Origin: Scyliorhinus canicula
Lineage: Eukaryota
NCBI RefSeq assembly: GCF_902713615.1
Contig: NC_052170.1
Coordinates: 4,216,001-4,280,000, forward strand
Reading direction: 5' to 3'
DNA length: 64,000 nucleotides
A program made the position numbers and the translations under genes. Shown here piece after piece: positions 1 through 64,000 of the stretch (the stretch's first letter is position 1; each line of letters begins with the position of its first letter). The notes beneath the pieces are model-generated. The model ran no database searches and was not told where the DNA came from. It saw only the letters and a program-made list of their open reading frames with translations.

Positions 1-191
1 TTAAAAAAGGCAAGCAAAGGATTGTGGCCATAAAGTCCTTTTCACCACCAGCGGCCATCTCACAGCATTTCCCGGCCAATGAAATACTTTTGAAATGCAA
101 CGATTGTGGTGAAGTAGCAAACGCGACAGCCAATTTCGTACACAGCAAGATCCCGGCAGTAATGTAATAATGACCCAGGTGATCTGCTTTT

Positions 192-224
<33 letters not shown>

Positions 225-454
225 TGAATATTGGCCCAGGCTCCCTGGGACAACTCTTCGAAATCTTGGGCCTTGGTTTAATCTCTCTGACAGTGCGCCC
301 CCCCCCCTCACCCCCTCAGCCCGGCAGCTGGGCTGTCAGCTTTGATTCTATCTGCCAGTGTGGGACTTGAACCTAGAGACTGAGAGGCATTGCTGCTGTA
401 CTACTGGGCCACAACTAACCACACGTCTCTTAAGGTTGACGCGCAGGTTCAGTC

Positions 455-1072
455 GGCAGTTAGGAAGGCAAAGAGGGATGGAATACAAGACCAGGGATGT
501 ACTGCTGAGGCTGTATAAGACTCTGGTCAGACTCCATTTGGAGTATTGTGAGCAGTTTTGGGCCCCGTATCTAAGGAAGGATGTGCTGGGGCCTTGGAAA
601 GGGCCCAGAGGGGGTTCGCAAGAACGATCCCTGGAATGAAGAATTTGTTGTATGAGGAACGGTTGAGGACTCTGGGTCTGTACTCGTCGGAGTTTAGAAG
701 GATGAGGGGGGATCTTATTGAAACTTACAGGATACTGCGAGGCCTGGATAGAGTGGACGTGGAGAGGATGTTTCCACTTGTAGGAAAAATTAGGGAGCAG
801 AGGACACAATCTCAAACTAAAGGGTCGATCCTTTAAAACAGAGATGAGGAGGAATTTCTTCAGCCGGAGGGTTGGTGAATCTGTGGAACTCTTTGCCGCA
901 GAAGGCTGTAGAGGCTGAATCACTGAGTGTCTTAAGACGAGATAGATAGCTTCCTGATTAATAAGGGGATCAGGGGTTATGGGGAGAATGGGGATGAGAA
1001 AATATCAGCCATGATTGAATGGCGGAGCAGACTCGATGGGCTGAGTGGCCTAATTCTGCTCCTGTGTCTTAT
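455..1072 (+). mobile_element. CR1/HER1-type LINE 3' fragment
   Basis: Frameshifted ORF2 C-terminus (LYKTLVRLHLEYCEQFWAPY; YEERLRTLGLYSSEFRRMRGDLIETYRIL) plus 3' tail. Confidence 0.88.
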
Positions 1073-2009
1073 ATGTAATTTATTGGCTTAAAATGGTTGG
1101 GATATCCCGAGGCTGTGGGAAGCACAGTGGAAATACAAGATTCCTTTGTGAGTTGCTGAGGTCGATGGCGTGAGAGTGACACTTGAGAGAGAATTCAGCC
1201 ACCACCAATCTAACCAAATCCAATAGGCCCAGCTTGAGTGAAGAAGGTCCTGTGTCACAGGACTGTGGCTTCCTGTGGGAAATGTGCCTCCCTCGCGTGT
1301 TTCTATTTGTATTTTCCAGTCCCTGTAGAGACAGTTGTTTGTTACACCGTTCCTGCTAATGGTTTTCTGTCTTCACTCTTTGGAGGCTCAGTCGAAGTCA
1401 CCGGGTGTAGTCTGCAATTGTCCCAGCAACTCCCACCCAACGTCCAGCAAAAAGGTTCCCTGGAAACCTCCCCACCCACTCAGTGAGAGCAGTCACGCTT
1501 CTCCGTATCGGGCACTGTGCAGCACTGGTGCACTGTAGAAACCGATTTCGAGTTGCTCCATCAAGCCCTGATTGAGAAAAATGGGAGGCTGAGCTGTACA
1601 CACTGTCAAAGTCTCCAGTTCGGAGTCTTGATGGGAGTGGGATTGAGGATCGGGCGGTGCTGCTGTTGGTCAGTGTGATTGACGGATCAGTTAGGGTTAT
1701 GGTTAGGCTCCTCATAGAGAACAGAAGGCCATTCAGCCCATTTGACCTGTGCTGGTCCCTTGAAAGAGCTATCCAATTATTCCCAACCTTTCCCTGGACA
1801 GGGAGCAGTGAGGAGGAGGTCACTGCGGATCAGGAATCAACTCATTTTTGGTCATTTTGAAACTTTTCACAATTTCAAAGCATCATCGCCTTTGTCAGGG
1901 TGTCAATTTGTCAGGGTGTCAATTACCCTCACCTCAATGGCCCGGGGGAGTGGGGGGTTGGGGGGGGGGGGGGGGGGGCCAGCACGTCAGTATAAGAGTC
2001 TAAGCTGGA

Positions 2010-4710
2010 GAACTGGCTACAATCTTCAGCCAGATGTGCCGGGTAGATGATCCATCACAACCTCATCCTGAGGTCCCTGGCATAAGAGATTCAGTCAATT
2101 TGATTCACGCCACACGATAATGGGAAATAGCCAAAGGTACTGGTTACTGCAAAGCTACGGGCCCTGATATGGGGAGGTGGTGTTGCCATGGATTGTCACT
2201 GGGCTCGTAATCCAACAACCCGCGGTAATGCTGCCTGACCCATGATTGAATCCTGCCGTGGCTGATAGTACAATTTGGATTCAATAAAAATCTAGAATTA
2301 AAAGTTTGATAGTGACCATGAAACCGTTGTCAATTGTTGTTAAAACCCATGGTTCACTAATGTCTTTAGGGAAGGAAATTTGCCGTCTTTACCCAGTCTG
2401 CCTACACGTGACTCCAGACCCACAGCAATGTGGTTGGCTCTCCAGCAAGACACTCTGTTCAATTAGGGATGACCTTGCCAGCAACACCCACATCCCATCC
2501 AATGACAAAGAAAAACATTTGCAGCAATAGTACTTGACTTGTGCTCCAGACAAGCTGTGCCAGTGCAACTACAACACTGGCATCTATCCAAAACAGTGCA
2601 AAGTTGGACAAACCCAGCAATTATCACCCCATCAGCTTCCTCCCAATCATCAGCAAAGTGATAGAAGGTGTTGGTGACAGTGCTAACAGCAATAACCTGT
2701 GTACTGATGCTCAGTTTGAGTTTCACCCAGGGTCGCTCAGCTCCTGACCTTATTACAGCCTTGGTTCAAACATTGGCAAAGGAGCTGAACTCCAGAGGCG
2801 AGGTGAGAGTGACTGCCCCTGACATCAAGGAGCCCGAGCTAAACTGGAGTCAATGGAATCAAAGGGGTTCTCTGGTTGGAGTCATACCCGGCACAAAGGA
2901 AGATGGTTGGAGGTCAATCATCTCAGCTCCAGGATATCACTGCAGGGTTCCTCAGGTAGTGTCCTAGGCCCAAGCCTTCAGCTGTTTCATCAATGACCTC
3001 CCTTCCATCATAAGGTCAGAAGTGGGGGATGTTCACTGAAATACTGAAGCAGTACATATCCAAATGCAGCAACATCTAGATACTATCCAGGCACGGACTG
3101 ACAAGTGGCAAGTTTCATTAGTGCCACACAAGTGCCAGGCAATGACCAACTCGGCAACGAGTGAGAATCTGATCATTACCATTCGACATCCAATGGCATT
3201 ACCATCGCTGAATCCCCCACAATCAACATCTTGGGGGTTACCATTGATCAGAAACTGAACTGGACCCAGCCATATAAATACTGTGGCTACCAGGGCAGGT
3301 CAAAGGCTAGGAATCTGTGGAATTCTTTGCCACCGAAGGCTGTGGAGGCCAAATCACTGAGCATCATTAAGACAGAGTTAGATAGGTTCTTGATTAACAA
3401 GGGGATCAAAGGTTATGGGGAGAAGGCAGGAGAATGGGGCTGAGAAATATATCAACCATGATTGAATGGTTGAGCAGATCTGATGGCCCAAATGGCTTAA
3501 TTCTGCTCCTATGTCTCATGGTCTAATCTTGCGGCGAGTAACTCACCTCATGACTCCCCAAAGCATGTTCAAGGCACAAGAGAGAGGAGCTGTTCTGACT
3601 GGATTGACCCTGTTGACCCTTGAGCTGCAAGCCAGGTGAATGGGTGGCCTTACAGGTGGGGTGGTGAACTAGATGTGGAATCAGGAAACGGAGTTGGATT
3701 CATGGGAATCCAACCGGATTGATGAACCGATAGGAAGACACTAAAGATACGTAAGCAACTTGCATTGTGACACCTTGTAGCACCCGTCAGGAGAATTGAT
3801 AAAGACTAGTTCTTTTAGCAGAATTATTTTGAGTATGTCTGAAATAGACCTGAAATGGAGCCAGAACCTTGGTTTAAAGGGACATTGCTGCCAGGATTTG
3901 GAGTTGGAGCCAGAGTGCAATAGTCAACCACTATTGGCGGAAGGGCCATTGGAATGACTGGCTGCAGTGTCCATCCCTGTATGTAAGATTACACAGAGAC
4001 TCTGTAACGTCCGTGTCAAAGTGGCTCGGTGTGTAGATGGGGGAAGTGCAGTTGATGTAGTCTACTTGGACTTCAGTAAGGCTTTTGACAAGATCCGACA
4101 TGGGAGACTGATCAAGAAGAGCCCATGGGATCCAGGGCAATGTGGCAAATTGGATCCAAAATAGACTTAGTGGCAGGAGACAGAGGGTGGTTGTGGAAGG
4201 TTGTTTTTCTATGCAGAGGGGTCAATAACCAGGGGGCACCGATTTAAGGTAATGGGCAGGAGATTGAGGGGATGTGAGGAAACCCTTTTCACCCAGAGGG
4301 TGCCGGGAATCTGGAACTCACTGTCTGAACCCTCAACAATTAAGAAGCATTTAGATGAGCACTAAGGGACCCTCATATCCTTACAACCGCAGCAACTCAC
4401 CGAGACTCCTTGGCTGAGACAGCACCTTCTAAACCCACCGTCACTCCCATCTGGAAGAACAGAAGAACATGGGGACACCACCACCTGGAAGTTCCCCTCC
4501 AAGTCACTCACCATCCTGACTTGGAAATAAATCGGTAGTTCTTCACTATCGCTGGTTCAAAATCCTGGAACTCCCTCCCTAATAGCACTGTGGGTGTACC
4601 TACTCCACAGGGGCGGCAGAAGTTGAAGGTGGCTCACCACCACCTTCAAAAGGGGCCATTAAGGATGGGCATTAAACATTGGCCTACCCAGTGATGACCA
4701 GGTCCCATGA
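2010..4710 (+). mobile_element. Cluster of degraded CR1/L2-clade LINE fragments
   Basis: Reverse-transcriptase remnants SNYHPISFLPIISKVIEG, LGVTIDQKLNW and VDVVYLDFSKAFDK; a HER1-type tail nested at ~3310-3525. Confidence 0.7.
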
Positions 4711-5961
4711 GAAATTTTTTAAAAATACTGCATTATGACAAAGTTTTTCAATATTTCTTACAAAAGTGCCGGCACTTCTAAAGTATTTCATGCCTGTGAC
4801 ACACACCAGAATGTCCAGAGGCATGAAAGATGCTTTACAAATGCAAGTCTCTCCATTGGGTGCCCGCATGGGACGGAGCTGGAATCAACCTTCAAACAAA
4901 ACTTCACATGGCAACTTCACATGGCCAAGTTCCCACTTTATATTATATACTTACAATGACGATTCACAAACATATTGTTGAAAGGAAAAGCATTTGGCTC
5001 CAAAGTGATGTCACCATGCTCGCTGATCAGGAAGTTTTGAGAAAGATGACAGCGAGCGTCAGAAATGTTACATTTCCTGTAGAACAGGTCCTCCTTCTTC
5101 ACGGTGACACGAGTATCTCATTGTTTTCCAAACATTAAACACTCCTAACTCTTGTTGACTCTGCTACCAAGTGTAATGGGGGCATGGTGATTACAAATAA
5201 ACAATGAATATCAACAGCAACAGATTAGCAAGCGGATACCCACCAGTCCGATGATACCAGCCTCATCAGTAGCTGCAGGAAAGTTCAGTACAGTCGTGAA
5301 ACTGAACTGGACTTTTGTGTTCCACGCCTGTGTATCCAGCTGTGGCACTGGGCTGGGGGGGGGGGGGGGGCTGGAGTGGATTCTCATTGTCCTCGAGAGC
5401 TGCTTGGCCTTGTACCTATGCTGATCGTGAAAGCAGTCCAGAAAACCCAACTCCAGCCCAATAGAGAAACAATATTGCATCCTCCATGCAACCCTTACCG
5501 TGACACTCCAGACCTCGCCAACTTCTCAAGTTTGAAGGTTAACCCCGAAGTTACGATGAAGGTTGACAGACACCAGAACTGAGCAGCTGTGTGTTATTTC
5601 AGCAAAGATCGATAAGGGGGGGGGTCACAGGTTAGTCAGGGACAGACTATTATTACTAGCCAGCAATTTGTTTTGCAAACTGGTGTTAAGAATGTGTAAA
5701 ATCTTAAAATGTAGATTTTCTAACAAGTTGGGGAAAATACATTGCTTAAGAATGGAAACTGTCAAAAATTATTTGTTTAGTCCTATAGTTTTAAGAGGCT
5801 CAATATTGAGATTTGCATAATACAGTACAAACTTCTGGATCCAAACCATTAGCCAGATAATGAGGTTAGTTTGGTCCTTCTGGTTGTCAGGCTGTGCCAG
5901 GATCTTTGTATTCCCAATGTAACAAGGCACACGGTCATTTGAATTGATCGGACTGGTGAGG

Positions 5962-6270
5962 ACCATGGTGGCACAATGGTTAGCACTGTTGCTTCACATT
6001 GCCAGGATCCCAGGTTCGATTCCCGGCTTGGGTCACTGTCTGCAGAGTCTGCACATTCCACCCCCGCCCGGTGTCTGCGTGGGTTTCCTCCGGGTGCTCC
6101 GGTTTCCTCCCACAAGTCCCGAAAGACATGCTGTTAGGGGAATTGGGCATTCTGAATTCTCCCTCTGTGTACCCGAACAGGTGCCGGAATGTGGTGACTA
6201 GGGGCTTTTCACAGTAACTTAATTGCAGCATTAATGTAAGCCTCCTTGAGACAATAATAAAGATTATTAA
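5962..6270 (+). mobile_element. tRNA-derived SINE, HE1-like head with 'tail 2' (same type at ~12797-13100-, 13172-13432-, 24935-25232+, 28100-28399-, 43526-43733+, 54125-54422+)
   Basis: A box TGGCACAATGG, B box GGTTCGATTCC; tail GTGGCGACTAGGGGCTTTTCACAGTAACTT...GTGACAATAAAGATTATT. Confidence 0.85.
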
Positions 6271-7904
6271 ATTAAATAGCAGCCGATGTGCTAAATGTCC
6301 CACCAAACTCAGAACAGAAGTGGTGAACTTGCCAACATTCGCCCCACAACTGTCTCTTCCATTCGGAAAAGGGGTTTTAATGCAAATAGGGTCCAAACCA
6401 AAGACCATTTTCACTGGGATCCAGCACATCAAAGCTGAGATCAGGTCACAGACAATCCAAGTGTAGTGCTGAGGGTGTGCTGCACTGCCAGCACAGCAGT
6501 CTTTCAAATGAGATTAATGATAAATAAAAGCAAAATACATTGGCTGTGCTGGAAATCTAAAATAACAGAAAATGTTGGAGACACTCAGGTGTGGCAGCAC
6601 AACAGGGTTAATGTTTCAAAACCATATGACTGTTCAGTCATGTGGGCTTAAAACACAGCTACCCTCAGGGGAATGAAAGATTTCAAAATAATATTTGAAG
6701 GTGTGTGTTGTGCATTTATCCCTCAAATCACCTGATCATTCCCACTGCTGTTTGTGGGATTATTGTCTGCAATGTGGGTGGTGCAGTGGTTAGCACTGTT
6801 GCTTCACCGTTCCTGGGTCCCAGGTACGATTCCCAGCTTGGGTCACTGTCTGTGTGGAGTTTGCACGTTCTCCCCGTGTCTGCGTGGGTTTCCTCCAGGT
6901 GCTCCAGTTTCCTCCCAGTCCAAAGATATGAAGGTTAGGTGGATTGGCCGGGCTAAATTGACCCAGTGTTGGGTGGGGTTACTAGGATAGGGTGGAGGTG
7001 GTCTGGGCTTAAGCAAGGTGCTCGTTCTAAGGGCCAGTGCAGACTCAATGGGCCGAATGGCCTCCTTTGCACTGTAAATATGAACTTTCAAATCAGGATA
7101 GTTTTGAATGTATAAAAGAGGTTTCAAGGTGCTTGTAGGAATGCCCAGAGCAGTGAGCCATGTCCCTAGTGGAGCTCAAATCCCACTTCAGGACTACATT
7201 TAAAAATTTGTCCAAATAGGTGGATTACCAGCTTGTGAATCTTTCCAATGAACCAGTAGCAGACAGCAAGAGGGTGGGAGAGATTCCATGTAATGGAATG
7301 TTGGCACAGTGGTTAGCACTACTGCCTCAGTCCTGGGGACCAGAGTTCAATTCCAGGCTTGGGCGACTATCTGGCTGTGTGGAGTTTGCACATTCTCCCC
7401 TTTCTGCGTGGGTTTCCTATCACACAGTGCAACGGTGTGCATGGATTGGCCATGATCAATGTGCAGGGGAGTGAGGCTAGGTGGGGGTGCTCTTTCAGCA
7501 GGGTCAGTACAGCCCTGATGGGCCAAATGGCCTCCTTCTGCACTGTAGGGATTCTTCTACAATCACTATTCAAACATCAACACACTAATGGAAAAATATG
7601 GCCACAGCAACTAGGGACTTCAAGTGAACACTAAAGGCACTACACAAAAATGCAGTTATAAACCACAGATCCCTTCTCAAAAAGGAAGATTAAAACAGCA
7701 GTCCTTTACTGCAGAGATCACCTCTCTGACCCAGGCTGTTAACGAGAGACCCAAAATAATGAGAATGGTGTAACAGGAAGATCCTGCAACCCAGGGGAGG
7801 GGGAAGTAAGAGATTAAAATCTTCAGAATAGCACTTGCTAATAAACTCTACTGGCACACACACACACACATCACAAACAACCTAGTTAGTTAGACTTATT
7901 TTTC

Positions 7905-7910
7905 TTTATT
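7905..7910 (-). terminator. Probable IER2 polyadenylation signal
   Basis: AATAAA on the minus strand ~420 nt after the stop, preceded by a U-rich UTR and followed by a (TG)n downstream element at 7855-7870. Confidence 0.7.
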
Positions 7911-8331
7911 GGCTTCAGAAGCAAGCTACCAATTTAGAAATACAGAGTTTATATAAAATGTAAACCAAAAAAAATGACAGTTTTTTGAATTATAAAAAAA
8001 AAGTCCACAGTCTGAATGGTGTGTGTGGAAGGGCGGGGGAATATCCCTCACAGTCTGGGCTCAGTTCCTGATCCAGTATTAATCCTGTTGTGCACATTTG
8101 TGAAATGGCCTCGTCACTGCACTGGGCCGAGTGCAGGAAACCAAGTCAGTGCTCTGGGCTCCCTCCCTCTCGGAGCCTTTCCTGTTGCACAAAGCCCAGA
8201 TAGCTGGTCCCTCCTGACCCACTTCCAACGTCTTAGGGCTGGGGGCCACCCCAATCCTGCAGAGAATTCCCTGGGGTGGGATTCAGCCCCTTTCTTGTTC
8301 ACAGCTCCGACACTCTGCCAGCTGCTCTCTC

Positions 8332-9204
8332 TCAGTAAGCCACAATGGCTCGCACCCAGATTCCCAGTTTGCTGAGGACTCGGTCCCGGCAGATTCCCGG
8401 GGAATCGCTCTGCCCTTTGTTCAGGAGGCCGCTGAATCCGGAGCTGAACACATTGACCAGGCTGGGATTGCTGGAGCTTTCCTGGTCCGGGGCGGCTTCC
8501 CGGGAACAATCCTCCTCCAGCCGGGCTCTCTTCCTGGGCAGACATTCCAGAGGCTCCCTCTGATCCCAGCCCTTCCTCCGCTTCCTGCTCCTGCTTCCCG
8601 CCGCTTCCCGGGGCTCCTGGCCGGGGCAGAGACAGCCATTCCCGGCCAGAGGCTCAGCCACAGGGCGCTGGGCAAACTCAGACACTTTGTCCCGGCCGCA
8701 ATGGAGACATTCCCGGCGCTGGATACAGTCCTCCTGGGATTGGACAGAGTGGGAACCCGGCTGGATACATTCCTTTTGGGATTGGATACACTCCCGGGGC
8801 TCGATACAGTCCTTCTGGGATTGGATACATTGCTGGAACTGGATACATTTTTCCTGGGATTGGATACATTCCGTTTGGGATTGGATACATTCCTGAGATT
8901 TGATACCTTTTTCCTGGGATTGGATACATTGGGACTGGGCCGCACACTCCTCGCCTTTCGGCCTCGCCTCCAGTCCTCCTCCCTCCGCAGCCTCCAGCTC
9001 CATGGCCGGGGCCTCGGCCTGGCTCCCCCGGCCGGCCTCCTGCTGCTCGGCTCCAACATTCAGATAAACATCGCGGGCGCTGCGCAGCACCAGCGACAGT
9101 AAGAGGCTCCTGTGCAGCCGGATGCCTCCCCTCTGCAACCGGGAATTGTACATCTTCCCCAGGGCCACAGCCATCACCCTCTGAGCTTCCAGCTTCACAT
9201 CCAT
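8332..9204 (-). CDS. IER2: Immediate early response protein 2-like, intronless (ORF also open from an upstream ATG at 9234)
   Basis: N-terminus [48 protein letters not shown] is the IER-family motif. The C-terminal [14 protein letters not shown] and RAIVAY* match the family end. ATG at 9204 is in a GCCATGG Kozak context. IER2 rather than IER5 is assigned from synteny with STX10/NACC1/TRMT1. Confidence 0.9.
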
Positions 9205-9321
9205 GGCAGGGGCAGCTTCACTCCTTCCTTCCATCTGTCTGCTTTCTCAACCCTCTCCTCTGTCTGCTCTGCTCTCCCCTCCTCTGCCGCGCCTTCAACC
9301 TCCGCTCCCAGCCTCCTCCCT

Positions 9322-9360
9322 CCTTTTATATCAATGACTCAAAGTCTGGTTGCTCCGCCC
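9322..9360 (-). promoter_or_regulatory. IER2 core promoter: TATA box, AP-1 site, GC box
   Basis: TATAAAAGG on the minus strand (9330-9322), TGACTCA at 9335-9341 and CCGCCC at 9355-9360, about 120 nt upstream of the ATG. Confidence 0.8.
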
Positions 9361-9491
9361 AGTCTCTCCCCCACTCGGCCCCAGGAAAGCCACTTCCCAA
9401 CCTTCCCCAAATAAATCACCCCCCTCCTGAACCTCTCTACCTCTCCCCTGAATTCACCCCCCCCCCCCTTCCGAACTTTAATCCAGCCCCT

Positions 9492-9657
9492 GGGATTCCC
9501 CCCTCCCCTCTTTTTAACTCTCTTGCTCCATATATGGTCTGGCCGGATGGCGCCATGTCAGTTTCAGAGGGCGGGGGTGGGGGAGCTGTCAGTTTCCGAG
9601 CCCATATTTGGAACTTGTTGGAAACTCCCTCAGACTCTGCCCCCAGAAGCGTGGGCA
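9492..9657. promoter_or_regulatory. IER2 proximal enhancer: two serum response elements (CArG+ETS) plus NF-kB-like sites
   Basis: Perfect CArG boxes: CCATATATGG 9528-9537 with CCGGATG 9543-9549, and CCATATTTGG 9602-9611 with AGTTTCCG 9591-9598. kB-like sites: GGGATTCCCC 9492-9501 and GGAAACTCCC 9620-9629. Confidence 0.8.
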
Positions 9658-9814
9658 ATACGCACAGAGAAAAGTCACACCCAGTCTATATTTGTTTAAA
9701 AATGGAGTATTCTCAGCCTCTACGTTTTAAGGATTTGGGATTGGGGAAACCCCTGGGATTAGGGGGAGCAGGCTCAAAGGGCAGAATGACCTGCTATTTT
9801 CTAAATCATTCATA

Positions 9815-10142
9815 CATAGAACATAGAACAGTACAGCACAGAACAGGCCCTTCGGCCCTCGATGTTGTGCCGAGCCATGATCACCCTACTCAAACCCACG
9901 TATCCACCCTATACCCGTAACCCAACAACCCCCCCATTAACCTTACACTACGGGCAATTTAGCATGGCCAATCCACCTAACCCGCACATCTTTGGACTGT
10001 GGGAGGAAACCGGAGCACCCGGAGGAAACCCACGCACACACGGCGAGGACGTGCAGACTCCGCACAGACAGTGACCCAGCCGGGAATCGAACCTGGGACC
10101 CTGGAGCTGTGAAGCATTTATGCTAACCACCATGCTACCGTA
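9815..10142 (-). mobile_element. HE1/V-SINE, full length
   Basis: A/B boxes, V-domain GGTTAGGTGGATTGGCCATGCTAAATTGCCC, CR1-type tail with (TTCTATG)n. Confidence 0.88.
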
Positions 10143-10899
10143 CCGTGATTTTGATTTATTGTCATGTGTACCAAGGTACAGTGAAAAGTATTGTTCTGCG
10201 AACAGTCCAGAAAGATCATTCCATATATGAAAAATATCGGATAGGGCGGCATGGCGGTGCAGTGGTTAGCACTGCTGCCTCACGGGTTCGATCCCGGGCC
10301 CGGGTCACTGGCGGGTGGAGTTTGCACATTCTCCCCATGTCTGCGTGGGTCTCACCCTCCATAACCCAAAAAGGTGTGCAGGGTAGGTGGATTGGCCACA
10401 CTAAATTGCCTCTTAATTGGAAAAAAGAATTGGGTATTCTTAAATTTATATATAATAAAGATAAACATGTGGAGTTTGTCTGTACTCCACGTGTCTGCAT
10501 GGCATTTCTCCAGGTGCTCCGGTTCCCCCCCATAGTCCAAAGATGTGTGGGTTAGGTGGATTAGCCACGCTAAATTTCCCCGTAGTGTCCAGGGGATCGG
10601 ATGGGGAGTGGACCCAATTAGAGTGCTGACTTGTGGCCCAACATCCTACAGGTCCAGTATGCCCACAAACAGGAGCTGGACTTTACAAACATCCACCAAT
10701 CTATAGAATCTTGAAATCTCAGTGGAGGAGCATGTTTCAGCTGACTGTGGAGAGGGTCAAACTGGAGATTTGAGTGATATGCCAGAGAGGCGACGGGATC
10801 AGTGGCATATCATACACTGACATTGGCTATCCTGCATAGACTAACATATGAGAGAGGAACTTGGCTAGTGAGAGAGGACCTTGAGGAATTAAATTAAGT

Positions 10900-11249
10900 C
10901 ACGGTAGCATAGTGGTTAGCATAAATGCTTCACAGCTCCAGGGTCCCAGGTTCGATTCCTGGCTGGGTCTCTGTCTGTGTGGAGTCTGCACGTCCTCCCT
11001 GTGTGTGCGTGGGTTTCCTCTGGGTGCTCCGGTTTCCTCCCACAGTCCAAAGATTTGCGGGTTAGGTGGATTGGCCATGCTAATTTGCCCGTAGTGTCCT
11101 AAAAAGTAGGGGAGAGGAGGGGAGGAGGGGGTTGTTGGGTTACGGGTATAGGGTGGATATGTGGGTTTGAGTAGGGTGATAATTGCTCGGCACAACATCG
11201 AGGGCCGAAGGGCCTGTTCTGTGCTGTACTGTTCTATGTTCTATGTTCT
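10900..11249 (+). mobile_element. HE1/V-SINE, full length, same subfamily as 9815-10142
   Basis: Shared diagnostic GCATAAATGCTTCACAGC and shared tail. Confidence 0.88.
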
Positions 11250-11902
11250 AAGTCATTTAAAACTGTGTTAACTGTTCGTGGGGGGTCAGTAATCCTTGAC
11301 TCTATCTGATCTCTAATGAATCTCAGGACTTTGTCTACTTGGACTGCCATCCACTAGCTTACCTGGAGTGATGAGCAGATATGGACAGGTGAATCTGATC
11401 TCCACCTCCTTCAGCAGTTAAAAACCTCACAGGTTTTCGATGAAGGACAGCACCACGTCATCAAAGTGTGTCTGAAACACACACAAACCTTTTGACATTT
11501 CAATTGTATGATTCCACTAAAATACGAACAATATCCTCCATAATAGTTGAGTCAGTACCTGTCTGTGCCTGTTACCATTTTAACTAGGATTAGTAATGCA
11601 CCATATCAACAATGAAACTAGATGTTTACATGTGCGGAATTAGTAATGGACACCTCATTGTTTCAGGAATGATGACACGAAGTGACTAGTGAATCAGATA
11701 GTTATTTTTAAAATTCACGAGGAAGGATACTTACTCACAGTTCTTATGGAAAATTCGATGGAGATGCAGGTTGGGAAAGTTCTGAAAAAGATCCCACAGA
11801 CCCAAGTGATGAAAGGCAATTTGACCTGAGCCAATAGATTCAGTGGTAAATGTATGGAATTCTGATAACCAGTAATAATTCTCAAATTCCATTGAATACA
11901 TA

Positions 11903-12352
11903 GGGCGCATTTCTCCATCTCCCACGCTGGGTGAGAGAATAGCGGGAGGGCCTCCTGACATTTTTCATGCCCTCCCGCTATTCTCCCCCCTCCACGCCTG
12001 AACCACGCCACGAATCGCCGCTCGCCGTTTTTTACGGCGAGCGGCGATTCTCCAAGGTCGATGAGCCGAGTGGCTGGGCCTTCACGCCCGTTTCAACACG
12101 GCAGCAAACACACCTGTTCGCTGCCGTCGTGAAACGGGCGCCAGATGCCATTTGGGGCATCTAGAGGCCCGATTGGCACGGGGGAACCACGACTGTGCTC
12201 GGGAGGGGACAGGCCCGCGATCGGTGCCCACCGATCGTCGGGCCAGCGTCCAAAACAGACGCACTCTTTCCCCTCCGCCGCCCGGCAAGATCAAGCCGCC
12301 ACGTCTTGCTGGGCGGCTGAGGAGAAAGATGGCCACCGCGCATGCGCGGTTC
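11903..12352. mobile_element. GC-rich multi-hairpin element, probably a truncated MITE of the same superfamily
   Basis: Begins GGGCGCATTTCTCC (TIR-like); five stem-loops; no right TIR found. Confidence 0.55.
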
Positions 12353-13973
12353 TCTTCCGTAGCAGATTCTCTTCCCTAAAATATATTACTGAATCAGATT
12401 ACTGAAAATAGTTTTATTAATTGAATTTTAATTCCACTAGTTACTTTGGTCGGATTTGAACTCCTGTCACCCTGGATTACTAGTCGGATGATATTTCCAC
12501 TGTGTCACCATCTCCCCTGTGTCAGGTCAGAGAGGAAGGTTTCAAAGAGCTTCTTAAAGGAGACACGCACTATCAGAATGTTCATAAGTCAAGACAGAAT
12601 TAGACAATTTTGTGTCAAGGCAGCTGAAGACAGCCAATGGTGAATGATTAAAATCCTAGATGGAAATAATCCTGGAACTTTAAAATAAGCGGAGAAAATA
12701 GGGATAATAAATGGAGCTTTTGGGATTGATATCACAGAATTGCTGAAATGTGGATTTTAAGGTCGAGCAGTGTGAGTAAAAATCCCTGTTGTCGTTTAAT
12801 AATGATAATCTTTATTAGTGTCACAAGTGGTGTCACATTGACACTGCAATGAAATTACTGTGAAAAAACCCCGAGTTGCCACATTCAGACTTCTGTTCGG
12901 GTACACAGACGGAGAATTCAGAATGTCCAAATTACCTAACAAGCACGTCTTTCGGGACTTGTGGGAGGAAACTAGAGCACCCGGAGGAAACCCACGCAGA
13001 CACAGGGAGAACGTGCAGACTCCGCGCAATCACCCAAGCGGGAATCGAACTTGGGACCCTGGCTCTGTGAAGCAACGGTGCTAACCGCTGTGCTACCGTG
13101 TGTTTAGGAAACAAGCTACAGATCAGAGGAGGCCATTTGGCCAGAACTGTCTGTTGGGTTGAACTACCCAATTAATAATAATCTTTATTCGTGTCACAAG
13201 TAGGCTTACATTAACACAGCAATGAAGTTACTGTGAAAATCCCCCAGTCGCCACACTCCGGAGCCTGTTCGGGTACACAGAGGGAGAATTCAGAATGTCC
13301 AATTCACCTAACAAGCACGTCTTTCAGGACTTGTGGGAGGAAACCGGAGCACCCGGAGCAAACCCACGCAGACACGGGGAGAACGTGCAGGCTCCGCACA
13401 GACAGTGACCCAAGCTGGGAATTGAACCCGGGTCGGTCCTTATTGCTCTACATATGCTTCTTTTGAAATACATATTCAATTCTTATTGGATGAAAGAAAA
13501 AGACTTGCATTTCCATAGCGCCTTTCGCAACCTCGGGACGCCCCCGAAGCGATTTACGGACGACGGGGTACTTTCCAAAGTGTATTCACTGTTGTAATGT
13601 AGGGAACACAGTAGCTGATTTGCGCACAGGCAGATCCCACACACAGCAAGGTGACAATGACCCAGGTCACCTGGTTTAGTGATGTTGGTTGAGGGATTAA
13701 ATATTGGTCTGGACTCAGAGAGAGAGAGGGGGGTGGAGAACTTTTTAAAAACCAGGATGTGTGGATGAGGAAGTGAATCAGAAAAGTTCAGGTCCTCCAG
13801 CACCAGCAGCTGGTGCTGTTTATTTTGGCTCAGTGAGTTTTATCACTGGCTGATCTTTTGTGATTGATGCTGAAGCGTAATCGTTCATCATGTGACGAGG
13901 GAGTGTTGGCCCCGGATGATATTGAGGTTGCCTGACACTCAGAGCTGGGACTGGGTGTTGTGGAGAGAGAAAG

Positions 13974-14008
13974 ATGTCAGTGGAGGATCCATTTTTTGTG
14001 GTCAAAGG
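13974..14008 (+). CDS. STX10: Syntaxin-10 coding exon 1 (MSVEDPFFVVKG)
   Basis: Matches the STX6/STX10 N-terminus; donor GG|gtgagt; phase 2. Confidence 0.92.
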
Positions 14009-15578
14009 GTGAGTTACAATGAGTGCTGCAGCAGTGATGATTTTACTGTGTGGATGTGGTGGGCTGGACAGGGGGCTGCTGGCTTTGCCTTGTTCTGTGG
14101 GAGGCTGCACTCAACTATCTTTGCAGCTAAGTTTATATCATGAGCAGAAACTTCCCCCCCCCCCCCCCCCATTCCCCACTGGTCCCTGTGCACCAGGGGT
14201 TGAGCTGGCTGGGGTGGGGTGCTGGTGGAGCAAACTCCACAAAGCACAGGTCCGGGACAAGTCACAACTTGAGGGCAGCAGGAGTTTGGGAGAAGTTGGG
14301 CTTTGCTGCTGGGTGATGTCATTTCCAAAATAAGAAACTTGCATTTCTCTATTCGTTGCCTTCCACAACCTCTGGACGGCCCCAAACACTTGCCAGTCAC
14401 CAGAATAAACACAATTTACTGTGCAGTAACAGAGCCAGAAGCAGGCCATTGATTGAGTCTGCACCAGCTCTTCCATAGGACAATCCCCACTCCCTACAAT
14501 TAGTACATTTATTTATCGCGTTCCCTTTTCAAACACGTGGTGCATTCCAAGTTATTTTTAAAAAAAATATTTAGAGTGCCCAATTATCTTTTTTCCAAAT
14601 GAAGGGGCAATTTAGCGTGGCCAATCCACCCGCCCTGCACACCTTTTTGGGTTGTGGGGGTAAGACCCACACAGACACGGGGAGAATGTGCAAACTCCAC
14701 ACGGACAGTGATCCGGGGCCGGGATTGAACCCGGGTCCTCGGCGCTGTGCTGCACCATCCTGCTGCTCCTACATTCCACATTCTAAGTTCCTCTGGGCAA
14801 TTGGGGGTGGACAATAAATGCTGGCCTAGCCAGAGAAGCCCTTGAATTAATACAAAAATGTGAGGTGACACAGTGGTTAGCACTGCTGCCTCACTGCTTC
14901 AGGGTCCCAGGTTCAATTCCGGCCTCGGGTGACTGTGTGGAGTTTACACTTTCTCCCCGTGTCTGCGTGGGTTTGCTCCGGGTGCTCCGCTTTCCTCCCA
15001 CAGTCCAAAGGTGTGCAGTTTGGGGGGATTGGCCACGCTAAATTGCCCCTTAATGTCTAAAAGATTCGATGGGGTTACTGGATTACTAGGATAGGGTGGA
15101 GGTGTGTGTTTAAATAGGGTGCTCTTTCCAAGGGCCGGTGCAGTGCGATGGGCTGAATGGCCTCCTGCACTGTAAATTCTATGATAGTCTAAATAGTTTC
15201 CTCATAGCACCTCTGATCATTCATTGGAATCAATCTCTCTTTGTGTACCCTTCCCTGATTTTTTTAAACCGCTCGATCAAATCTCCTCTTTGTGTTGCAG
15301 TTGGAATGTAACTCCCTTTATCCATCCTTGGAATATGATGGATTAGATTCTATTTTAAGAAGGGTTTCTCTTTGGCTGGGGTAAAATTCCATAGAACCCC
15401 CCCCCCCCCCCCCCCCGCATACCAGCCTAGTGGGTGTCGTTGGTGGACTGTCTGTGGGGCAGAGGGGTGGCGGATTGGAGGGGGGGGGGGGGTGGTTGAG
15501 TGTTAACTCTTTTCTCACTGTGATGAGTGGCCCATCTCCCTCATTAACATGTCCTGAGATGTCTTCCTCTGGTCGCAG

Positions 15579-15748
15579 GGAGGTGCAGAAGGCAGTAAAC
15601 ACAGCCCGGGGACTGTACCAGCGATGGTGCGAGTTACTGCAGGACACGCAGACTGTCAGCAAGGAGGAGTACGACTGGACAACGAATGAACTTCGCAACA
15701 GCCTGAGAAGCATCGAGTGGGACCTGGAGGATTTAGATGAGACGATCG
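15579..15748 (+). CDS. STX10: Syntaxin-10 coding exon 2 ([21 protein letters not shown]...LEDLDETI)
   Basis: cag acceptor; 170 nt; ends at a U12 donor ATATCCTT; [14 protein letters not shown] is STX10-like. Confidence 0.95.
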
Positions 15749-16729
15749 ATATCCTTCAGCAGTAGCTTCGCTCCCTTTCCTGGCACTCTCTCCCTCTCTC
15801 AGGGTTCTATGTTTATGTTTTGATGGCCCCCCCACCCCCTCCCCCCACCAACTGGAGTGCGGTTTCCCCCAGGCCCCAGCTGCCTCGGCCAGGCCTGTGT
15901 GAACCTCAACCGGCTGATCACCAAGTGTAGGCATCGCGGCTGAGCCTCGTGTTTGCTCCCTGATGCAACTTCCCTGATATTTTGTAAATAAGCCCCACAT
16001 CCTCCAGTACCTCCTTTCTCCTAAATAAATCAGTTTTACAATTATTGATGGAATCCCTTTCCACCATTTATTTCTGTGTTCCAAATAGATCATGACAGCT
16101 TTCTTGGGGGACATGGTAGCATGGAGGTTAGCGCAGTTGCTTCGCAGCTCCAGGGTCACGGGTTCGATTCCCGGCTTGGGTCACTGTCTGTGCGGAGTCT
16201 GCACGTTCTCCCCGTGTCTGTGTGGGTTTCCTCCGGGTGCTCCGGTTTCCTCTCACAGTCCAAAGACATGCGAGTTAGGTGGATTGGCCAGGATAAATTG
16301 CCCTTAATATTCAAAAAGGTTAGGTGGGGTTACTGGGTTACAGGGATAGGGTGTGGGCTTGGCTAGGGTGCTCTTTCCAAGGGCCGGTGCAGATTTGATG
16401 GGCCGAATAGACTCCTTCTCCACTGTAAATTCTATAATGGAAATGAAATTCTCTTCTCTCGCCATTGATTTTAAAACTTGTGATAACAAACTCTGCAGCA
16501 TCATACTTTGGGACCTCGGTAACTGCTGTGGAGTTACACTGAAATATTAAAAACTTTGGGATTCTCAAATTTTGTTTAACTGCAAATGTCACTGGATTTT
16601 AATTTTCCTTTAAATAACGTAGTGTTCTCAAAATCCACACCGTGTCTATAATGCAGCCTCCTGGCTGTTCCTGTCTGTCTGTCTGTCTCTCGCTCTCTCT
16701 CTGTCTCTTTGCCCTTAACTATTGCAAAC
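15749..16729 (+). other. U12-type (minor spliceosome) AT-AC intron of STX10
   Basis: 5' ATATCCTTC, branch site CCTTAAC at 16713-16719, 3' AC at 16728-16729; splicing restores the in-frame TI-G-IVESNP junction. Confidence 0.93.
16108..16436 (+). mobile_element. HE1/V-SINE (further copies at ~6776-7082+, 7300-7560+, 14863-15185+, 23533-23867-, 33705-34025-, 38180-38450+, 38960-39280-, 40200-40506-, 43022-43515+, 55060-55360-)
   Basis: tRNA head, V-domain, tail GCAGACTCGATGGGCCGAATGGCCTCCTTCTGCACTGTAAATTCTATG (consensus of the copies). Confidence 0.85.
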
Positions 16730-16824
16730 GCATCGTGGAATCGAACCCTCGGAAGTTCAAGATCGAGCCAAATGAACTGCAAGGGAGGAAAGCCTTTGTT
16801 GTCAAAACGAGACACACTGTGAAG
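16730..16824 (+). CDS. STX10: Syntaxin-10 coding exon 3 (GIVESNPRKFKIEPNELQGRKAFVVKTRHTVK)
   Basis: 95 nt, in frame, donor AAG|gtagcc. Confidence 0.92.
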
Positions 16825-17289
16825 GTAGCCATGTGGATGGGGTTGAACGTACCCGGCAATACTCCCCACTACCAGTTTCCCCTAATCCTGCAAATTTTAA
16901 TTATTTGTCCATTTTGTCTTCGGAGAATTCGTATCGAATCTGCTCCGTATGCCTTTTCGGAGTAGATTCAAATTTACAGTTTACAGATTTGCTCCTGAGG
17001 GAGTTGTTTGATTTGAGGGGCTGTATTTAGGGGTGCTGTTTGTGTGCTATTGCTCTTCCTATCCCTCATCTCCGGGTGGGTTTTGCTTCCTTATGTCCCT
17101 CACCCTTTTCCGACGTGAGACCTAGACAGTGGGTATTGCCGGGCTATTCGGCCACAGGAGACTGAACATTCCAGTCGAGTCCCAATCCCCAATTAAAGCT
17201 GTGATAGCAGGATAATGGACAGGTGCAGGAACCTTGGCCACTTCCCTGTCTCAACCTGCAATGGAAGAACCTTTGGGAATGAACCCTCT

Positions 17290-17902
17290 GTGTGGGAGTC
17301 TCCATTGCCCGACGGCGATATCGGCGATCAGGCGGAGAATCGACTCTGACGCCCAGATCAGGGCCGGTGCTGGTTTGATGGCGGTCAGCCATGCTCCGCC
17401 CCATCGGAAATAGCGTAATCGCGCCGCACGCCATTGCAACGTCATCAGCAGACCCTCCCCCAATGGCCCCGAGTTCCCGACGGAGCGGGACCCGGGCGGT
17501 CTGAACGGTCGGGAATCCGGAGTGGTGGCTGCTGACGGTGTCCAGCGGCGCCACACTCGTCCGGGATCTGTGCCGTTTGTCGGGGGTGGGGGTATATGTG
17601 AGGCCTGGGGGGGGATTGGTGGGGGGTTGGGTTGCGGATGGCGGATCAGGTCTGCGCACGGCCAGAGCCATGTTGTACGGCAGCGACTGCCGCAGGTCGG
17701 CAGCCGTGTGTATGTGCGGTCAGGGACCCGGCCATTCGCCGGCTGTTTTTTGGCACGGGGCCGGGACTTTCACCCAGCGCCGCTGCCAGCCCCTCGCCGG
17801 TCCCAGAATCAGTGAGGGTTTCACACACACTGTTTGGTGGTAAAAGGCCTCGCGCGTTCCACTGGTGCCAGTACTTGGTCTCAGAAACAGAGAATCCAGC
17901 CC
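17290..17902. mobile_element. GC-rich MITE related to 35195-35792, opposite orientation
   Basis: Right end GAGAATCCAGCCC, degenerate left TIR, shared internal CGGGAACTCGG(G)CCCAT segment. Confidence 0.65.
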
Positions 17903-18027
17903 CTGTTTCTGTTCGGCCTTCCGTACTAATTAACTTCAAACGGTAAAGTTAACGAGAGAGAGAGAATCTCCTCTGTATTGCGAGGAAGACTCTGTGTTTC
18001 TAACTAACTTTTACTTTAATTCACCAG

Positions 18028-18090
18028 GAAATGAAAGATCACATTTCAAGCCCATCAGCTGTTGCATTCGGAGAGAGGAAAACTCGGCAG
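18028..18090 (+). CDS. STX10: Syntaxin-10 coding exon 4 (EMKDHISSPSAVAFGERKTRQ)
   Basis: cag acceptor, CAG|gtgagc donor, 63 nt, similar to STX10 EMKDHMVSP. Confidence 0.92.
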
Positions 18091-18929
18091 GTGAGCAGCT
18101 TCCGGCTTTGAATTGGGCGAGTTTGCGTCCGCACTCGGCAGCAGATGCCCCCCCCCCCCCCTCCGCTCCCACTCTTCCCAAGTGTGAGCTGACAAGCAGT
18201 GAGCATCACAGCGAGACTGCTGCCATCATCGTCAAACAGCTGGGGGGTCACCGGAATGAGGAATAAGCCTGATTTTCCCTGAATTTTAACTTGACGGACT
18301 GGCAAGTCTCTGGTTTGGTATGGAGTCAGGAAGCAGAAATATTCCACTTACTAATCACTCCGGTTAACTGCAGTTCGACCATGTTTTTGAATGAAGTGTT
18401 GAACTAGCAAATAATGTGAAACTGTGTAAATGAAAGGGCAGATAGGGGATTTATTGCTCAACATATATTGAATTAGGGCACTCCCATTTTGTAAGGTAGA
18501 GAGATGAGAGAAACTGGGATTGTCTTCCATAGTTAGATTTAATCAGTGTGTTTGAAATCATGAAGGTTTTGGTCGAGTAAACTAGGGGGAACTGTGTCCA
18601 CTGGAGAGAGAGTCAGAAACCAGAGGGACACAGATTGAACACAGGAACGGAAAGGTGAACACTTTGCAGAGCTGTGGGGAAGAGGAGGGGAGTGGGTCTG
18701 ACTGGACAGCTCTTCCAAAGGGTCTGCACAGACGCGATGGGCAGAATGGCCTACTCTGTGCTTATGAGGCCGACCAGATCGTTTGAATGAAGTGGTTTTG
18801 AATTAAGTTTAGTTTGTGAGTGGGTTTTAAATTATGTGGACCCCCCCCCCCCCCCTCGGGCAATGAGCCACACTCTGGCATTTTCAGCTGTTGAACATCA
18901 CTGTGCATGTGACCAACTAATGGGAATGG

Positions 18930-20300
18930 GTGGGGGGACGGAGAGGATTGTAACGGGGGAGGGAGGGAGGGAGGGAAGATGGATTGTAACGGGGAGGGAG
19001 GGAGGATGGATTGTAACGAGGGAGGGAGGGAAGATGGATTGTAACGGGGGAGGGAGGGAGGGAGAATGGATTGTAATGGGGGAGGGAGGGAGGATGGATT
19101 GTAACGGGGAGGGAGGGAAGATGGATTGTAACGGGGGAGGGAGGGAGGATGGATTGTAATGGGGAGGGAGGATGGATTGTAACTGGGAGGGAGGGAGGAT
19201 GGATTGTAACGGGGGAGGGAGGGAGGATGTATTGTAATGGGGAGGGAAGATGGATTGTAACGGGGAGGGAGGTAGGATGGATTGTAACGGGGAGGGAGGG
19301 AGGATGGATTGTAACGGGGGAGGGAGGTAGGATGGATTGTAACGGGGAGGGAGGTAGGGTGGATTGTAACGGGGAGGGAGGTAGGGTGGATTGTAACGGG
19401 GAGGGAGGTAGGGTGGATTGTAACGGGGAGGGAGGTAGGGTGGATTGTAACGGGGAGGGAGGTAGGGTGGATTGTAACGGGGAGGGAGGTAGGGTGGATT
19501 GTAACGGGGAGGGAGGTAGGGTGGATTGTAACGGGGAGGGAGGTAGGGTGGATTGTAACGGGGAGGGAGGGAGGATGGATTGTAACGGGGAGGGAGGGAG
19601 GGTGGATTGTAACGGGGAGGGAGGTAGGGTGGATTGTAACGGGGAGGGAGGTAGGGTGGATTGTAACGGGGAGGGAGGTAGGGTGGATTGTAACGGGGAG
19701 GGAGGTAGGGTGGATTGTAACGGGGAGGGAGGTAGGGTGGATTGTAACGGGGAGGGAGGTAGGGTGGATTGTAACGGGGAGGGAGGTAGGGTGGATTGTA
19801 ACGGGGAGGGAGGGGGGATGGATTGTAACGGGGAGGGAGGGGGGATGGATTGTAACGGGGAGGGAGGGGGGATGGATTGTAACGGGGAGGGAGGGGGGAT
19901 GGATTGTAACGGGGAGGGAGGGGGATGGATTGGAACGGGGAGGGAGGGGGGATGGATTGGAACGGGGGAGGGGGGGGAGGATGGATTGTTTGTAACGGGG
20001 AGGGGGGGAGGATGGATTGTAACGGGGGAGGGGGGAGGATGGATTGTAACGGGGAGGGGGGAGGATGGATTGTAACGGGGGAGGGGAGGATGGATTGTAA
20101 CGGGGGAGGGGGGGGGAGGATGGATTGTAACGGGGAGGGGGGAGGATGGATTGTAACGGGGAGGGGGGGAGGATGGATTTCAACGGGGGAGGAGGGTGGA
20201 CTGCAACTGGGTGGGGGGGAGGGAGGGTGGATTGCAACGGGGATGGGGGGCTAGGGGGAGGGTGGATTGCAATGAGGCTGGGGGGGGGGGGTGTGGATTG
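18930..20300 (+). repeat. G-rich ~27-bp minisatellite (GGATTGTAACGGGGAGGGAGGTAGGGT) in STX10 intron 4
   Basis: About 50 tandem units, homogeneous core at ~19335-19800, degenerate edges. Confidence 0.95.
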
Positions 20301-20338
20301 CCAGGGGAGCAAGCAGTGATATATTCTTCCTGTTATAG

Positions 20339-20458
20339 AATCTGCTTGCAGGTACTGAACAGCAGCAGCATCAGCCCATGGACAGATACAGGCGCCTAGA
20401 CCAGGAACTGGAGAACGAAAACTCCCAGTACATCGAGGAGCAGCGAGCTCAGCAAAGA
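20339..20458 (+). CDS. STX10: Syntaxin-10 coding exon 5 (NLLAGTEQQQHQPMDRYRRLDQELENENSQYIEEQRAQQR)
   Basis: tag acceptor, gtaagt donor, 120 nt, phase 0. Confidence 0.88.
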
Positions 20459-21611
20459 GTAAGTCCTCAAACGGGTGACGCTCACTCAGGAAGCTGAATG
20501 TGAAGGGCCGAGGCCATGGTGCTGGGTAACATCAACATCTGGACAGCGGTTCCTTTAAAAACCGGCGTGTTCGAGAGACGAGGGAGATGAGGATTTACAA
20601 TGTTTATAATCAAAGGTGGAAGTTGCTCACAACTTAAGACCATAAGACGTAGGAGCATTTGGCCCATCGAATCTGCTCCGCCATTCAATGAGATTGTGAC
20701 TGATCTGCTACGTTAATCCTCAACACGTTCCCGCCTTATCCCAATAACCCTCAATTCTCTTGCAGTTCCTACTGGAAAATATCCCAACACGATTTACAGG
20801 AAAACCCTCAGGCAGAATCTGACACTGATTCAGACAAATGAAGATATTAGGACTAAAAGTTGGAAGCTTAGTCTTTCCCTCCATCAATTCTGCGCTGTTA
20901 GTTCACTCTATAAACCTGGTGTAGAGTGTGGTTTAAATATACTCAATCCAGGATCGGGACTGTGACTGGCTGTTCAGCTAACCTTGTGTTTTATGAGCTG
21001 AATTTAAGGGGCAGGTTTAATTTGTACAAGTGCCCACTCTGGGGATCAATTGTGAAGCAGGATTTATGCTGGTGGCGGCGGTGAGAAACTCGATCCCCCT
21101 CAAACCACAACAGCCTGACTCGCTTGATCAGCTCCCCATCCGGCAGTGACAGCCGCGTGTACCGTCCACAAGATGCACTGCAGCAACTCACCAAGGCTCC
21201 TTAGGCAGCACCTTCCAAACCCGTGACTCCGATCACCTGACAGGACAAGGGCAGCAGGAACCCCACCACCTGGAGGTCCCCCTCCGAGCTGCGCAACACC
21301 CTGGCTTGGAAATATATCGGCCGATCCTTCACTGTCGCTGGGTCAATATCCTGGAGCTCCATCCCTAACAGCACTGTGGGTGTACCTACTCCAGTGGTTC
21401 AAGAAGGCAGCTCCTCGAGGGCAATTAGGGATGGGCAATAAATACTGGACGAGCCCAGGGATGAACAAAGCTGAATTTTTAAAAATATAGATATTTTAAA
21501 CGGTAGCCAAAGAGAAACAGACCTTGTTGTGAAACAGGCCGAGACGTGATCTTTATTGTTGTGGAAGTCAATGTGAACAATGATGTAACTTTTCCCTTCG
21601 GTCCTGTCCAG

Positions 21612-21718
21612 CTGATAGTGGAACAGCAGGATGACCAGCTGGAACTGGTATTGGGCAGTAGCACAATGCTAAAGAACATGTCGGAGCAGATAGGAGATGA
21701 GTTGGAAGAGCAGGCAGT
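21612..21718 (+). CDS. STX10: Syntaxin-10 coding exon 6 (Qc-SNARE motif, [13 protein letters not shown]...ELEEQAV)
   Basis: cag acceptor, gtgagt donor, 107 nt. Confidence 0.93.
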
Positions 21719-21840
21719 GTGAGTATGGATTACAGTCCGACCAACTGAGTCAAACACAAACTCGCAAAAGTTATTTTCATTCCAAACCCAACATGAAGGG
21801 TTTGGGTCTTTAGAATTGGCTCTGGTTCAATGTGTAGCTT

Positions 21841-23360
21841 CTGAGGGAGGTCAGCGCTGTCGGAGGGTCGGTGCTGAGGGAGCGCGGCGCTGTCGGAGGG
21901 TCGGTGCTGAGGGAGCGCGGCGCTGTCGGAGGGTCGGTGCTGAGGGAGCGCGGCGCTGTCGGAGGGTCGGTGCTGAGGGAGCGCGGTGCTGTCGGTCCCA
22001 GGGGAGCGCGGTGCTGTCGGAGGGTCGGTCCTGAGGGAGAGCGGTGCTGTCGGAGGGTCGGTCCTGAGGGAGCGCGGTGCTGTCGGTCCCAGGGGAGCGC
22101 GGTGCTGTCGGAGGGTCGGTCCTGAGGGAGCGCGGTGCTGTCGGAGGGTCGGTCCTGAGGGAGCGCGGTGCTGTCGGAGGGTCGGTCCTGAGGGAGCGCG
22201 GTGCCGTCGGAGGGTCGGTCCTGAGGGAGCGCGGTGCTGTCGGAGGGTCGGTCCTGAGGGAGCGCGGTGCTGTCGGAGGGTCGGTGCTGAGGGAGCGCGG
22301 CGCTGTCGGAGGGTCGGTCCTGAGGGAGCGCGGCGCTGTCGGAGGGTCGGTCCTGAGGGAGCGCGGCGCTGTCGGAGGGTCGGTCCTGAGGGGGCGCGGT
22401 GCTGTCAGAGGGTCAGGGGGTAGTCCCGGGGGAGTGTGACGCTGTCGGAGGGTCAGTCCCGGGGGAGTGTGACGCTGTCGGAGGGTCAGTCCTGAGGGAG
22501 GGTGACGCTGTCGGAGGGTCAGTCCCGGGGGAGGGTGACGCTGTCGGAGGGTCAGTCCTGAGGGAGGGTGACGCTGTCGGAGGGTCAGTCCCGGGGGAGT
22601 GTGACGCTGTCGGAGGGTCAGTCCTGAGGGAGGGTGACGCTGTCGGAGGGTCAGTCCCGGGGGAGTGTGACGCTGTCGGAGGGTCAGTCCTGAGGGAGGG
22701 TGACGCTGTCGGAGGGTCAGTCCCGGGGGAGGGTGACGCTGTCGGAGGGTCAGTCCTGAGGGAGCGCGGTGCTGTCGGAGGGTCGGTCCTGAGGGAGCGC
22801 GGCGCTGTCGGAGGGTCGGTCCTGAGGGGGCGCGGCGCTGTCAGAGGGTCAGGGGGTAGTCCCGGGGGAGTGTGACGCTGTCGGAGGGTCAGTCCTGAGG
22901 GAGGGTGACGCTGTCGGAGGGTCAGTCCCGGGGGAGGGTGACGCTGTCGGAGGGTCAGTCCTGAGGGAGCGCGGTGCTGTCGGAGGGTCAGGGGGTAGTC
23001 CCGGGGGAGTGTGACGCTGTCGGAGGGTCAGTCCTGAGGGAGGGTGACGCTGTCGGAGGGTCAGTCCCGGGGGAGGGTGACGCTGTCGGAGGGTCAGTCC
23101 TGAGGGAGGGTGACGCTGTCGGAGGGTCAGTCCCGGGGGAGGGTGACGCTGTCGGAGGGTCAGTCCTGAGAGAGCGCGGTGCTGTCGGAGGGTCGGTCCT
23201 GAGAGAGCGCGGCGCTGTCGGAGGGTCAGGGGGTAGTCCCGGGGGAGTGTGACGCTGTCGGAGGGTCAGTCCTAAGGGAGCGCGGCGCTGTCGGAGGGTC
23301 AGGGGTCAGTCCCGGGGGAGGGTGACGCTGTCAGAGGGTCGGTCCTGAGGGAGAGCGGTA
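21841..23360 (+). repeat. 33-bp minisatellite, CpG-rich variant of the Deu-SINE-derived unit
   Basis: GTCGGTCCTGAGGGAGCGCGGTGCTGTCGGAGG and variants, ~45 units in subtype blocks. Confidence 0.93.
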
Positions 23361-24679
23361 ACAATTTGGGATGTTGAGGCTGTGAAAGGTGTTGAAATGT
23401 GTGATTTCCATTTCTCTGGTATAAGATGTAACGGGGAGTAAGTAATTCACTATTTGGCTCAGACTGGGATAAACGTAAAGATATTCTGTGGCTGCCGGTT
23501 CAAGCTGATATGATGAAGGTTGTTGGGATGAATCATAGAATTTACAGTGCAGAAGGAGGCCATTTGGCCCATCGAGTCTGCACCGGCTCCTGGAAAGAGC
23601 ACCCTACCCAAGGTTAACACCTCCACCCTATCCCCATAACCCAGTAACTCCACCCAACACTAAGGGCAATTTTGGACACTAAGGGCAATTTATCACGGCC
23701 AATCCACCTTTGGACTGGGAGGAAACCGGAGCACCCGGAGGAAACCCACGCAGACACGGGGAGGATGTGCAGACTCCGCACAGACAGTGACCCCCAGGCT
23801 GGGAATTGAACCTGGGACCCTGGAGCTGTGAAGCGATTGTGCTATCCACAATGCTACCGTGCTGCCCCGATGTGGGATGTGATGGCAGAAGCAGAGGATC
23901 TCTTCTGATCTGTGGGAAAGATTGGGCAGCGGGAGGAGTAACACGAAACATCAGACCCAACCCTGGCTAGTTGCTGTAAACCTGCAGTTTCGAAGAAAGT
24001 ATGTAGATAGTTAATTTTTAAAATTAATTTATGGGATGTGGAGGTCGCTGGCTGGGCCAGCATTTATTGCCCATCCCTAATTGCCCTCGAGAAGAGCAAC
24101 GTGACCTTTCTGTGCGGCCTGAACAACCACATGCAGTGGCAGCAGCACTGCGCGTGTGAGGGGTTTGAGCTGGAGTGGGACTCGCACCATGAGCTCAAAA
24201 ATATTTACATTGTCGTCAACTTGCTAATGAAGCAGCTGCTCTTCATTGAAGTGTTTATTGTCATGTGACTGCCTCCATTGATCTGCTATCCTGAGGTCAA
24301 TGTGTGAACATTAACTCCGCGCATTATTAGAAAAGACCTTTCTGTTTATCCAGCCTGTACCACACACTATGATGCAGCACAATAAATACATACCCCCATC
24401 TCACCCCAAACCATGGATTCTCCCGGGAGAGCTGCAAATACAGATTAAAATAAATACTGGATACTTTTTCCACCTCCTGAGGTGATCAAATCTGGACCGC
24501 ACTGATCCCGATTCACCTCGCGCAATGACTCAAACCCATCAAGGATTAGGTCCGGCTCACGCTCAAAGGAACTCACTGAATCAACGTCAGAGAATCAACG
24601 CCTGTTCCCCAGGGTTCACTGTTCTCCGGGGATGGAGATACCTGCCCCTTTCTGACCCAATCTGATTTCCCTTTTCCAG

Positions 24680-24774
24680 GATGTTGGATGAATTTTCCCA
24701 TGAAATGGACAACACTCATTCCCGCCTGGACAGCACGATGAAAAAGTTGGCCAAAGTTTCTCACATGACCAGCG
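24680..24774 (+). CDS. STX10: Syntaxin-10 coding exon 7 ([31 protein letters not shown])
   Basis: cag acceptor, gtaagt donor, 95 nt. Confidence 0.94.
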
Positions 24775-25590
24775 GTAAGTTTCCAAGTCTCTCTCTCTCT
24801 CTCTCTCTCTCCTCGCCCCCGAATCCCGCTCTCTCTCTCCTCGCCCCCGAATCCCGCTGTTCTCTCTGCACAAGGCCATTTGGCCCTTTGCTCCTGCCCT
24901 GGTACTAGCTCAGTGTCAGATTTGGGCGGCTCGTTAGCACAGTGGTTAGCACTGTTGCTTCACAGCTCCAGGGACCCGCGTCCTATTCCCGGCTTGGTCA
25001 CTGTGCGGAGTCTGCACGTTCTCCCCGTGTCTGCGTAGGTTTCCTCCCGGGTGCTCCGGTTTCCTCCCACAGGTCCCGAAAGACTTGCTTGTTAGGTGAA
25101 TTGGCCATTCTGAATTCTCCCTCTGTGTATCCAAACAGGCGTCGGAATGTGGCGACTAGGGGCTTCTCACAGTAACATCATTGTCATGCTAACGTAAGCC
25201 TACTTGTGACACTAATAAACATTATTATTATTTTGCTCTCTTTCCGTAGTTTTTTCACACCCGTTGTTTGTTTTCGTCGGGTATTTAATTCCACCCTAGA
25301 TTTTCATCCCCCCCCCCCCCCCCCCCCCCATCACCAGCTGCCTGGTGCCTAAACTCCAGAACCGTCTCCCTAAACACCTCCCACTCTTTCTTCAAGACCT
25401 CCCTGATCAATCAAGCTTTGGGTCACCTCCCATTGAAGTTCGGACTCTGGTTTTGTTTGATGTTCGTGTGAAGTACGTTCGATTACATTGAAGGAGCTAT
25501 GTAAATGGGAGATATTTACTCTCCTGGTGATGGTGGATTGTCCAATGCCTGTTGGTCCCGAGACTGATGGGAACTTTCTGTCTTTGCCAG

Positions 25591-25667
25591 CTCGCCGCCA
25601 GTGGTGCGTCATCGTTGTTCTTCTCGTCATCCTGGTCGTGGTGCTTATATTGCTCTTCACTCTGTGA
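25591..25667 (+). CDS. STX10: Syntaxin-10 last coding exon (ARRQWCVIVVLLVILVVVLILLFTL*, tail anchor)
   Basis: cag acceptor, C-terminal transmembrane helix, TGA; total CDS 762 nt = 253 aa. Confidence 0.94.
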
Positions 25668-26314
25668 TCGCTAAGCCGGGACTCTTAACTGTGTACGACA
25701 CGGGTTGCCAAGGGAGATCAGCAACTGGAACATCTGTCGTGGGAGAGGGCAGGAGCAAGTTACTCAGAGTTACACTTGGATCAGGGCAGAGTCCCATCAA
25801 TGGCGACTTGTCTTTTTTGGTTACTTTTTGACTGGGTGCTGTATCCAATGTGACAACCTTGCTGCACAAAACGGGGGGGGGGGGGGATTGTAAAATACCA
25901 CATCATTCTTTTTGAAATATGTTAACTTGTACATTTCACGATGTCAGTAGTGGACACAGTAGTACCTTTAGAATCGGACAAAATTTAGTGTCCAACCTTT
26001 TTAATAAATAATGCAAATTAATCTGCAAGAGTCTCCTCTTACTGACAGCCATTGGATCCCTCTCTGCTCAGCGTTGGGGGTGATGTGGAATTGCCTGGGC
26101 AATGGGCAGGTCTTAGGGAGATTAGATTCTCAATAATTCTCTCGCTCCCTCTTCTTGAGCAACTCCTGCTAAAAGCATCCCACAATCTGACTCCTCTTTG
26201 AAGGGGTTTTACTTGAACTGTTTGACCTTGCAAGGAAGGCACTGCAATTCTCTTCTGAATCAGAAAGCTGCGCATTCGAGTGACTGGAACGCACAAATCA
26301 AGCTGACACTCTCA

Positions 26315-26950
26315 GGGCAGTACTGAGGGAGTGCCGCACTGTCAGAGGGTCAGTACTGAGGGAGCGCCGCACTGTCAGAGGGTCAGTACTGAGGGAGCGC
26401 AGCACTGTCAGAGGGTCAGTACTGAGGGAGCGCCGCACCGTCAGAGGGTCAGTACTGAGGGAGCGCAGCACTGTCAGAAGGTCAGTACTGAGGGAGTGCC
26501 GCACTGTCAGAGGGTCAGTACTGAGGGAGTGCCGCACTGTCAGAGGGTCAGTACTGAGGGAGTGCTGCACTGTCAGAGGGTCAGTACTGAGGGAGTGCTG
26601 CACTGTCAGAGTGTCAGTACTGAGGCAGTGCCGGGCAGTCAGAGGGTCAGTACTGAGGGAGTGTTGCACTATCGGAGGGTCAGCACTGAGGGAGCACTGC
26701 ACTGTCAGAGGGTCAGTACTGAGGGAGTGCTGCACTATCGGAGGGTCAGCACTGAGGGAGCGCTGCACTGTCAGAGGGTCAGTACTGAGGGAATGCTGCA
26801 CTGTCAGAGGGTCAGTACTGAGGGAGTGCTGCACTGTCAGAGGGTCAGTACTGAGGGAGTGCTGGGCAGTCAGAGGGTCAGTAATGAGGGAGTGCCGCAC
26901 TGTCAGAGGGTCAGTGCTGAGGGAGCACTGTACTGAAGGAGGGCTGTACT
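26315..26950 (+). repeat. 33-bp minisatellite (GTCAGTACTGAGGGAGTGCTGCACTGTCAGAGG), ~19 units
   Basis: Tandem array downstream of the STX10 stop. Confidence 0.95.
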
Positions 26951-27763
26951 GAGATGCATCATTTGGATGAGATGTAATAAAATACGTATTTAAATTAGCT
27001 CATTGCCCTCCGTTAAAGGACAGAGATTTGCAGTAAGTTGTGTTCCACACTAGTCAACGCTCATCCCATCAACATAGGTTTTTCCTCCCTCAGTCACTGC
27101 ATTAGCTTCCCCTTAACTACCCGTAATATGTGTTATTGTCTCCACATCAGAGTTTTCTGTACTGGAAATATAGTGCGGCTCTTTCCTGTGTGACAGCTCT
27201 ATCAGTTGCAGTCTGATACTGACCGGCTGCCCTTTTGTTTACCTACATGTTAGTGTGCCCAAGATCAGGAACTCAGCTGGGGAGGATGGATTCGATGTCA
27301 AGTCCATGCTCTATTCGTCTGTGGCCTGACCCCAATCATTGCTTCACTCGGTATTAGTCCATCTCTCACTTCACTTTATCAGACTGACCTTTGATAGGTT
27401 TCATCAATCAGAAAGTGTAATGTTTAGTTTCCATCTTCCCTCCCTCCATTTCTCTGCTGTTTACTACAGAGAGTGAATCCTCTGTCTGGTACTATGCAAA
27501 CTTCAGCCGTCAGTTTGGGAGTGAGTTTAATTAACGCCCTGTTAGTAAACCACACAATCAAGATGAACCGCCCACATCGGGCCAACTTTGCCACCATTTA
27601 GAAATGCCAAATAATTTGGTCTGTTTATTTTTTGTACTGTGTATCTTGTTTCAGCCAAGCTTGCATTTCCTTTTTGCCTTCACAATAACATTTTCTGTAT
27701 TTTGATGGTTTGTAGGTTTAAATTATTATAAAAAGGTGTCAAAACTATTTTGAGATTTGAGAG

Positions 27764-27784
27764 AATAAAAACAGTTGAAATAAA
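27764..27784 (+). terminator. Candidate distal STX10 poly(A) signals (proximal alternatives at 26003 and 26976)
   Basis: Two AATAAA hexamers after a U-rich, TGTA-containing UTR-like stretch. Confidence 0.5.
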
Positions 27785-28761
27785 TGTCAGACATATTTCA
27801 TTCCTCCAATCCCTTTTCATTCCTCCAATCCCTTTTCATTCCTCCAATCCCTTTTGACTCCCTTACCTAATGCCAGGACCCTTGAGGTTTTAGGATTGGA
27901 TGAGTCCCGGAAAGATCGATTCTCCAAATCGGACAGGTTATTTGATTCTGGGGGAAGGCTGGAAAATCCTGGCCCCACACCTGGTGCATTGTTTCAAGCA
28001 GAGGATGGCTGGGAAGGGGAGAGGTGGTGGAGGTGAGAGGAGAGGGGTGACAGAGGTGAGAGGGGGTCCTAGAGTGTAGCCAAGACCATCTAACTGGATG
28101 ATAATCTTTTATTATTGTCACAAGTAGGCTTACATTAACACTGCAATGAAGTTACTGTGAAAGTCGCCACATTCCGGCGCCTGTTCGGGTACACAGAGGG
28201 AGAATTCAGAATGTCCAATTCACCTAACCTGCACGTCTTGTGGGACTTGTGGGAGGAAACCGGAGCACCCGGAGAGAACCCACGCAGACACGGGGAGAAT
28301 GTGCAGACTCTGCACAGACATTGACCCAAACCGGGAGTTGAACCTGGGACCCTGGCGCTGTGAAGCAACAGTGCTAACCATTGTGCTACCGTGCCACCCA
28401 AGAGAATGATCTAACCTGCTCCATTAGCAGCTTTTAGTACCAAAACACAAAAAAAACTGGATTTGTGGAAAATATAACTGGACAAATGTTTATCTGGACC
28501 TTCTGATATTTTTCTATCTGCTACTTCAGTAGGGGAGGGTGGGGGTGTTAACTGCTGTGAAATAGCCGGCAGTGAGAGCATTAGAATAGAGTAGAGTCCC
28601 CCAAATAGGCAGTGGTGAATTGGCACAGATTTCACTCAGGTGGGATGTAGAACAAGCAGCATCTGTTTTGTTCAATTGCACATTCATTCACCTCTGTCAC
28701 CAACCGTCGCTTCTAGTCGAAGCAGCAAGTGACTAGGCAGGAAGGAAAAAAAACTCATCTT

Positions 28762-28767
28762 TTTAAT
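28762..28767 (-). terminator. Candidate distal NACC1 poly(A) signal (implies a ~6 kb 3' UTR)
   Basis: ATTAAA on the minus strand followed by a U-tract and preceded by TGTA-rich, AU-rich UTR-like sequence. Confidence 0.45.
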
Positions 28768-31700
28768 AGTCACAGGCTATGTGATACATAAACTTTACAA
28801 GTATTGGTCAATAGAAGCAGTAGCTGGAAAAACATTTATGCACAAGTATTTTGTACAAAACTGCTATGATATTAAAAATGCCGATCGCACGAACTACATA
28901 CAAATGACACTGATATACAATGTAAGGCAATAGCAACAACAAGCCATCAGCAATGACTCCGGACTTGTATAATGATGATCTTCCCCCACCCGGCCCCCCT
29001 CTTCAAACTAAATTTAAATCGACAATAGTTAAGCCAAAATAAGAACTATATATACACATTACCCTAAAAATGCTTTTTTTAAATTACTTTTTTTAGAAGC
29101 TAAAAAAAAAATCCTTTCCTCACAGATTACAGGTAAAAGTGCAGTCATCAAGGAAATCCTTGGCAGGTGAGAGAAAAGCTGTAGATGACAAAAGGGAGGC
29201 GAGATATTACTGGCTGACCAAAAGAAAGTGGCAAACCCGTTTAACACGTTCCTCCTTCAGTTCTTGAAGCCCATGCTCAGCCAGGTTGGATGCTAAGTCA
29301 CCATTCTCTTAACCCACAAACCCTGGGATTCAAACTATTACTTGTAAATGGAGGAACTGCTGAAATTAGTCATTTGGAAAAGTAGTATTAAAGCTATGAT
29401 TTCTATTTTGAGAAGTAGTCTACTATGCAATTATTTGGAGCCTAGATATCTCTTTCATGAGGTTCTCTTTCCCCCCCACCTCTCGTAAGTAACTCTCTAC
29501 GTCACTGACTCCAGTGTCATTCGAAAGGTATTCTAATCTAAAACACGGTCTTTTGAGGTGGGAGGGAGAAGGCTAAATTGTGCTGGGTCCTAAAGAACAG
29601 ATGTGTTATGAGGCTGTGGCGTATTTGGAAGGCTACCATTCCTCCAAATGAACACATTTAACACGACCCTCAGTTTTACAGCGAAATCACTCAACCCTCA
29701 GCTTGCATTGTACAGAATTCCAGACCTATTCAGTCCCAGGAAAAGCACGTTGATTGATTCGATCATTTCCCGCTCACTGTTTCCAATTCCTTGCCCAAGC
29801 ACAAACTTTTCCCGAAATGTGAGTTCTCACATTTAAGTCAGTGAAGCAATTCAGTAATCATTTGCACACTCATAGATTATTTGTATAAAGGTCTCTGAAT
29901 TTGGTTCCAGTGACAGTACACATCATTGTAAACACACTAAAGCATTAATATCGAGTTGATCGTCTCCGGTCTTCCCCATAATTCAGTGGTTCCGTTTAAT
30001 ATTAAGACATCATTCATTGCGATTGTGCCTAACTTTAATCTTTTGCGTTGTCATTCTGCCTCGTTTGGCAGGACCAGATCACTGGGAGCAAATTGAAAAG
30101 CAGTAATTCAGCTCATCAATTCAGATTGTGCCGCAGTCCTTCCAATTGCTAACTGTTACTCTTAAGTCATTTTAAAAAAATGTTTTTAAAAGTTTATTGT
30201 CTGGAGAGTGATTTCTTGGTTTGAGTGTCAGTCACTCCTCGGTTAGTAATTCTCCCATTACCCAGCCACAATGACATTTCCTAAATCAGAATGTAGACTC
30301 ACAGCATCCGACTAAGGGCACTTTTGGCCTGAATGCACAAATTGGCAGACAGAAGAAGTTTGCACTCCACCAGATTAAGTGGGATTGGAACCTTGGAACA
30401 CGAGTGCCTCCCTGCTGCGTATCGTGGAGGCAAAGTAAGAGGGGCGAGGCCTGGAATCTGATCCCGCACCACATCTCAAGGGCAACTAGGGATGGGCAAT
30501 AAAGATGCTGGTCGAGCCAGCGATACTAGAAAGTAATCCACTGGCTGTGTAGCACTCTGATTGTAGCTGGTTTCAGACACTGACTCTGACTGACTGTGTA
30601 GCTGGTTTCAGAGACTGACTCAATAGATGCTTAGACTCTTTGGAAATCAAGGGATACGGGGATCAGGCGGGAAAGTGGAAATGAGGTACTGGCTGGACCA
30701 TGAACAGTGGAGTTGGTTCGAGGGGCCGAATGGCACACTCCCATTTCTTACATTCTGAAGGTCTAACGGGGAGGTGAGTGAGGCACATCCTGATCACTAT
30801 CAGGTGTTGGCTGATGACACCATCAAACTTGGCAGCGATGCTCCTCATAGTCAAACAGTCAGAGGGTGCAAGGCCCCCGGGTTCACACGTGGCTACTTGG
30901 CTGAGGTACCGAGGAGAGTCTAAGGTCTTTTTGAAATCTTGAATTGATTGAGAAAGGTGTTAAAACAAGGGAGTTAGTTATTTCACTCCTTCTCTAAATG
31001 TAAAAATATCCCAAATTTGAATCTTTAAAATTGCAATACTGAAAAGATCTGATTGCCGAGTAGAACAATAATTCCCAAATTCCTCTGCCTTTCACTCGGA
31101 TTCTCAAAATGACAGAAAATGATAGTTTTTGGGCAGGAAATTGGAAGTGGCGGGGAAGACGCCGGGTATTGTGATAGGAGGATTTCTTTAAGGGGCTCCT
31201 TCCTATGAAAACCCAGGTGACTTCAAACAGGAGCGCCTCCTGGGATGTGGCGTTGGTAAATTGTGATTGGCAATGGAAAACCCAAGGTATTCCTCATACC
31301 AATGATGGTATTCCACACGGCAGGATATTGAGCTTTATCGCCACTATAGTCTCATTATTTGAACACAGTTTCGGATACCTTCACCTGACTCCACCCCAAC
31401 TCCTGAATGGGCGACTTGGGTCGATCGTACTATTGTACATTGGGTTGGAGAGATTTCACAGACTAATAGTTTCAACGCTAACCTCTTTACCTTCCCGTAC
31501 CCTGCAGCTGCACATCACCTACGGCTGCACAACTCCGAGTTTATCTTCTGTGATCGCTTTAAACAGCAATTTCCTTTTATCGATACCGTTCTATGGGCAA
31601 CTATCTGGTGCAAGGGGATTAGTGCCATTGAACAGTAACTGGCATCTCTACAATTCACATTCCGATTACACATAGCAGACCTTTGTCTCCACTGTAAATC

Positions 31701-33439
31701 TTGTTACAGAACTCACTGGCATTGATTTCCATTAATTAAGAGAAAGATCTTGCCCGGGGCATAGGTAGCCAGCATAACTAAGGTGAAATGCTTACTGTTT
31801 ACACAAACCTAATGGTAAAAACAGAATGCTGATGTTCCTTTCAGTGAAGGCCCTATTCTAGACTCCCTAACAAATCAATTCCTTACCCCTATTCAAAAAT
31901 ACACAAAATATTTTCTAGAACAATAGGATAATCTTTAAAGTGTGCATTTCCCACTAACTCACACCCTCTCCCTAAATTGGATGTGATTATAGTCGACATC
32001 ACAATACATCCTATTAATCAAACAAAGCGATTACCGTTTCGATATCTTTTCGACTGCTGCCTTTGGTGACCCATGTTGAGTAGATGTCACTCAGCCGCTT
32101 GTGTGTCAGTTTTGTGCTGATTGAGGTGAGGGATGGAATATCCAACATCAGTAACAAGAACCTCAGGTCAGGTACAGAACCACTTGATGAAGTGAAGCCC
32201 TCTCCTACACTGCCTTAGCAAGGATACATCGCCTTGGCTACACAAAAGGAATTCCTAGCCACTTCCCACTCCATCCACCTTCTGGAGCTAAAGCCGGGAC
32301 AGTTTATGACCTGTGGGTCATGGAGACAAGACGGAGATTGCCCAGAATGGTCCCACAGGTCTGTGCTGCTATTCAACATAGGTTCCAGAGGTTAAAGACC
32401 AGAGTTTAACTCACCAAACTTCCTGGTCTCCAGTTGCACCCCTTCCCAGTCCATGATCTACACCCCTATTCGGTAGTTAAAGAGCAGAAGGGGAGATTTA
32501 ATAGGAGGAACACAATTACATGGGACTCTGATAGATTAGGTAGAGAGAAAGTGGCAGTGACACAAGGCTGAATAGCCAGAGGGTAAAGGTTGATGGTAAT
32601 TAGTGGAAAAAACAGTGGGAAGGCGAGAAGAATATTTTTACTCAGTGAGTTACTATGATCAGGAATGCACTGTCTGAGGGAACTGTGGAAATAGATTCAA
32701 TAGTGACTTTCACTAGGAAATTATATACTTGAAAGGGTAAATATTGTTGGGCTGTGGGGGAAAGGACAGGGGTGTCGGACTAATCAGATACTGTTTCAGA
32801 GAGCTCGAATAGACCTCCTGTACTGTCTCGTTCTATGATTCAATTATTCGACTCTCATTATCCATGGGCTTCATTGCCCTATTATGTATTCTCATGTACT
32901 TTCTTGAATTCTGTTTAATTCCCTTTTCTTCCCATGTACCGAATGATCTGTTGAGCTGCTTGCAGAAAAATACTTTTCACTGTACCTCGGTACACGTGAC
33001 AATAAATAAATCCAATCCAATCCAATCCATTGTTTTTTTTAAAATAAATTTAAAGTACCCAATTCTTTATTTGAATTAAGGGGCAATTTAGCGTGGCCAA
33101 TCCACCTAACCTGCACATCTTTGGATTGTGGGGGCGAAACCCACGCAGACACGGGGAGAATGTGCAAACTCCACACGGACAGTGACCCAGAGCCGGGATC
33201 GAACCTGGGACCTCGGCGCCGTGAGGCAGCAGTGCTAACCACTGCGCCACCGTGCTGCCCTGGACTTCATTGTTGGACAAAGCTTTAAACAAGAAATTGC
33301 TTCTCTGGACAGCTTTCTAATTTTTTTTTGGTATTTGTCTTGCGTTAAGACTTTATTCTGGAGCTGTGGGTCTGAGTCACCTGTCATTCTCTGGTGGGAG
33401 TGGCGACTCCTCCATTATGGTGAATATGAAAATTCCACT

Positions 33440-33585
33440 GCATGTGCGTGTAAGAGGGTGTGTGTGCACCTGTGTATATATGGATGTATGTGTGTGCACG
33501 TGTGTGTGCATGTGTATTTGTGCATGTGTGTGTATGTGCATATGTGTGTGTGTGTATGTATGTGCATATGTGTCTGCGAGTGAAT
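33440..33585. repeat. Imperfect (TG/TA/CA) alternating purine-pyrimidine tract
   Basis: TGTGTGCATGTGTATTTGTGCATGTGTGTG... Confidence 0.85.
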
Positions 33586-34822
33586 GCATCAGATATTGTA
33601 TCACATTGAAGGTAAGTAGGTTAACAAATAAAGTACCATTGGTTCTGTACTGATTCCCACTGCCTGACGGGATCCCCTTGTCGTCCCTGGGGTTTTGTCT
33701 CTTACATAGAAAATACAGTGCAGAAGGAGGCCATTCAGCCCATCGAGTCTGCACCATCCCACTTAAGCCATCACATCAACCTATCCCTCTAACCCAATAA
33801 CCCCATCTAACCTTTTTGGTCACTAAGGGCAATTTATCCTGGCCAATCCACATAACCTGCACGTCTTTGGACTGTGGGAGGAAACCGGAGCATCCGGAGG
33901 AAGCCCACGCAGACACGGGGAGAACGTGTAGACTCCGCACAGACAGTGACCCAGTGGGGAATCGAATCTGGGACCCTGCCGCTGTGAAGCCACAGTGCTA
34001 TCCACTTGTGCTACTGTGCTGCCCACAAAATCTTACGGTTTTGTTGATTACATTCATTTTACCTTTAAAGGGCTGAGTGAGGAAGAAACATGGCCAGTGA
34101 AAGGATTTGGAAAGGATTTAGTGGATGTGTTGTGAAAAGGGGAGTTAAGTGGGTAGTTATTTTTTTTAAAAACTGGTTTGTGGGAAAATTGAGTCACTCG
34201 GAACCCTGGGTTAAAGATGCATTTGTAAAATTAGCTCACACACTTTAGCAGAGAAAGTCTGTGAAATAATTATTGCAGTGTAAACGTCCTGCTCCAGCAA
34301 ACTGGGAATGATCTTGAGGAGTGAAATCTGCCCTCCTCATCGGCGCAAAATGTTTACAGTAAGCAGCACGGCTACCATTGCCCGGGAAAGGTTAAGCGCT
34401 GCTGCAGTAAAAAGAGCAGTTCAAAAAAAACCCTTCAAGATTGTAGCTTATGAGACTATCATTAAATATTATTGTAGTGTTGATTTAGGGAAACAAACGG
34501 CCGGATTTTCGCGAAAGACACAAACCTCGCGCCACCGCCCCCTCCGACACAATACAGAATGGTGGGTGTCACCTTCGGGATATCACACAGCGAGGGAGAA
34601 ACGGCCTAATCAATTACATTCAGCACCCCCTCCCCCCCCCACCGCCGTACCCACATTCTTTCATTCCTTCATGCCCATCACTGCAGAATAAATAGTTGTT
34701 TGTTTCTGTACCTCTAACAGTGTTTGTGTGCACAAGATGCCAGATTTTTGTGTGTTCTGCAACTCATGGGTCATTCTAGATTGAACCCTGGATTTTGACA
34801 CCTCCGTCCGAGGTGGCTTCAG

Positions 34823-35088
34823 TCACTGAGTGGACTCCAGGGAAGACCCCGCTTCGCCCTCGTGATTGGCGGCCTCGAAGGCCTGCTCTGCATTCAGTAC
34901 ATCCGAGTCGAGGTTGACTCCTGTTGTGTCCGAGATAAAGGAGGTGTAGGCGTCTCCTTCCACCATCAGCAGCTTGAGTTTGGGAATCCAGCTCTTCCGG
35001 ACTACTCGGCGGGCGTTGGTGCACATGTCGGCCGCGATGGCATTCATCTCACTCTCCTTGAAGTTGGGTGCAAAGTTTTGGCAGTAGA
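34823..35088 (-). CDS. NACC1: NACC1 last coding exon ([34 protein letters not shown]...ESTQ*)
   Basis: End of the BEN domain; cag acceptor at 35089-35091; TGA; total CDS 1479 nt = 492 aa. Confidence 0.94.
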
Positions 35089-35194
35089 CTGCAGAGGGTG
35101 AGGTGAGGGGCGAAAAACAGCACCAGCATTAGAACCAACCTCAAATATTCAACACTGCAGTTTCTGTTTTGTTTAATCCATCCCCAGTTTTCTC

Positions 35195-35792
35195 GGGCTG
35201 GATTCTCCGTTCCTGCGGCTAATGTGTCGGCGTGAACCGAGACTAGGCGGGAGGTTTACGTGGGAAAAAAAAATAGGCGCAAACCCCTCGCCGATTCCGG
35301 TACCGGTGAGGAGCTAGCACCGGCTGAAACTCCCGCCCCCAATGCTGAAAACGGCCCCGAGAATGGGCGGGTCCCGGGTCGCGATTGCGCACGGCTGACG
35401 ATCTGCAACGGTCACACCCCACATGGCGCCGGCCGTGCGCGGACCTGACCCCCCATCCGCGAACTTACAGCCCACCCCCTGGCCACCACCCACCAGTCTC
35501 CCACAGCCCTCGCAGAAGCTCCACCAGCCTGCGGTACAGATCCCAGCCGAGTGTGGCGGCGTTGGACACAGTCCACCCGGGTTCACGATTTGTGTGACCA
35601 CACGTGTCCCGCGCCGGCGGGAACTCGGCCCATCGGGGGGGGGGGGGGGGGGGCGCCAATGGCATTGCGACTGCGCGCGGGTCACGATGACGCCATTTCG
35701 GAGGGGAGCACCGCATGGCTGACCAGTGTCAGCCCATTCTCCGCCCAATCGCCGAACACGATTTCGGAGTCAGGCAACGGAGAATCCCGCCC
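35195..35792. mobile_element. GC-rich MITE, PIF/Harbinger-like
   Basis: TIRs GGGCTGGATTCTCCGTT/AACGGAGAATCCCGCCC; 3-bp TSD CTC; superfamily inferred from GGG-starting TIRs and the 3-bp TSD. Confidence 0.75.
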
Positions 35793-36175
35793 CTCATCTT
35801 TGAACGGTGCAAGGGCAGCACGGTGGCGCAGTGGTTAGCACTGCAGCCTCATGACGCCGAGGTCCCAGGTTCAATCCTGGCTCTGGGTCACTGTCTGTGT
35901 GGAGTTTGCATATTCTCCCCGTGTTTACGTGGGTCTCACCCCCACAACCCAAAGATGTGCAGGGTGGGTGAAGTGAACACGCTAAATTGCCCCTTAACTG
36001 GAAAAAATGAATTGGGTACTCTAAATATATTTTAAAAAACAATCTTTGAATGGTGCAGGGGCTCACTGGGGTGCAGTCCAGAGGTCCAACTCCGCGCTGG
36101 CATTCAGGGCAGCATCTTTCCTGTGTGTGGCTGAGCGTGTACAGGATTGAGAAGGGGCGTCACAAACAGATTGAC

Positions 36176-36333
36176 TCTGATCCTCAGCCACCATCCCAGT
36201 CATCACTCCATGATGATCAGAAACAGGACACTCGGCTGATTACCCAGTTACTGAATCTGATCCTCAGCCACCATCCCAGTCATCACTCCATGATGATCAG
36301 AAACAGGACGCTCGGCTGATTACCCAGTTACTG
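36176..36333. repeat. Direct tandem duplication of ~80 bp
   Basis: TCTGATCCTCAGCCACC...TTACCCAGTTACTG occurs twice, with one substitution. Confidence 0.9.
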
Positions 36334-37294
36334 GTTCTCAATAAGCACAAGGGACTGATTATTGCTCTGAGACCATTTTCTCTCTCTCAAGGCACTCAAT
36401 GTTAAATTGGAGCTCATTTTGATCTGGCAATTGGTTGTTATGCCACAATCAATGACTTGACCTCTCTCCATGAAATCCAGAGTGTGTTTTGTAAATAAGG
36501 CCGGTTAATATTTACTAAACCAAGCAACATACTGATCACAGCAGTGCACCGACTTTTAATTCCATTATTCTGCTTCTCTCGCTCATTCCTCCTTTAAAAC
36601 TTAACTTTTATTAACGCGTCTTTAAAATCCTTCTTTGTCTTGTGAAGTTTATTAGTCATAGGGTTGCTTTGTGTTAAGGGCACTTTATAAATGCAAGTTG
36701 TCTTTTTTTGGGCAGGTTTTCACTGCGTGGTGAAGTTTGAGTGAAAATCCCCCCAAATCGATTTTTGTTCATTTGAGCAAAAGAAAACATGTTTAATTAG
36801 AATTGTGCACATTTATATTGTGTTATATTGGAACGCAGAGGACTGCTAATAGAAGAAGACAGTGCAAAACCCTTGAGGAAACATCAATTTGAATAAGTGC
36901 CTTGTTGCTCATTTAATTTCACGGTTGATACAGCAGTTTTTCCAGAGTAAAATGAAAGAGGGAAGTGATTTTGACATTCAGCGAGGTAGCTCCATTTAAC
37001 CTATCGCAGTGCCAGATGAGAATGGGAGCTACATGACATTATGAAACAATTTCTTAAAAAAACACACACTAAACTAATTAGCCCTGACCATGGCTATGCA
37101 AATGAATGGCGACTCATTCTCAAGGCAGAATGATGCTAATTATTATCCTTCATTGATGCAAATTTGACTGGCCATTTAGAATTAATGAGTTTTATTTGAA
37201 AAAATTGAAAACATATTTTCTCTCTCGTTCCTCTCCTGGAGGTGCTGAAAGATTGCTGGAGGAAAGGTTCTGTGGCCACACGTTGACCTCTGGC

Positions 37295-38120
37295 CCATAA
37301 GATGGAGGAGCAGAAGTGGCCATTTGGCCCATCAAGTCAGCTCCGCCATTCAATGAGATTGTGACTGATCTGATGTGATAATTCTCAATTCCACTTTCCC
37401 GCCTTATCCCCATAACCCTCGATTCCCTCACTGATTAAAAATCTATCTCAGCCTTGAACATACTTAACGACCCGGCCTCTACAGCTCTCTGCGGTAACGG
37501 CCCGGCCTCTACAGCTCTCTGCGGTAACAGCCCGGCCTCTACAGCTCTCTGCGGTAACGGCCCGGCCTCTACAGCTCTCTGCGGTAACGGCCCGGCCCCT
37601 ACAGCTCTCTGCGGTAACGGCCCGGCCTCTACAGCTCTCTGCGGTAACGGCCCGGCCTCTACAGCTCTCTGCGGTAACGGCCCGGCCTCTACAGCTCTCT
37701 GCGGTAACGGCCCGGCCTCTACAGCTCTCTGCGGTAACGGCCCGGCCTCTACAGCTCTCTGCGGTAACGGCCCGGCCTCTACAGCTCTCTGCGGTAACGG
37801 CCCGGCCTCTACAGCTCTCTGCGGTAAAGAATTCCACAGATTCACTCCCCTCTGAGGGAAGAAATTCCTCCTCATCTCTATCTGAAATGGGTGACCCCCC
37901 TGACCCTGAGATTCTGCCCTCTGGTCCCAGACTCTCCCACAAGGGGAAACAACCTCTCAGCATCGACCCTGTCAAACCCCCTGAGAATCCGATATGTCTC
38001 AATAAGGTCGCCTCTCATTCGTCTAAACTCCAATGAGTACAGGCCCAACCTATTCAACCTCTCCTTGTAAGAAAATCCCTCCACACCCGGGATCAACCTA
38101 GTGAAACTTCTCTGGACTGC
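37295..38120 (-). mobile_element. CR1/HER1-type LINE 3' fragment with an internal 30-bp array
   Basis: YKERLNRLGLYSLEFRRMRGDLIETYRIL; RRNFFPQRGVNLWNSLPQRAVEA; 3' tail. Confidence 0.88.
37471..37827 (+). repeat. 30-bp tandem array, 12 copies, inside a CR1 LINE
   Basis: CCCGGCCTCTACAGCTCTCTGCGGTAACGG x12, nearly identical. Confidence 0.96.
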
Positions 38121-38562
38121 CTCCCTTTATGCCGGTGGTAATTTCATCTGTGCAAAGCTACACAGTGTGTTGGAAAGTGGCACGGTGGCAGAATGGTTAG
38201 CACTGCTGCCTCACAGTGTCAGGGACCCGGGTACAATTCCGGCCTTGGGTGACTGTGTCTGTGTAGAGTTTGCACGTTCTCCCCGTGTCCGCGTGGGTTT
38301 CCTCCGGGTGCTCCGGTCGAAAGATGTGCAGGTTAGGTGGGATTACAGGGTTAGGGTAGGGATGTGGGCCTGGGTAGGCTGCTCTTTCAGAGTGTCGTTG
38401 CAGACTCGATGGGGCAAATGGCTTCCTTCTGCACTGTAGGGGTTCTATGGGATTTAACAACAGCAACACCACTGCAAAGTTCATTTCTACCAGCACCCCT
38501 CAGTCCAGCTCTGATAGGCTCCCTCAGCAGAGAATTGCAGTTCATAAGCCATGGACAGATGT

Positions 38563-38749
38563 GAAATGAAATGAAATGAAAATCGCTTATTGTCACGAGT
38601 AGGCTTCAATGAAGTTACTGTGAAAAGCCCCTAGTCGCCACATTCCGGCGCCTGTCCGGGGAGGCTGGTACGGGAATCGAACCGTGCTGCTGGCCTGGTT
38701 GGTCTGCTTTATAAGCCAGCGATTTAGCCTTGTGAGCTAAACCAGCCCC
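38563..38749 (-). mobile_element. Second tRNA-derived SINE family ('head B') with tail 2 (also at 43241-43422- and ~50832-51005-)
   Basis: GGGGCTGGTTTAGCTCA...GGTTCGATTCCCGTACCAGCC head, (CATTT)n end, TSD AGATGTG. Confidence 0.82.
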
Positions 38750-39925
38750 AGATGTGGTGGGCTTGCATCCCTTTACAAATAGCCTTAGAAGGAATACCAC
38801 GTGATGTGGCCTGTATTGCAATTTTCTCCCACCACTGCGCCAGTTCCTCATGGGAAGCAGCGTTCTGAGATCAGGCACTTGCATCCCTAGTGCAGAGGGA
38901 GACAGTCCAGAGTTAAACAATCTGTTAGCAACCGGTTATGGGATAGAACCGTAGAATTCCACAGAATTTCTACAGTGCAGGAGATCGTTCGGCCCATCGC
39001 ATCTGCACCGACCCTCTGAAAGATCGCCCTACCTAGGACCACCCCGCTGCCTGACGACCCGTAACCTAACCTGTACATCCCTGCACACCAAGGGACAATT
39101 TAGCACGGCCAATACCCCTAACCTGCACATCTTTGGACTATGGGAGGAAACAGGAGCACCCGGAGGAAACCCACGCAGACACGGGGAGAACGTGCAGACT
39201 CCGCACAGACAGTGACCCAGCGGGGAATCGAACCCGGGACCCTGGAGCTGTGAGGCAGTAGTGCTAACCACTGCGCCATCGGGATACTCAGCTACTGGGA
39301 GGGTGTAAACAATTATAAGAACTGTAACTTGCATTTGTGTAGCATCTTTTATGTAATAAAACATCTCAACACTGTTTATGTAAGCAGATAAAAGCTGACA
39401 GCAAGGCACAGAAGGAGACTTTAGTCTGGCGACCAAAACCTTGATTAAAGAGTTAGTCGCAAGGAGTATTTTGAGTGAGAGGTTTAACGTGGAATTGTAT
39501 AAATTATCTAGGCAGCAAAGGCCCGGCTGACAAGAGGGCAGGGGCAGGGTGGTGAAGGAAGTATAGTATGACCAAGAGGACAGAATTGGGAGAATGCAGG
39601 ATTGATGATGGATTTTGGGGTCGGAGGAGGTTTCAGAGACAGAGAAGGGTGAGACCATGAAGAGATTTCAATGTCGGGGTGATTTTAAAACTTAGCTGCT
39701 GTTGGATGAGGAATAGTTGAACTGAGGGGTAACAAGACATGGATTCAGCGGTAAACAAGCTGATGAAGACGCGGAGATGGGCCATGTTATGGCGGTATAA
39801 GTAGGATTGGCGATGAAGTGGATACGTGGTTGGAATCTCATCTTCGGGGCTTCAAATGCGATTCACAAATTACAAATGGTCTGATTTCACTTCAGACAAG
39901 GGCCAGGGAGACATGGTGCTGTTTA

Positions 39926-40147
<222 letters not shown>

Positions 40148-40499
40148 TCACCTAACTCAAATCCTTCCAAACTCTGTCGGCTGTTTAGAATAGACTTTAG
40201 AATAGAATAAGAGGTCGTTTGGCCCATCGAGTATGCACCGACCCTTCGAAAGAGCACTCCCCCCCCCCCCCCCCCCCCCCGGCAACTCCATAACCTAACC
40301 TGCTCATCATTGGACACTGAGGGCAATTTATCACGGCCAATCCACCTAACCTGCGCATCTTTGGACTGTGGGAGGAAACCGGAGCACCCGGAGGAAACCC
40401 ACGCAGACATGGGTAGAAACTGCAGACTCCGCACAGGCAGTGACCCAAGGGCGGAATGGAACCCGGGTCCCTTGTGCTGTGAGGCAACAGCGCTAACCA

Positions 40500-41250
40500 C
40501 TGTGCCGGGCGCTGAGAGGCACCGTACCACCGGGCGGTGAGACATTGTGCCACCGGGCGGTGAGACACTGTGCCACCGGGCGGTGAGGCACCGTGCCACT
40601 GGGCGGTGAGACACTGTGCCACCGGGCGGTGTGAGGCACCGTGCCACCGGGCGGTGAGACACCGTGCCACCGGGCGGTGAGACACTGTGCCACTGGGCGG
40701 TGAGGCACCGTGCCACCGGGCGGTGAGACACCGTGCCACCGGGCGGTGTGAGACACCGTGCCACCGGGCGGTGAGACACCGTGCCACCGGGCGGTGAGAC
40801 ACCGTGCCACCGGGCGGTGAGACACCGTGCCACCGGGCGGTGAGACATTGTGCCACCGGGCGGTGAGATACCGTGCCGCCGGGCGGTGAGACACTGTGCC
40901 ACCAGGCGGTGAGACACTGTGCCACCGGGCGGTGAGACACCGTGCCACTGGGCGGTGAGACACTGTGCCACCGGGCGGTGAGACACCGTGCCACTGGGCG
41001 GTGAGACACTGTGCCACCGGGCGGTGAGACACCGTGCCACTGGGCGGTGAGACACCGTGCCGCCGGGCGGTGAGACACTGTGCCACCGGGCGGTGAGACA
41101 TTGTGCCACCGGGCGGTGAGACACCGTGCCACCGGGCGGTGAGACACCGTGCCACCGGGCGGTGAGACACCGTGCCACCGGGCGGTGAGACACTGTGCCA
41201 CCGGGCGGTGAGACACCGTGCCACCGGGCAGTGAGACATTGTGCCACCGG
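40500..41250 (-). repeat. 23-bp minisatellite (CGGTGGCACAGTGTCTCACCGCC), ~31 units
   Basis: Tandem array fused to the 5' end of a SINE. Confidence 0.95.
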
Positions 41251-41694
41251 GTCGCCCTAAACATTCATCTTTGACACCTTCCCAGTTCTGACAAAGGGTT
41301 GTCAGCCTGAACATAGGAGGCCTTGTAGAACAGCGGGCAGCATCCCTATCGCAGGAGCAGAAGCTCCGAGTTTGAGTCCAACTCCAGGACTTGTTGGCCA
41401 CGGAAAGAGTGTTCACAACGGGCTGATGATCAGCTGGGGCATACTCTTCCCCCCTCCCCCCCCCAACTATTCCCCAAAGGGAAAAAATGGTGTGTGTGAA
41501 GATACACTCAACAAAATACCCATGAACATAGGATTAGGCACATTTTGTGCAGGAGTTGGCCATTTGGCTCTGCGAACCGGCTTTACCATTCAGTAAGAAC
41601 ACAGCTGATTGGGCTGTGGTCCCTGCTCCGCTTTCCGCTTACCGCTGACCTTTGCCCCAAGCTTGTCTGGTTTTTATTTTGCCTGGTTCCTTAC

Positions 41695-41800
41695 CGGTCG
41701 AAGAAGGATGCGAGCAGCCTTCGGAGGAGGACTTTGTGGCGCGTTCCTGCGCAGACGTGGCAGTTCATCAGCTGGGCTCGGGTGATGAAGACACTGGTTC
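41695..41800 (-). CDS. NACC1: NACC1 coding exon 3 ([36 protein letters not shown])
   Basis: BEN domain; cag acceptor and gtaagg donor; 106 nt. Confidence 0.94.
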
Positions 41801-41951
41801 CTGTCAGAAAAATAGAAAGGAGGTCAGGAGGTCATTCTCCACAAGCAGGGAGGCCTTCCGTGTGAAGGCCAGCCTGGCAGAGCAGCTGGAGAGTGTTTGG
41901 GGGGGGGGGGGCCTCGCTGACGGACAGAGGCATCTGAACCCTGGGCCGTAC

Positions 41952-42128
41952 CTGTCACAAGTTCCAGCTTTTCGGTGGGATCCCCCTCTGCATAAAGCTT
42001 TGGGTGGCATCGGTTACCGATCTGGGTGATCAGTTCAGCTGGCAAAGCGGCGAGGTCCCTCCTCATCCGGACCCTCGAGCGGGCGTCTGTGGTTAAGTGA
42101 TCGGGCAGAGCTTCAACCCGCTCAGTCG
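41952..42128 (-). CDS. NACC1: NACC1 coding exon 2 ([11 protein letters not shown]...[31 protein letters not shown])
   Basis: cag acceptor and gtacgg donor; 177 nt. Confidence 0.93.
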
Positions 42129-42430
42129 CTGTCAAAACAAGAACAAATCTGGGGATGAGGTCGGTTATACAACACACTGCTTATTCAACCTGACCACTCC
42201 ATGTCGGTGTTCCCCCCTACGCACAGCTTCACCAACCGCCTACCTTATCTCACCCCATCATCCTATCCTCCTATTCCTCTCTCCTTCGTGTGTTCATCTA
42301 GTTTTCGCCTCAAATCCAACCACACTTTTTACTCCAGCCACTCCCTGTCAGACTGAGATCTGCATTCTCACCACTCGCTGGGTGAAGATGTTTCTGTCTT
42401 ATTGATGGCCCCTTAGTTCTGGCCTCACCC

Positions 42431-42659
42431 GGGCAGCACGGTGGCCTAGTGGTTAGCACAACCGCCTCACAGCGCTGAGGGCCCAGGTTCGATCCCGGCT
42501 CTGGGTCACTGTCCGTGTGGAGTTTGCACATTCTCCCCGTGTCTGTGTGGGTTTCGCCCCCACAACCCAAAAATGTGCAGAGTAGGTGGATTGGCCACGC
42601 TAAATTGCCCCTTAATTAGAAAAAATAATTGGGTAATCTAAATTTAAAAAAAAAAAAAG
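42431..42659 (+). mobile_element. Short V-SINE variant with A-rich 'tail 3' (also at ~10243-10460+, 14555-14748-, 33035-33261-, 35813-36040+, 52325-52548-, 63195-63415-)
   Basis: tRNA head; V-domain ends at AAATTGCCCCTTAATT, then AAAAAATAATTGGGTA-CT-TAAATTT and an A-run. Confidence 0.82.
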
Positions 42660-43952
42660 TTCTGGCCTCACCCACAGGTGGAAACATATTTTGTAATTCA
42701 GCTTATTAAATCTTTTCACAATTTTAAAGGCTCTGGCAGGTATTCCCCCCTCCCCAGTCTTCTCTTTTCACAGAACACAGCCCTGTGCTGATATGTTCTG
42801 CCCTCTCAGGGTATGTCAGGTGGCAGGAGTTTGAAGAAAAGCTGGGGAATTCTGCCCACTGGCCTGGCCAAAAACAAACAAGCTGGTCATTATCTCACTG
42901 CTGTTCGTGGGGGTTTTACTGTCAGCAAAATGGCTGCTGCATTTCTTGCATTCCTTCACCTCAAAAAGTGCGTCATTGGTTGGAAAGTATGGGCTACTTC
43001 GTGCTATGTGGGCGGAACAGCAGCAGAGTGGTTAGCACTGCTCCTCCACAGCTCCAGGGTCCCGGGTTCGATTCCCGGCTTGGGTCACTGTCTGTGCGGA
43101 GTCTGCACATCCTCCCCGTGTCTGCGTGGGTTTCCTCCGGGTGCTCCGGTTTCCTCCCACAGTCCAAAGATGTGCAGATTAGGTGAATTGGCCGTGCTAA
43201 ATTGCCCTTTGTGTCCAAAAAAAAGTTAGGTGGGGTTACTGAAAATGAAATGAAAATCGCTTATTGTCACGAGTAGGCTTCCATGAAGTTACTGTGAAAA
43301 GCCCCTAGTCGCCACATTCCGGCGCCTGTCCGGGAGGCTGGTACGGGAATCGAACCGTGCTGCTGGCCTGCTTGGTCTGCTTTAAAAGCCAGCGATTTAG
43401 CTGAGTGAGCCAAACCAGCCCCATCGGTTACGGGGATAGACTGGAGGTGTGGGTTTAGGTAGAGTCAGTGCCGACTCGATGGCAAATGGCCTCCTTCTGC
43501 GTTGTAAATTCAATGAATCTCTCCAAGTTCTCCCCGTGTCTGCGTGGGTTTCCTCCGGGTGCTCCGGTTTCTTCCCACAAGTCCCGAAAGACGTGCTGTT
43601 ATGCGAATTGGACATTCTGAATTCTCCCTCAGTGTACCCGAACAGGCGCCGGAATGTGGCGACTGGGGGATTTTCACAGTAACTTCATTGCAGTGTTAAT
43701 GTAAGCCTACTTGTGCCAATAATAAAGATTATCATCACATGTGGGTCAAACATTCCCTGTCACGCGTGGACCATACACTGCCCGTCATGTGTGGATCAGA
43801 AACTCCCTGTCACTTGTACAAACATTTCCCAACACATGTGCATCAAACACTTCCTGTCACGTGTGCACGAAACAGCTCCTGTGTGCTCGGCCTGGTGTCA
43901 AACTGGGCAACATGGGCAAATGTTCCTCCTGCATGAAGAGTAGCAGGCTTAC

Positions 43953-44784
43953 CTGGTGGGCCCACATTCATCATGCTGTACATAGTGTACATGTTGCAGA
44001 TCTGTCTGTAATGCTCCTCTGTCATATCCTCACCACCTTCCTCCTCTTCATCCTCTTCGTTCTGGTAGGAGTTGGGACTGTCGCTGGTGTAGGCGCTGGA
44101 GGTTCCAGGGCTGGTGCGATCCGTGCTGCCCTGCCCTCCCGCTCCGCATCCCTGCTGCCGGATAGTGGGGGCTCCGTGAGAAACCCGAGCCAGCTTGGAG
44201 GCCGCGCTCCCATTCCCCTCCCGCTGCCCGTTGTCCCACAGACGTTTACTGATGGGGGTGAACTGCACAGTGTCCGATTCGGCTTGCTCTGTCTTGACAC
44301 GTGACACCAGTGAGAGGGGGGTGGCTGCCAGCGATCGCGAGGCCTGAGCCGGGCTCGGGGGCTCAGAGGGCGTCTCCTCCACATGTAGGCCCTGGGAGTC
44401 GCACCGCGGTGAGCTGACCTTCAGGCAGAACTCGGTCTCCTTGTCCATTATCTGCTGGATCTGGAGGAAGCCGGCCGTGTACATCAAGAGGAACTGATCA
44501 CCCATGTTCATACTAAGCCTGCCAGTGTAACAGAACGCCAAGATCTGCTGGAAGGACTGAGGCTGGACCGCTGTCGGAAGCTCGAAGCTCGTGCAATTGT
44601 TGGAGCTGAACAGGTCACGGAAATAGGAACTGCTGGCTGCCAGAACGGCGCGGTGTGCCTTGAAAGCCTGTCCCTTCACAACGATGGAAACATCACAGTA
44701 CAGGCCTTGGAGCCGCTGGTCATTCAGAGATTCCAGGATGTTATTCCCAAAGTTCGGAATCTCCATTTGCAGGGTCTGGGCCAT
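43953..44784 (-). CDS. NACC1: NACC1 coding exon 1, BTB/POZ domain
   Basis: [52 protein letters not shown] is the NAC1 N-terminus; ACCATGG Kozak; acceptor at 44811; donor G|gtaagc. Confidence 0.96.
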
Positions 44785-44985
44785 GGTGTCCGCTCAGCAG
44801 ACTGCAGTATCTGCCAGAATAGAAGAGAAGACAGCAGCATTAGATTTACAAACGTTACATGCAGCATTTTACCTGCAAAAGGCATTTCCTTTCCACTGCT
44901 GGTTGATGGGTTCCACTGGAACCCGGGAGCCAGGCGGCTCGGTCTTCAGGGTCTACTCCAAAACCTAGGCTGACACTCCTAGTGC

Positions 44986-46336
44986 AGTACTGAGGGAGTG
45001 CAGCACTGTCAGAGGGTCAGTACTGAGGGAGTGCAGCACTGTCAGAGGGTCAGTACTGAGGGAGTGCCGCACTGTCAGAGGGTCAGTACTGAGGGGGTGC
45101 AGCACTGTCAGAGGGTCAGTACTGAGGGGGTGCTGTACTGTCAGAGGGTCAGTACTGAGGGAGTGCAGCACTGTCAGAGGGTCAGTACTGAGGGAGTGCA
45201 GCACTGTCAGAGGGTCAGTACTGAGGGGGTGCTGTACTGTCAGAGGGTCAGTACTGAGGGAGTGCTGCACTGTCAGAGGGTCTGTACTGAGGGGGTGCTG
45301 TACTGTCAGAGGGTCAGTACTGAGGGAGTGCTGCACTGTCAGAGGGTCAGTACTGAGGGATGCCGCACTGTCAGAGGGTCAGTACTGAGCGAGTGCCGCA
45401 CTGTCAGAGGGTCAGTACTGAGGGAGTGCTGCACTGTCAGAGGGTCAGTACTGAGGGAGTGCTGCACTGTCAGAGGGTCAGTACTGAGGGAATGCTGCAC
45501 TGTCAGAGGGTCAGTACTGAGGGAGTGCTGTACTGTCAAGAGGGTCAGTACTGAGGGAGTGCTGCACTGTCAGAGGGTCAGTACTGAGGGAGTGCTGCAC
45601 TGTCAGAGGGTCAGTACTGAGGGAATGCTGCACTGTCAGAGGGTCAGTACTGAGGGAGTGCTGTACTGTCAGAGGGTCAGTACTGAGGGAGTGCCGCACT
45701 GTCAGAGGGTCAGTACTGAGGGAGTGCTGCACTGTCAGAGGGTCAGTACTGAGGGAGTGCTGCACTGTCAGAGGGTCAGTACTGAGGGAGTGCCGCACTG
45801 TTAGAGGGTCAGTATTGAGGGAGTGCTGCACTGCCAGAGGGTCAGTACTGAGGGAGTGCCGCACTGTCAGTGGGTCAGTACTGAGGGAATGCTGCACTGT
45901 CAGAGGGTCAGTACTGAGGGAGTGCTGCACTGTCAGAGGGTCAGTACTGAGGGAATGCTGCACTGTCAGAGGGTCAGTACTGAGGGAGTGCTGCACTGTC
46001 AGAGGGTCAGTACTGAGGGAGTGCCGCACTGTTAGAGGGTCAGTACTGAGGGAATGCTGCACTGTCAGAGGGTCAGTACTGAGGGAGTGCCGCACTGTCA
46101 GAGGGTCAGTACTGAGGGAGTGCTGCACTGTCAGAGGGTCAGTACTGAGGTAGTGCCGCACTGTCAGAGGGTCAGTACTGAGGGAATGCCGCACTGTCAG
46201 AGGGTCAGTACTGAGGGAATGCTGCACTGTCAGAGGGTCAGTACTGAGGGAGTGCTGCACTGTCAGAGGGTCAGTACTAAGGGAGTGCCGCATGTTAGAG
46301 GGTCAGTACTGAGGGAGTGCCGTACTGTCAGAGGGG
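44986..46336 (+). repeat. 33-bp minisatellite, ~41 units, NACC1 intron 1
   Basis: Same unit as the array at 26315-26950. Confidence 0.95.
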
Positions 46337-46706
46337 TCATGTCCAATGCAATGTTATCCTGAGGCCCTCAATAAATCCCACTTCAAAACAGATTAGCCAG
46401 TCATTCTAATATTGCCCTTTGCGTACAGAAAATCACAATGGGTTCTTAAATTAGGCCTTATCAACAATTCCCAGGAAAAACTAACAGACCAAATTCTTCA
46501 TTCAGGACATAAGGTCCATGATCTTTTTCGAACAAGCGTTATCCCAGCGTCTTCGCCACGGTTCCGCTCACAAGTCGACACCAGAAACAGGTTAACTAGC
46601 GAGTTAACGGATTGCTATTTGGGGAATCTTGTCCTGTGCAAATTGGACGCCTCACTTTCCTATGTAGCAATAACCACAATTCAAGAAACGTTGCCTCTTT
46701 CTAACC

Positions 46707-47408
46707 CAGGGGTGGGCAAACTACGGCCCGACAAAGGTTTTTATGCGGCCCGCCAATGAGGTGCCCGGAATCATAACCGGCATTTTTGAAAAGCCGCCGG
46801 GGAAAAGCCGCTGAAGTCAATGCGCTTATTCAATAAGCGCATTTACTTCAGCGGCTTTTCCCCGGCGGCTTTTCAAAAATGCCGATTATGATTCCGGGCA
46901 CCTCATTGGCGGGCCGCATAAAAACGCGCGTCGTGGGGTGGATGAGTGGGGCTGTCTCATTGGTCGGTTGAGTTGGGTGTGCGACCAATAGGAGTCCAGG
47001 TTACAAACAATAAGCCTTATTATTGTTTGTAACCTGGACTCCTATTGGTCGCACACCCAACTCAACCGACCAATGAGACAGCCCCACTCATCCACCCCAC
47101 TACGCGCGTTTTTATCGCTGACTGGGCCAGGCTGTGCTTCTGTCAGTGTTAAGGATCAGCACAAGCAACTTGACACCTGATTTCAACAAACTGGTAAATG
47201 GCTGCAGTCAGATGCATCATTCTCATTGACATTGTTCTGTTACTTACTGAGTTACTTTGTTTTTCAAATAAATGTGCTTTTTTTTCTTTAAAGACCTTTT
47301 ATTTTGGCTATTTAAAATATTAATTATTTTACTTAATATACTATGCGGCCCTTTAAAATTGTGAATTTCTGAATGTGGCCCTTGCACGGAAAAGTTTGCC
47401 CACCCCTG
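46707..47408. mobile_element. Non-autonomous hAT (Charlie-like) DNA transposon, 702 bp, with an internal double palindrome
   Basis: 16-bp perfect TIRs CAGGGGTGGGCAAACT/AGTTTGCCCACCCCTG; 8-bp TSD TTCTAACC/TTCTAAAC (7/8). Confidence 0.88.
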
Positions 47409-48589
47409 TTCTAAACCAACACGTGGCTCGTGACTGAGGGGAGAAGAGGACTGGAGCACACGGAGGAAACCCACACAGACAGTGACCGGAATCAAACCCG
47501 GGTCCCTGGCGCTGAGGCAGCAGTGCACCAGAGTGCAAGGGACATTGGTGCGGGACTGGAGTCACATACAGGTCAGACATTCCCTGCAAGACAATAGTGA
47601 ACCAATTGGGTTTTCACAACAACCTGACACCCTCACAGACACTTTCATATTCCAGCTTCTTTTGATTTCATAAATGGAATTCAAAACTACTGTGTTGTGA
47701 TTTGACCTCACGGCCTCGGGGTATTAGTTTACCAGTTCAGGAATATATTTAAAAATCCTTGCGTCTGGATACAGGGGTTATTATGAATCTAATATTTTCA
47801 CCCACCCTCTTGACTAGCAAGGGTGGGGTCAGGTCTGACCAGCAGTGAAAACCATGGACAACAACTTCCCCCCCCCCCGGGGGGGGGGGGGGGGAAGAGG
47901 AGGAGGAGGAGGAGGAGGAGGAAGATATTTCCTTGTGGAAAACAAGTTTTAAACTGCTCTTTTCAGATGTTGACATTGACGGGGCTCTGTCTGTTTCAGC
48001 CTGAATGTGTGACCTCGTGATTGCAACATAAAACTGAGCAACAGTCTCTCCGAGGCAGTCAGCTAGCTTCATAGCTCACAGAAGGTACAAAATCCTGACT
48101 CTCAGACGTGTTTCCACAGAGCAGATGGGAAGTTTGTAACTAGCGTTTGGAACCTGACGTTATTGGTGAGTTCCAAGTTTGGAGCTTATCTTTGGAAAAA
48201 AAAAAGTCATGAAGGAATTGATCTGGGGCAGTTAAAAGCAAACACCGTTAATCACAACGAGGCTCTTTAATTATTCACATTCAATGCAGAGTCTGTCACC
48301 AGCACACAGGAACAGAAATCAGAGCTCAGCAGAGAGCTGGGAATGGAGAAGCAATGGGCCCAATAACTGATCATCTCAAATTGTTCTTGGCACCGACAGC
48401 AGATCTGTCCCCCTCCTTACCCAGCTACACAACATTAACTGCTCTCTGCACAAACTCTATAACTATACTGTGGTACTTTCACTGTTCAAGTGGAAATATT
48501 ATAAAAATTGATCCGGCTGGAGTTTTGCATCAAAACTTGTGAATAATCCCTTGCCCTCTTGATCTCAGTAGATTGAGGGACATCAGTAA

Positions 48590-48941
48590 AGCAACACCTC
48601 CCGATGCCTTGGGAAAGCGGGCAGCATAATCAAGGACCCATCCCACCCGGCTTACTCACTCTTCCATCGGGCAGGAGACAAAAGTCTGAGAACACGCATT
48701 AATAGGTTCAGAAACAGCTTCTTCCCCGCTGTTACCAGACTCCTGAGTGACCTTCTTATGGACTGAACTGATTTCTTCACACATTTTCTCCACACTGCAA
48801 TCCGTAAGCTTCACCTGATGCCTATGTCAATGTATTTACTTTGTGTATTTATCATCTGCCCTATGTTTTTTCATGTATGGAACGATCTATCTGGACTGTA
48901 CAGGGAACAATACTTTTCACTGTACCTCGGTACACATGACA
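48590..48941 (+). mobile_element. Rex1/Babar-like LINE 3' fragment (related pieces at ~51985-52650, ~32870-33030, ~10147-10230)
   Basis: KAGSIIKDPSHP...PSGRR...RFRNSFFPAVTRLL remnant; tail TTTTCACTGTACCTCGGTACACRTGACAATAAA. Confidence 0.7.
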
Positions 48942-49469
48942 AGGTCCTCAACAACAACTTGCATTTATGCAGAACCTTTGATGTAGTGAAATCAATCCAA
49001 AGGGCTCCTTGTTGAGAATGGATGTGGCGCGAAAGGGCAGGTTGGGAGGTGTGACTAAAGGTTTGGTTAATGAACCTTTCTGAAGTTTCTTTGTGACCAT
49101 GCCTCTCGTCTCGCCTCTCCCTTCACTCATCGACAATCCAACTCTTTCTTCACAAGCTGGGGAGGGGCAGGGTGTTGAGGATTCTCCTTTTCACCTCTCG
49201 GGAACCTACACAAACACCAAAGCCTGGGCTATTTCTCTCTCTCTTTCTTTGATTCACCCATCCTTTCCCTGTTGAGGAATACAAGGCCCAGTGCCTCCCT
49301 AATCAAACAATGTCTGACAGATTGAGCACCCAGAGGAATAGCAGGGTGATCCCAAACACTGTGCAATCAGCAGCTTCATTTAAACCCTCGACCCAACAGG
49401 AACTGACCTCAGAGATGGCAAATTCCTGAATTCAGAACTCGTTCCCATTAAGAAGCTCAGTGGAGGCCA

Positions 49470-50035
49470 AAGGCCCATTTGAATCCTACTCCAGAGACTC
49501 GAGCAATAATGCAGACTGGCACTCCACTGCAGTGCCGAGGGAGTGCTACAGTGTCAGAGGCGCTGTTTCAGATGAGATGTTAAACCCTGCATTCCCCCTC
49601 AGGGTGGTAAAGATCACATGGCCACAATGTGAAGAACAGCAGGGAGTTGTTCTTCCCTGTGCACTGGCCAATATTCATCTCTCAATCAACATGATCAAAA
49701 CCAGATAACCTGGGCATCACCACATCGCTGTTTGTGGTTGGTTTGCTGCGTGCAAATTAGTTGCTGCCTTCCTTACATTACAACAGTGACTCCACTCAAA
49801 CAAAAAGGACTTAATGATCATCCTAGAACTCTCATTCTAACAGCACTGCGGGTGCACCTACACCACGTGGACTGCAACGGTTCAAGAAAGCAGCTCACCC
49901 ACCGCCTTTCAAAGGCAATTAGGGATGGGCAACAGATGCTGAACAGATCCTGTGAACGAATAGAAAATAAAACGGTAAAGGCCTTTGGGATGCCCCACGG
50001 TTGCGAAAGGTGCCACAGAAATGAAAGTCTTTCAT
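49470..50035 (+). mobile_element. Deu-domain SINE (SacSINE1/AmnSINE1-like), unexpanded copy, interrupted by a LINE-tail piece
   Basis: CAGTGCCGAGGGAGTGCTACAGTGTCAGAGG...GATGAGATGTTAAAC...GGCCAATATT...CCTTACATTACAACAGTGACT; related tails at ~10-250, 13495-13710 and 55380-55570. Confidence 0.7.
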
Positions 50036-52859
50036 TTGGTTCAAAAGAGCAGGAGATGGGACCAATCAGCTGAAGGAGGCTTGGCTTTTGAAGAAAGGAG
50101 ATGGGACCAATCAGCTGAAGGAGGCTTGGCTTTTGAAGAAAGAATTGAGGGCTGCTGCAGCAGGGGCTTACTCAGCGCTGGAGTCCGGAAAAAGAGGAAT
50201 TTGAAATAAGACGCTGTGCCCTGCTTCCAGCACACTAAGGGTGAAGGAAGAATGAAAGTGGATAAAGAGAAGGGAGTTTCCTTGTTCAAAAGACTAATGA
50301 CTTTTGCACCATCGATAAACATCAAAAAGTCACAATGCAGAGAGGCGAGTCATGTCCAAGAATGAGACGAGAAATGTTAAACTAACTTCTGGATCAACGT
50401 TGCACCAAAAATGTGTAGTTGCAAAACAATCGCAAATCTGTCTCAGAATTTAATCCTAAGTATTAACCTCTGTTAATACTGAGATGCAGAGCACTGCGAT
50501 TGCAAAAGTTGCATATTTTGTACAAGCTACGCAGGGCAAGATTCCTCAATGCTTCAGCTGGACAAAGCACCAACTCGCCTTGGAACTGAGCTGTACAGAG
50601 CAGGAGGTTCCCAGATGCCAGCTTCCATTGCCAGTCAAGTGCTGTCAGCTAATCCTAGTTAGGGTGGCGCTGGGGAGCTGAGATTTGTGTCAGTCTCTGG
50701 CTCTTCCTCACTATCCAGCCACTCCTGACCAACAGAATACCCACGGGTGGAACTTGGGTACAACGTAAACAGACTTGGCTAAGCTCTCGACGCTCCGAGT
50801 AACCTGACATTCACCGTCATCACACAGAAAGTGAAATGAAAAAAATGAAAATCGCTTATTGTCACGAGTAGGCTTCAATGAAGTTACTGTGAAAAGCCCC
50901 TAGTCGCCACATTCCGGTGCCTGTCCGGGGAGGCTGGTACGGGGAACCATGCTGCTGGCCTGCTTTAAAAGCCAGCGATTTAGCCGAGTGAGCTAAACCA
51001 GCCCCTGGAAGTGGAAAGGGGGAGAGAGAAGGGGTAAATATAAGCTCAAGATTACAGCCATGCTATACTTTAAAAACAATTTTCAGATGACAAGAAAATT
51101 GAACATAGATACATTAAAACAGTATGACTGTTCCACTACACACTCAATCCTGAATGGAAAAAGAAAGCGAAAGCAGCATTGCAAAGAGTATAATTACTAA
51201 ATGCAACACTCACAAGGTGAAATAACTGTCATGTCAATCACAGGCTGTACACTGAAGTTTTCTATTTTTATAAGCTTATTGAGGTGAGTGGGTCGGTCTA
51301 GTGCTGGGGAAGCAGAAGTGGTCTCGAGCGTCAGCTCTAAGCCCTTGCAGGTTGGTTCAGGTCCCTTAGCTACAAGGAGAGCTGGTTGTGCTCTGCCCCA
51401 ACAGCAAGAGGAATCTTCCATGGTATCCAGCCTGTGACCTCTTCAAACCACGCTGCCAATTTAGGAGTCAGCTTCTGGAATCGTCCCTTGCCTCAAATGA
51501 CTGAAAACAAACTTCCCAAACTCATTACAGACTGCATCGTGGACTTTGATCCTGCTGTACCGGGGCTGGGTTTGAACAGGAATTCTCATAGACAAACAGC
51601 CAGGTCTAACCCACTGAAGCATGCAAAGCTATTTTCCCTTCCGATATTAGCAGTTGCAGCATACCCAGCAGTTGGTACCTTCAGGTTAAAAGATGGGCTC
51701 TCATTTTCAAACAAAATCTCATTTCCAAATTCCTGCCGGTGTTAACCCACTGAATTTGGTATTGATCGATCCCATCTGGGCTGACCTGGCAATTAAAACT
51801 TCACTGGGGTGGCCTCAAATCCCCAGAATCACGCTGTGAAACACTGCACACAAATGAACTCTATGCAAGTTGAGATAGAACGTGCAAACGTATTGCAAAC
51901 AATTTGTTAGTGTCTTATTTCAGCCAGGCCAGCCCTCCCTCCCAACCCCCACAGCAACACCTTCCATTTGTGCACCGTTGAAAGTATCCTATCTACCTAG
52001 TATGTCAACTGCTCGGCCCAAGGCAGTAAGGAACTACAGAGAGTCGTGAATACAGCCCATCACGCAAAATCGTCTCCCATCCATTGACTCTGTCTACGCC
52101 TTCTGCCTTGGGAAAGCAGGCAGCATAATCAACGACGCCTCCCACCTTGGTATTCTCTCTTCCGACCTCCTCCATCGGGCAGGGGATACAAGATGTACCA
52201 ATATATTCAAAAACAGCTTCTTCCCTGCTGATACCAGACTCCTGAATGACCTGATCTCTTTACACAACTTCTCTACTGAGTAACACTACACTCTGTATGC
52301 TTCACTTGATGTCTATGTATTTACTTTAAAAAATATATATTTAGAGTACTCAATTTTTGTTTTTCCAATTAAGAGGCAATTTAGTGTGGCCAGTCCGCCT
52401 ACCCTGCACATCTTTTTGGGTTGTGGGGGTGAGACACACGCAGACACGGGGAGAATGTGCAAACTCCAAACAGAACAGTGACCCGGGGCTGGGATCGAAC
52501 CCACGTTCTCGGCACCGTGAGGCAGCAGAGCTGACCACTGCGCCACCCCCGTGCCTATGAAATCACATTGTGTATTTATCGTATGTTCTGCGGAGACTGC
52601 ACGCAGGACAATTATCACTCGGTACCCGTGACAATAAATCCGATTGATTTCTTCCAATTGCTCCACAAGCCGCCTATTGGGGAGGAGGAGAGGGAGGGGT
52701 TCAATAACTGATCCATCAAAAAAAAATAACTGCCGGCCATCACCTTCCTGTCCTGGAAAACAATCTGCTGAGGGGGGAGGAGGATGAGAGTTCTGGAAGA
52801 CTTGCTGCAGGTTTTTATATATATTTTTTTTAATGAGGTGGTATAAAGTTTTGCAGCTT

Positions 52860-53480
52860 CCCCACTCCACCCACCCCTCATAGTCTGCACCCCCCCCCAC
52901 ATAGTCTGTAACCCCCATCCACCCCCCCAGTCTGCACACCCCATAATCAGTCTGCACCCTCCCCAGTCTGCACCCTCACCCACACCCCAGTCTGCACCCC
53001 CTTATCCCCAGTCTGCACCCCCTCATCCCCACCCACCCCCAGTTTGCACCCCCTCATCCCCACCCCAGTCTGCACCCTCATCCCCAGTCTACACTCCCTC
53101 ATCTCCACCCCAATTTGCACCCCTCATCTCCACCCCCCCATTTGCACCCCCTCATCCCCACCCCTGTTTGCACCCCCTCATCCCCAGTCTGCACCCCCTC
53201 ATCCCCACCCCCAGTCTGCACCCCCTCATCCCCACCCCCAGTTTGCACCCCCTCATCTCCCCCCAGTTTGCACCCCCTCGTCCCCATCCCACCCCAGTTT
53301 ACACCCCCTCATCCCCACCCCCCACGCCACTTTACACCCCCCCCCAGTTTGCACCCCTCATCCCCCCCCCCCCCAGTTTGAATTGAACCCCGCATCCCCA
53401 CCCCCACAGTCTGCACCCCCTCATCCCCCAGTTTGCACCTCCTCATCCCCACCCCCAGTCTGCACCCCCACCCCCACACA
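52860..53480 (+). repeat. Degenerate C-rich tandem repeat (CCCAGTYTGCACCCCCTCATCCCCA)
   Basis: About 20 variable-length units next to the CpG island. Confidence 0.88.
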
Positions 53481-53499
53481 AAGGGGGGGGGGGGGTTGA

Positions 53500-53871
53500 T
53501 CAAAAGACCCCCCGCCCGGGGTGTGCCCCCCGATAGAAGGGAGGCCTCCCCCTAGAGGGATGAACCCAAGCCCGCCACTCACCCCCGGCGTTTCTCCCTC
53601 AGCGCTTCGCAGCCGGAGCCCAGCAGTAGCCGCCGCCACCGCGGCCGCCATTCATTGTCAGGACAGCCAGCGCCTAGCAACCGAGCGCCGATGCCGGTCC
53701 TCCCAGCCACCGCTCCAGCCCGGCCAGCCGAGCGGCCGAGCGCATCGATCGCTCCGCGCAGCCATGACGGCGGGGACACTTCCCAGCAGCCCCCCCCCCC
53801 CCCGGCCGCCCTCATCAAAATGGCGGCCCCCATCAGCCTGCAATCCTGCTGCCTGCGCTGTGTGTGTAAGT
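53500..53871. promoter_or_regulatory. CpG-island bidirectional promoter with probable first exons of NACC1 (-) and TRMT1 (+)
   Basis: CpG-dense. Minus-strand donor GG|GTGAGT at 53582 and plus-strand donor GT|GTAAGT at 53866. Outward-facing YY1 motifs: AATGGCGGC on - at ~53644-53652 and CAAAATGGCGGC on + at 53816-53827. Confidence 0.78.
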
Positions 53872-55687
53872 GTGAGGCTGATAATTGCTCACTAACTCTC
53901 TCTCTCTATATATATACCATAAATAAAACTTTCAAGATGTATAAAACTTTATGTGCATGTATATTATATTAAAAACATTCTTCCAACTGTTTATGTTTCA
54001 ATGTTCATTGCGTGTTTAAGTTCTGAGTCCCCTGTATATTTTACTTTCCTTGTTTCCTCCCCGCCGCGCTGTGTTATTCGTTTTGTTCCTTCACACCTGA
54101 TTCTTGCAATAAAACCCCTTACAAGCACAGTGGTTAGCACTGTTGCTTCACAGTGACAGGGTCCCAGGTTCGATTCCCGGCTTGGGTCACTGTCTGTGTG
54201 GAGTCTGCACGTTCTCCCCGTGTCTGCGTGGGTTTCCTCCGGGTGCTCCGGTTTCCTCCCACAAGTCCCGAAAGACGTGCTTGTTGGAGGAACAGGACAT
54301 TCTGAATTCTCCCTCTGTACACCCGAACAGGCGCCAGAGTGTGGCTACTAGGGGATTTTCACAGTAGCTTCATTGCTGTGTTAATGTAAGCCTACTTGTG
54401 ACGTGAATAAAGATTATTATTAAGTGTTTGAAGGGGTCTGGGGAAAGAGTGGGGCAGAATGAGATAGTCCCACTGGGTATAATGTGCTGGAGGGCCCCTC
54501 CCCCTTGCGCTGTGTAAACTCTTGTGTTTAACCACCTGGCTCCCAGTCCAGTGGAGATGGGGGCTACGCTGAGGCCTCTGCTGACGCCCCATTGCAGTTC
54601 TGGGCAGGACCCTGTTTAGAAGATTTGAGCTGCTCACAAAGAAAACCTGTTGTGCCTAATGGTAATTGAGTCACTTGAATTTTGCTAAGAAATTTCTTGT
54701 GTTTCTTGCATTCTGCTGGTAAGTTATTTTCTTTAAATCGCTTGCAAAACTGCTGCCATGTTTTGAGGTTTTGTGCTTAAATCTCCAATCCTGCTCTCTG
54801 TACCTGTATCTTAATATAATCTAGGAAGATTGCAGCGTTCAGTCAGTGAAAACAATCGCTTTGGCATTCCAACATGTACCCGCAGGCAGGAAGGAATAGT
54901 GCCATTTGGGGTTGCGTCTATTCTTCTCTCGTGCTTCCGGCGAAACATTAAACTTCTACTTTTGGATCAGGTGCTAAATGAGGCCCTCATCTACTCTTGG
55001 AGAGATGTAAATGGTCCGATGGCCATTACTGGAAGCAGGAGAGTTAGAATTGGTGCCCTACAATGCAGAACTAGGCCATTCGGCCCATCGAGTCAGCACC
55101 GACTCTCTGAAAGAGCACCCTACCCTGGTCCACTCCCCAATCCTATGCCTGTAGCCCCATCTAACCTACACATCTTTGGACACTAAGGAGCAATTTAACA
55201 TGGCCAATTGACCTAACCTGCACATCTTCGGACTGTGGGAGGAAACCGGAGCACCCGGAGGAAACCCACGGAGACACGGGGAGAATGTGGAGACACTGCG
55301 CAGCCAGTAATCCAAGCCGGGAATCAAACCTGGGACCATGGAGCTGTGAGGCAGAGGTGCCAGGCAGATCTCTCCATCCAGGTCAATAGTTATCCTTCGA
55401 TCAGCATAATTAAAGCAGATTATCTGGTCAGTTATCACACTGCTGTTTGTGGGATCTTGCTGTGTGCAAAATGGCTGCTCCATTGCCAACATTACAAAAG
55501 TGACAACTTCAAAAAGTGCTTTGGGACATTCTGTACTTTAAAAGGCACTATATAAATGCAATTCTTTCCATTCCTTTTGACTAAGCAAATAGAAATGTGT
55601 ACTGCTGACGTTCCACTTAAAATCTTTCCCCTCCAGTGTTTAATTTGCTAATTTTTTTTTTTGCCCAGAGTTAAACAACCACGACCT

Positions 55688-56055
55688 ATGCTGGTAAACC
55701 GTGTGCGGCTGGTCAGGTACCTTGTTCGCCGCACTGTGTGTGCAGCCTCGATCGTGGTGAGAAGAGCAGTCTGGGCAGAGTGTCTCCTTCGCGATACAAC
55801 AGGGGAAAACTCCATGATGGAAATGGGAGAGGAGTCACAGGCAGAGTCAGACCAGACCTGGAGAAGCAACGGCAGTGATCAGTGTCAAAAAGCCAGCCCT
55901 GTGGAGGCTACTGTGGAACCCTTGCCAAATAGTGAAACCTTACCAGGGATTAAGACTGAGGAGACCGTCATCAGTGAAGGGAAGGCTAAAATTATCTTCC
56001 CTAGTGCCAATGAAGTATTTTACAATCCTGTACAGGAGTTCAACCGTGATTTAAC
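55688..56055 (+). CDS. TRMT1: tRNA (guanine26-N2)-dimethyltransferase, first main coding exon
   Basis: Arg-rich leader followed by [27 protein letters not shown]; acceptor at 55668; gtaagt donor; the start codon choice is inferred. Confidence 0.9.
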
Positions 56056-57146
56056 GTAAGTACCTGATGTTATGGACCTTGTCTCGCCACCAGAGCCCGA
56101 ACTAAACTGTTAAAGTGGACTTCAGTATATTCATTTGCTCTAATTTATCTTTTTAAGTTATTTTTTTTAAAGGGAATCCAATGTTATGGGGCAAAGGCGG
56201 GAAAACGGATTTGAGGATTATATTAGATCAGCCATGATCTCATTGAATGGCGGAGCAGACTCGATGGGCCAAATGGCCTACTCCTGCTCCCAAGTCTTAT
56301 GGTCTATGTGCGTACAAATTTGGAAGAAGTGCTGGTTTCAAAATCGGAATGAAGGCACACAGTTGGTGACCTTAATCAAATTTTGAAAGTGGGCGAAGAT
56401 TATCCAATTGTGGTTGCAGACATTTTAAATAAGAAAGGCTGTTTCTCCCATTGGCAGGAGAGTCTAGAACACTGGATAGTCTCAGGAGAAGGTCGGCCAT
56501 TTTGGACCGAGATGAGGACAACTTTCAGTCAGGGTTGAGTCTTTGGAATTTTCTACTTGTGGATGATCAATCATTGCACATGGTCGAGACTGAGATGGAT
56601 AGATTTTTAGATGCTGAAGAAATTCGGTGATATGGAGATATGTGAGGTGGGGAAGGAGCCTTTGTGGTGACTACTGATGGGCCGTCCAGGGAGACTATGG
56701 GCAGTGGAGAAAATAGCAGCCAGAGGGAGGGTGTTTTATTCAGCACCGTCTACTCCACAGACAATCAATTAGAAGCTCCCTGACGTTTCGGGGGTCTCCA
56801 GTTTCAGCTCTGCTGTTATCGAATCTCTGGGTGTAAAGTAACAATAAACCTCGAGATGCTCGGCTGAGGTGATGATGTGAGCAGGGTTCCTGCTCCGAAC
56901 ACTGTCTTGTTTCCCTGGTTGTGAAATGTGTGTGCGGAACAAGATTGGAGTTTTGCTGTCAAATCTTATACCGTTCTCAAATATCCTGACAGTATTTCCA
57001 AGTGGAGCTATCAGAAATTGTAGCCTTGAGTGATGTGGTTGACGGTTTGGGGAGGCACGAGAGAGGGGGGGGGGGGGGGGGGAGTCACGGATTTGATCCC
57101 ACGCCGCAGTAATTGCTATTTTCAGCTCTCTCTCTCTCTCTCTCAG

Positions 57147-57202
57147 GTGTGCTGTGATCACAGAGTTTGCTCGACAGCAGCTGATATCAAAGGGGATTCT
57201 GG
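57147..57202 (+). CDS. TRMT1: TRMT1 exon (CAVITEFARQQLISKGIL)
   Basis: cag acceptor, gtaagc donor, 56 nt, phases fit. Confidence 0.93.
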
Positions 57203-57301
57203 GTAAGCGGAATGTACCTTGTTTTAATAGTTGGGGTGGGGGGGGGGGGTGGGAGCTACAGGCAGACATGGCGCTAACCAGTCTCGAAATGTTTTCTACA
57301 G

Positions 57302-57435
57302 TGCTGGTCCCCGGAGAAGAGGACAGGCAGAAGATTGTTGTAAATTTGACAGAGAGTGAAAGTGCCGGGACTGCAGCGGGATCGGGAGATGCTTCAGCGG
57401 CAAAGAGAACTGCCAGTGTGGGGGAGAAATGCGAG
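57302..57435 (+). CDS. TRMT1: TRMT1 exon (VLVPGEEDRQKIVVNL...SVGEKCE)
   Basis: cag acceptor, gtgagg donor, 134 nt. Confidence 0.9.
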
Positions 57436-57558
57436 GTGAGGTATACCCTGCTTCGCCTGGTTATTTTCAGTCCTGCGCAAGGGGCGTCACTGGCAAGGCC
57501 AGCATTTATTTCCCATCCCTAATCCCCTTTGAGAAGGTGCTGGTGAGCCGCCATCTTA

Positions 57559-58353
57559 GATTAGGATCCCGGACCAGACACCAACAGTTGCTCGGATACT
57601 GATCAGAATCCCCAATATTCTAGTTTAATTCTGTAAGACTGTGAGGAAAGGATGCTTTGCTCTAGGGATGCTTTCATACACAAATAGGGATATGGTTTAT
57701 TAAAAAAACTTTATTACTAACGTACTATTGATAACTTTAACATTATAACACAGGTGGATTTCAATTACCAGTTAAACAATGCTTAACAATACAATGAAGC
57801 ATTCCTAACCGCTATCTTTATCTCCCCTCAAACAACACCCATCTCAGGACAAAATCCACTTTTAAATACTGTTAACAGACTCTGGAATACTTGCTGTAAA
57901 GAGATGTCTTGGACATATAACTTTGAGTAAGAGAGATCCTTCAGATACCAGATACAGATTCCTGACCGTCTCAACTTACTGCTTAAACTGCCAGCCTTGG
58001 AAATTGCTCCTCCCCTGTTCACAGGCAAATCTTTAACTCATTGTCTTGAGCTCGACTGCTTCGGGTCTGTCCCCAGCCTCTGGCTTCTCCCAGTAACGGC
58101 ATCATCTTATTGAGCTGAACACAATGTCTCTAATTATCTACTCCCCAGGGGACCCTCTTAATGTGAAAAATATCAAATCGCCCAAACTTTTACAACGTTT
58201 CAATTGCACCTCTGCCTCCAAAAAGCCGAGCTGTCTTGCGAGCCAGGGTCTTTAAAAACATGACCGCAGCAGTTACACACACTAACCCAGGATTTTAACC
58301 CTGACTACACCAAATACATATACAGTATATCTGAAATCCCTACATTCACCACA
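57559..58353 (-). mobile_element. Possible solo LTR inserted in a LINE tail
   Basis: ~790-bp block interrupting a recognisable LINE-tail sequence; begins TGT on the minus strand and has two AATAAA near the far end; no clear TSD or terminal CA. Confidence 0.45.
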
Positions 58354-58599
58354 CTGCAATCCAGCTGAGTGGCTGGCTGGGTCGTTCACCGGGCAGTTCA
58401 GAGTCAACCACATCACCGTAGGTCTGGAATCACAGGTAGGCTATTAATGTTGTGTCAAATTACATTAAGGTTCGTTAATGTCAATTACATTGTTGCGGTT
58501 GAGAGAAACAGGTGATTGATGTTAATGGCCTTTGATTACTGTCACTCATGTTGGTTTGCTAACTTGTATTTTTTTAATAGGTTTTGAAAAGTGTGTATA

Positions 58600-59472
58600 A
58601 ATAGGGGATGGCTGGGACACTGGGGTGAGTGGGATGGGGGCTGTGAGACTGAGCAAGTCAATATAAAGGGGATGGCTGGGACACTGGGGTGAGTGGGGAG
58701 AGCTGTGAGACTGAGCAAGTCAATATAAAGGGGATGGCGGGGGACACGGGTGAGTGGGATGGGGGCTGTGAGACTGAGCAAGTCAATATAAAGGGGATGG
58801 CTGGGACACTGGGGTGAGTGGGGAGAGCTGTAAGACTGAGCAAGTCAATATAAAGGGGATGGCTGGGACACTGGGGTGAGTGGGGAGAGCTGTGAGACTG
58901 AGCAAGTCAATATAAAGGGGATGACTGGGACACTGGGGTGAGTGGGGAGAGCTTTGAGACTGAGCAAGTCAATATAAAGGGGATGGCTGGGACACTGGGG
59001 TGAGTGGGGAGAGCTGTGAGACTGAGCAAGTCAATATAAAGGGGATGGCTGGGACACTGGGGAGAGCTGTGAGACTGAGCAAGTCAATATAAAGGGGATG
59101 GCTGGGACACTGGGGTGAGTGGGGAGAGCTGTGAGACTGAGCAAGTCAATATAAAGGGGATGGCTGGGACACTGGGGTGAGTGGGATGGGGGCTGTGAGA
59201 CTGAGCAAGTCAATATAAAGGGGATGGCTGGGACACTGGGGTGAGTGGGATGGGAGCTGAGAGACTGAGCAAGTCAATATAAAGGGGATGACTGGGACAC
59301 TGGGGTGAGTGGGGAGAGCTGTGAGACTGAGCAAGTCAATATAAAGGGGATGGCTGGGACACTGGGGTGAGTGGGGAGAGCTGTGAGACTGAGCAAGTCA
59401 ATATAAAGGGGATGGCGGGGGACACGGGTGAGTGGGATGGGGGCTGTGAGACTGAGCAAGTCAATATAAAGG
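58600..59472 (+). repeat. ~62-bp minisatellite, ~14 units, TRMT1 intron
   Basis: GATGGCTGGGACACTGGGGTGAGTGGGGAGAGCTGTGAGACTGAGCAAGTCAATATAAAGGG. Confidence 0.95.
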
Positions 59473-59569
59473 CCTCCTTCTGCACTGGGGTTTCTGTGGA
59501 ATATCATTGTATGCTCTCCTGCCGATACACTTGCACGTTGTTTACTTGAGTGTCTGGTTCCGTGTGCAG

Positions 59570-59757
59570 GGTGGGATTCGTGTACTTGAGGGGTTGGCAG
59601 CATCGGGGCTCCGCTCAATCCGGTTTGCCAAGGAGGTACCTGGAATTCACAGTATTGTGGCCAATGACTTTTCATCAAGAGCCGTGGAACTAATGAAGAG
59701 AAACATCGAGCTGAATGGAGTGGGCCACTTAGTAACGGCCAGCTTGGCAGATGCAAG
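59570..59757 (+). CDS. TRMT1: TRMT1 exon with SAM-binding motif ([25 protein letters not shown]...ADA)
   Basis: cag acceptor, gtactg donor, 188 nt. Confidence 0.95.
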
Positions 59758-60110
59758 GTACTGTGTCGGTGACTTTGTATTGTGGCGAGAAATTAAAGAT
59801 CTTCTTTCACCGAGTGTTCCTGAGTCAGGTTAGATCGGTTAATGAACGATAGGGCTCTCATTTCGACAGCTGCTACGGGCCATTCCAAAGCAAGTTACAC
59901 CTAATTAAATACTCTCATTGTTTACATACGGCAAACTTCCAGCAACAGATGACAGTGAAGAATTTTCATGTGGTTAGGCATACATTTTGGCCAGGGCACA
60001 GGGAGTACTTCACTAACTCTTCACGGTATTGCCATCTGACCGTTGACCCCTGCCTGAGAGGTCAAATGGCCTTGGCCTCGCTTTAGCATCTCATTCGAAG
60101 ACTATTCATC

Positions 60111-60857
60111 TGACAGTGCAGCACTCCCTCAGTACTGACCCTCTGACAGTGCAGCACTCCCTCAGTACTGACCCTCTGACAGTGCAGCACTCCCTCAGTA
60201 CTGACCCTCTGGCAGTGCGGCACTCCCTCAGTACTGACCCTCTGACAGTGTAGCACTCCCTCAGTTACTGACCCTCTGACAGTGCGGCACTCCCTCAGTT
60301 ACTGACCCTCTGACAGTGCAGCACTCCCTCAGTACTGACCCTCTGACAGTGCGGCGCTCCCTCAGTTACTGACCCTCTGACAGTGCGGCACTCCCTCAGT
60401 ACTGACCCTCTGACAGTGCGGCACTCCCTCAGTACTGACCCTCTGACAGTGCAGCGCTCCCTCAGTACTGACCCTCTGACAGTGCGGCACTCCCTCAGTA
60501 CTGACCCTCTGACAGTGCGGCTCCCTCAGTACTGACCCTCTGACAGTGAGGCACTCCCTCAGTACTGACCCTCTGACAGTGCGGCACTCCCTCAGTACTG
60601 ACCCTCTGACAGTGCGGCACTCCCTCAGTACTGACCCTCTGACAGTACGGCGCTCCCTCAGTACTGATCCTCTGACAGTGCAGCACTCCCTCCGTACTGA
60701 CCCTCTGACAGTGCAGCTCTCCCTCAGTACTGACCCTCTGACAGTGCAGCACTCCCTCAGTACTGACCCTCTGACAGTGCGGCACTCCCTCAGTACTGAC
60801 CCTCTGACAGTGCGGCACTCCCTCAGTACTGACCCTCTGACAGTGCGGCCCTCCCTC
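60111..60857 (-). repeat. 33-bp minisatellite, ~22 units, TRMT1 intron
   Basis: Reverse complement of the same unit. Confidence 0.95.
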
Positions 60858-61164
60858 ACCAATGTTCTGTACAACTCCAACATGATCTCCCTGCTTTTGT
60901 AATCTATGTCTCGATTGATAAGACAATTGCTCCAAATGCCCCTTTCACCACCCTATTAACCTGTCCTTCTGCCTTCAGAGATCTATGGACAACTTCTTTT
61001 TGGATCCTGGGGCAGTCGATTCTTCTAGCCTGATTGCTAAATTGCATTTTGTCCATTCGCCATTTTGTTAAAGTTAAGCTTACAAATAATACTCGTCTGA
61101 TTCTAGGATGTGTCAGGCTGTAAATATTAACTGGGGAGGGGTGGGTCTGTCTCTGTCTCTGCAG

Positions 61165-61280
61165 CATGCTCCTGTACGAATCCAAAAGGAGATGGGACCG
61201 GTTTGATGTGATTGATCTGGATCCCTATGGAAGTCCATCCCAGTTCATAGACGCGGCCGTTCAAGCAGTTAGCGAAGGAG
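61165..61280 (+). CDS. TRMT1: TRMT1 exon ([38 protein letters not shown])
   Basis: DLDPYG catalytic motif; cag acceptor, gtgaga donor, 116 nt. Confidence 0.95.
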
Positions 61281-61499
61281 GTGAGAGTAATCGCAAGGAT
61301 ATGAGTGACCTATTGAAAGCTGGTGATTGGAATGTTGGACCCCTTGCATTGCAGAGCCATGTGGATGTTGGGGCAATTGGGGGGGGGGGGGGTGATACGT
61401 GACTACAAACCGTCCTGAGCTTCTGCAGCTTGTCAAGGACAGCCTTGAGAAGGAGTTTTGCCCTGGGTGATTCCTTAATCATTTACGTGGTGTAGGGGT

Positions 61500-62000
61500 C
61501 GTTGGCTCTGCCAGCATTTACTGTCCTTGAGAAGGTGGTGGGTGAGCTGTCGTCTTGAACCGCTGCAGTCCACATGGTGTAGGTACACCCACAGTGCTGT
61601 TAGGGAAGCAGTTCAGGATTTTGACCCAGCGACAGTGAAATAACGGCCGATATATTTCCACGTCAGGATAGTGAGTGGCTGGGAGGAGAACTTACTGGTT
61701 GTGGGGTTCCCATGTGTCTGCTGCCCCTGTAGATAGTCGCGGTTGTGGGTTTGGAAGATGCTGTCTATGGAGTATCGGTGATGCAGTGCATCTTGTAGAT
61801 GTTACACACTGCTGCTGAATGTGAATGTTTGTAGGAGGAGCAGCAATCAAGCGGGGCTGCTTTGTCCTGGACGGTGTCGAGCTTCTCTATTGTTGTCGGA
61901 GCTGCACTCGTCCAGGCAAGTGAAGAGTATTCCATCACATTCCTGACTTCTGCCTTGTAGATAGCGGACAGGCTTTGCAAAGTTAATAAGTGAGTTAGCC
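61500..62000 (-). mobile_element. Degraded CR1/L2-clade LINE 3' fragment
   Basis: IYKAEVRNVMEYSSLAW...KLDTVQDKAA; tail similar to 4380-4700 and 21170-21450. Confidence 0.7.
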
Positions 62001-62314
62001 TCTTGCTAGGGGCAGGAGAGGATGCTGATCACAGTCTGGATCGTGCTAAATTCCAGATGGAATTCTCATCACTGTTTTTGGATGGAGAATCTAAATGTCA
62101 GAGGGTTTTTTTGAGCATTGCTTTGCTTTCGAACTGATCTCTCTCCGGTTCTATCAGTGGGGATATTCCATGTTCCACTATCCCCACGGTGTAAAGACAG
62201 AAATGTAGATGTTTACACTTCTCCGTTGAGATCTGAAAGAGGGTCAGCTTCGGTTAACTGCTTTGGAGGATTTGAGTCGATTTAAATGAACTATAATTCT
62301 CTCGTGTCTTTAAG

Positions 62315-62427
62315 GGCTTCTTTGTGTCACGTGTACAGACATGGCAGTGATGGCTGGCAATAGTGGGGAGACCTGTTACAGCAAGTATGGATCCATGTCG
62401 CTGAAGTCAAAGTTTTGTCACGAAATG
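62315..62427 (+). CDS. TRMT1: TRMT1 exon (GLLCVTCTDMAVMAGNSGETCYSKYGSMSLKSKFCHEM)
   Basis: aag acceptor, gtgagt donor, 113 nt. Confidence 0.94.
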
Positions 62428-62467
62428 GTGAGTTTCTGCGTCCGGATCCCCGCAAAGCGGCACGTTG

Positions 62468-62935
62468 CCTCTCTGCCTCTCTCACCCCCTATCCTCTGCC
62501 TCTCTCACCCCCTATCCTCTGCCTCTCTCACCCCCTATCCTCTGCCTCTCTCACCCCCTATCCTCTGCCTCTCTCACCCCCTATCCTCTGCCTCTCTCAC
62601 CCCCTATCCTCTGCCTCTCTCACCCCCTATCCTCTGCCTCTCTCACCCCCTATCCTCTGCCTCTCTCACCCCCTATCCTCTGCCTCTCTCACCCCCTATC
62701 CTCTGCCTCTCTCACCCCCTATCCTCTGCCTCTCTCACCCCCTATCCTCTGCCTCTCTCACCCCCTATCCTCTGCCTCTCTCACCCCCTATCCTCTGCCT
62801 CTCTCACCCCCTATCCTCTGCCTCTCTCACCCCCTATCCTCTGCCTCTCTCACCCCCTATCCTCTGCCTCTCTCACCCCCTATCCTCTGCCTCTCTCACC
62901 CCCTATCCTCTGCCTCTCTCACCCCCTATCCTCTT
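62468..62935 (+). repeat. Perfect 23-bp pyrimidine-rich minisatellite (CCTCTGCCTCTCTCACCCCCTAT), ~20 units
   Basis: Fills most of a 519-nt TRMT1 intron. Confidence 0.96.
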
Positions 62936-62946
62936 CCTTCCCGCAG

Positions 62947-63095
62947 GCTCTTCGTATCATCCTGCACAACCTGGATCTTCGTGCGAACTGCTACCAGCGA
63001 TATATTGTTCCTGTCCTCTCCGTCAGTGTCGATTTCTACATCCGAGTATTTGTCCAAGTATTCTCGGGACAGGCTAAGGTTAAAGCTTCAGCCAG
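62947..63095 (+). CDS. TRMT1: TRMT1 exon (ALRIILHNLDLRANCYQRYIVPVLSVSVDFYIRVFVQVFSGQAKVKASA); gene continues beyond the window
   Basis: cag acceptor, gtacaa donor, 149 nt. Confidence 0.93.
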
Positions 63096-64000
63096 GTACA
63101 ATAACTGGGTGAGGCCCAATCAATCTGCTTGATGTACGAAGCTTAAATCTACTTTGGAAAAAAAGCCTCGTCAACTACCGTTCTGTTTCCAACATTTTTA
63201 AAAGTAAATTTGGAGTACCCAATTATTATTTTTCCAATTAAGGGGTGATTTAGTGTGGCCAATCCACCTACCCTGCACATCTTTGGGTTGTGGGGGTGAG
63301 ACCCACGCAGACACGGGGAGAATGTGCAAACTCCACACGGACAGTGACCCGGGGCCGGGATTGAACCTGGGACCTCGGCGCTGTGAGGCAGCAGTGCTAA
63401 CCATTGCGCCGTCCTGCTGCTCTAGTTTCCGACCTTTACGGTTCATCTGACCCACTTTGATTGTTTGAATTAAAATCCCTCCCTCCTCCTCTCCTCCACA
63501 AGAAAGTGCCTACTCCCCCGGGTTCTGTCTTGCTGCTTTTGGCTCCCCTTAATGTACAGCCGCTGTCAGTGAGTTAACTTCCTCCTGGGGGCAATGGGAG
63601 GGGGTCGTTTCTGCCTCACTCCCGACCTTTCTTGGGTCGCGTGCTGGGAGAGTTTAAGCCAATGCCCGAGTGGGAGTGGCTCCACTCAGCGTTAGTTAAT
63701 CTCACTCGAAAACAACCGCCACAAAACTGGCCGGATTGAGAGCTGAAGGCAGCAATGGTGCTGTAGAGTCAGTCTGTTCTAAATCCAGAGTTGGGAAATT
63801 GTCTTCCTGATTTCCTAACTATCCCGGGACAGTAAACTAATTTTATTTAACAGCAAGCTGTATAATTGCAGTTGTTTCTTTTTCATATCGATAAATCAGT
63901 GTCTGACTCGGGACATGGTGGCCTTCGCTGGCGCATGTGTTTCCCATCCCTATTTGCCCTTGAACTGATCGGCTTGCTGGGCCATTTCAGAGGTCAGCCA

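What the first reader, a model, noticed from the sequence alone, without database searches (positions are those of the whole stretch)
44966..46690. One 33-bp segment of the Deu-type SINE is expanded into minisatellites at four loci
Seen: the arrays at 21841-23360, 26315-26950, 44986-46336 and 60111-60857 share one 33-bp unit. Their flanks are SINE sequence in register: GCTGACACTC before the 26.3 and 45 kb arrays, GATGAGATG(T/C)TAA or similar after the 26.3 and 60.1 kb arrays, and SINE tail after the 21.8 and 45 kb arrays. Single unexpanded copies exist at ~49530-49585 and ~6465-6515. The unit contains the short palindromes CAGTACTG and AGTGC-T-GCACT. All arrays share the same GAGG-GT-CRGT junction, which is absent from the single copies. 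Inference: either a pre-expanded SINE subfamily was mobilised, or arrays spread by conversion into resident SINEs. About 4 kb of this window comes from one 33-mer.
Basis: partly seen in the sequence, partly recalled or inferred. Interest (0 to 1): 0.7.

Follow-up and report, generated by a model that had tools for sequence, protein, structure and literature searches.

The report
Shark SINE-born minisatellite at four sites
One 33-base piece of an ancient shark jumping element (a SINE) has grown into four long tandem arrays within 40 kb of a gene-rich catshark region. The arrays are much younger and more alike than the decayed SINEs they sit in, which makes this a shark example of the SINE-derived satellites already described in lizards and snakes.

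Summary
Four arrays of one 33-bp unit (21841-23358, 26314-26953, 44985-46335 and, on the minus strand, 60109-60858) total 4,259 bp, 6.7% of the window. The unit is positions 79-109 of a tRNA-headed SINE modelled from this window's own copies, plus a 2-base GT joint.

- **Flanks:** they run into SINE sequence in register on both sides at 26.3 and 45.0 kb and on the 3' side at 60.1 kb. The 21.8 kb array joins a SINE tail out of register.
- **Joint:** GAGGGTCRGT occurs 112 times in the window, 111 of them inside the arrays. Unexpanded copies and the outer borders of the arrays read TG or GG there instead.
- **Host SINEs:** they are old and independent. They are 61-81% identical to the consensus, and the 45.0 and 60.1 kb flanks are 52% identical to each other.
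- **Arrays:** the 26.3, 45.0 and 60.1 kb arrays share one consensus. Units are as alike between arrays as within them, and rare variants are private.

I read this as one origin followed by DNA-level spread into resident SINEs, not recent retrotransposition or separate local births. The spread mechanism is inferred. The 21.8 kb array is a diverged, CpG-rich relative.

The closest known case is SINE-derived satellites of squamates (PMC10702118). This scan noted the same 33-bp family before on other pieces of this genome. Genome-wide and cross-species tests could not be run.

The parts
21841..23358 (+). Array A21: about 45 units of a diverged, GC- and CpG-rich form of the 33-bp unit, with 66-bp higher-order alternation and 40- and 58-bp variant units
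   Evidence: GC is 71.5% and CpG observed/expected is 0.96. It has the same GAGGGTC joint as the other arrays.
23359..23420 (+). SINE tail remnant joined directly to A21, out of register (model positions about 374-402)
   Evidence: local alignment, shuffle P 0.004-0.0075
26283..26317 (+). SINE head remnant 5' of A26, in register (model positions 44-78)
   Evidence: 26283-26349 aligns to model 44-110, E 1.9e-17
26318..26953 (+). Array A26: about 19 units, with degenerate partial units at the 3' edge
26954..27068 (+). SINE body remnant 3' of A26, in register, keeping the SINE's own TGCA-type border
44901..44984 (+). SINE head 5' of A45, in register (model positions 3-78, 81% identity)
   Evidence: E 6.5e-23
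44985..46335 (+). Array A45: 41 units, about 190 bp upstream of a BTB-domain (NACC1-like) coding exon on the minus strand
46336..46687 (+). SINE body 3' of A45 (model positions 110-352, about 65% identity), then cut off by a hAT MITE
   Evidence: E 1.6e-18 and 3.6e-26
60109..60858 (-). Array A60: about 22 units in a TRMT1 intron, antisense to the gene. Its 5' edge abuts unrelated LINE-like DNA at a TGAGG microhomology.
59872..60108 (-). SINE body and tail 3' of A60, in register (model positions 110-391)
   Evidence: 60137-59872 aligns to model 79-391, E 1.7e-58
49454..49803 (+). Unexpanded SINE copy with a single unit at about 49530-49560. Its tail continues at 49975-50036 after an inserted element.
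6402..6514 (+). Unexpanded SINE head plus a single unit
12..420 (-). Full-length unexpanded SINE copy with recognisable A-box-like and B-box-like motifs in its head

Best explanation
These are four members of a dispersed minisatellite family born from a SINE. The unit is the 31 bases just 3' of the SINE's tRNA-type head plus a GT joint.

The family arose once. All internal joints at all four loci carry the same derived GT, whereas a simple slip between the SINE's own 33-bp-spaced short repeats would give TG.

The arrays at 26.3, 45.0 and 60.1 kb were seeded long after their host SINEs had inserted and decayed. Seeding was by DNA-level, homology-guided copying of array units into the matching single segment of resident SINEs. 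Two routes are possible: repair of a break using another array as template, or integration of a circle of repeat units by one crossover. Each array then grew and turned over locally by slippage and unequal exchange, gaining private variants.

The 21.8 kb array is an older or faster-evolving offshoot that drifted to a CpG-rich unit.

**Shown:** the arrays, the flank register, the shared joint, the old independent flanks and the identical array consensus. **Inferred:** the single origin and the transfer mechanism.
For: - **Unit and register:**
- **Joint:** 111 of 112 GAGGGTCRGT matches lie in the arrays. Where a SINE border survives it reads TG, or GG 5' of the 26.3 kb array, never GT: 5' of the 26.3 and 45.0 kb arrays and 3' of the 26.3 and 60.1 kb arrays. 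The 3' border at 45.0 kb is GTC-like. The unexpanded copies read TG before the unit.
- **Old hosts:** flanks are 61-81% identical to the window SINE consensus, like unexpanded copies at 57-84%. The flanks of the 45.0 and 60.1 kb arrays match at 93 of 179 columns, 52%.
- **Young arrays:** the consensus is identical in three arrays except at one CpG C/T site. Mean unit identity is 0.918-0.949 between arrays and 0.898-0.957 within them.
- **Neutral expectation:** at even 20% divergence, the chance that 33 sites stay unchanged is about 0.8^33 = 6e-4 per array (my calculation).
- **Local history:** rare variants are not shared beyond chance, P 0.18-0.86, so each array has its own recent history after a common seed.
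- **Drift is possible:** the 21.8 kb array shows that an isolated array does drift, with 5 fixed differences from the shared unit.
- **One-sided register:** the 60.1 and 21.8 kb arrays have a SINE flank in register on one side at most, and the 60.1 kb array ends 5' in a microhomology junction. This fits break repair with one homologous end.
- **Precedent:** squamate SINE-derived satellites show units 89% alike against 64% for the SINE copies.
Against: - No conversion tract extends visibly into the flanks, and no donor was identified.
- Homology between old SINE copies is low for classical recombination.
- The SINE consensus comes from about ten decayed copies in this window. It includes array-edge units, so flank ages are rough.
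- Constraint on the unit, with only well-expanding units persisting, could also keep arrays alike.
- The 3' border at 45.0 kb looks GTC-like, so that locus could even be a birthplace.
- Nothing was tested genome-wide, between species or between individuals.
Confidence: 0.5

Rival explanations
1. An SVA-like route. A SINE subfamily that already carried two or more units with the GT joint was retrotransposed, and the copies later expanded in this repeat-prone region.
For: - Head, array and body are collinear and in register at 26.3 and 45.0 kb.
- The 60.1 kb locus looks like a 5'-truncated copy with microhomology at its 5' junction.
- The unit contains no T4 run that would stop RNA polymerase III.
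- An earlier scan note reports a SINE-minisatellite-SINE block inserted as one piece elsewhere in this genome (s1-240135, not checked here).
Against: - The flanks are old and mutually divergent (52% identity between the 45.0 and 60.1 kb flanks). They are no younger than ordinary copies, so retrotransposition would be ancient. Cross-locus homogenisation would still be needed to explain the identical array consensus.
- No copy with 2-3 units exists in the window.
- No target-site duplications could be defined.
Confidence: 0.15
2. Independent local expansions. Each resident SINE expanded on its own soon after insertion, because the segment is flanked by short 33-bp-spaced repeats and contains palindromes. 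The units stay alike because only units that expand well persist.
For: - The SINE carries similar short motifs 33 bp apart, just before the unit and just after it.
- The GT joint lengthens the palindrome from 8 to 10 bases.
- The window is repeat-prone in general, with 14.5% minisatellite sequence.
- The squamate study concludes that satellite birth from SINEs is non-random.
Against: - All four arrays share a joint that needs two changes from the simple slip product.
- Arrays do not carry the local mutations expected from decayed hosts.
- Predicted single-strand folding of the unit is not unusual, z -0.5 to -1.7.
- The 21.8 kb array shows the unit is free to drift.
Confidence: 0.2
3. An assembly artefact. 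Reads from one or a few real arrays were placed at several SINE loci.
For: Near-identical units at several loci are hard to assemble. I could not inspect reads.
Against: Each array has its own length, private variants, higher-order pattern and distinct, continuous flanks on both sides.
Confidence: 0.03
4. The arrays are kept for a function, for example as arrays of protein-binding sites or, at 21.8 kb, as a CpG island.
For: - The 21.8 kb array has CpG observed/expected of 0.96 over 1.5 kb.
- The arrays lie in or next to genes: an STX-like exon, a BTB exon and a TRMT1 intron.
Against: - There is no evidence of binding, expression or conservation.
- No Rfam family matches.
- Long open frames in the arrays are a by-product of a 33-base period without stops in some frames.
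- Copy number and position differ freely between loci.
Confidence: 0.05

Closest known systems
SINE-derived satellites (sSats) of squamate reptiles (Vassetzky, Kosushkin and Ryskov 2023, PMC10702118)
   Same: - The tandem units are an internal portion of a tRNA-related SINE.
- A terminal unit runs on into SINE sequence at one or both ends.
- There are many loci.
- Units are more alike within and between loci than the SINE copies are (89% against 64% in cobra).
- Locus-specific sub-variants alternate.
   Different: - The host lineage is a cartilaginous fish and the SINE family is different.
- The unit is short, at 33 bp against 67 bp in snakes.
- The arrays lie in introns and gene flanks of a gene-dense region. 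Whether that region is subtelomeric is unknown.
- A shared non-templated 2-base joint points to a single origin.
- The paper itself says it is uncertain whether such satellites occur outside squamates.
SVA elements of hominoids, composite retrotransposons with an internal VNTR (own knowledge)
   Same: SINE-related sequence flanks a variable minisatellite whose unit derives from the element.
   Different: SVA copies are mobilised as whole units, with young flanks, target-site duplications and poly(A). Here the flanks are old and unrelated in age to the arrays, and no target-site duplications were found.
Euchromatic spread of satellites and transposon-derived tandem repeats, for example Drosophila 1.688 blocks and MITE-derived satellites, with proposed circle-mediated or repair-mediated spread (own knowledge)
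   Same: Short arrays of one unit are dispersed and locally clustered, and spread at the DNA level to new sites.
   Different: Here the landing sites are the homologous segment of resident SINEs, in register. No circles or donors have been shown.

Membership tests
SINE-derived satellite (sSat, PMC10702118) | Head-to-tail tandem repeats whose unit matches an internal part of a SINE | tested here: met
   Period-33 arrays. The unit corresponds to positions 79-109 of the window SINE model.
SINE-derived satellite (sSat, PMC10702118) | A terminal unit extends into the matching SINE region at one or both ends | tested here: met
   Both ends at 26.3 and 45.0 kb, and the 3' end at 60.1 kb. At 21.8 kb only an out-of-register tail is present.
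SINE-derived satellite (sSat, PMC10702118) | Units are more homogeneous within and between loci than the SINE copies are | tested here: met
   Units are 0.90-0.96 identical, against 0.52-0.81 for flanks. This was tested within this window only.
SINE-derived satellite (sSat, PMC10702118) | Many loci genome-wide, with a subtelomeric preference | not testable with these tools
   No access to the rest of the genome. Earlier scan notes report the same family on other pieces, but those are unchecked leads.
Deu-domain SINE (SacSINE1-like) | tRNA-derived head with polymerase III A and B boxes | tested here: inconclusive
   ARAGORN and Rfam find no tRNA in the decayed heads. The copy at 12-420 shows box-like motifs by eye.
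Deu-domain SINE (SacSINE1-like) | Central Deu conserved domain and L2-type 3' tail | not testable with these tools
   No reference consensus is held. PMC5499810 describes SacSINE1 as having a tRNA head, a Deu domain and an L2 tail in sharks. The resemblance rests on my memory.
SVA-like mobile composite with internal VNTR | Copies share young, near-identical flanking element sequence | tested here: not met
   The flanks of the 45.0 and 60.1 kb arrays are 52% identical, and flanks are 61-81% identical to the consensus.
SVA-like mobile composite with internal VNTR | Target-site duplications around the whole composite | tested here: inconclusive
   The element ends are truncated or interrupted by a hAT MITE, other SINEs or a LINE fragment. 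No duplications could be defined.
Hypervariable minisatellite (VNTR) | Unit of 10-100 bp in arrays of 0.5 kb or more | tested here: met
Hypervariable minisatellite (VNTR) | Copy number varies between individuals | not testable with these tools

The most novel reading that the evidence does not exclude
Old, decayed SINE copies act as landing pads for a living minisatellite. Array units copy themselves at the DNA level, by repair synthesis or by circle integration, into the single homologous segment of nearby resident SINEs, which produces local clusters of arrays in gene-rich DNA. That would give a concrete, testable route for how a satellite spreads between loci without transposition.
Probability: 0.35. 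Interest if true: 0.6.

Novelty: new member of a known kind. Interest (0 to 1): 0.4.

Why it matters
How tandem repeats are born and how one unit comes to occupy many loci are old questions in satellite biology. This family offers an unusually clean marker set:
- a known parent sequence
- a diagnostic 2-base joint that marks common descent
- host SINEs whose age can be read independently of the arrays

If the family is genome-wide in catshark, it extends SINE-derived satellites from squamates to cartilaginous fishes. It would also allow a direct test of spread by retrotransposition, by DNA-level transfer or by independent birth.

On the practical side, the arrays fill introns and promoter-proximal DNA of NACC1-like, TRMT1 and STX-like genes. 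They are likely length-polymorphic markers.

Tried and rejected
- **Pattern scans of public collections:** the viral scan found nothing. The metagenome scan gave one contig with a single 26-base match and no array or SINE.
- **Orthologous intron through the TRMT1 exon:** the best protein hits were only 71-75% identical. The one contig I fetched is 69% GC with no SINE, so it is not from a shark.
- **Hairpin predisposition:** single-strand DNA folding of unit dimers and trimers is not unusual, z -0.5 to -1.7.
- **Excess sharing of rare unit variants between arrays:** not found, P 0.18-0.86.
- **tRNA identity of the SINE head:** no hits from ARAGORN or Rfam.
- **SINE head 5' of the 21.8 kb array:** not significant, P 0.07-0.36.
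- **Coding reading:** open frames of up to 268 aa in the 45 kb array are a mechanical result of a 33-base period.
- **Literature:** text searches for the unit sequence found no paper. I found no paper on SINE-derived satellites in sharks, and the catshark genome paper does not discuss satellites or SINEs.
- **Other minisatellites in the window:** none has a detectable parent sequence elsewhere in the window.

Full report
**What is there.** Tandem Repeats Finder reports four period-33 arrays:

| Array | Coordinates | Strand | Copies | Matches |
|---|---|---|---|---|
| A21 | 21841-23358 | + | 45.4 | 84% |
| A26 | 26314-26953 | + | 19.5 | 89% |
| A45 | 44985-46335 | + | 41.0 | 94% |
| A60 | 60109-60858 | - | 22.7 | 94% |

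They sum to 4,259 bp, or 6.7% of the window. A 26-base unit pattern has 74 matches against 0.00 expected from shuffles. Earlier scan notes say the genome is a catshark. The window is rich in minisatellites generally: the 14 array regions I summed make up 14.5% of it, including several arrays unrelated to this one.

**The parent element.** Starting from the unexpanded copy at 49440-49840, I built a profile of the SINE by iterated nhmmer on the window with the array interiors masked. The final model has 427 positions and finds 14 pieces.

- The array unit corresponds to model positions 79-109, directly 3' of the head, plus two extra bases (GT).
- Unexpanded copies that carry one unit lie at 49454-49803, 6402-6514 and 12-420 (minus strand).
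- The last of these shows A-box-like and B-box-like motifs in its head. ARAGORN and Rfam nevertheless find no tRNA in these decayed heads.
- I could not test the name 'Deu-type / SacSINE1', because no reference consensus was available. PMC5499810 describes SacSINE1 as a shark SINE with a tRNA head, a Deu domain and an L2 tail. The resemblance rests on my memory.

**Flanks.**

- **A45** sits in a complete old SINE, in register on both sides. On the 5' side, 44901-45016 aligns to model 3-110 (E 6.5e-23). On the 3' side, 46304-46370 aligns to 79-145 and 46536-46687 aligns to 198-352 (E 3.6e-26). A hAT MITE then cuts the element.
- **A26** is in register on both sides.
- **A60** is in register on its 3' side: 60137-59872 aligns to model 79-391 (E 1.7e-58). 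Its 5' edge abuts an unrelated LINE-like fragment, with a TGAGG overlap at the junction.
- **A21** joins a SINE-tail-like stretch at about model 374-402, skipping the SINE body (shuffle P 0.004-0.0075). Its 5' side has no significant SINE match.

**The joint.** Every internal junction reads GAGG-GT-C(A/G)GT. That motif has 112 matches in the window, 111 of them inside the four arrays.

- The bases just before the unit are TG in the unexpanded copies and 5' of A45, and GG 5' of A26. The first bases after the unit's GAGG are TG 3' of A26 and A60.
- The SINE has similar short motifs 33 bp apart on either side of the segment. A simple slip between them would give a 33-bp duplication with a TG joint.
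- The observed GT needs two further changes. It lengthens the unit's palindrome from 8 to 10 bases.
- Because all four arrays share it, including the divergent A21, I take it as a mark of common descent.

**Age contrast.**

- Flanks of the array-bearing SINEs are 61-81% identical to the window consensus, the same range as unexpanded copies (57-84%).
- The flanks of A45 and A60 match each other at 93 of 179 aligned columns, or 52%.
- A26 and A45 have the same 33-base consensus, and A60 differs only at one C/T site inside a CpG.
- Mean pairwise unit identity is 0.918-0.949 between these arrays and 0.898-0.957 within them.
- Under unbiased turnover an array consensus should change at about the single-copy rate. 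At even 20% divergence the chance that 33 sites stay unchanged is about 6e-4 per array (my calculation).
- So the present units of these three arrays share an ancestor far younger than their host SINEs.
- Rare variants are not shared more than chance predicts (6 shared alleles; P 0.18-0.86 depending on the transition bias assumed). Each array therefore has its own recent local history after a common seed.

Two caveats apply. The SINE consensus comes from about ten decayed copies, and it includes array-edge units. The forced alignment may also understate flank identity.

**A21.**

- Its consensus differs from the shared unit at 5 positions, and its 5'-most unit type differs at 6. All of these changes are from A/T to G/C.
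- The array is 71.5% GC with CpG observed/expected of 0.96. The other arrays are at 0.13-0.30 and the window as a whole at 0.49.
- Read in the opposite direction, most of these differences are CpG decay. I therefore cannot say whether A21 kept ancestral CpGs, for example through low germline methylation, or gained G/C through biased conversion.
- Either way, it shows that an isolated array of this family does drift. That argues against strict constraint as the reason the other three are identical.

**Mechanism.**

- Separate recent births from decayed resident SINEs are rejected. The arrays carry neither the local mutations of their hosts nor TG joints.
- Recent retrotransposition of a pre-expanded SINE is disfavoured, because the flanks are old and mutually divergent. 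Ancient retrotransposition would still need later homogenisation between loci.
- The simplest account has three steps: one origin, then DNA-level copying of units into the homologous segment of resident SINEs, then local growth.
- The copying could be break repair templated by another array, or integration of a circle of units by one crossover.
- The one-sided register and microhomology junction at A60, and the out-of-register join at A21, fit repair events with only one homologous end.
- This mechanism is inferred. I found no donor and no conversion tract reaching into the flanks.
- Predicted hairpin stability of the unit is unremarkable, z -0.5 to -1.7.

**Context.** Translating the neighbouring exons and scanning them against Pfam gives the following.

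- A45 lies about 190 bp upstream of a BTB-domain (NACC1-like) coding exon on the minus strand.
- A60 fills most of a 1.3-kb TRMT1 intron, between exons that match adjacent parts of the TRM profile.
- A21 lies about 120 bp after an exon whose translation I read as a syntaxin-type SNARE segment. That reading rests on my own knowledge, because Pfam gave no hit.
- Open frames of up to 268 aa inside A45 are a by-product of the 33-base period.

**Comparison with what is known.** Vassetzky et al. 2023 (PMC10702118) describe SINE-derived satellites in 56 squamate genomes.

- Units are taken from inside tRNA-related SINEs.
- A terminal unit runs on into SINE sequence at one or both ends.
- Some genomes have thousands of loci.
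- Units are more alike within and between loci than the SINE copies are (89% against 64%).
- Locus-specific sub-variants alternate, and there is a subtelomeric preference.

The authors state that it is uncertain whether such satellites exist outside squamates. The present family meets the features I could test. My searches found no paper describing it in sharks. I therefore class it as a new member of a known kind.

**Earlier scan notes.** This scan has already noted the same 33-bp family on other pieces of this genome (s1-236530, s1-210657, s1-203786, s1-213969). I did not check those notes. One of them gave me the lead to the squamate paper, which I then read myself. They also report clusters of four or five arrays per window. 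If that holds, it favours local DNA-level spread or regional repeat-proneness.

**Limits.** My attempts to reach orthologous loci found only non-shark DNA. Genome-wide distribution, cross-species age and length polymorphism therefore remain untested.

Noticed in passing
window 39001-39019 (-), 38387-38405 (+), 40231-40249 (-), 55092-55110 (-): A different, abundant SINE family carries a motif (consensus near TCAGAGGGTCGGTGCAGAC) that matches the array unit across its GT joint. The local alignments span about 16-46 bases, with shuffle P between less than 0.001 and 0.044. The match to the unexpanded parent SINE is weaker. This could be chance, a shared ancient module, or a templated source of the joint.
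   Followed up: partly
window 21841-23358: The 21.8 kb array has the composition of a CpG island (71.5% GC, CpG observed/expected 0.96, 154 CpGs). It lies about 120 bp after a coding exon. All of its fixed differences from the common unit run from A/T to G/C.
   Followed up: partly
window 18965-20301, 37465-37827, 40505-41251, 52869-53469, 58603-59472, 62471-62938: Six other minisatellites, with units of 21-62 bp, lie in the same 64 kb. Minisatellites make up 14.5% of the window. For these six, and for two shorter arrays at 8702-8930 and 43735-43882, I found no parent sequence elsewhere in the window.
   Followed up: partly
window 60859-61060 (-): A LINE-like fragment, with a translation ending ...DYKSREIMLELYRTLVR, lacks its 3' part and stops exactly where the 60.1 kb array begins. 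The junction has a TGAGG overlap.
   Followed up: partly
L001 207-232 (metagenome contig Ga0099805_1699375): This contig holds a single exact 26-base match to the unit-joint-unit pattern, with no array or SINE around it. Its origin is unknown.
   Followed up: partly
window 38659-38748 (-): ARAGORN calls a 90-base tRNA-Tyr with anticodon ATA. Rfam finds no tRNA at its gathering score anywhere in the window, so this is probably a pseudogene or a false call.
   Followed up: no
window 46700-47410: A hAT-type MITE with roughly 8-bp target duplications (TTCTAACC and TTCTAAAC) cuts off the tail of the SINE that hosts the 45 kb array. Another follow-up of this scan has already covered it.
   Followed up: no

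What the first reader, a model, noticed from the sequence alone, without database searches (positions are those of the whole stretch)
46737..47115. Two abutting ~190-bp palindromes in a hAT element: an inverted, circularly permuted copy inserted into itself
Seen: palindrome 1 spans 46737-46925 (94-bp arms, 1-nt spacer at 46831, 2 mismatches). Palindrome 2 spans 46918-47115 (96-bp arms, 6-nt spacer, 1 mismatch). They overlap on ATAAAAAC, whose complement GTTTTTAT is at both outer ends, and both apices carry CTTATT/AATAAG separated by a single C. Inference: the layout a-a'-b-b' reduces to a parent a+b' joined at CTTATT and bounded by 8-bp direct repeats. The middle a'+b is that parent's reverse complement, circularised through the 8-bp repeat and opened at CTTATT (apart from one ATT). 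This is the footprint expected of a microDNA circle reinserting inverted at its origin, or of three serial template switches. It could extrude a double cruciform, or form two ~95-bp dsRNA stems in NACC1 pre-mRNA.
Basis: partly seen in the sequence, partly recalled or inferred. Interest (0 to 1): 0.82.

Follow-up and report, generated by a model that had tools for sequence, protein, structure and literature searches.

The report
Double palindrome inside a hAT MITE
A 702-bp non-autonomous cut-and-paste (hAT) transposon in a catshark intron contains two adjoining, almost perfect 190-bp palindromes. Their centres carry the sequence signature of a scar left when a second hAT transposon cut itself out, with arms about five times longer than any such scar I found described.

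Summary
Palindrome 1 has 94-nt arms (46737-46830 / 46832-46925, 2 mismatches). Palindrome 2 has 96-nt arms (46918-47013 / 47020-47115, 1 mismatch). They share ATAAAAAC and lie inside a 702-bp hAT-type MITE (46707-47408) with a perfect 16-bp TIR and an 8-bp TSD.

The mechanism is better explained another way. Both palindromes are centred on a single C. Each C is the complement of the outermost base of an inferred 8-bp direct repeat, GCTTATTG, which has TA at positions 4-5 like every TSD of this MITE group. That is the published signature of hAT excision footprints: hairpins form on the flanking DNA, and palindromes are centred on the complement of the base next to the element.

A model of a nested hAT excision, hairpins opened about 95 nt from the tip, and joining at the 8-nt microhomology reproduces all 379 nt, apart from 3 substitutions and one 3-nt insertion.

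Three unchecked notes of this scan describe the same double palindrome at other places in this genome. The event therefore probably predates this insertion. I could not reach any other copy, so the family-level test remains open.

The parts
46699..46706 (.). Left copy of the element's 8-bp target-site duplication (TTCTAACC)
   Evidence: It matches TTCTAAAC at 47409-47416 in 7 of 8 positions, with TA at positions 4-5.
46707..47408 (+). Non-autonomous hAT-type element (MITE), 702 bp
   Evidence: Perfect 16-bp TIR (I5) and an 8-bp TSD. Positions 1-49 and 658-702 are homologous to the ends of 306-483-bp TSD-flanked MITEs in metagenome contigs. Its ORFs have no protein relatives.
46707..46722 (+). 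Left terminal inverted repeat CAGGGGTGGGCAAACT
47393..47408 (-). Right terminal inverted repeat
47409..47416 (.). Right copy of the element's TSD (TTCTAAAC)
46737..46830 (+). Arm a, the original left flank of the inferred break. It begins with GTTTTTAT plus the conserved subterminal motif ATGCGGCCCGCC and ends with t1-t7 of the inferred TSD (GCTTATT, 46824-46830).
   Evidence: The start of arm a is shared with related MITEs, so this arm is ancestral.
46831..46831 (+). Centre of palindrome 1: a single C, the complement of t8 (G) of the inferred TSD
   Evidence: The rule for hAT footprints comes from PMC5873905.
46832..46925 (+). Arm a', the inverted copy of a (2 substitutions, at 46844 and 46885)
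46918..46925 (+). Junction J2: the 8-nt microhomology ATAAAAAC shared by a' and b
   Evidence: GTTTTTAT is one of only two 8-mers shared by the two parental flanks.
46918..47014 (+). Arm b, the inverted copy of b' (1 substitution at 46932). It ends CAATAAG, the reverse complement of t2-t8.
47015..47015 (+). Centre of palindrome 2: a single C, the complement of t1 (G) of the inferred TSD
47016..47115 (+). Arm b', the original right flank. It begins with t2-t8 (CTTATT..G), interrupted by a later 3-nt tandem insertion (ATT, 47022-47024), and ends with GTTTTTAT (47108-47115).
   Evidence: Arm b lacks the ATT, so the insertion post-dates the copying.

Best explanation
The element is a non-autonomous hAT transposon (MITE). 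Its interior carries a fossil, unusually long excision footprint of a second hAT element that was once nested in it.

Inferred history:
1. The ancestral MITE read ...CAATGC-GCTTATTG-TTTGTAACC... at this point.
2. A hAT element inserted there and duplicated GCTTATTG.
3. When it excised, the transposase left covalently closed hairpins on both flanks, as hAT enzymes do, each with one odd base at the tip.
4. The hairpins were opened, or extended by snap-back synthesis, about 95 nt from the tip rather than a few nt away. This gave long 3' tails made of the opposite strand.
5. The two tails annealed at an 8-nt microhomology (ATAAAAAC / GTTTTTAT) and were filled in, producing a-C-a'-b-C-b'.
6. A 3-nt slippage (ATT) and three substitutions followed.
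7. The doubled element was then probably mobilised as a unit and inserted here, in putative intron 1 of NACC1, with its own TSD.

What is shown: the structure, the hAT identity of the host element, and the exact fit of the model to the sequence. What is inferred: the nested element, the way the hairpins were opened, and the order of events.

Today the region can fold into two roughly 95-bp stems on either strand. Any role as a source of double-stranded RNA or as a fragile site is speculation.
For: (1) The host is a hAT MITE: 16-bp perfect TIR, 8-bp TSD, and ends homologous to 22 TSD-flanked relatives.

(2) The two apices carry the same 6 nt (CTTATT) in direct orientation. Each palindrome is centred on one C. 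The base that the other copy shows at that position is G in both cases, so each centre is the complement of the outermost base of an 8-bp repeat GCTTATTG.

(4) The frame fixed by the two axes puts TA at positions 4-5 of the inferred TSD. The same holds for the element's own TSD and for all 22 related complete elements.

(5) A script that builds the product from the inferred empty site under this model reproduces 46737-47115 except for 3 substitutions and one 3-nt insertion.

(6) Arm a begins with the subterminal motif conserved in related MITEs, so the outer arm is the original.

(7) J2 uses one of only two 8-mers shared by the flanks.

(8) Related MITEs lack long internal palindromes, so this is an acquired feature.
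Against: - Only one copy could be examined. No empty-site copy and no copy still carrying a nested element was seen.
- Arms of 94-96 nt are about five times the longest hAT footprint palindrome I found in the literature (20 nt), so the hairpin-opening step is unusual.
- The fit of centre 1 depends on taking arm b (without ATT) as the ancestral state. With the ATT as ancestral, the predicted centre would be T.
- The 1-nt offset of the hAT nick rests on Ac/Ds footprint data and on my recollection of the Hermes biochemistry (Zhou et al. 2004), which I could not read here.
- The multi-copy status rests on three unchecked first-reader notes.
Confidence: 0.5

Rival explanations
1. Replication or repair template switching without any transposon. 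This could be fold-back priming at a stalled fork or at an ordinary double-strand break, with three switches: a to a', a' to b through the 8-nt microhomology, and b to b'.
For: The final arrangement is formally identical. J2 lies in an 8-nt microhomology, as in microhomology-mediated repair. Fold-back inversions are a known class of rearrangement (my knowledge).
Against: The two U-turns have no loop and no priming microhomology. Both centre bases differ from the parental base and are exactly its complement. The two axes are 7 nt apart, giving an 8-bp duplication with a TA core. None of this is predicted by free template switching, and all of it is predicted by hAT hairpins.
Confidence: 0.2
2. 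The same footprint or fold-back event happened in situ, in this copy, after it had inserted in the NACC1 intron. On this view the double palindrome is private to this locus.
For: No other copy is in the window, and I could verify none elsewhere. The arms are still 98-99% identical.
Against: Three other first-reader notes in the same genome describe a hAT MITE with two abutting palindromes of about 190 bp, with spans of 378, 379 and 732 letters. The 379-letter span equals the span here. These notes are unchecked.
Confidence: 0.15
3. A small circle (microDNA) formed from the segment between the two GTTTTTAT repeats, opened at CTTATT, and reinserted in inverted orientation at CTTATT of its own origin.
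For: The middle is an exact circular permutation joined through the 8-bp repeat.
Against: The model needs the circle to open and the chromosome to break at the same hexamer. It leaves the two complementary centre bases and the 8-bp TA-centred duplication unexplained. No step of it is specific to what is seen.
Confidence: 0.05
4. An assembly or long-read fold-back artefact.
For: Palindromes are a known product of chimeric long reads (my knowledge).
Against: There are two abutting palindromes with a permuted join, three substitutions and a 3-nt indel between the arms, all embedded in an intact TIR/TSD-bounded element. The same structure has been noted at other loci.
Confidence: 0.03

Closest known systems
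Excision footprints of hAT elements (Ac/Ds, Tam3, hobo, Hermes, TcBuster)
   Same: Both TSD copies are retained. Inverted repeats of flanking DNA are centred on the complement of the base that adjoined the element. The join is at a microhomology (PMC5873905, PMC3499496, PMC5499845).
   Different: Described palindrome arms are 1-20 nt, whereas here they are 94 and 96 nt. The excised element itself is not observed. The footprint lies inside another transposon that seems to have been mobilised afterwards.
Long P-nucleotide tracts in V(D)J coding joints when hairpin opening is defective (scid / Artemis deficiency)
   Same: Hairpin-capped ends opened far from the tip give abnormally long palindromic additions. 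This is from my knowledge; PMC2715118 was listed but not read.
   Different: Those are somatic, RAG-made and tens of nt at most. RAG hairpins have no odd centre base.
Maize double Ds (one Ds inserted, inverted, into another)
   Same: A hAT non-autonomous element that contains an inverted copy of itself (my knowledge).
   Different: In double Ds the inner copy is a complete element with its own TIRs and TSD, giving A-B'-A'-B. Here the inner copy is circularly permuted (A-A'-B'-B), has no TIRs and produces two abutting palindromes.
Mu killer and the 'Ac killer' composite insertions
   Same: Inverted duplications of transposon sequence that arise through aberrant hAT or Mutator activity. When transcribed from a host promoter they give dsRNA and siRNAs against the family (bioRxiv 10.1101/2020.01.07.897926).
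   Different: Those are kilobase-scale, in plants, and made by alternative transposition with re-replication. No transcription or small-RNA evidence exists here.
Fold-back inversions and microhomology-mediated template switching (FoSTeS/MMBIR)
   Same: Inverted duplications joined at microhomology.
   Different: They usually leave a spacer at the turn, and they give no reason for an 8-bp TA-centred duplication with complemented edge bases.

Membership tests
hAT superfamily, non-autonomous element (MITE) | 8-bp target-site duplication | tested here: met
   TTCTAACC / TTCTAAAC flank 46707-47408.
hAT superfamily, non-autonomous element (MITE) | Short terminal inverted repeats | tested here: met
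   A 16-bp perfect TIR starting with CAG (I5).
hAT superfamily, non-autonomous element (MITE) | Ends homologous to other mobile copies that have their own TSDs | tested here: met
   Twenty-two complete relatives of 306-2408 bp were found in metagenome contigs. All have 8-bp TSDs with TA at positions 4-5 and share about 50-70 bp at each end.
hAT superfamily, non-autonomous element (MITE) | No transposase gene | tested here: met
   The element is 702 bp, its longest internal stop-free frames are 62 aa or less, and two of them have no relatives in two protein libraries.
hAT superfamily, non-autonomous element (MITE) | Several copies in the same genome | not testable with these tools
   There is no second copy in the window. 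Only unchecked notes report three more.
hAT excision footprint | Two copies of an 8-bp TSD remain at the empty donor site | tested here: met
   GCTTATT is at 46824-46830 and CTTATT..G at 47016-47025. The six bases present in both copies are identical.
hAT excision footprint | Palindromic additions centred on the complement of the base that adjoined the element | tested here: met
   The centres at 46831 and 47015 are both C, and the other TSD copy shows G at t8 and t1. The rule comes from PMC5873905. The match at centre 1 assumes the ATT is a later insertion.
hAT excision footprint | Target with the family's sequence preference | tested here: met
   GCT-TA-TTG has TA at positions 4-5, as in all TSDs.
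hAT excision footprint | Short palindrome arms (1-20 nt in described cases) | tested here: not met
   The arms are 94 and 96 nt. This is the respect in which it would be a new variant.
hAT excision footprint | Occupied or empty alleles that show the element was there | not testable with these tools
   No other family copy or orthologous locus could be fetched.
microRNA precursor families of Rfam | Score at or above the family's gathering threshold | tested here: not met
   There are 22 matches to unrelated miRNA models on both strands, all below threshold (for example 73.7 against 105 bits). These are generic hairpin matches.

The most novel reading that the evidence does not exclude
hAT excision can create perfect palindromes with arms of about 100 bp in one step, through hairpin-capped flanks opened far from the tip and joined at microhomology. 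A MITE that acquired such a 'giant footprint' stayed mobile and spread in catshark genomes. It would have seeded introns with ready-made double hairpins about 95 bp long that could feed small-RNA or RNA-editing pathways. That would be a new route from transposon excision to long hairpin loci in a vertebrate.
Probability: 0.3. Interest if true: 0.65.

Novelty: new variant of a known kind. Interest (0 to 1): 0.45.

Why it matters
If the reading holds, this is a natural germ-line example of hAT hairpin ends resolved about 95 nt from the tip, several times longer than any described footprint. It shows how a single excision can create two long perfect palindromes. Such palindromes are potential fragile sites, cruciform formers and sources of double-stranded RNA. 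Inside a mobile MITE they can be copied around the genome.

It also gives a sharp, cheap test: a predicted empty-site junction to look for in shark genomes.

If the reading fails, what remains is an ordinary MITE with an unusual internal inverted duplication.

Tried and rejected
1. Other copies in the window: none, by self-BLAST and a TIR search with 3 mismatches.
2. Protein route to shark assemblies: a 50-aa frame across J2 and a 62-aa frame across apex 2 gave no hits, so MITE ORFs are not in the protein libraries.
3. DNA scans:
   - Viral contigs gave nothing.
   - Prokaryote genome contigs gave nothing in one scan and 5 bacterial matches, taken as chance, in the other.
   - Metagenome contigs gave 120 loci that share only the element's ends. 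These were useful as an outgroup but not as family copies.
4. Orthologous locus: the Scyliorhinus torazame NACC1 homologue was found (98% identity), but its contig has no DNA on offer.
5. Notes of the scan searched by sequence or by relatives: blank.
6. Rfam: only sub-threshold generic hairpin matches, so I rejected a miRNA gene reading.
7. Considered and rejected:
   - The outer GTTTTTAT pair as the TSD of a 363-bp insert: the insert ends are not inverted repeats, and arm a is ancestral MITE sequence.
   - The double Ds layout: the order of segments is wrong.
   - A 6-nt loop at apex 2: that would make the perfect 13-nt mirror of apex 1 a coincidence.
8. I could not obtain the Hermes papers for the 1-nt nick offset.

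Full report
**What is there.** The coordinates and numbers of the finding hold.
- The repeat finder reports two inverted repeats. One has arms 46737-46830 / 46832-46925 (94 nt, 98% complementary, 1 nt between). The other has arms 46918-47013 / 47020-47115 (96 nt, 99%, 6 nt between).
- A direct comparison gives 2 and 1 mismatches.
- The palindromes overlap on ATAAAAAC (46918-46925). Its complement GTTTTTAT lies at both outer ends.
- They sit in a 702-bp element (46707-47408) with a perfect 16-bp terminal inverted repeat and an 8-bp target-site duplication, TTCTAACC / TTCTAAAC.
- The element folds with a z-score of -36 as DNA. The 379 nt fold with a z-score of -42 as RNA on the strand of the host gene.

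**The host element.** No second copy lies in the window.
- A pattern built from the TIR and the subterminal motif fetched 120 metagenome contigs. Their matches to the element cover only positions 1-49 and 658-702.
- Twenty-two of these are complete elements with 8-bp TSDs, mostly 306-483 bp long. Every one has TA at positions 4-5 of the TSD.
- Their two ends are conserved over about 70 bp and align with the ends of our element. This includes the stretch TTTTATGCGGCCCGCC that opens arm a.
- Their internal palindromes reach about 61 bp at most.
- So the element is a member of a widespread hAT MITE group. Arm a is ancestral sequence in its ancestral place, and the long palindromes are an acquired feature.
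- Its open frames have no relatives in either protein library.

Take a+b' as the parent and remove one of the two GTTTTTAT copies. The reverse complement of the middle (46832-47013) is then a circular permutation of that parent, with 179 of 182 positions identical. The description 'inverted, circularly permuted copy inserted into itself' is therefore exact as geometry.

**What the apices say.** Read with a single-base centre, apex 1 is GCTTATT-C-AATAAGC (46824-46838). Apex 2 is CAATAAG-C-CTTATT[ATT]G (47008-47025).
- Arm b lacks the ATT. Arm b was copied from b', so the ATT is a later 3-nt tandem slippage in b'.
- The alternative reading, a 6-nt loop GCCTTA, would make the perfect 13-nt mirror image of apex 1 a coincidence.
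- The left flank thus ends with GCTTATT and the right flank begins with CTTATTG. This is an 8-bp direct repeat GCTTATTG whose outermost base is missing on each side.
- In its place stands C, the complement of the G that the other copy shows.
- The two symmetry axes are therefore exactly 7 nt apart in the reconstructed parent.
- The frame they fix puts TA at positions 4-5 of the 8-mer. That is the target preference seen in the element's own TSD and in all relatives.

**Comparison with known biochemistry.**
- hAT transposases excise by making hairpins on the flanking DNA (PMC5499845; PMC4763223).
[quoted passage not shown] Arms reach up to 20 nt in yeast, and the joints usually lie in microhomologies (PMC5873905). 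TcBuster in cultured cells behaves the same way (PMC3499496).
- The structure here has each of these marks, except that the arms are 94 and 96 nt.

**The model and its fit.** I built the product from the inferred empty site (...CAATGC-GCTTATTG-TTTGTAACC...) in three steps:
1. Left flank, plus the complement of t8, plus the reverse complement of the left flank.
2. Reverse complement of the right flank, plus the complement of t1, plus the right flank.
3. The two joined over ATAAAAAC.

The result differs from the observed 379 nt by three substitutions (46844, 46885, 46932) and the 3-nt insertion only. GTTTTTAT is one of just two 8-mers shared by the two flanks within 300 nt. Sharing at least one such 8-mer is not rare by chance: 0.15 for 124-nt flanks and 0.63 for 300-nt flanks. 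A pre-existing microhomology is therefore a reasonable assumption.

How the hairpins came to be opened so far from the tip is inference. One possibility is a nick by the end-resection machinery on the strand that would carry the 5' end. The other is snap-back synthesis primed by a short P overhang. Both give the same sequence.

**Rivals.**
- Free template switching gives the same order of segments. It predicts neither loop-less turns, nor complemented centre bases, nor an 8-bp TA-centred duplication.
- The circle model needs the circle and the chromosome to break at the same hexamer, and it leaves the same three facts unexplained.
- An assembly artefact is unlikely. The arms differ by substitutions and an indel, and the whole lies inside an intact element.

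**Weak points.**
- Only one copy was seen.
- The centre-1 match depends on the polarity chosen for the ATT indel.
- The arm length is far outside the described range.
- I could not read the primary Hermes papers.

**Where and when.**
- The notes of this scan hold three other first-reader entries from other pieces of the same genome. They describe a hAT MITE whose interior is two abutting palindromes of about 190-200 bp, with spans of 378, 379 and 732 letters. The span here is 379.
- These notes are unchecked and I could not see their sequence. If they are right, the doubled element transposed as a unit and the event did not happen in this intron.
- Follow-up reports in the same genome call it a catshark. 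In keeping with that, the BTB exon in the window is 98% identical to a Scyliorhinus torazame protein.

**Context.**
- An ORF at 43843-44784 on the minus strand carries a BTB domain (E = 1.4e-27). It starts with the NACC1 N-terminus and is preceded by a polypyrimidine tract and a CAG acceptor about 26 nt upstream of the ATG.
- A GC-rich island lies at 53.0-54.0 kb.
- The element is thus most likely in the 5'-UTR intron of NACC1, which is transcribed from the minus strand. This is an inference from gene structure, not from RNA data.
- Rfam gives only sub-threshold matches to many unrelated miRNA models on both strands, which is what any long perfect hairpin would give.

**Verdict.** Its mechanism is replaced by a more specific one: a giant hAT excision footprint inside a MITE, probably made before this copy inserted. 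Confidence is about 0.5, because no second copy could be inspected.

Noticed in passing
window 46000-46329: A 33-bp minisatellite with seven or more in-register copies at 93-96% identity lies directly upstream of the element. The scan's note s1-243580 attributes it to a Deu-type SINE segment.
   Followed up: no
window 46752-47076: Six CCAAT-box-like motifs (RCCAATVR) lie within 325 bp, three per parental half and doubled by the palindromes. The whole 64-kb window has 26, which is no more than chance overall. They look like NF-Y-type sites, but I did not test this.
   Followed up: partly
window 43843-44811 (minus strand): This is the first coding exon of NACC1. It has a BTB domain, begins [14 protein letters not shown], and has a splice acceptor about 26 nt upstream of the ATG, so a non-coding exon 1 must lie further upstream, probably at the GC-rich island at 53.0-54.0 kb.
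   Followed up: partly
window 8332-9234 (minus strand): An intact single-exon IER-family ORF of 300 aa (Pfam IER, E = 6.5e-38), consistent with IER2 as noted by the scan.
   Followed up: no
window 47865-47897: A short palindrome made of homopolymer runs: CTTCCCCCCCCCCC, 5 nt, then GGGGGGGGGGGAAG.
   Followed up: no
loci L005, L017, L020, L023, L035, L081, L096 and others: Metagenome contigs of unknown animal origin, many labelled as gut metagenomes, carry complete 306-483-bp hAT MITEs. Their roughly 70-bp ends are nearly identical to those of the catshark element, and their TSDs follow nnnTAnnn. This end type is therefore widespread well beyond sharks.
   Followed up: partly
window 46752-46759 and 47069-47076: A second 8-mer (CCAATGAG) is shared by the two parental flanks and lies closer to the break than GTTTTTAT, yet the join used the outer one.
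   Followed up: no
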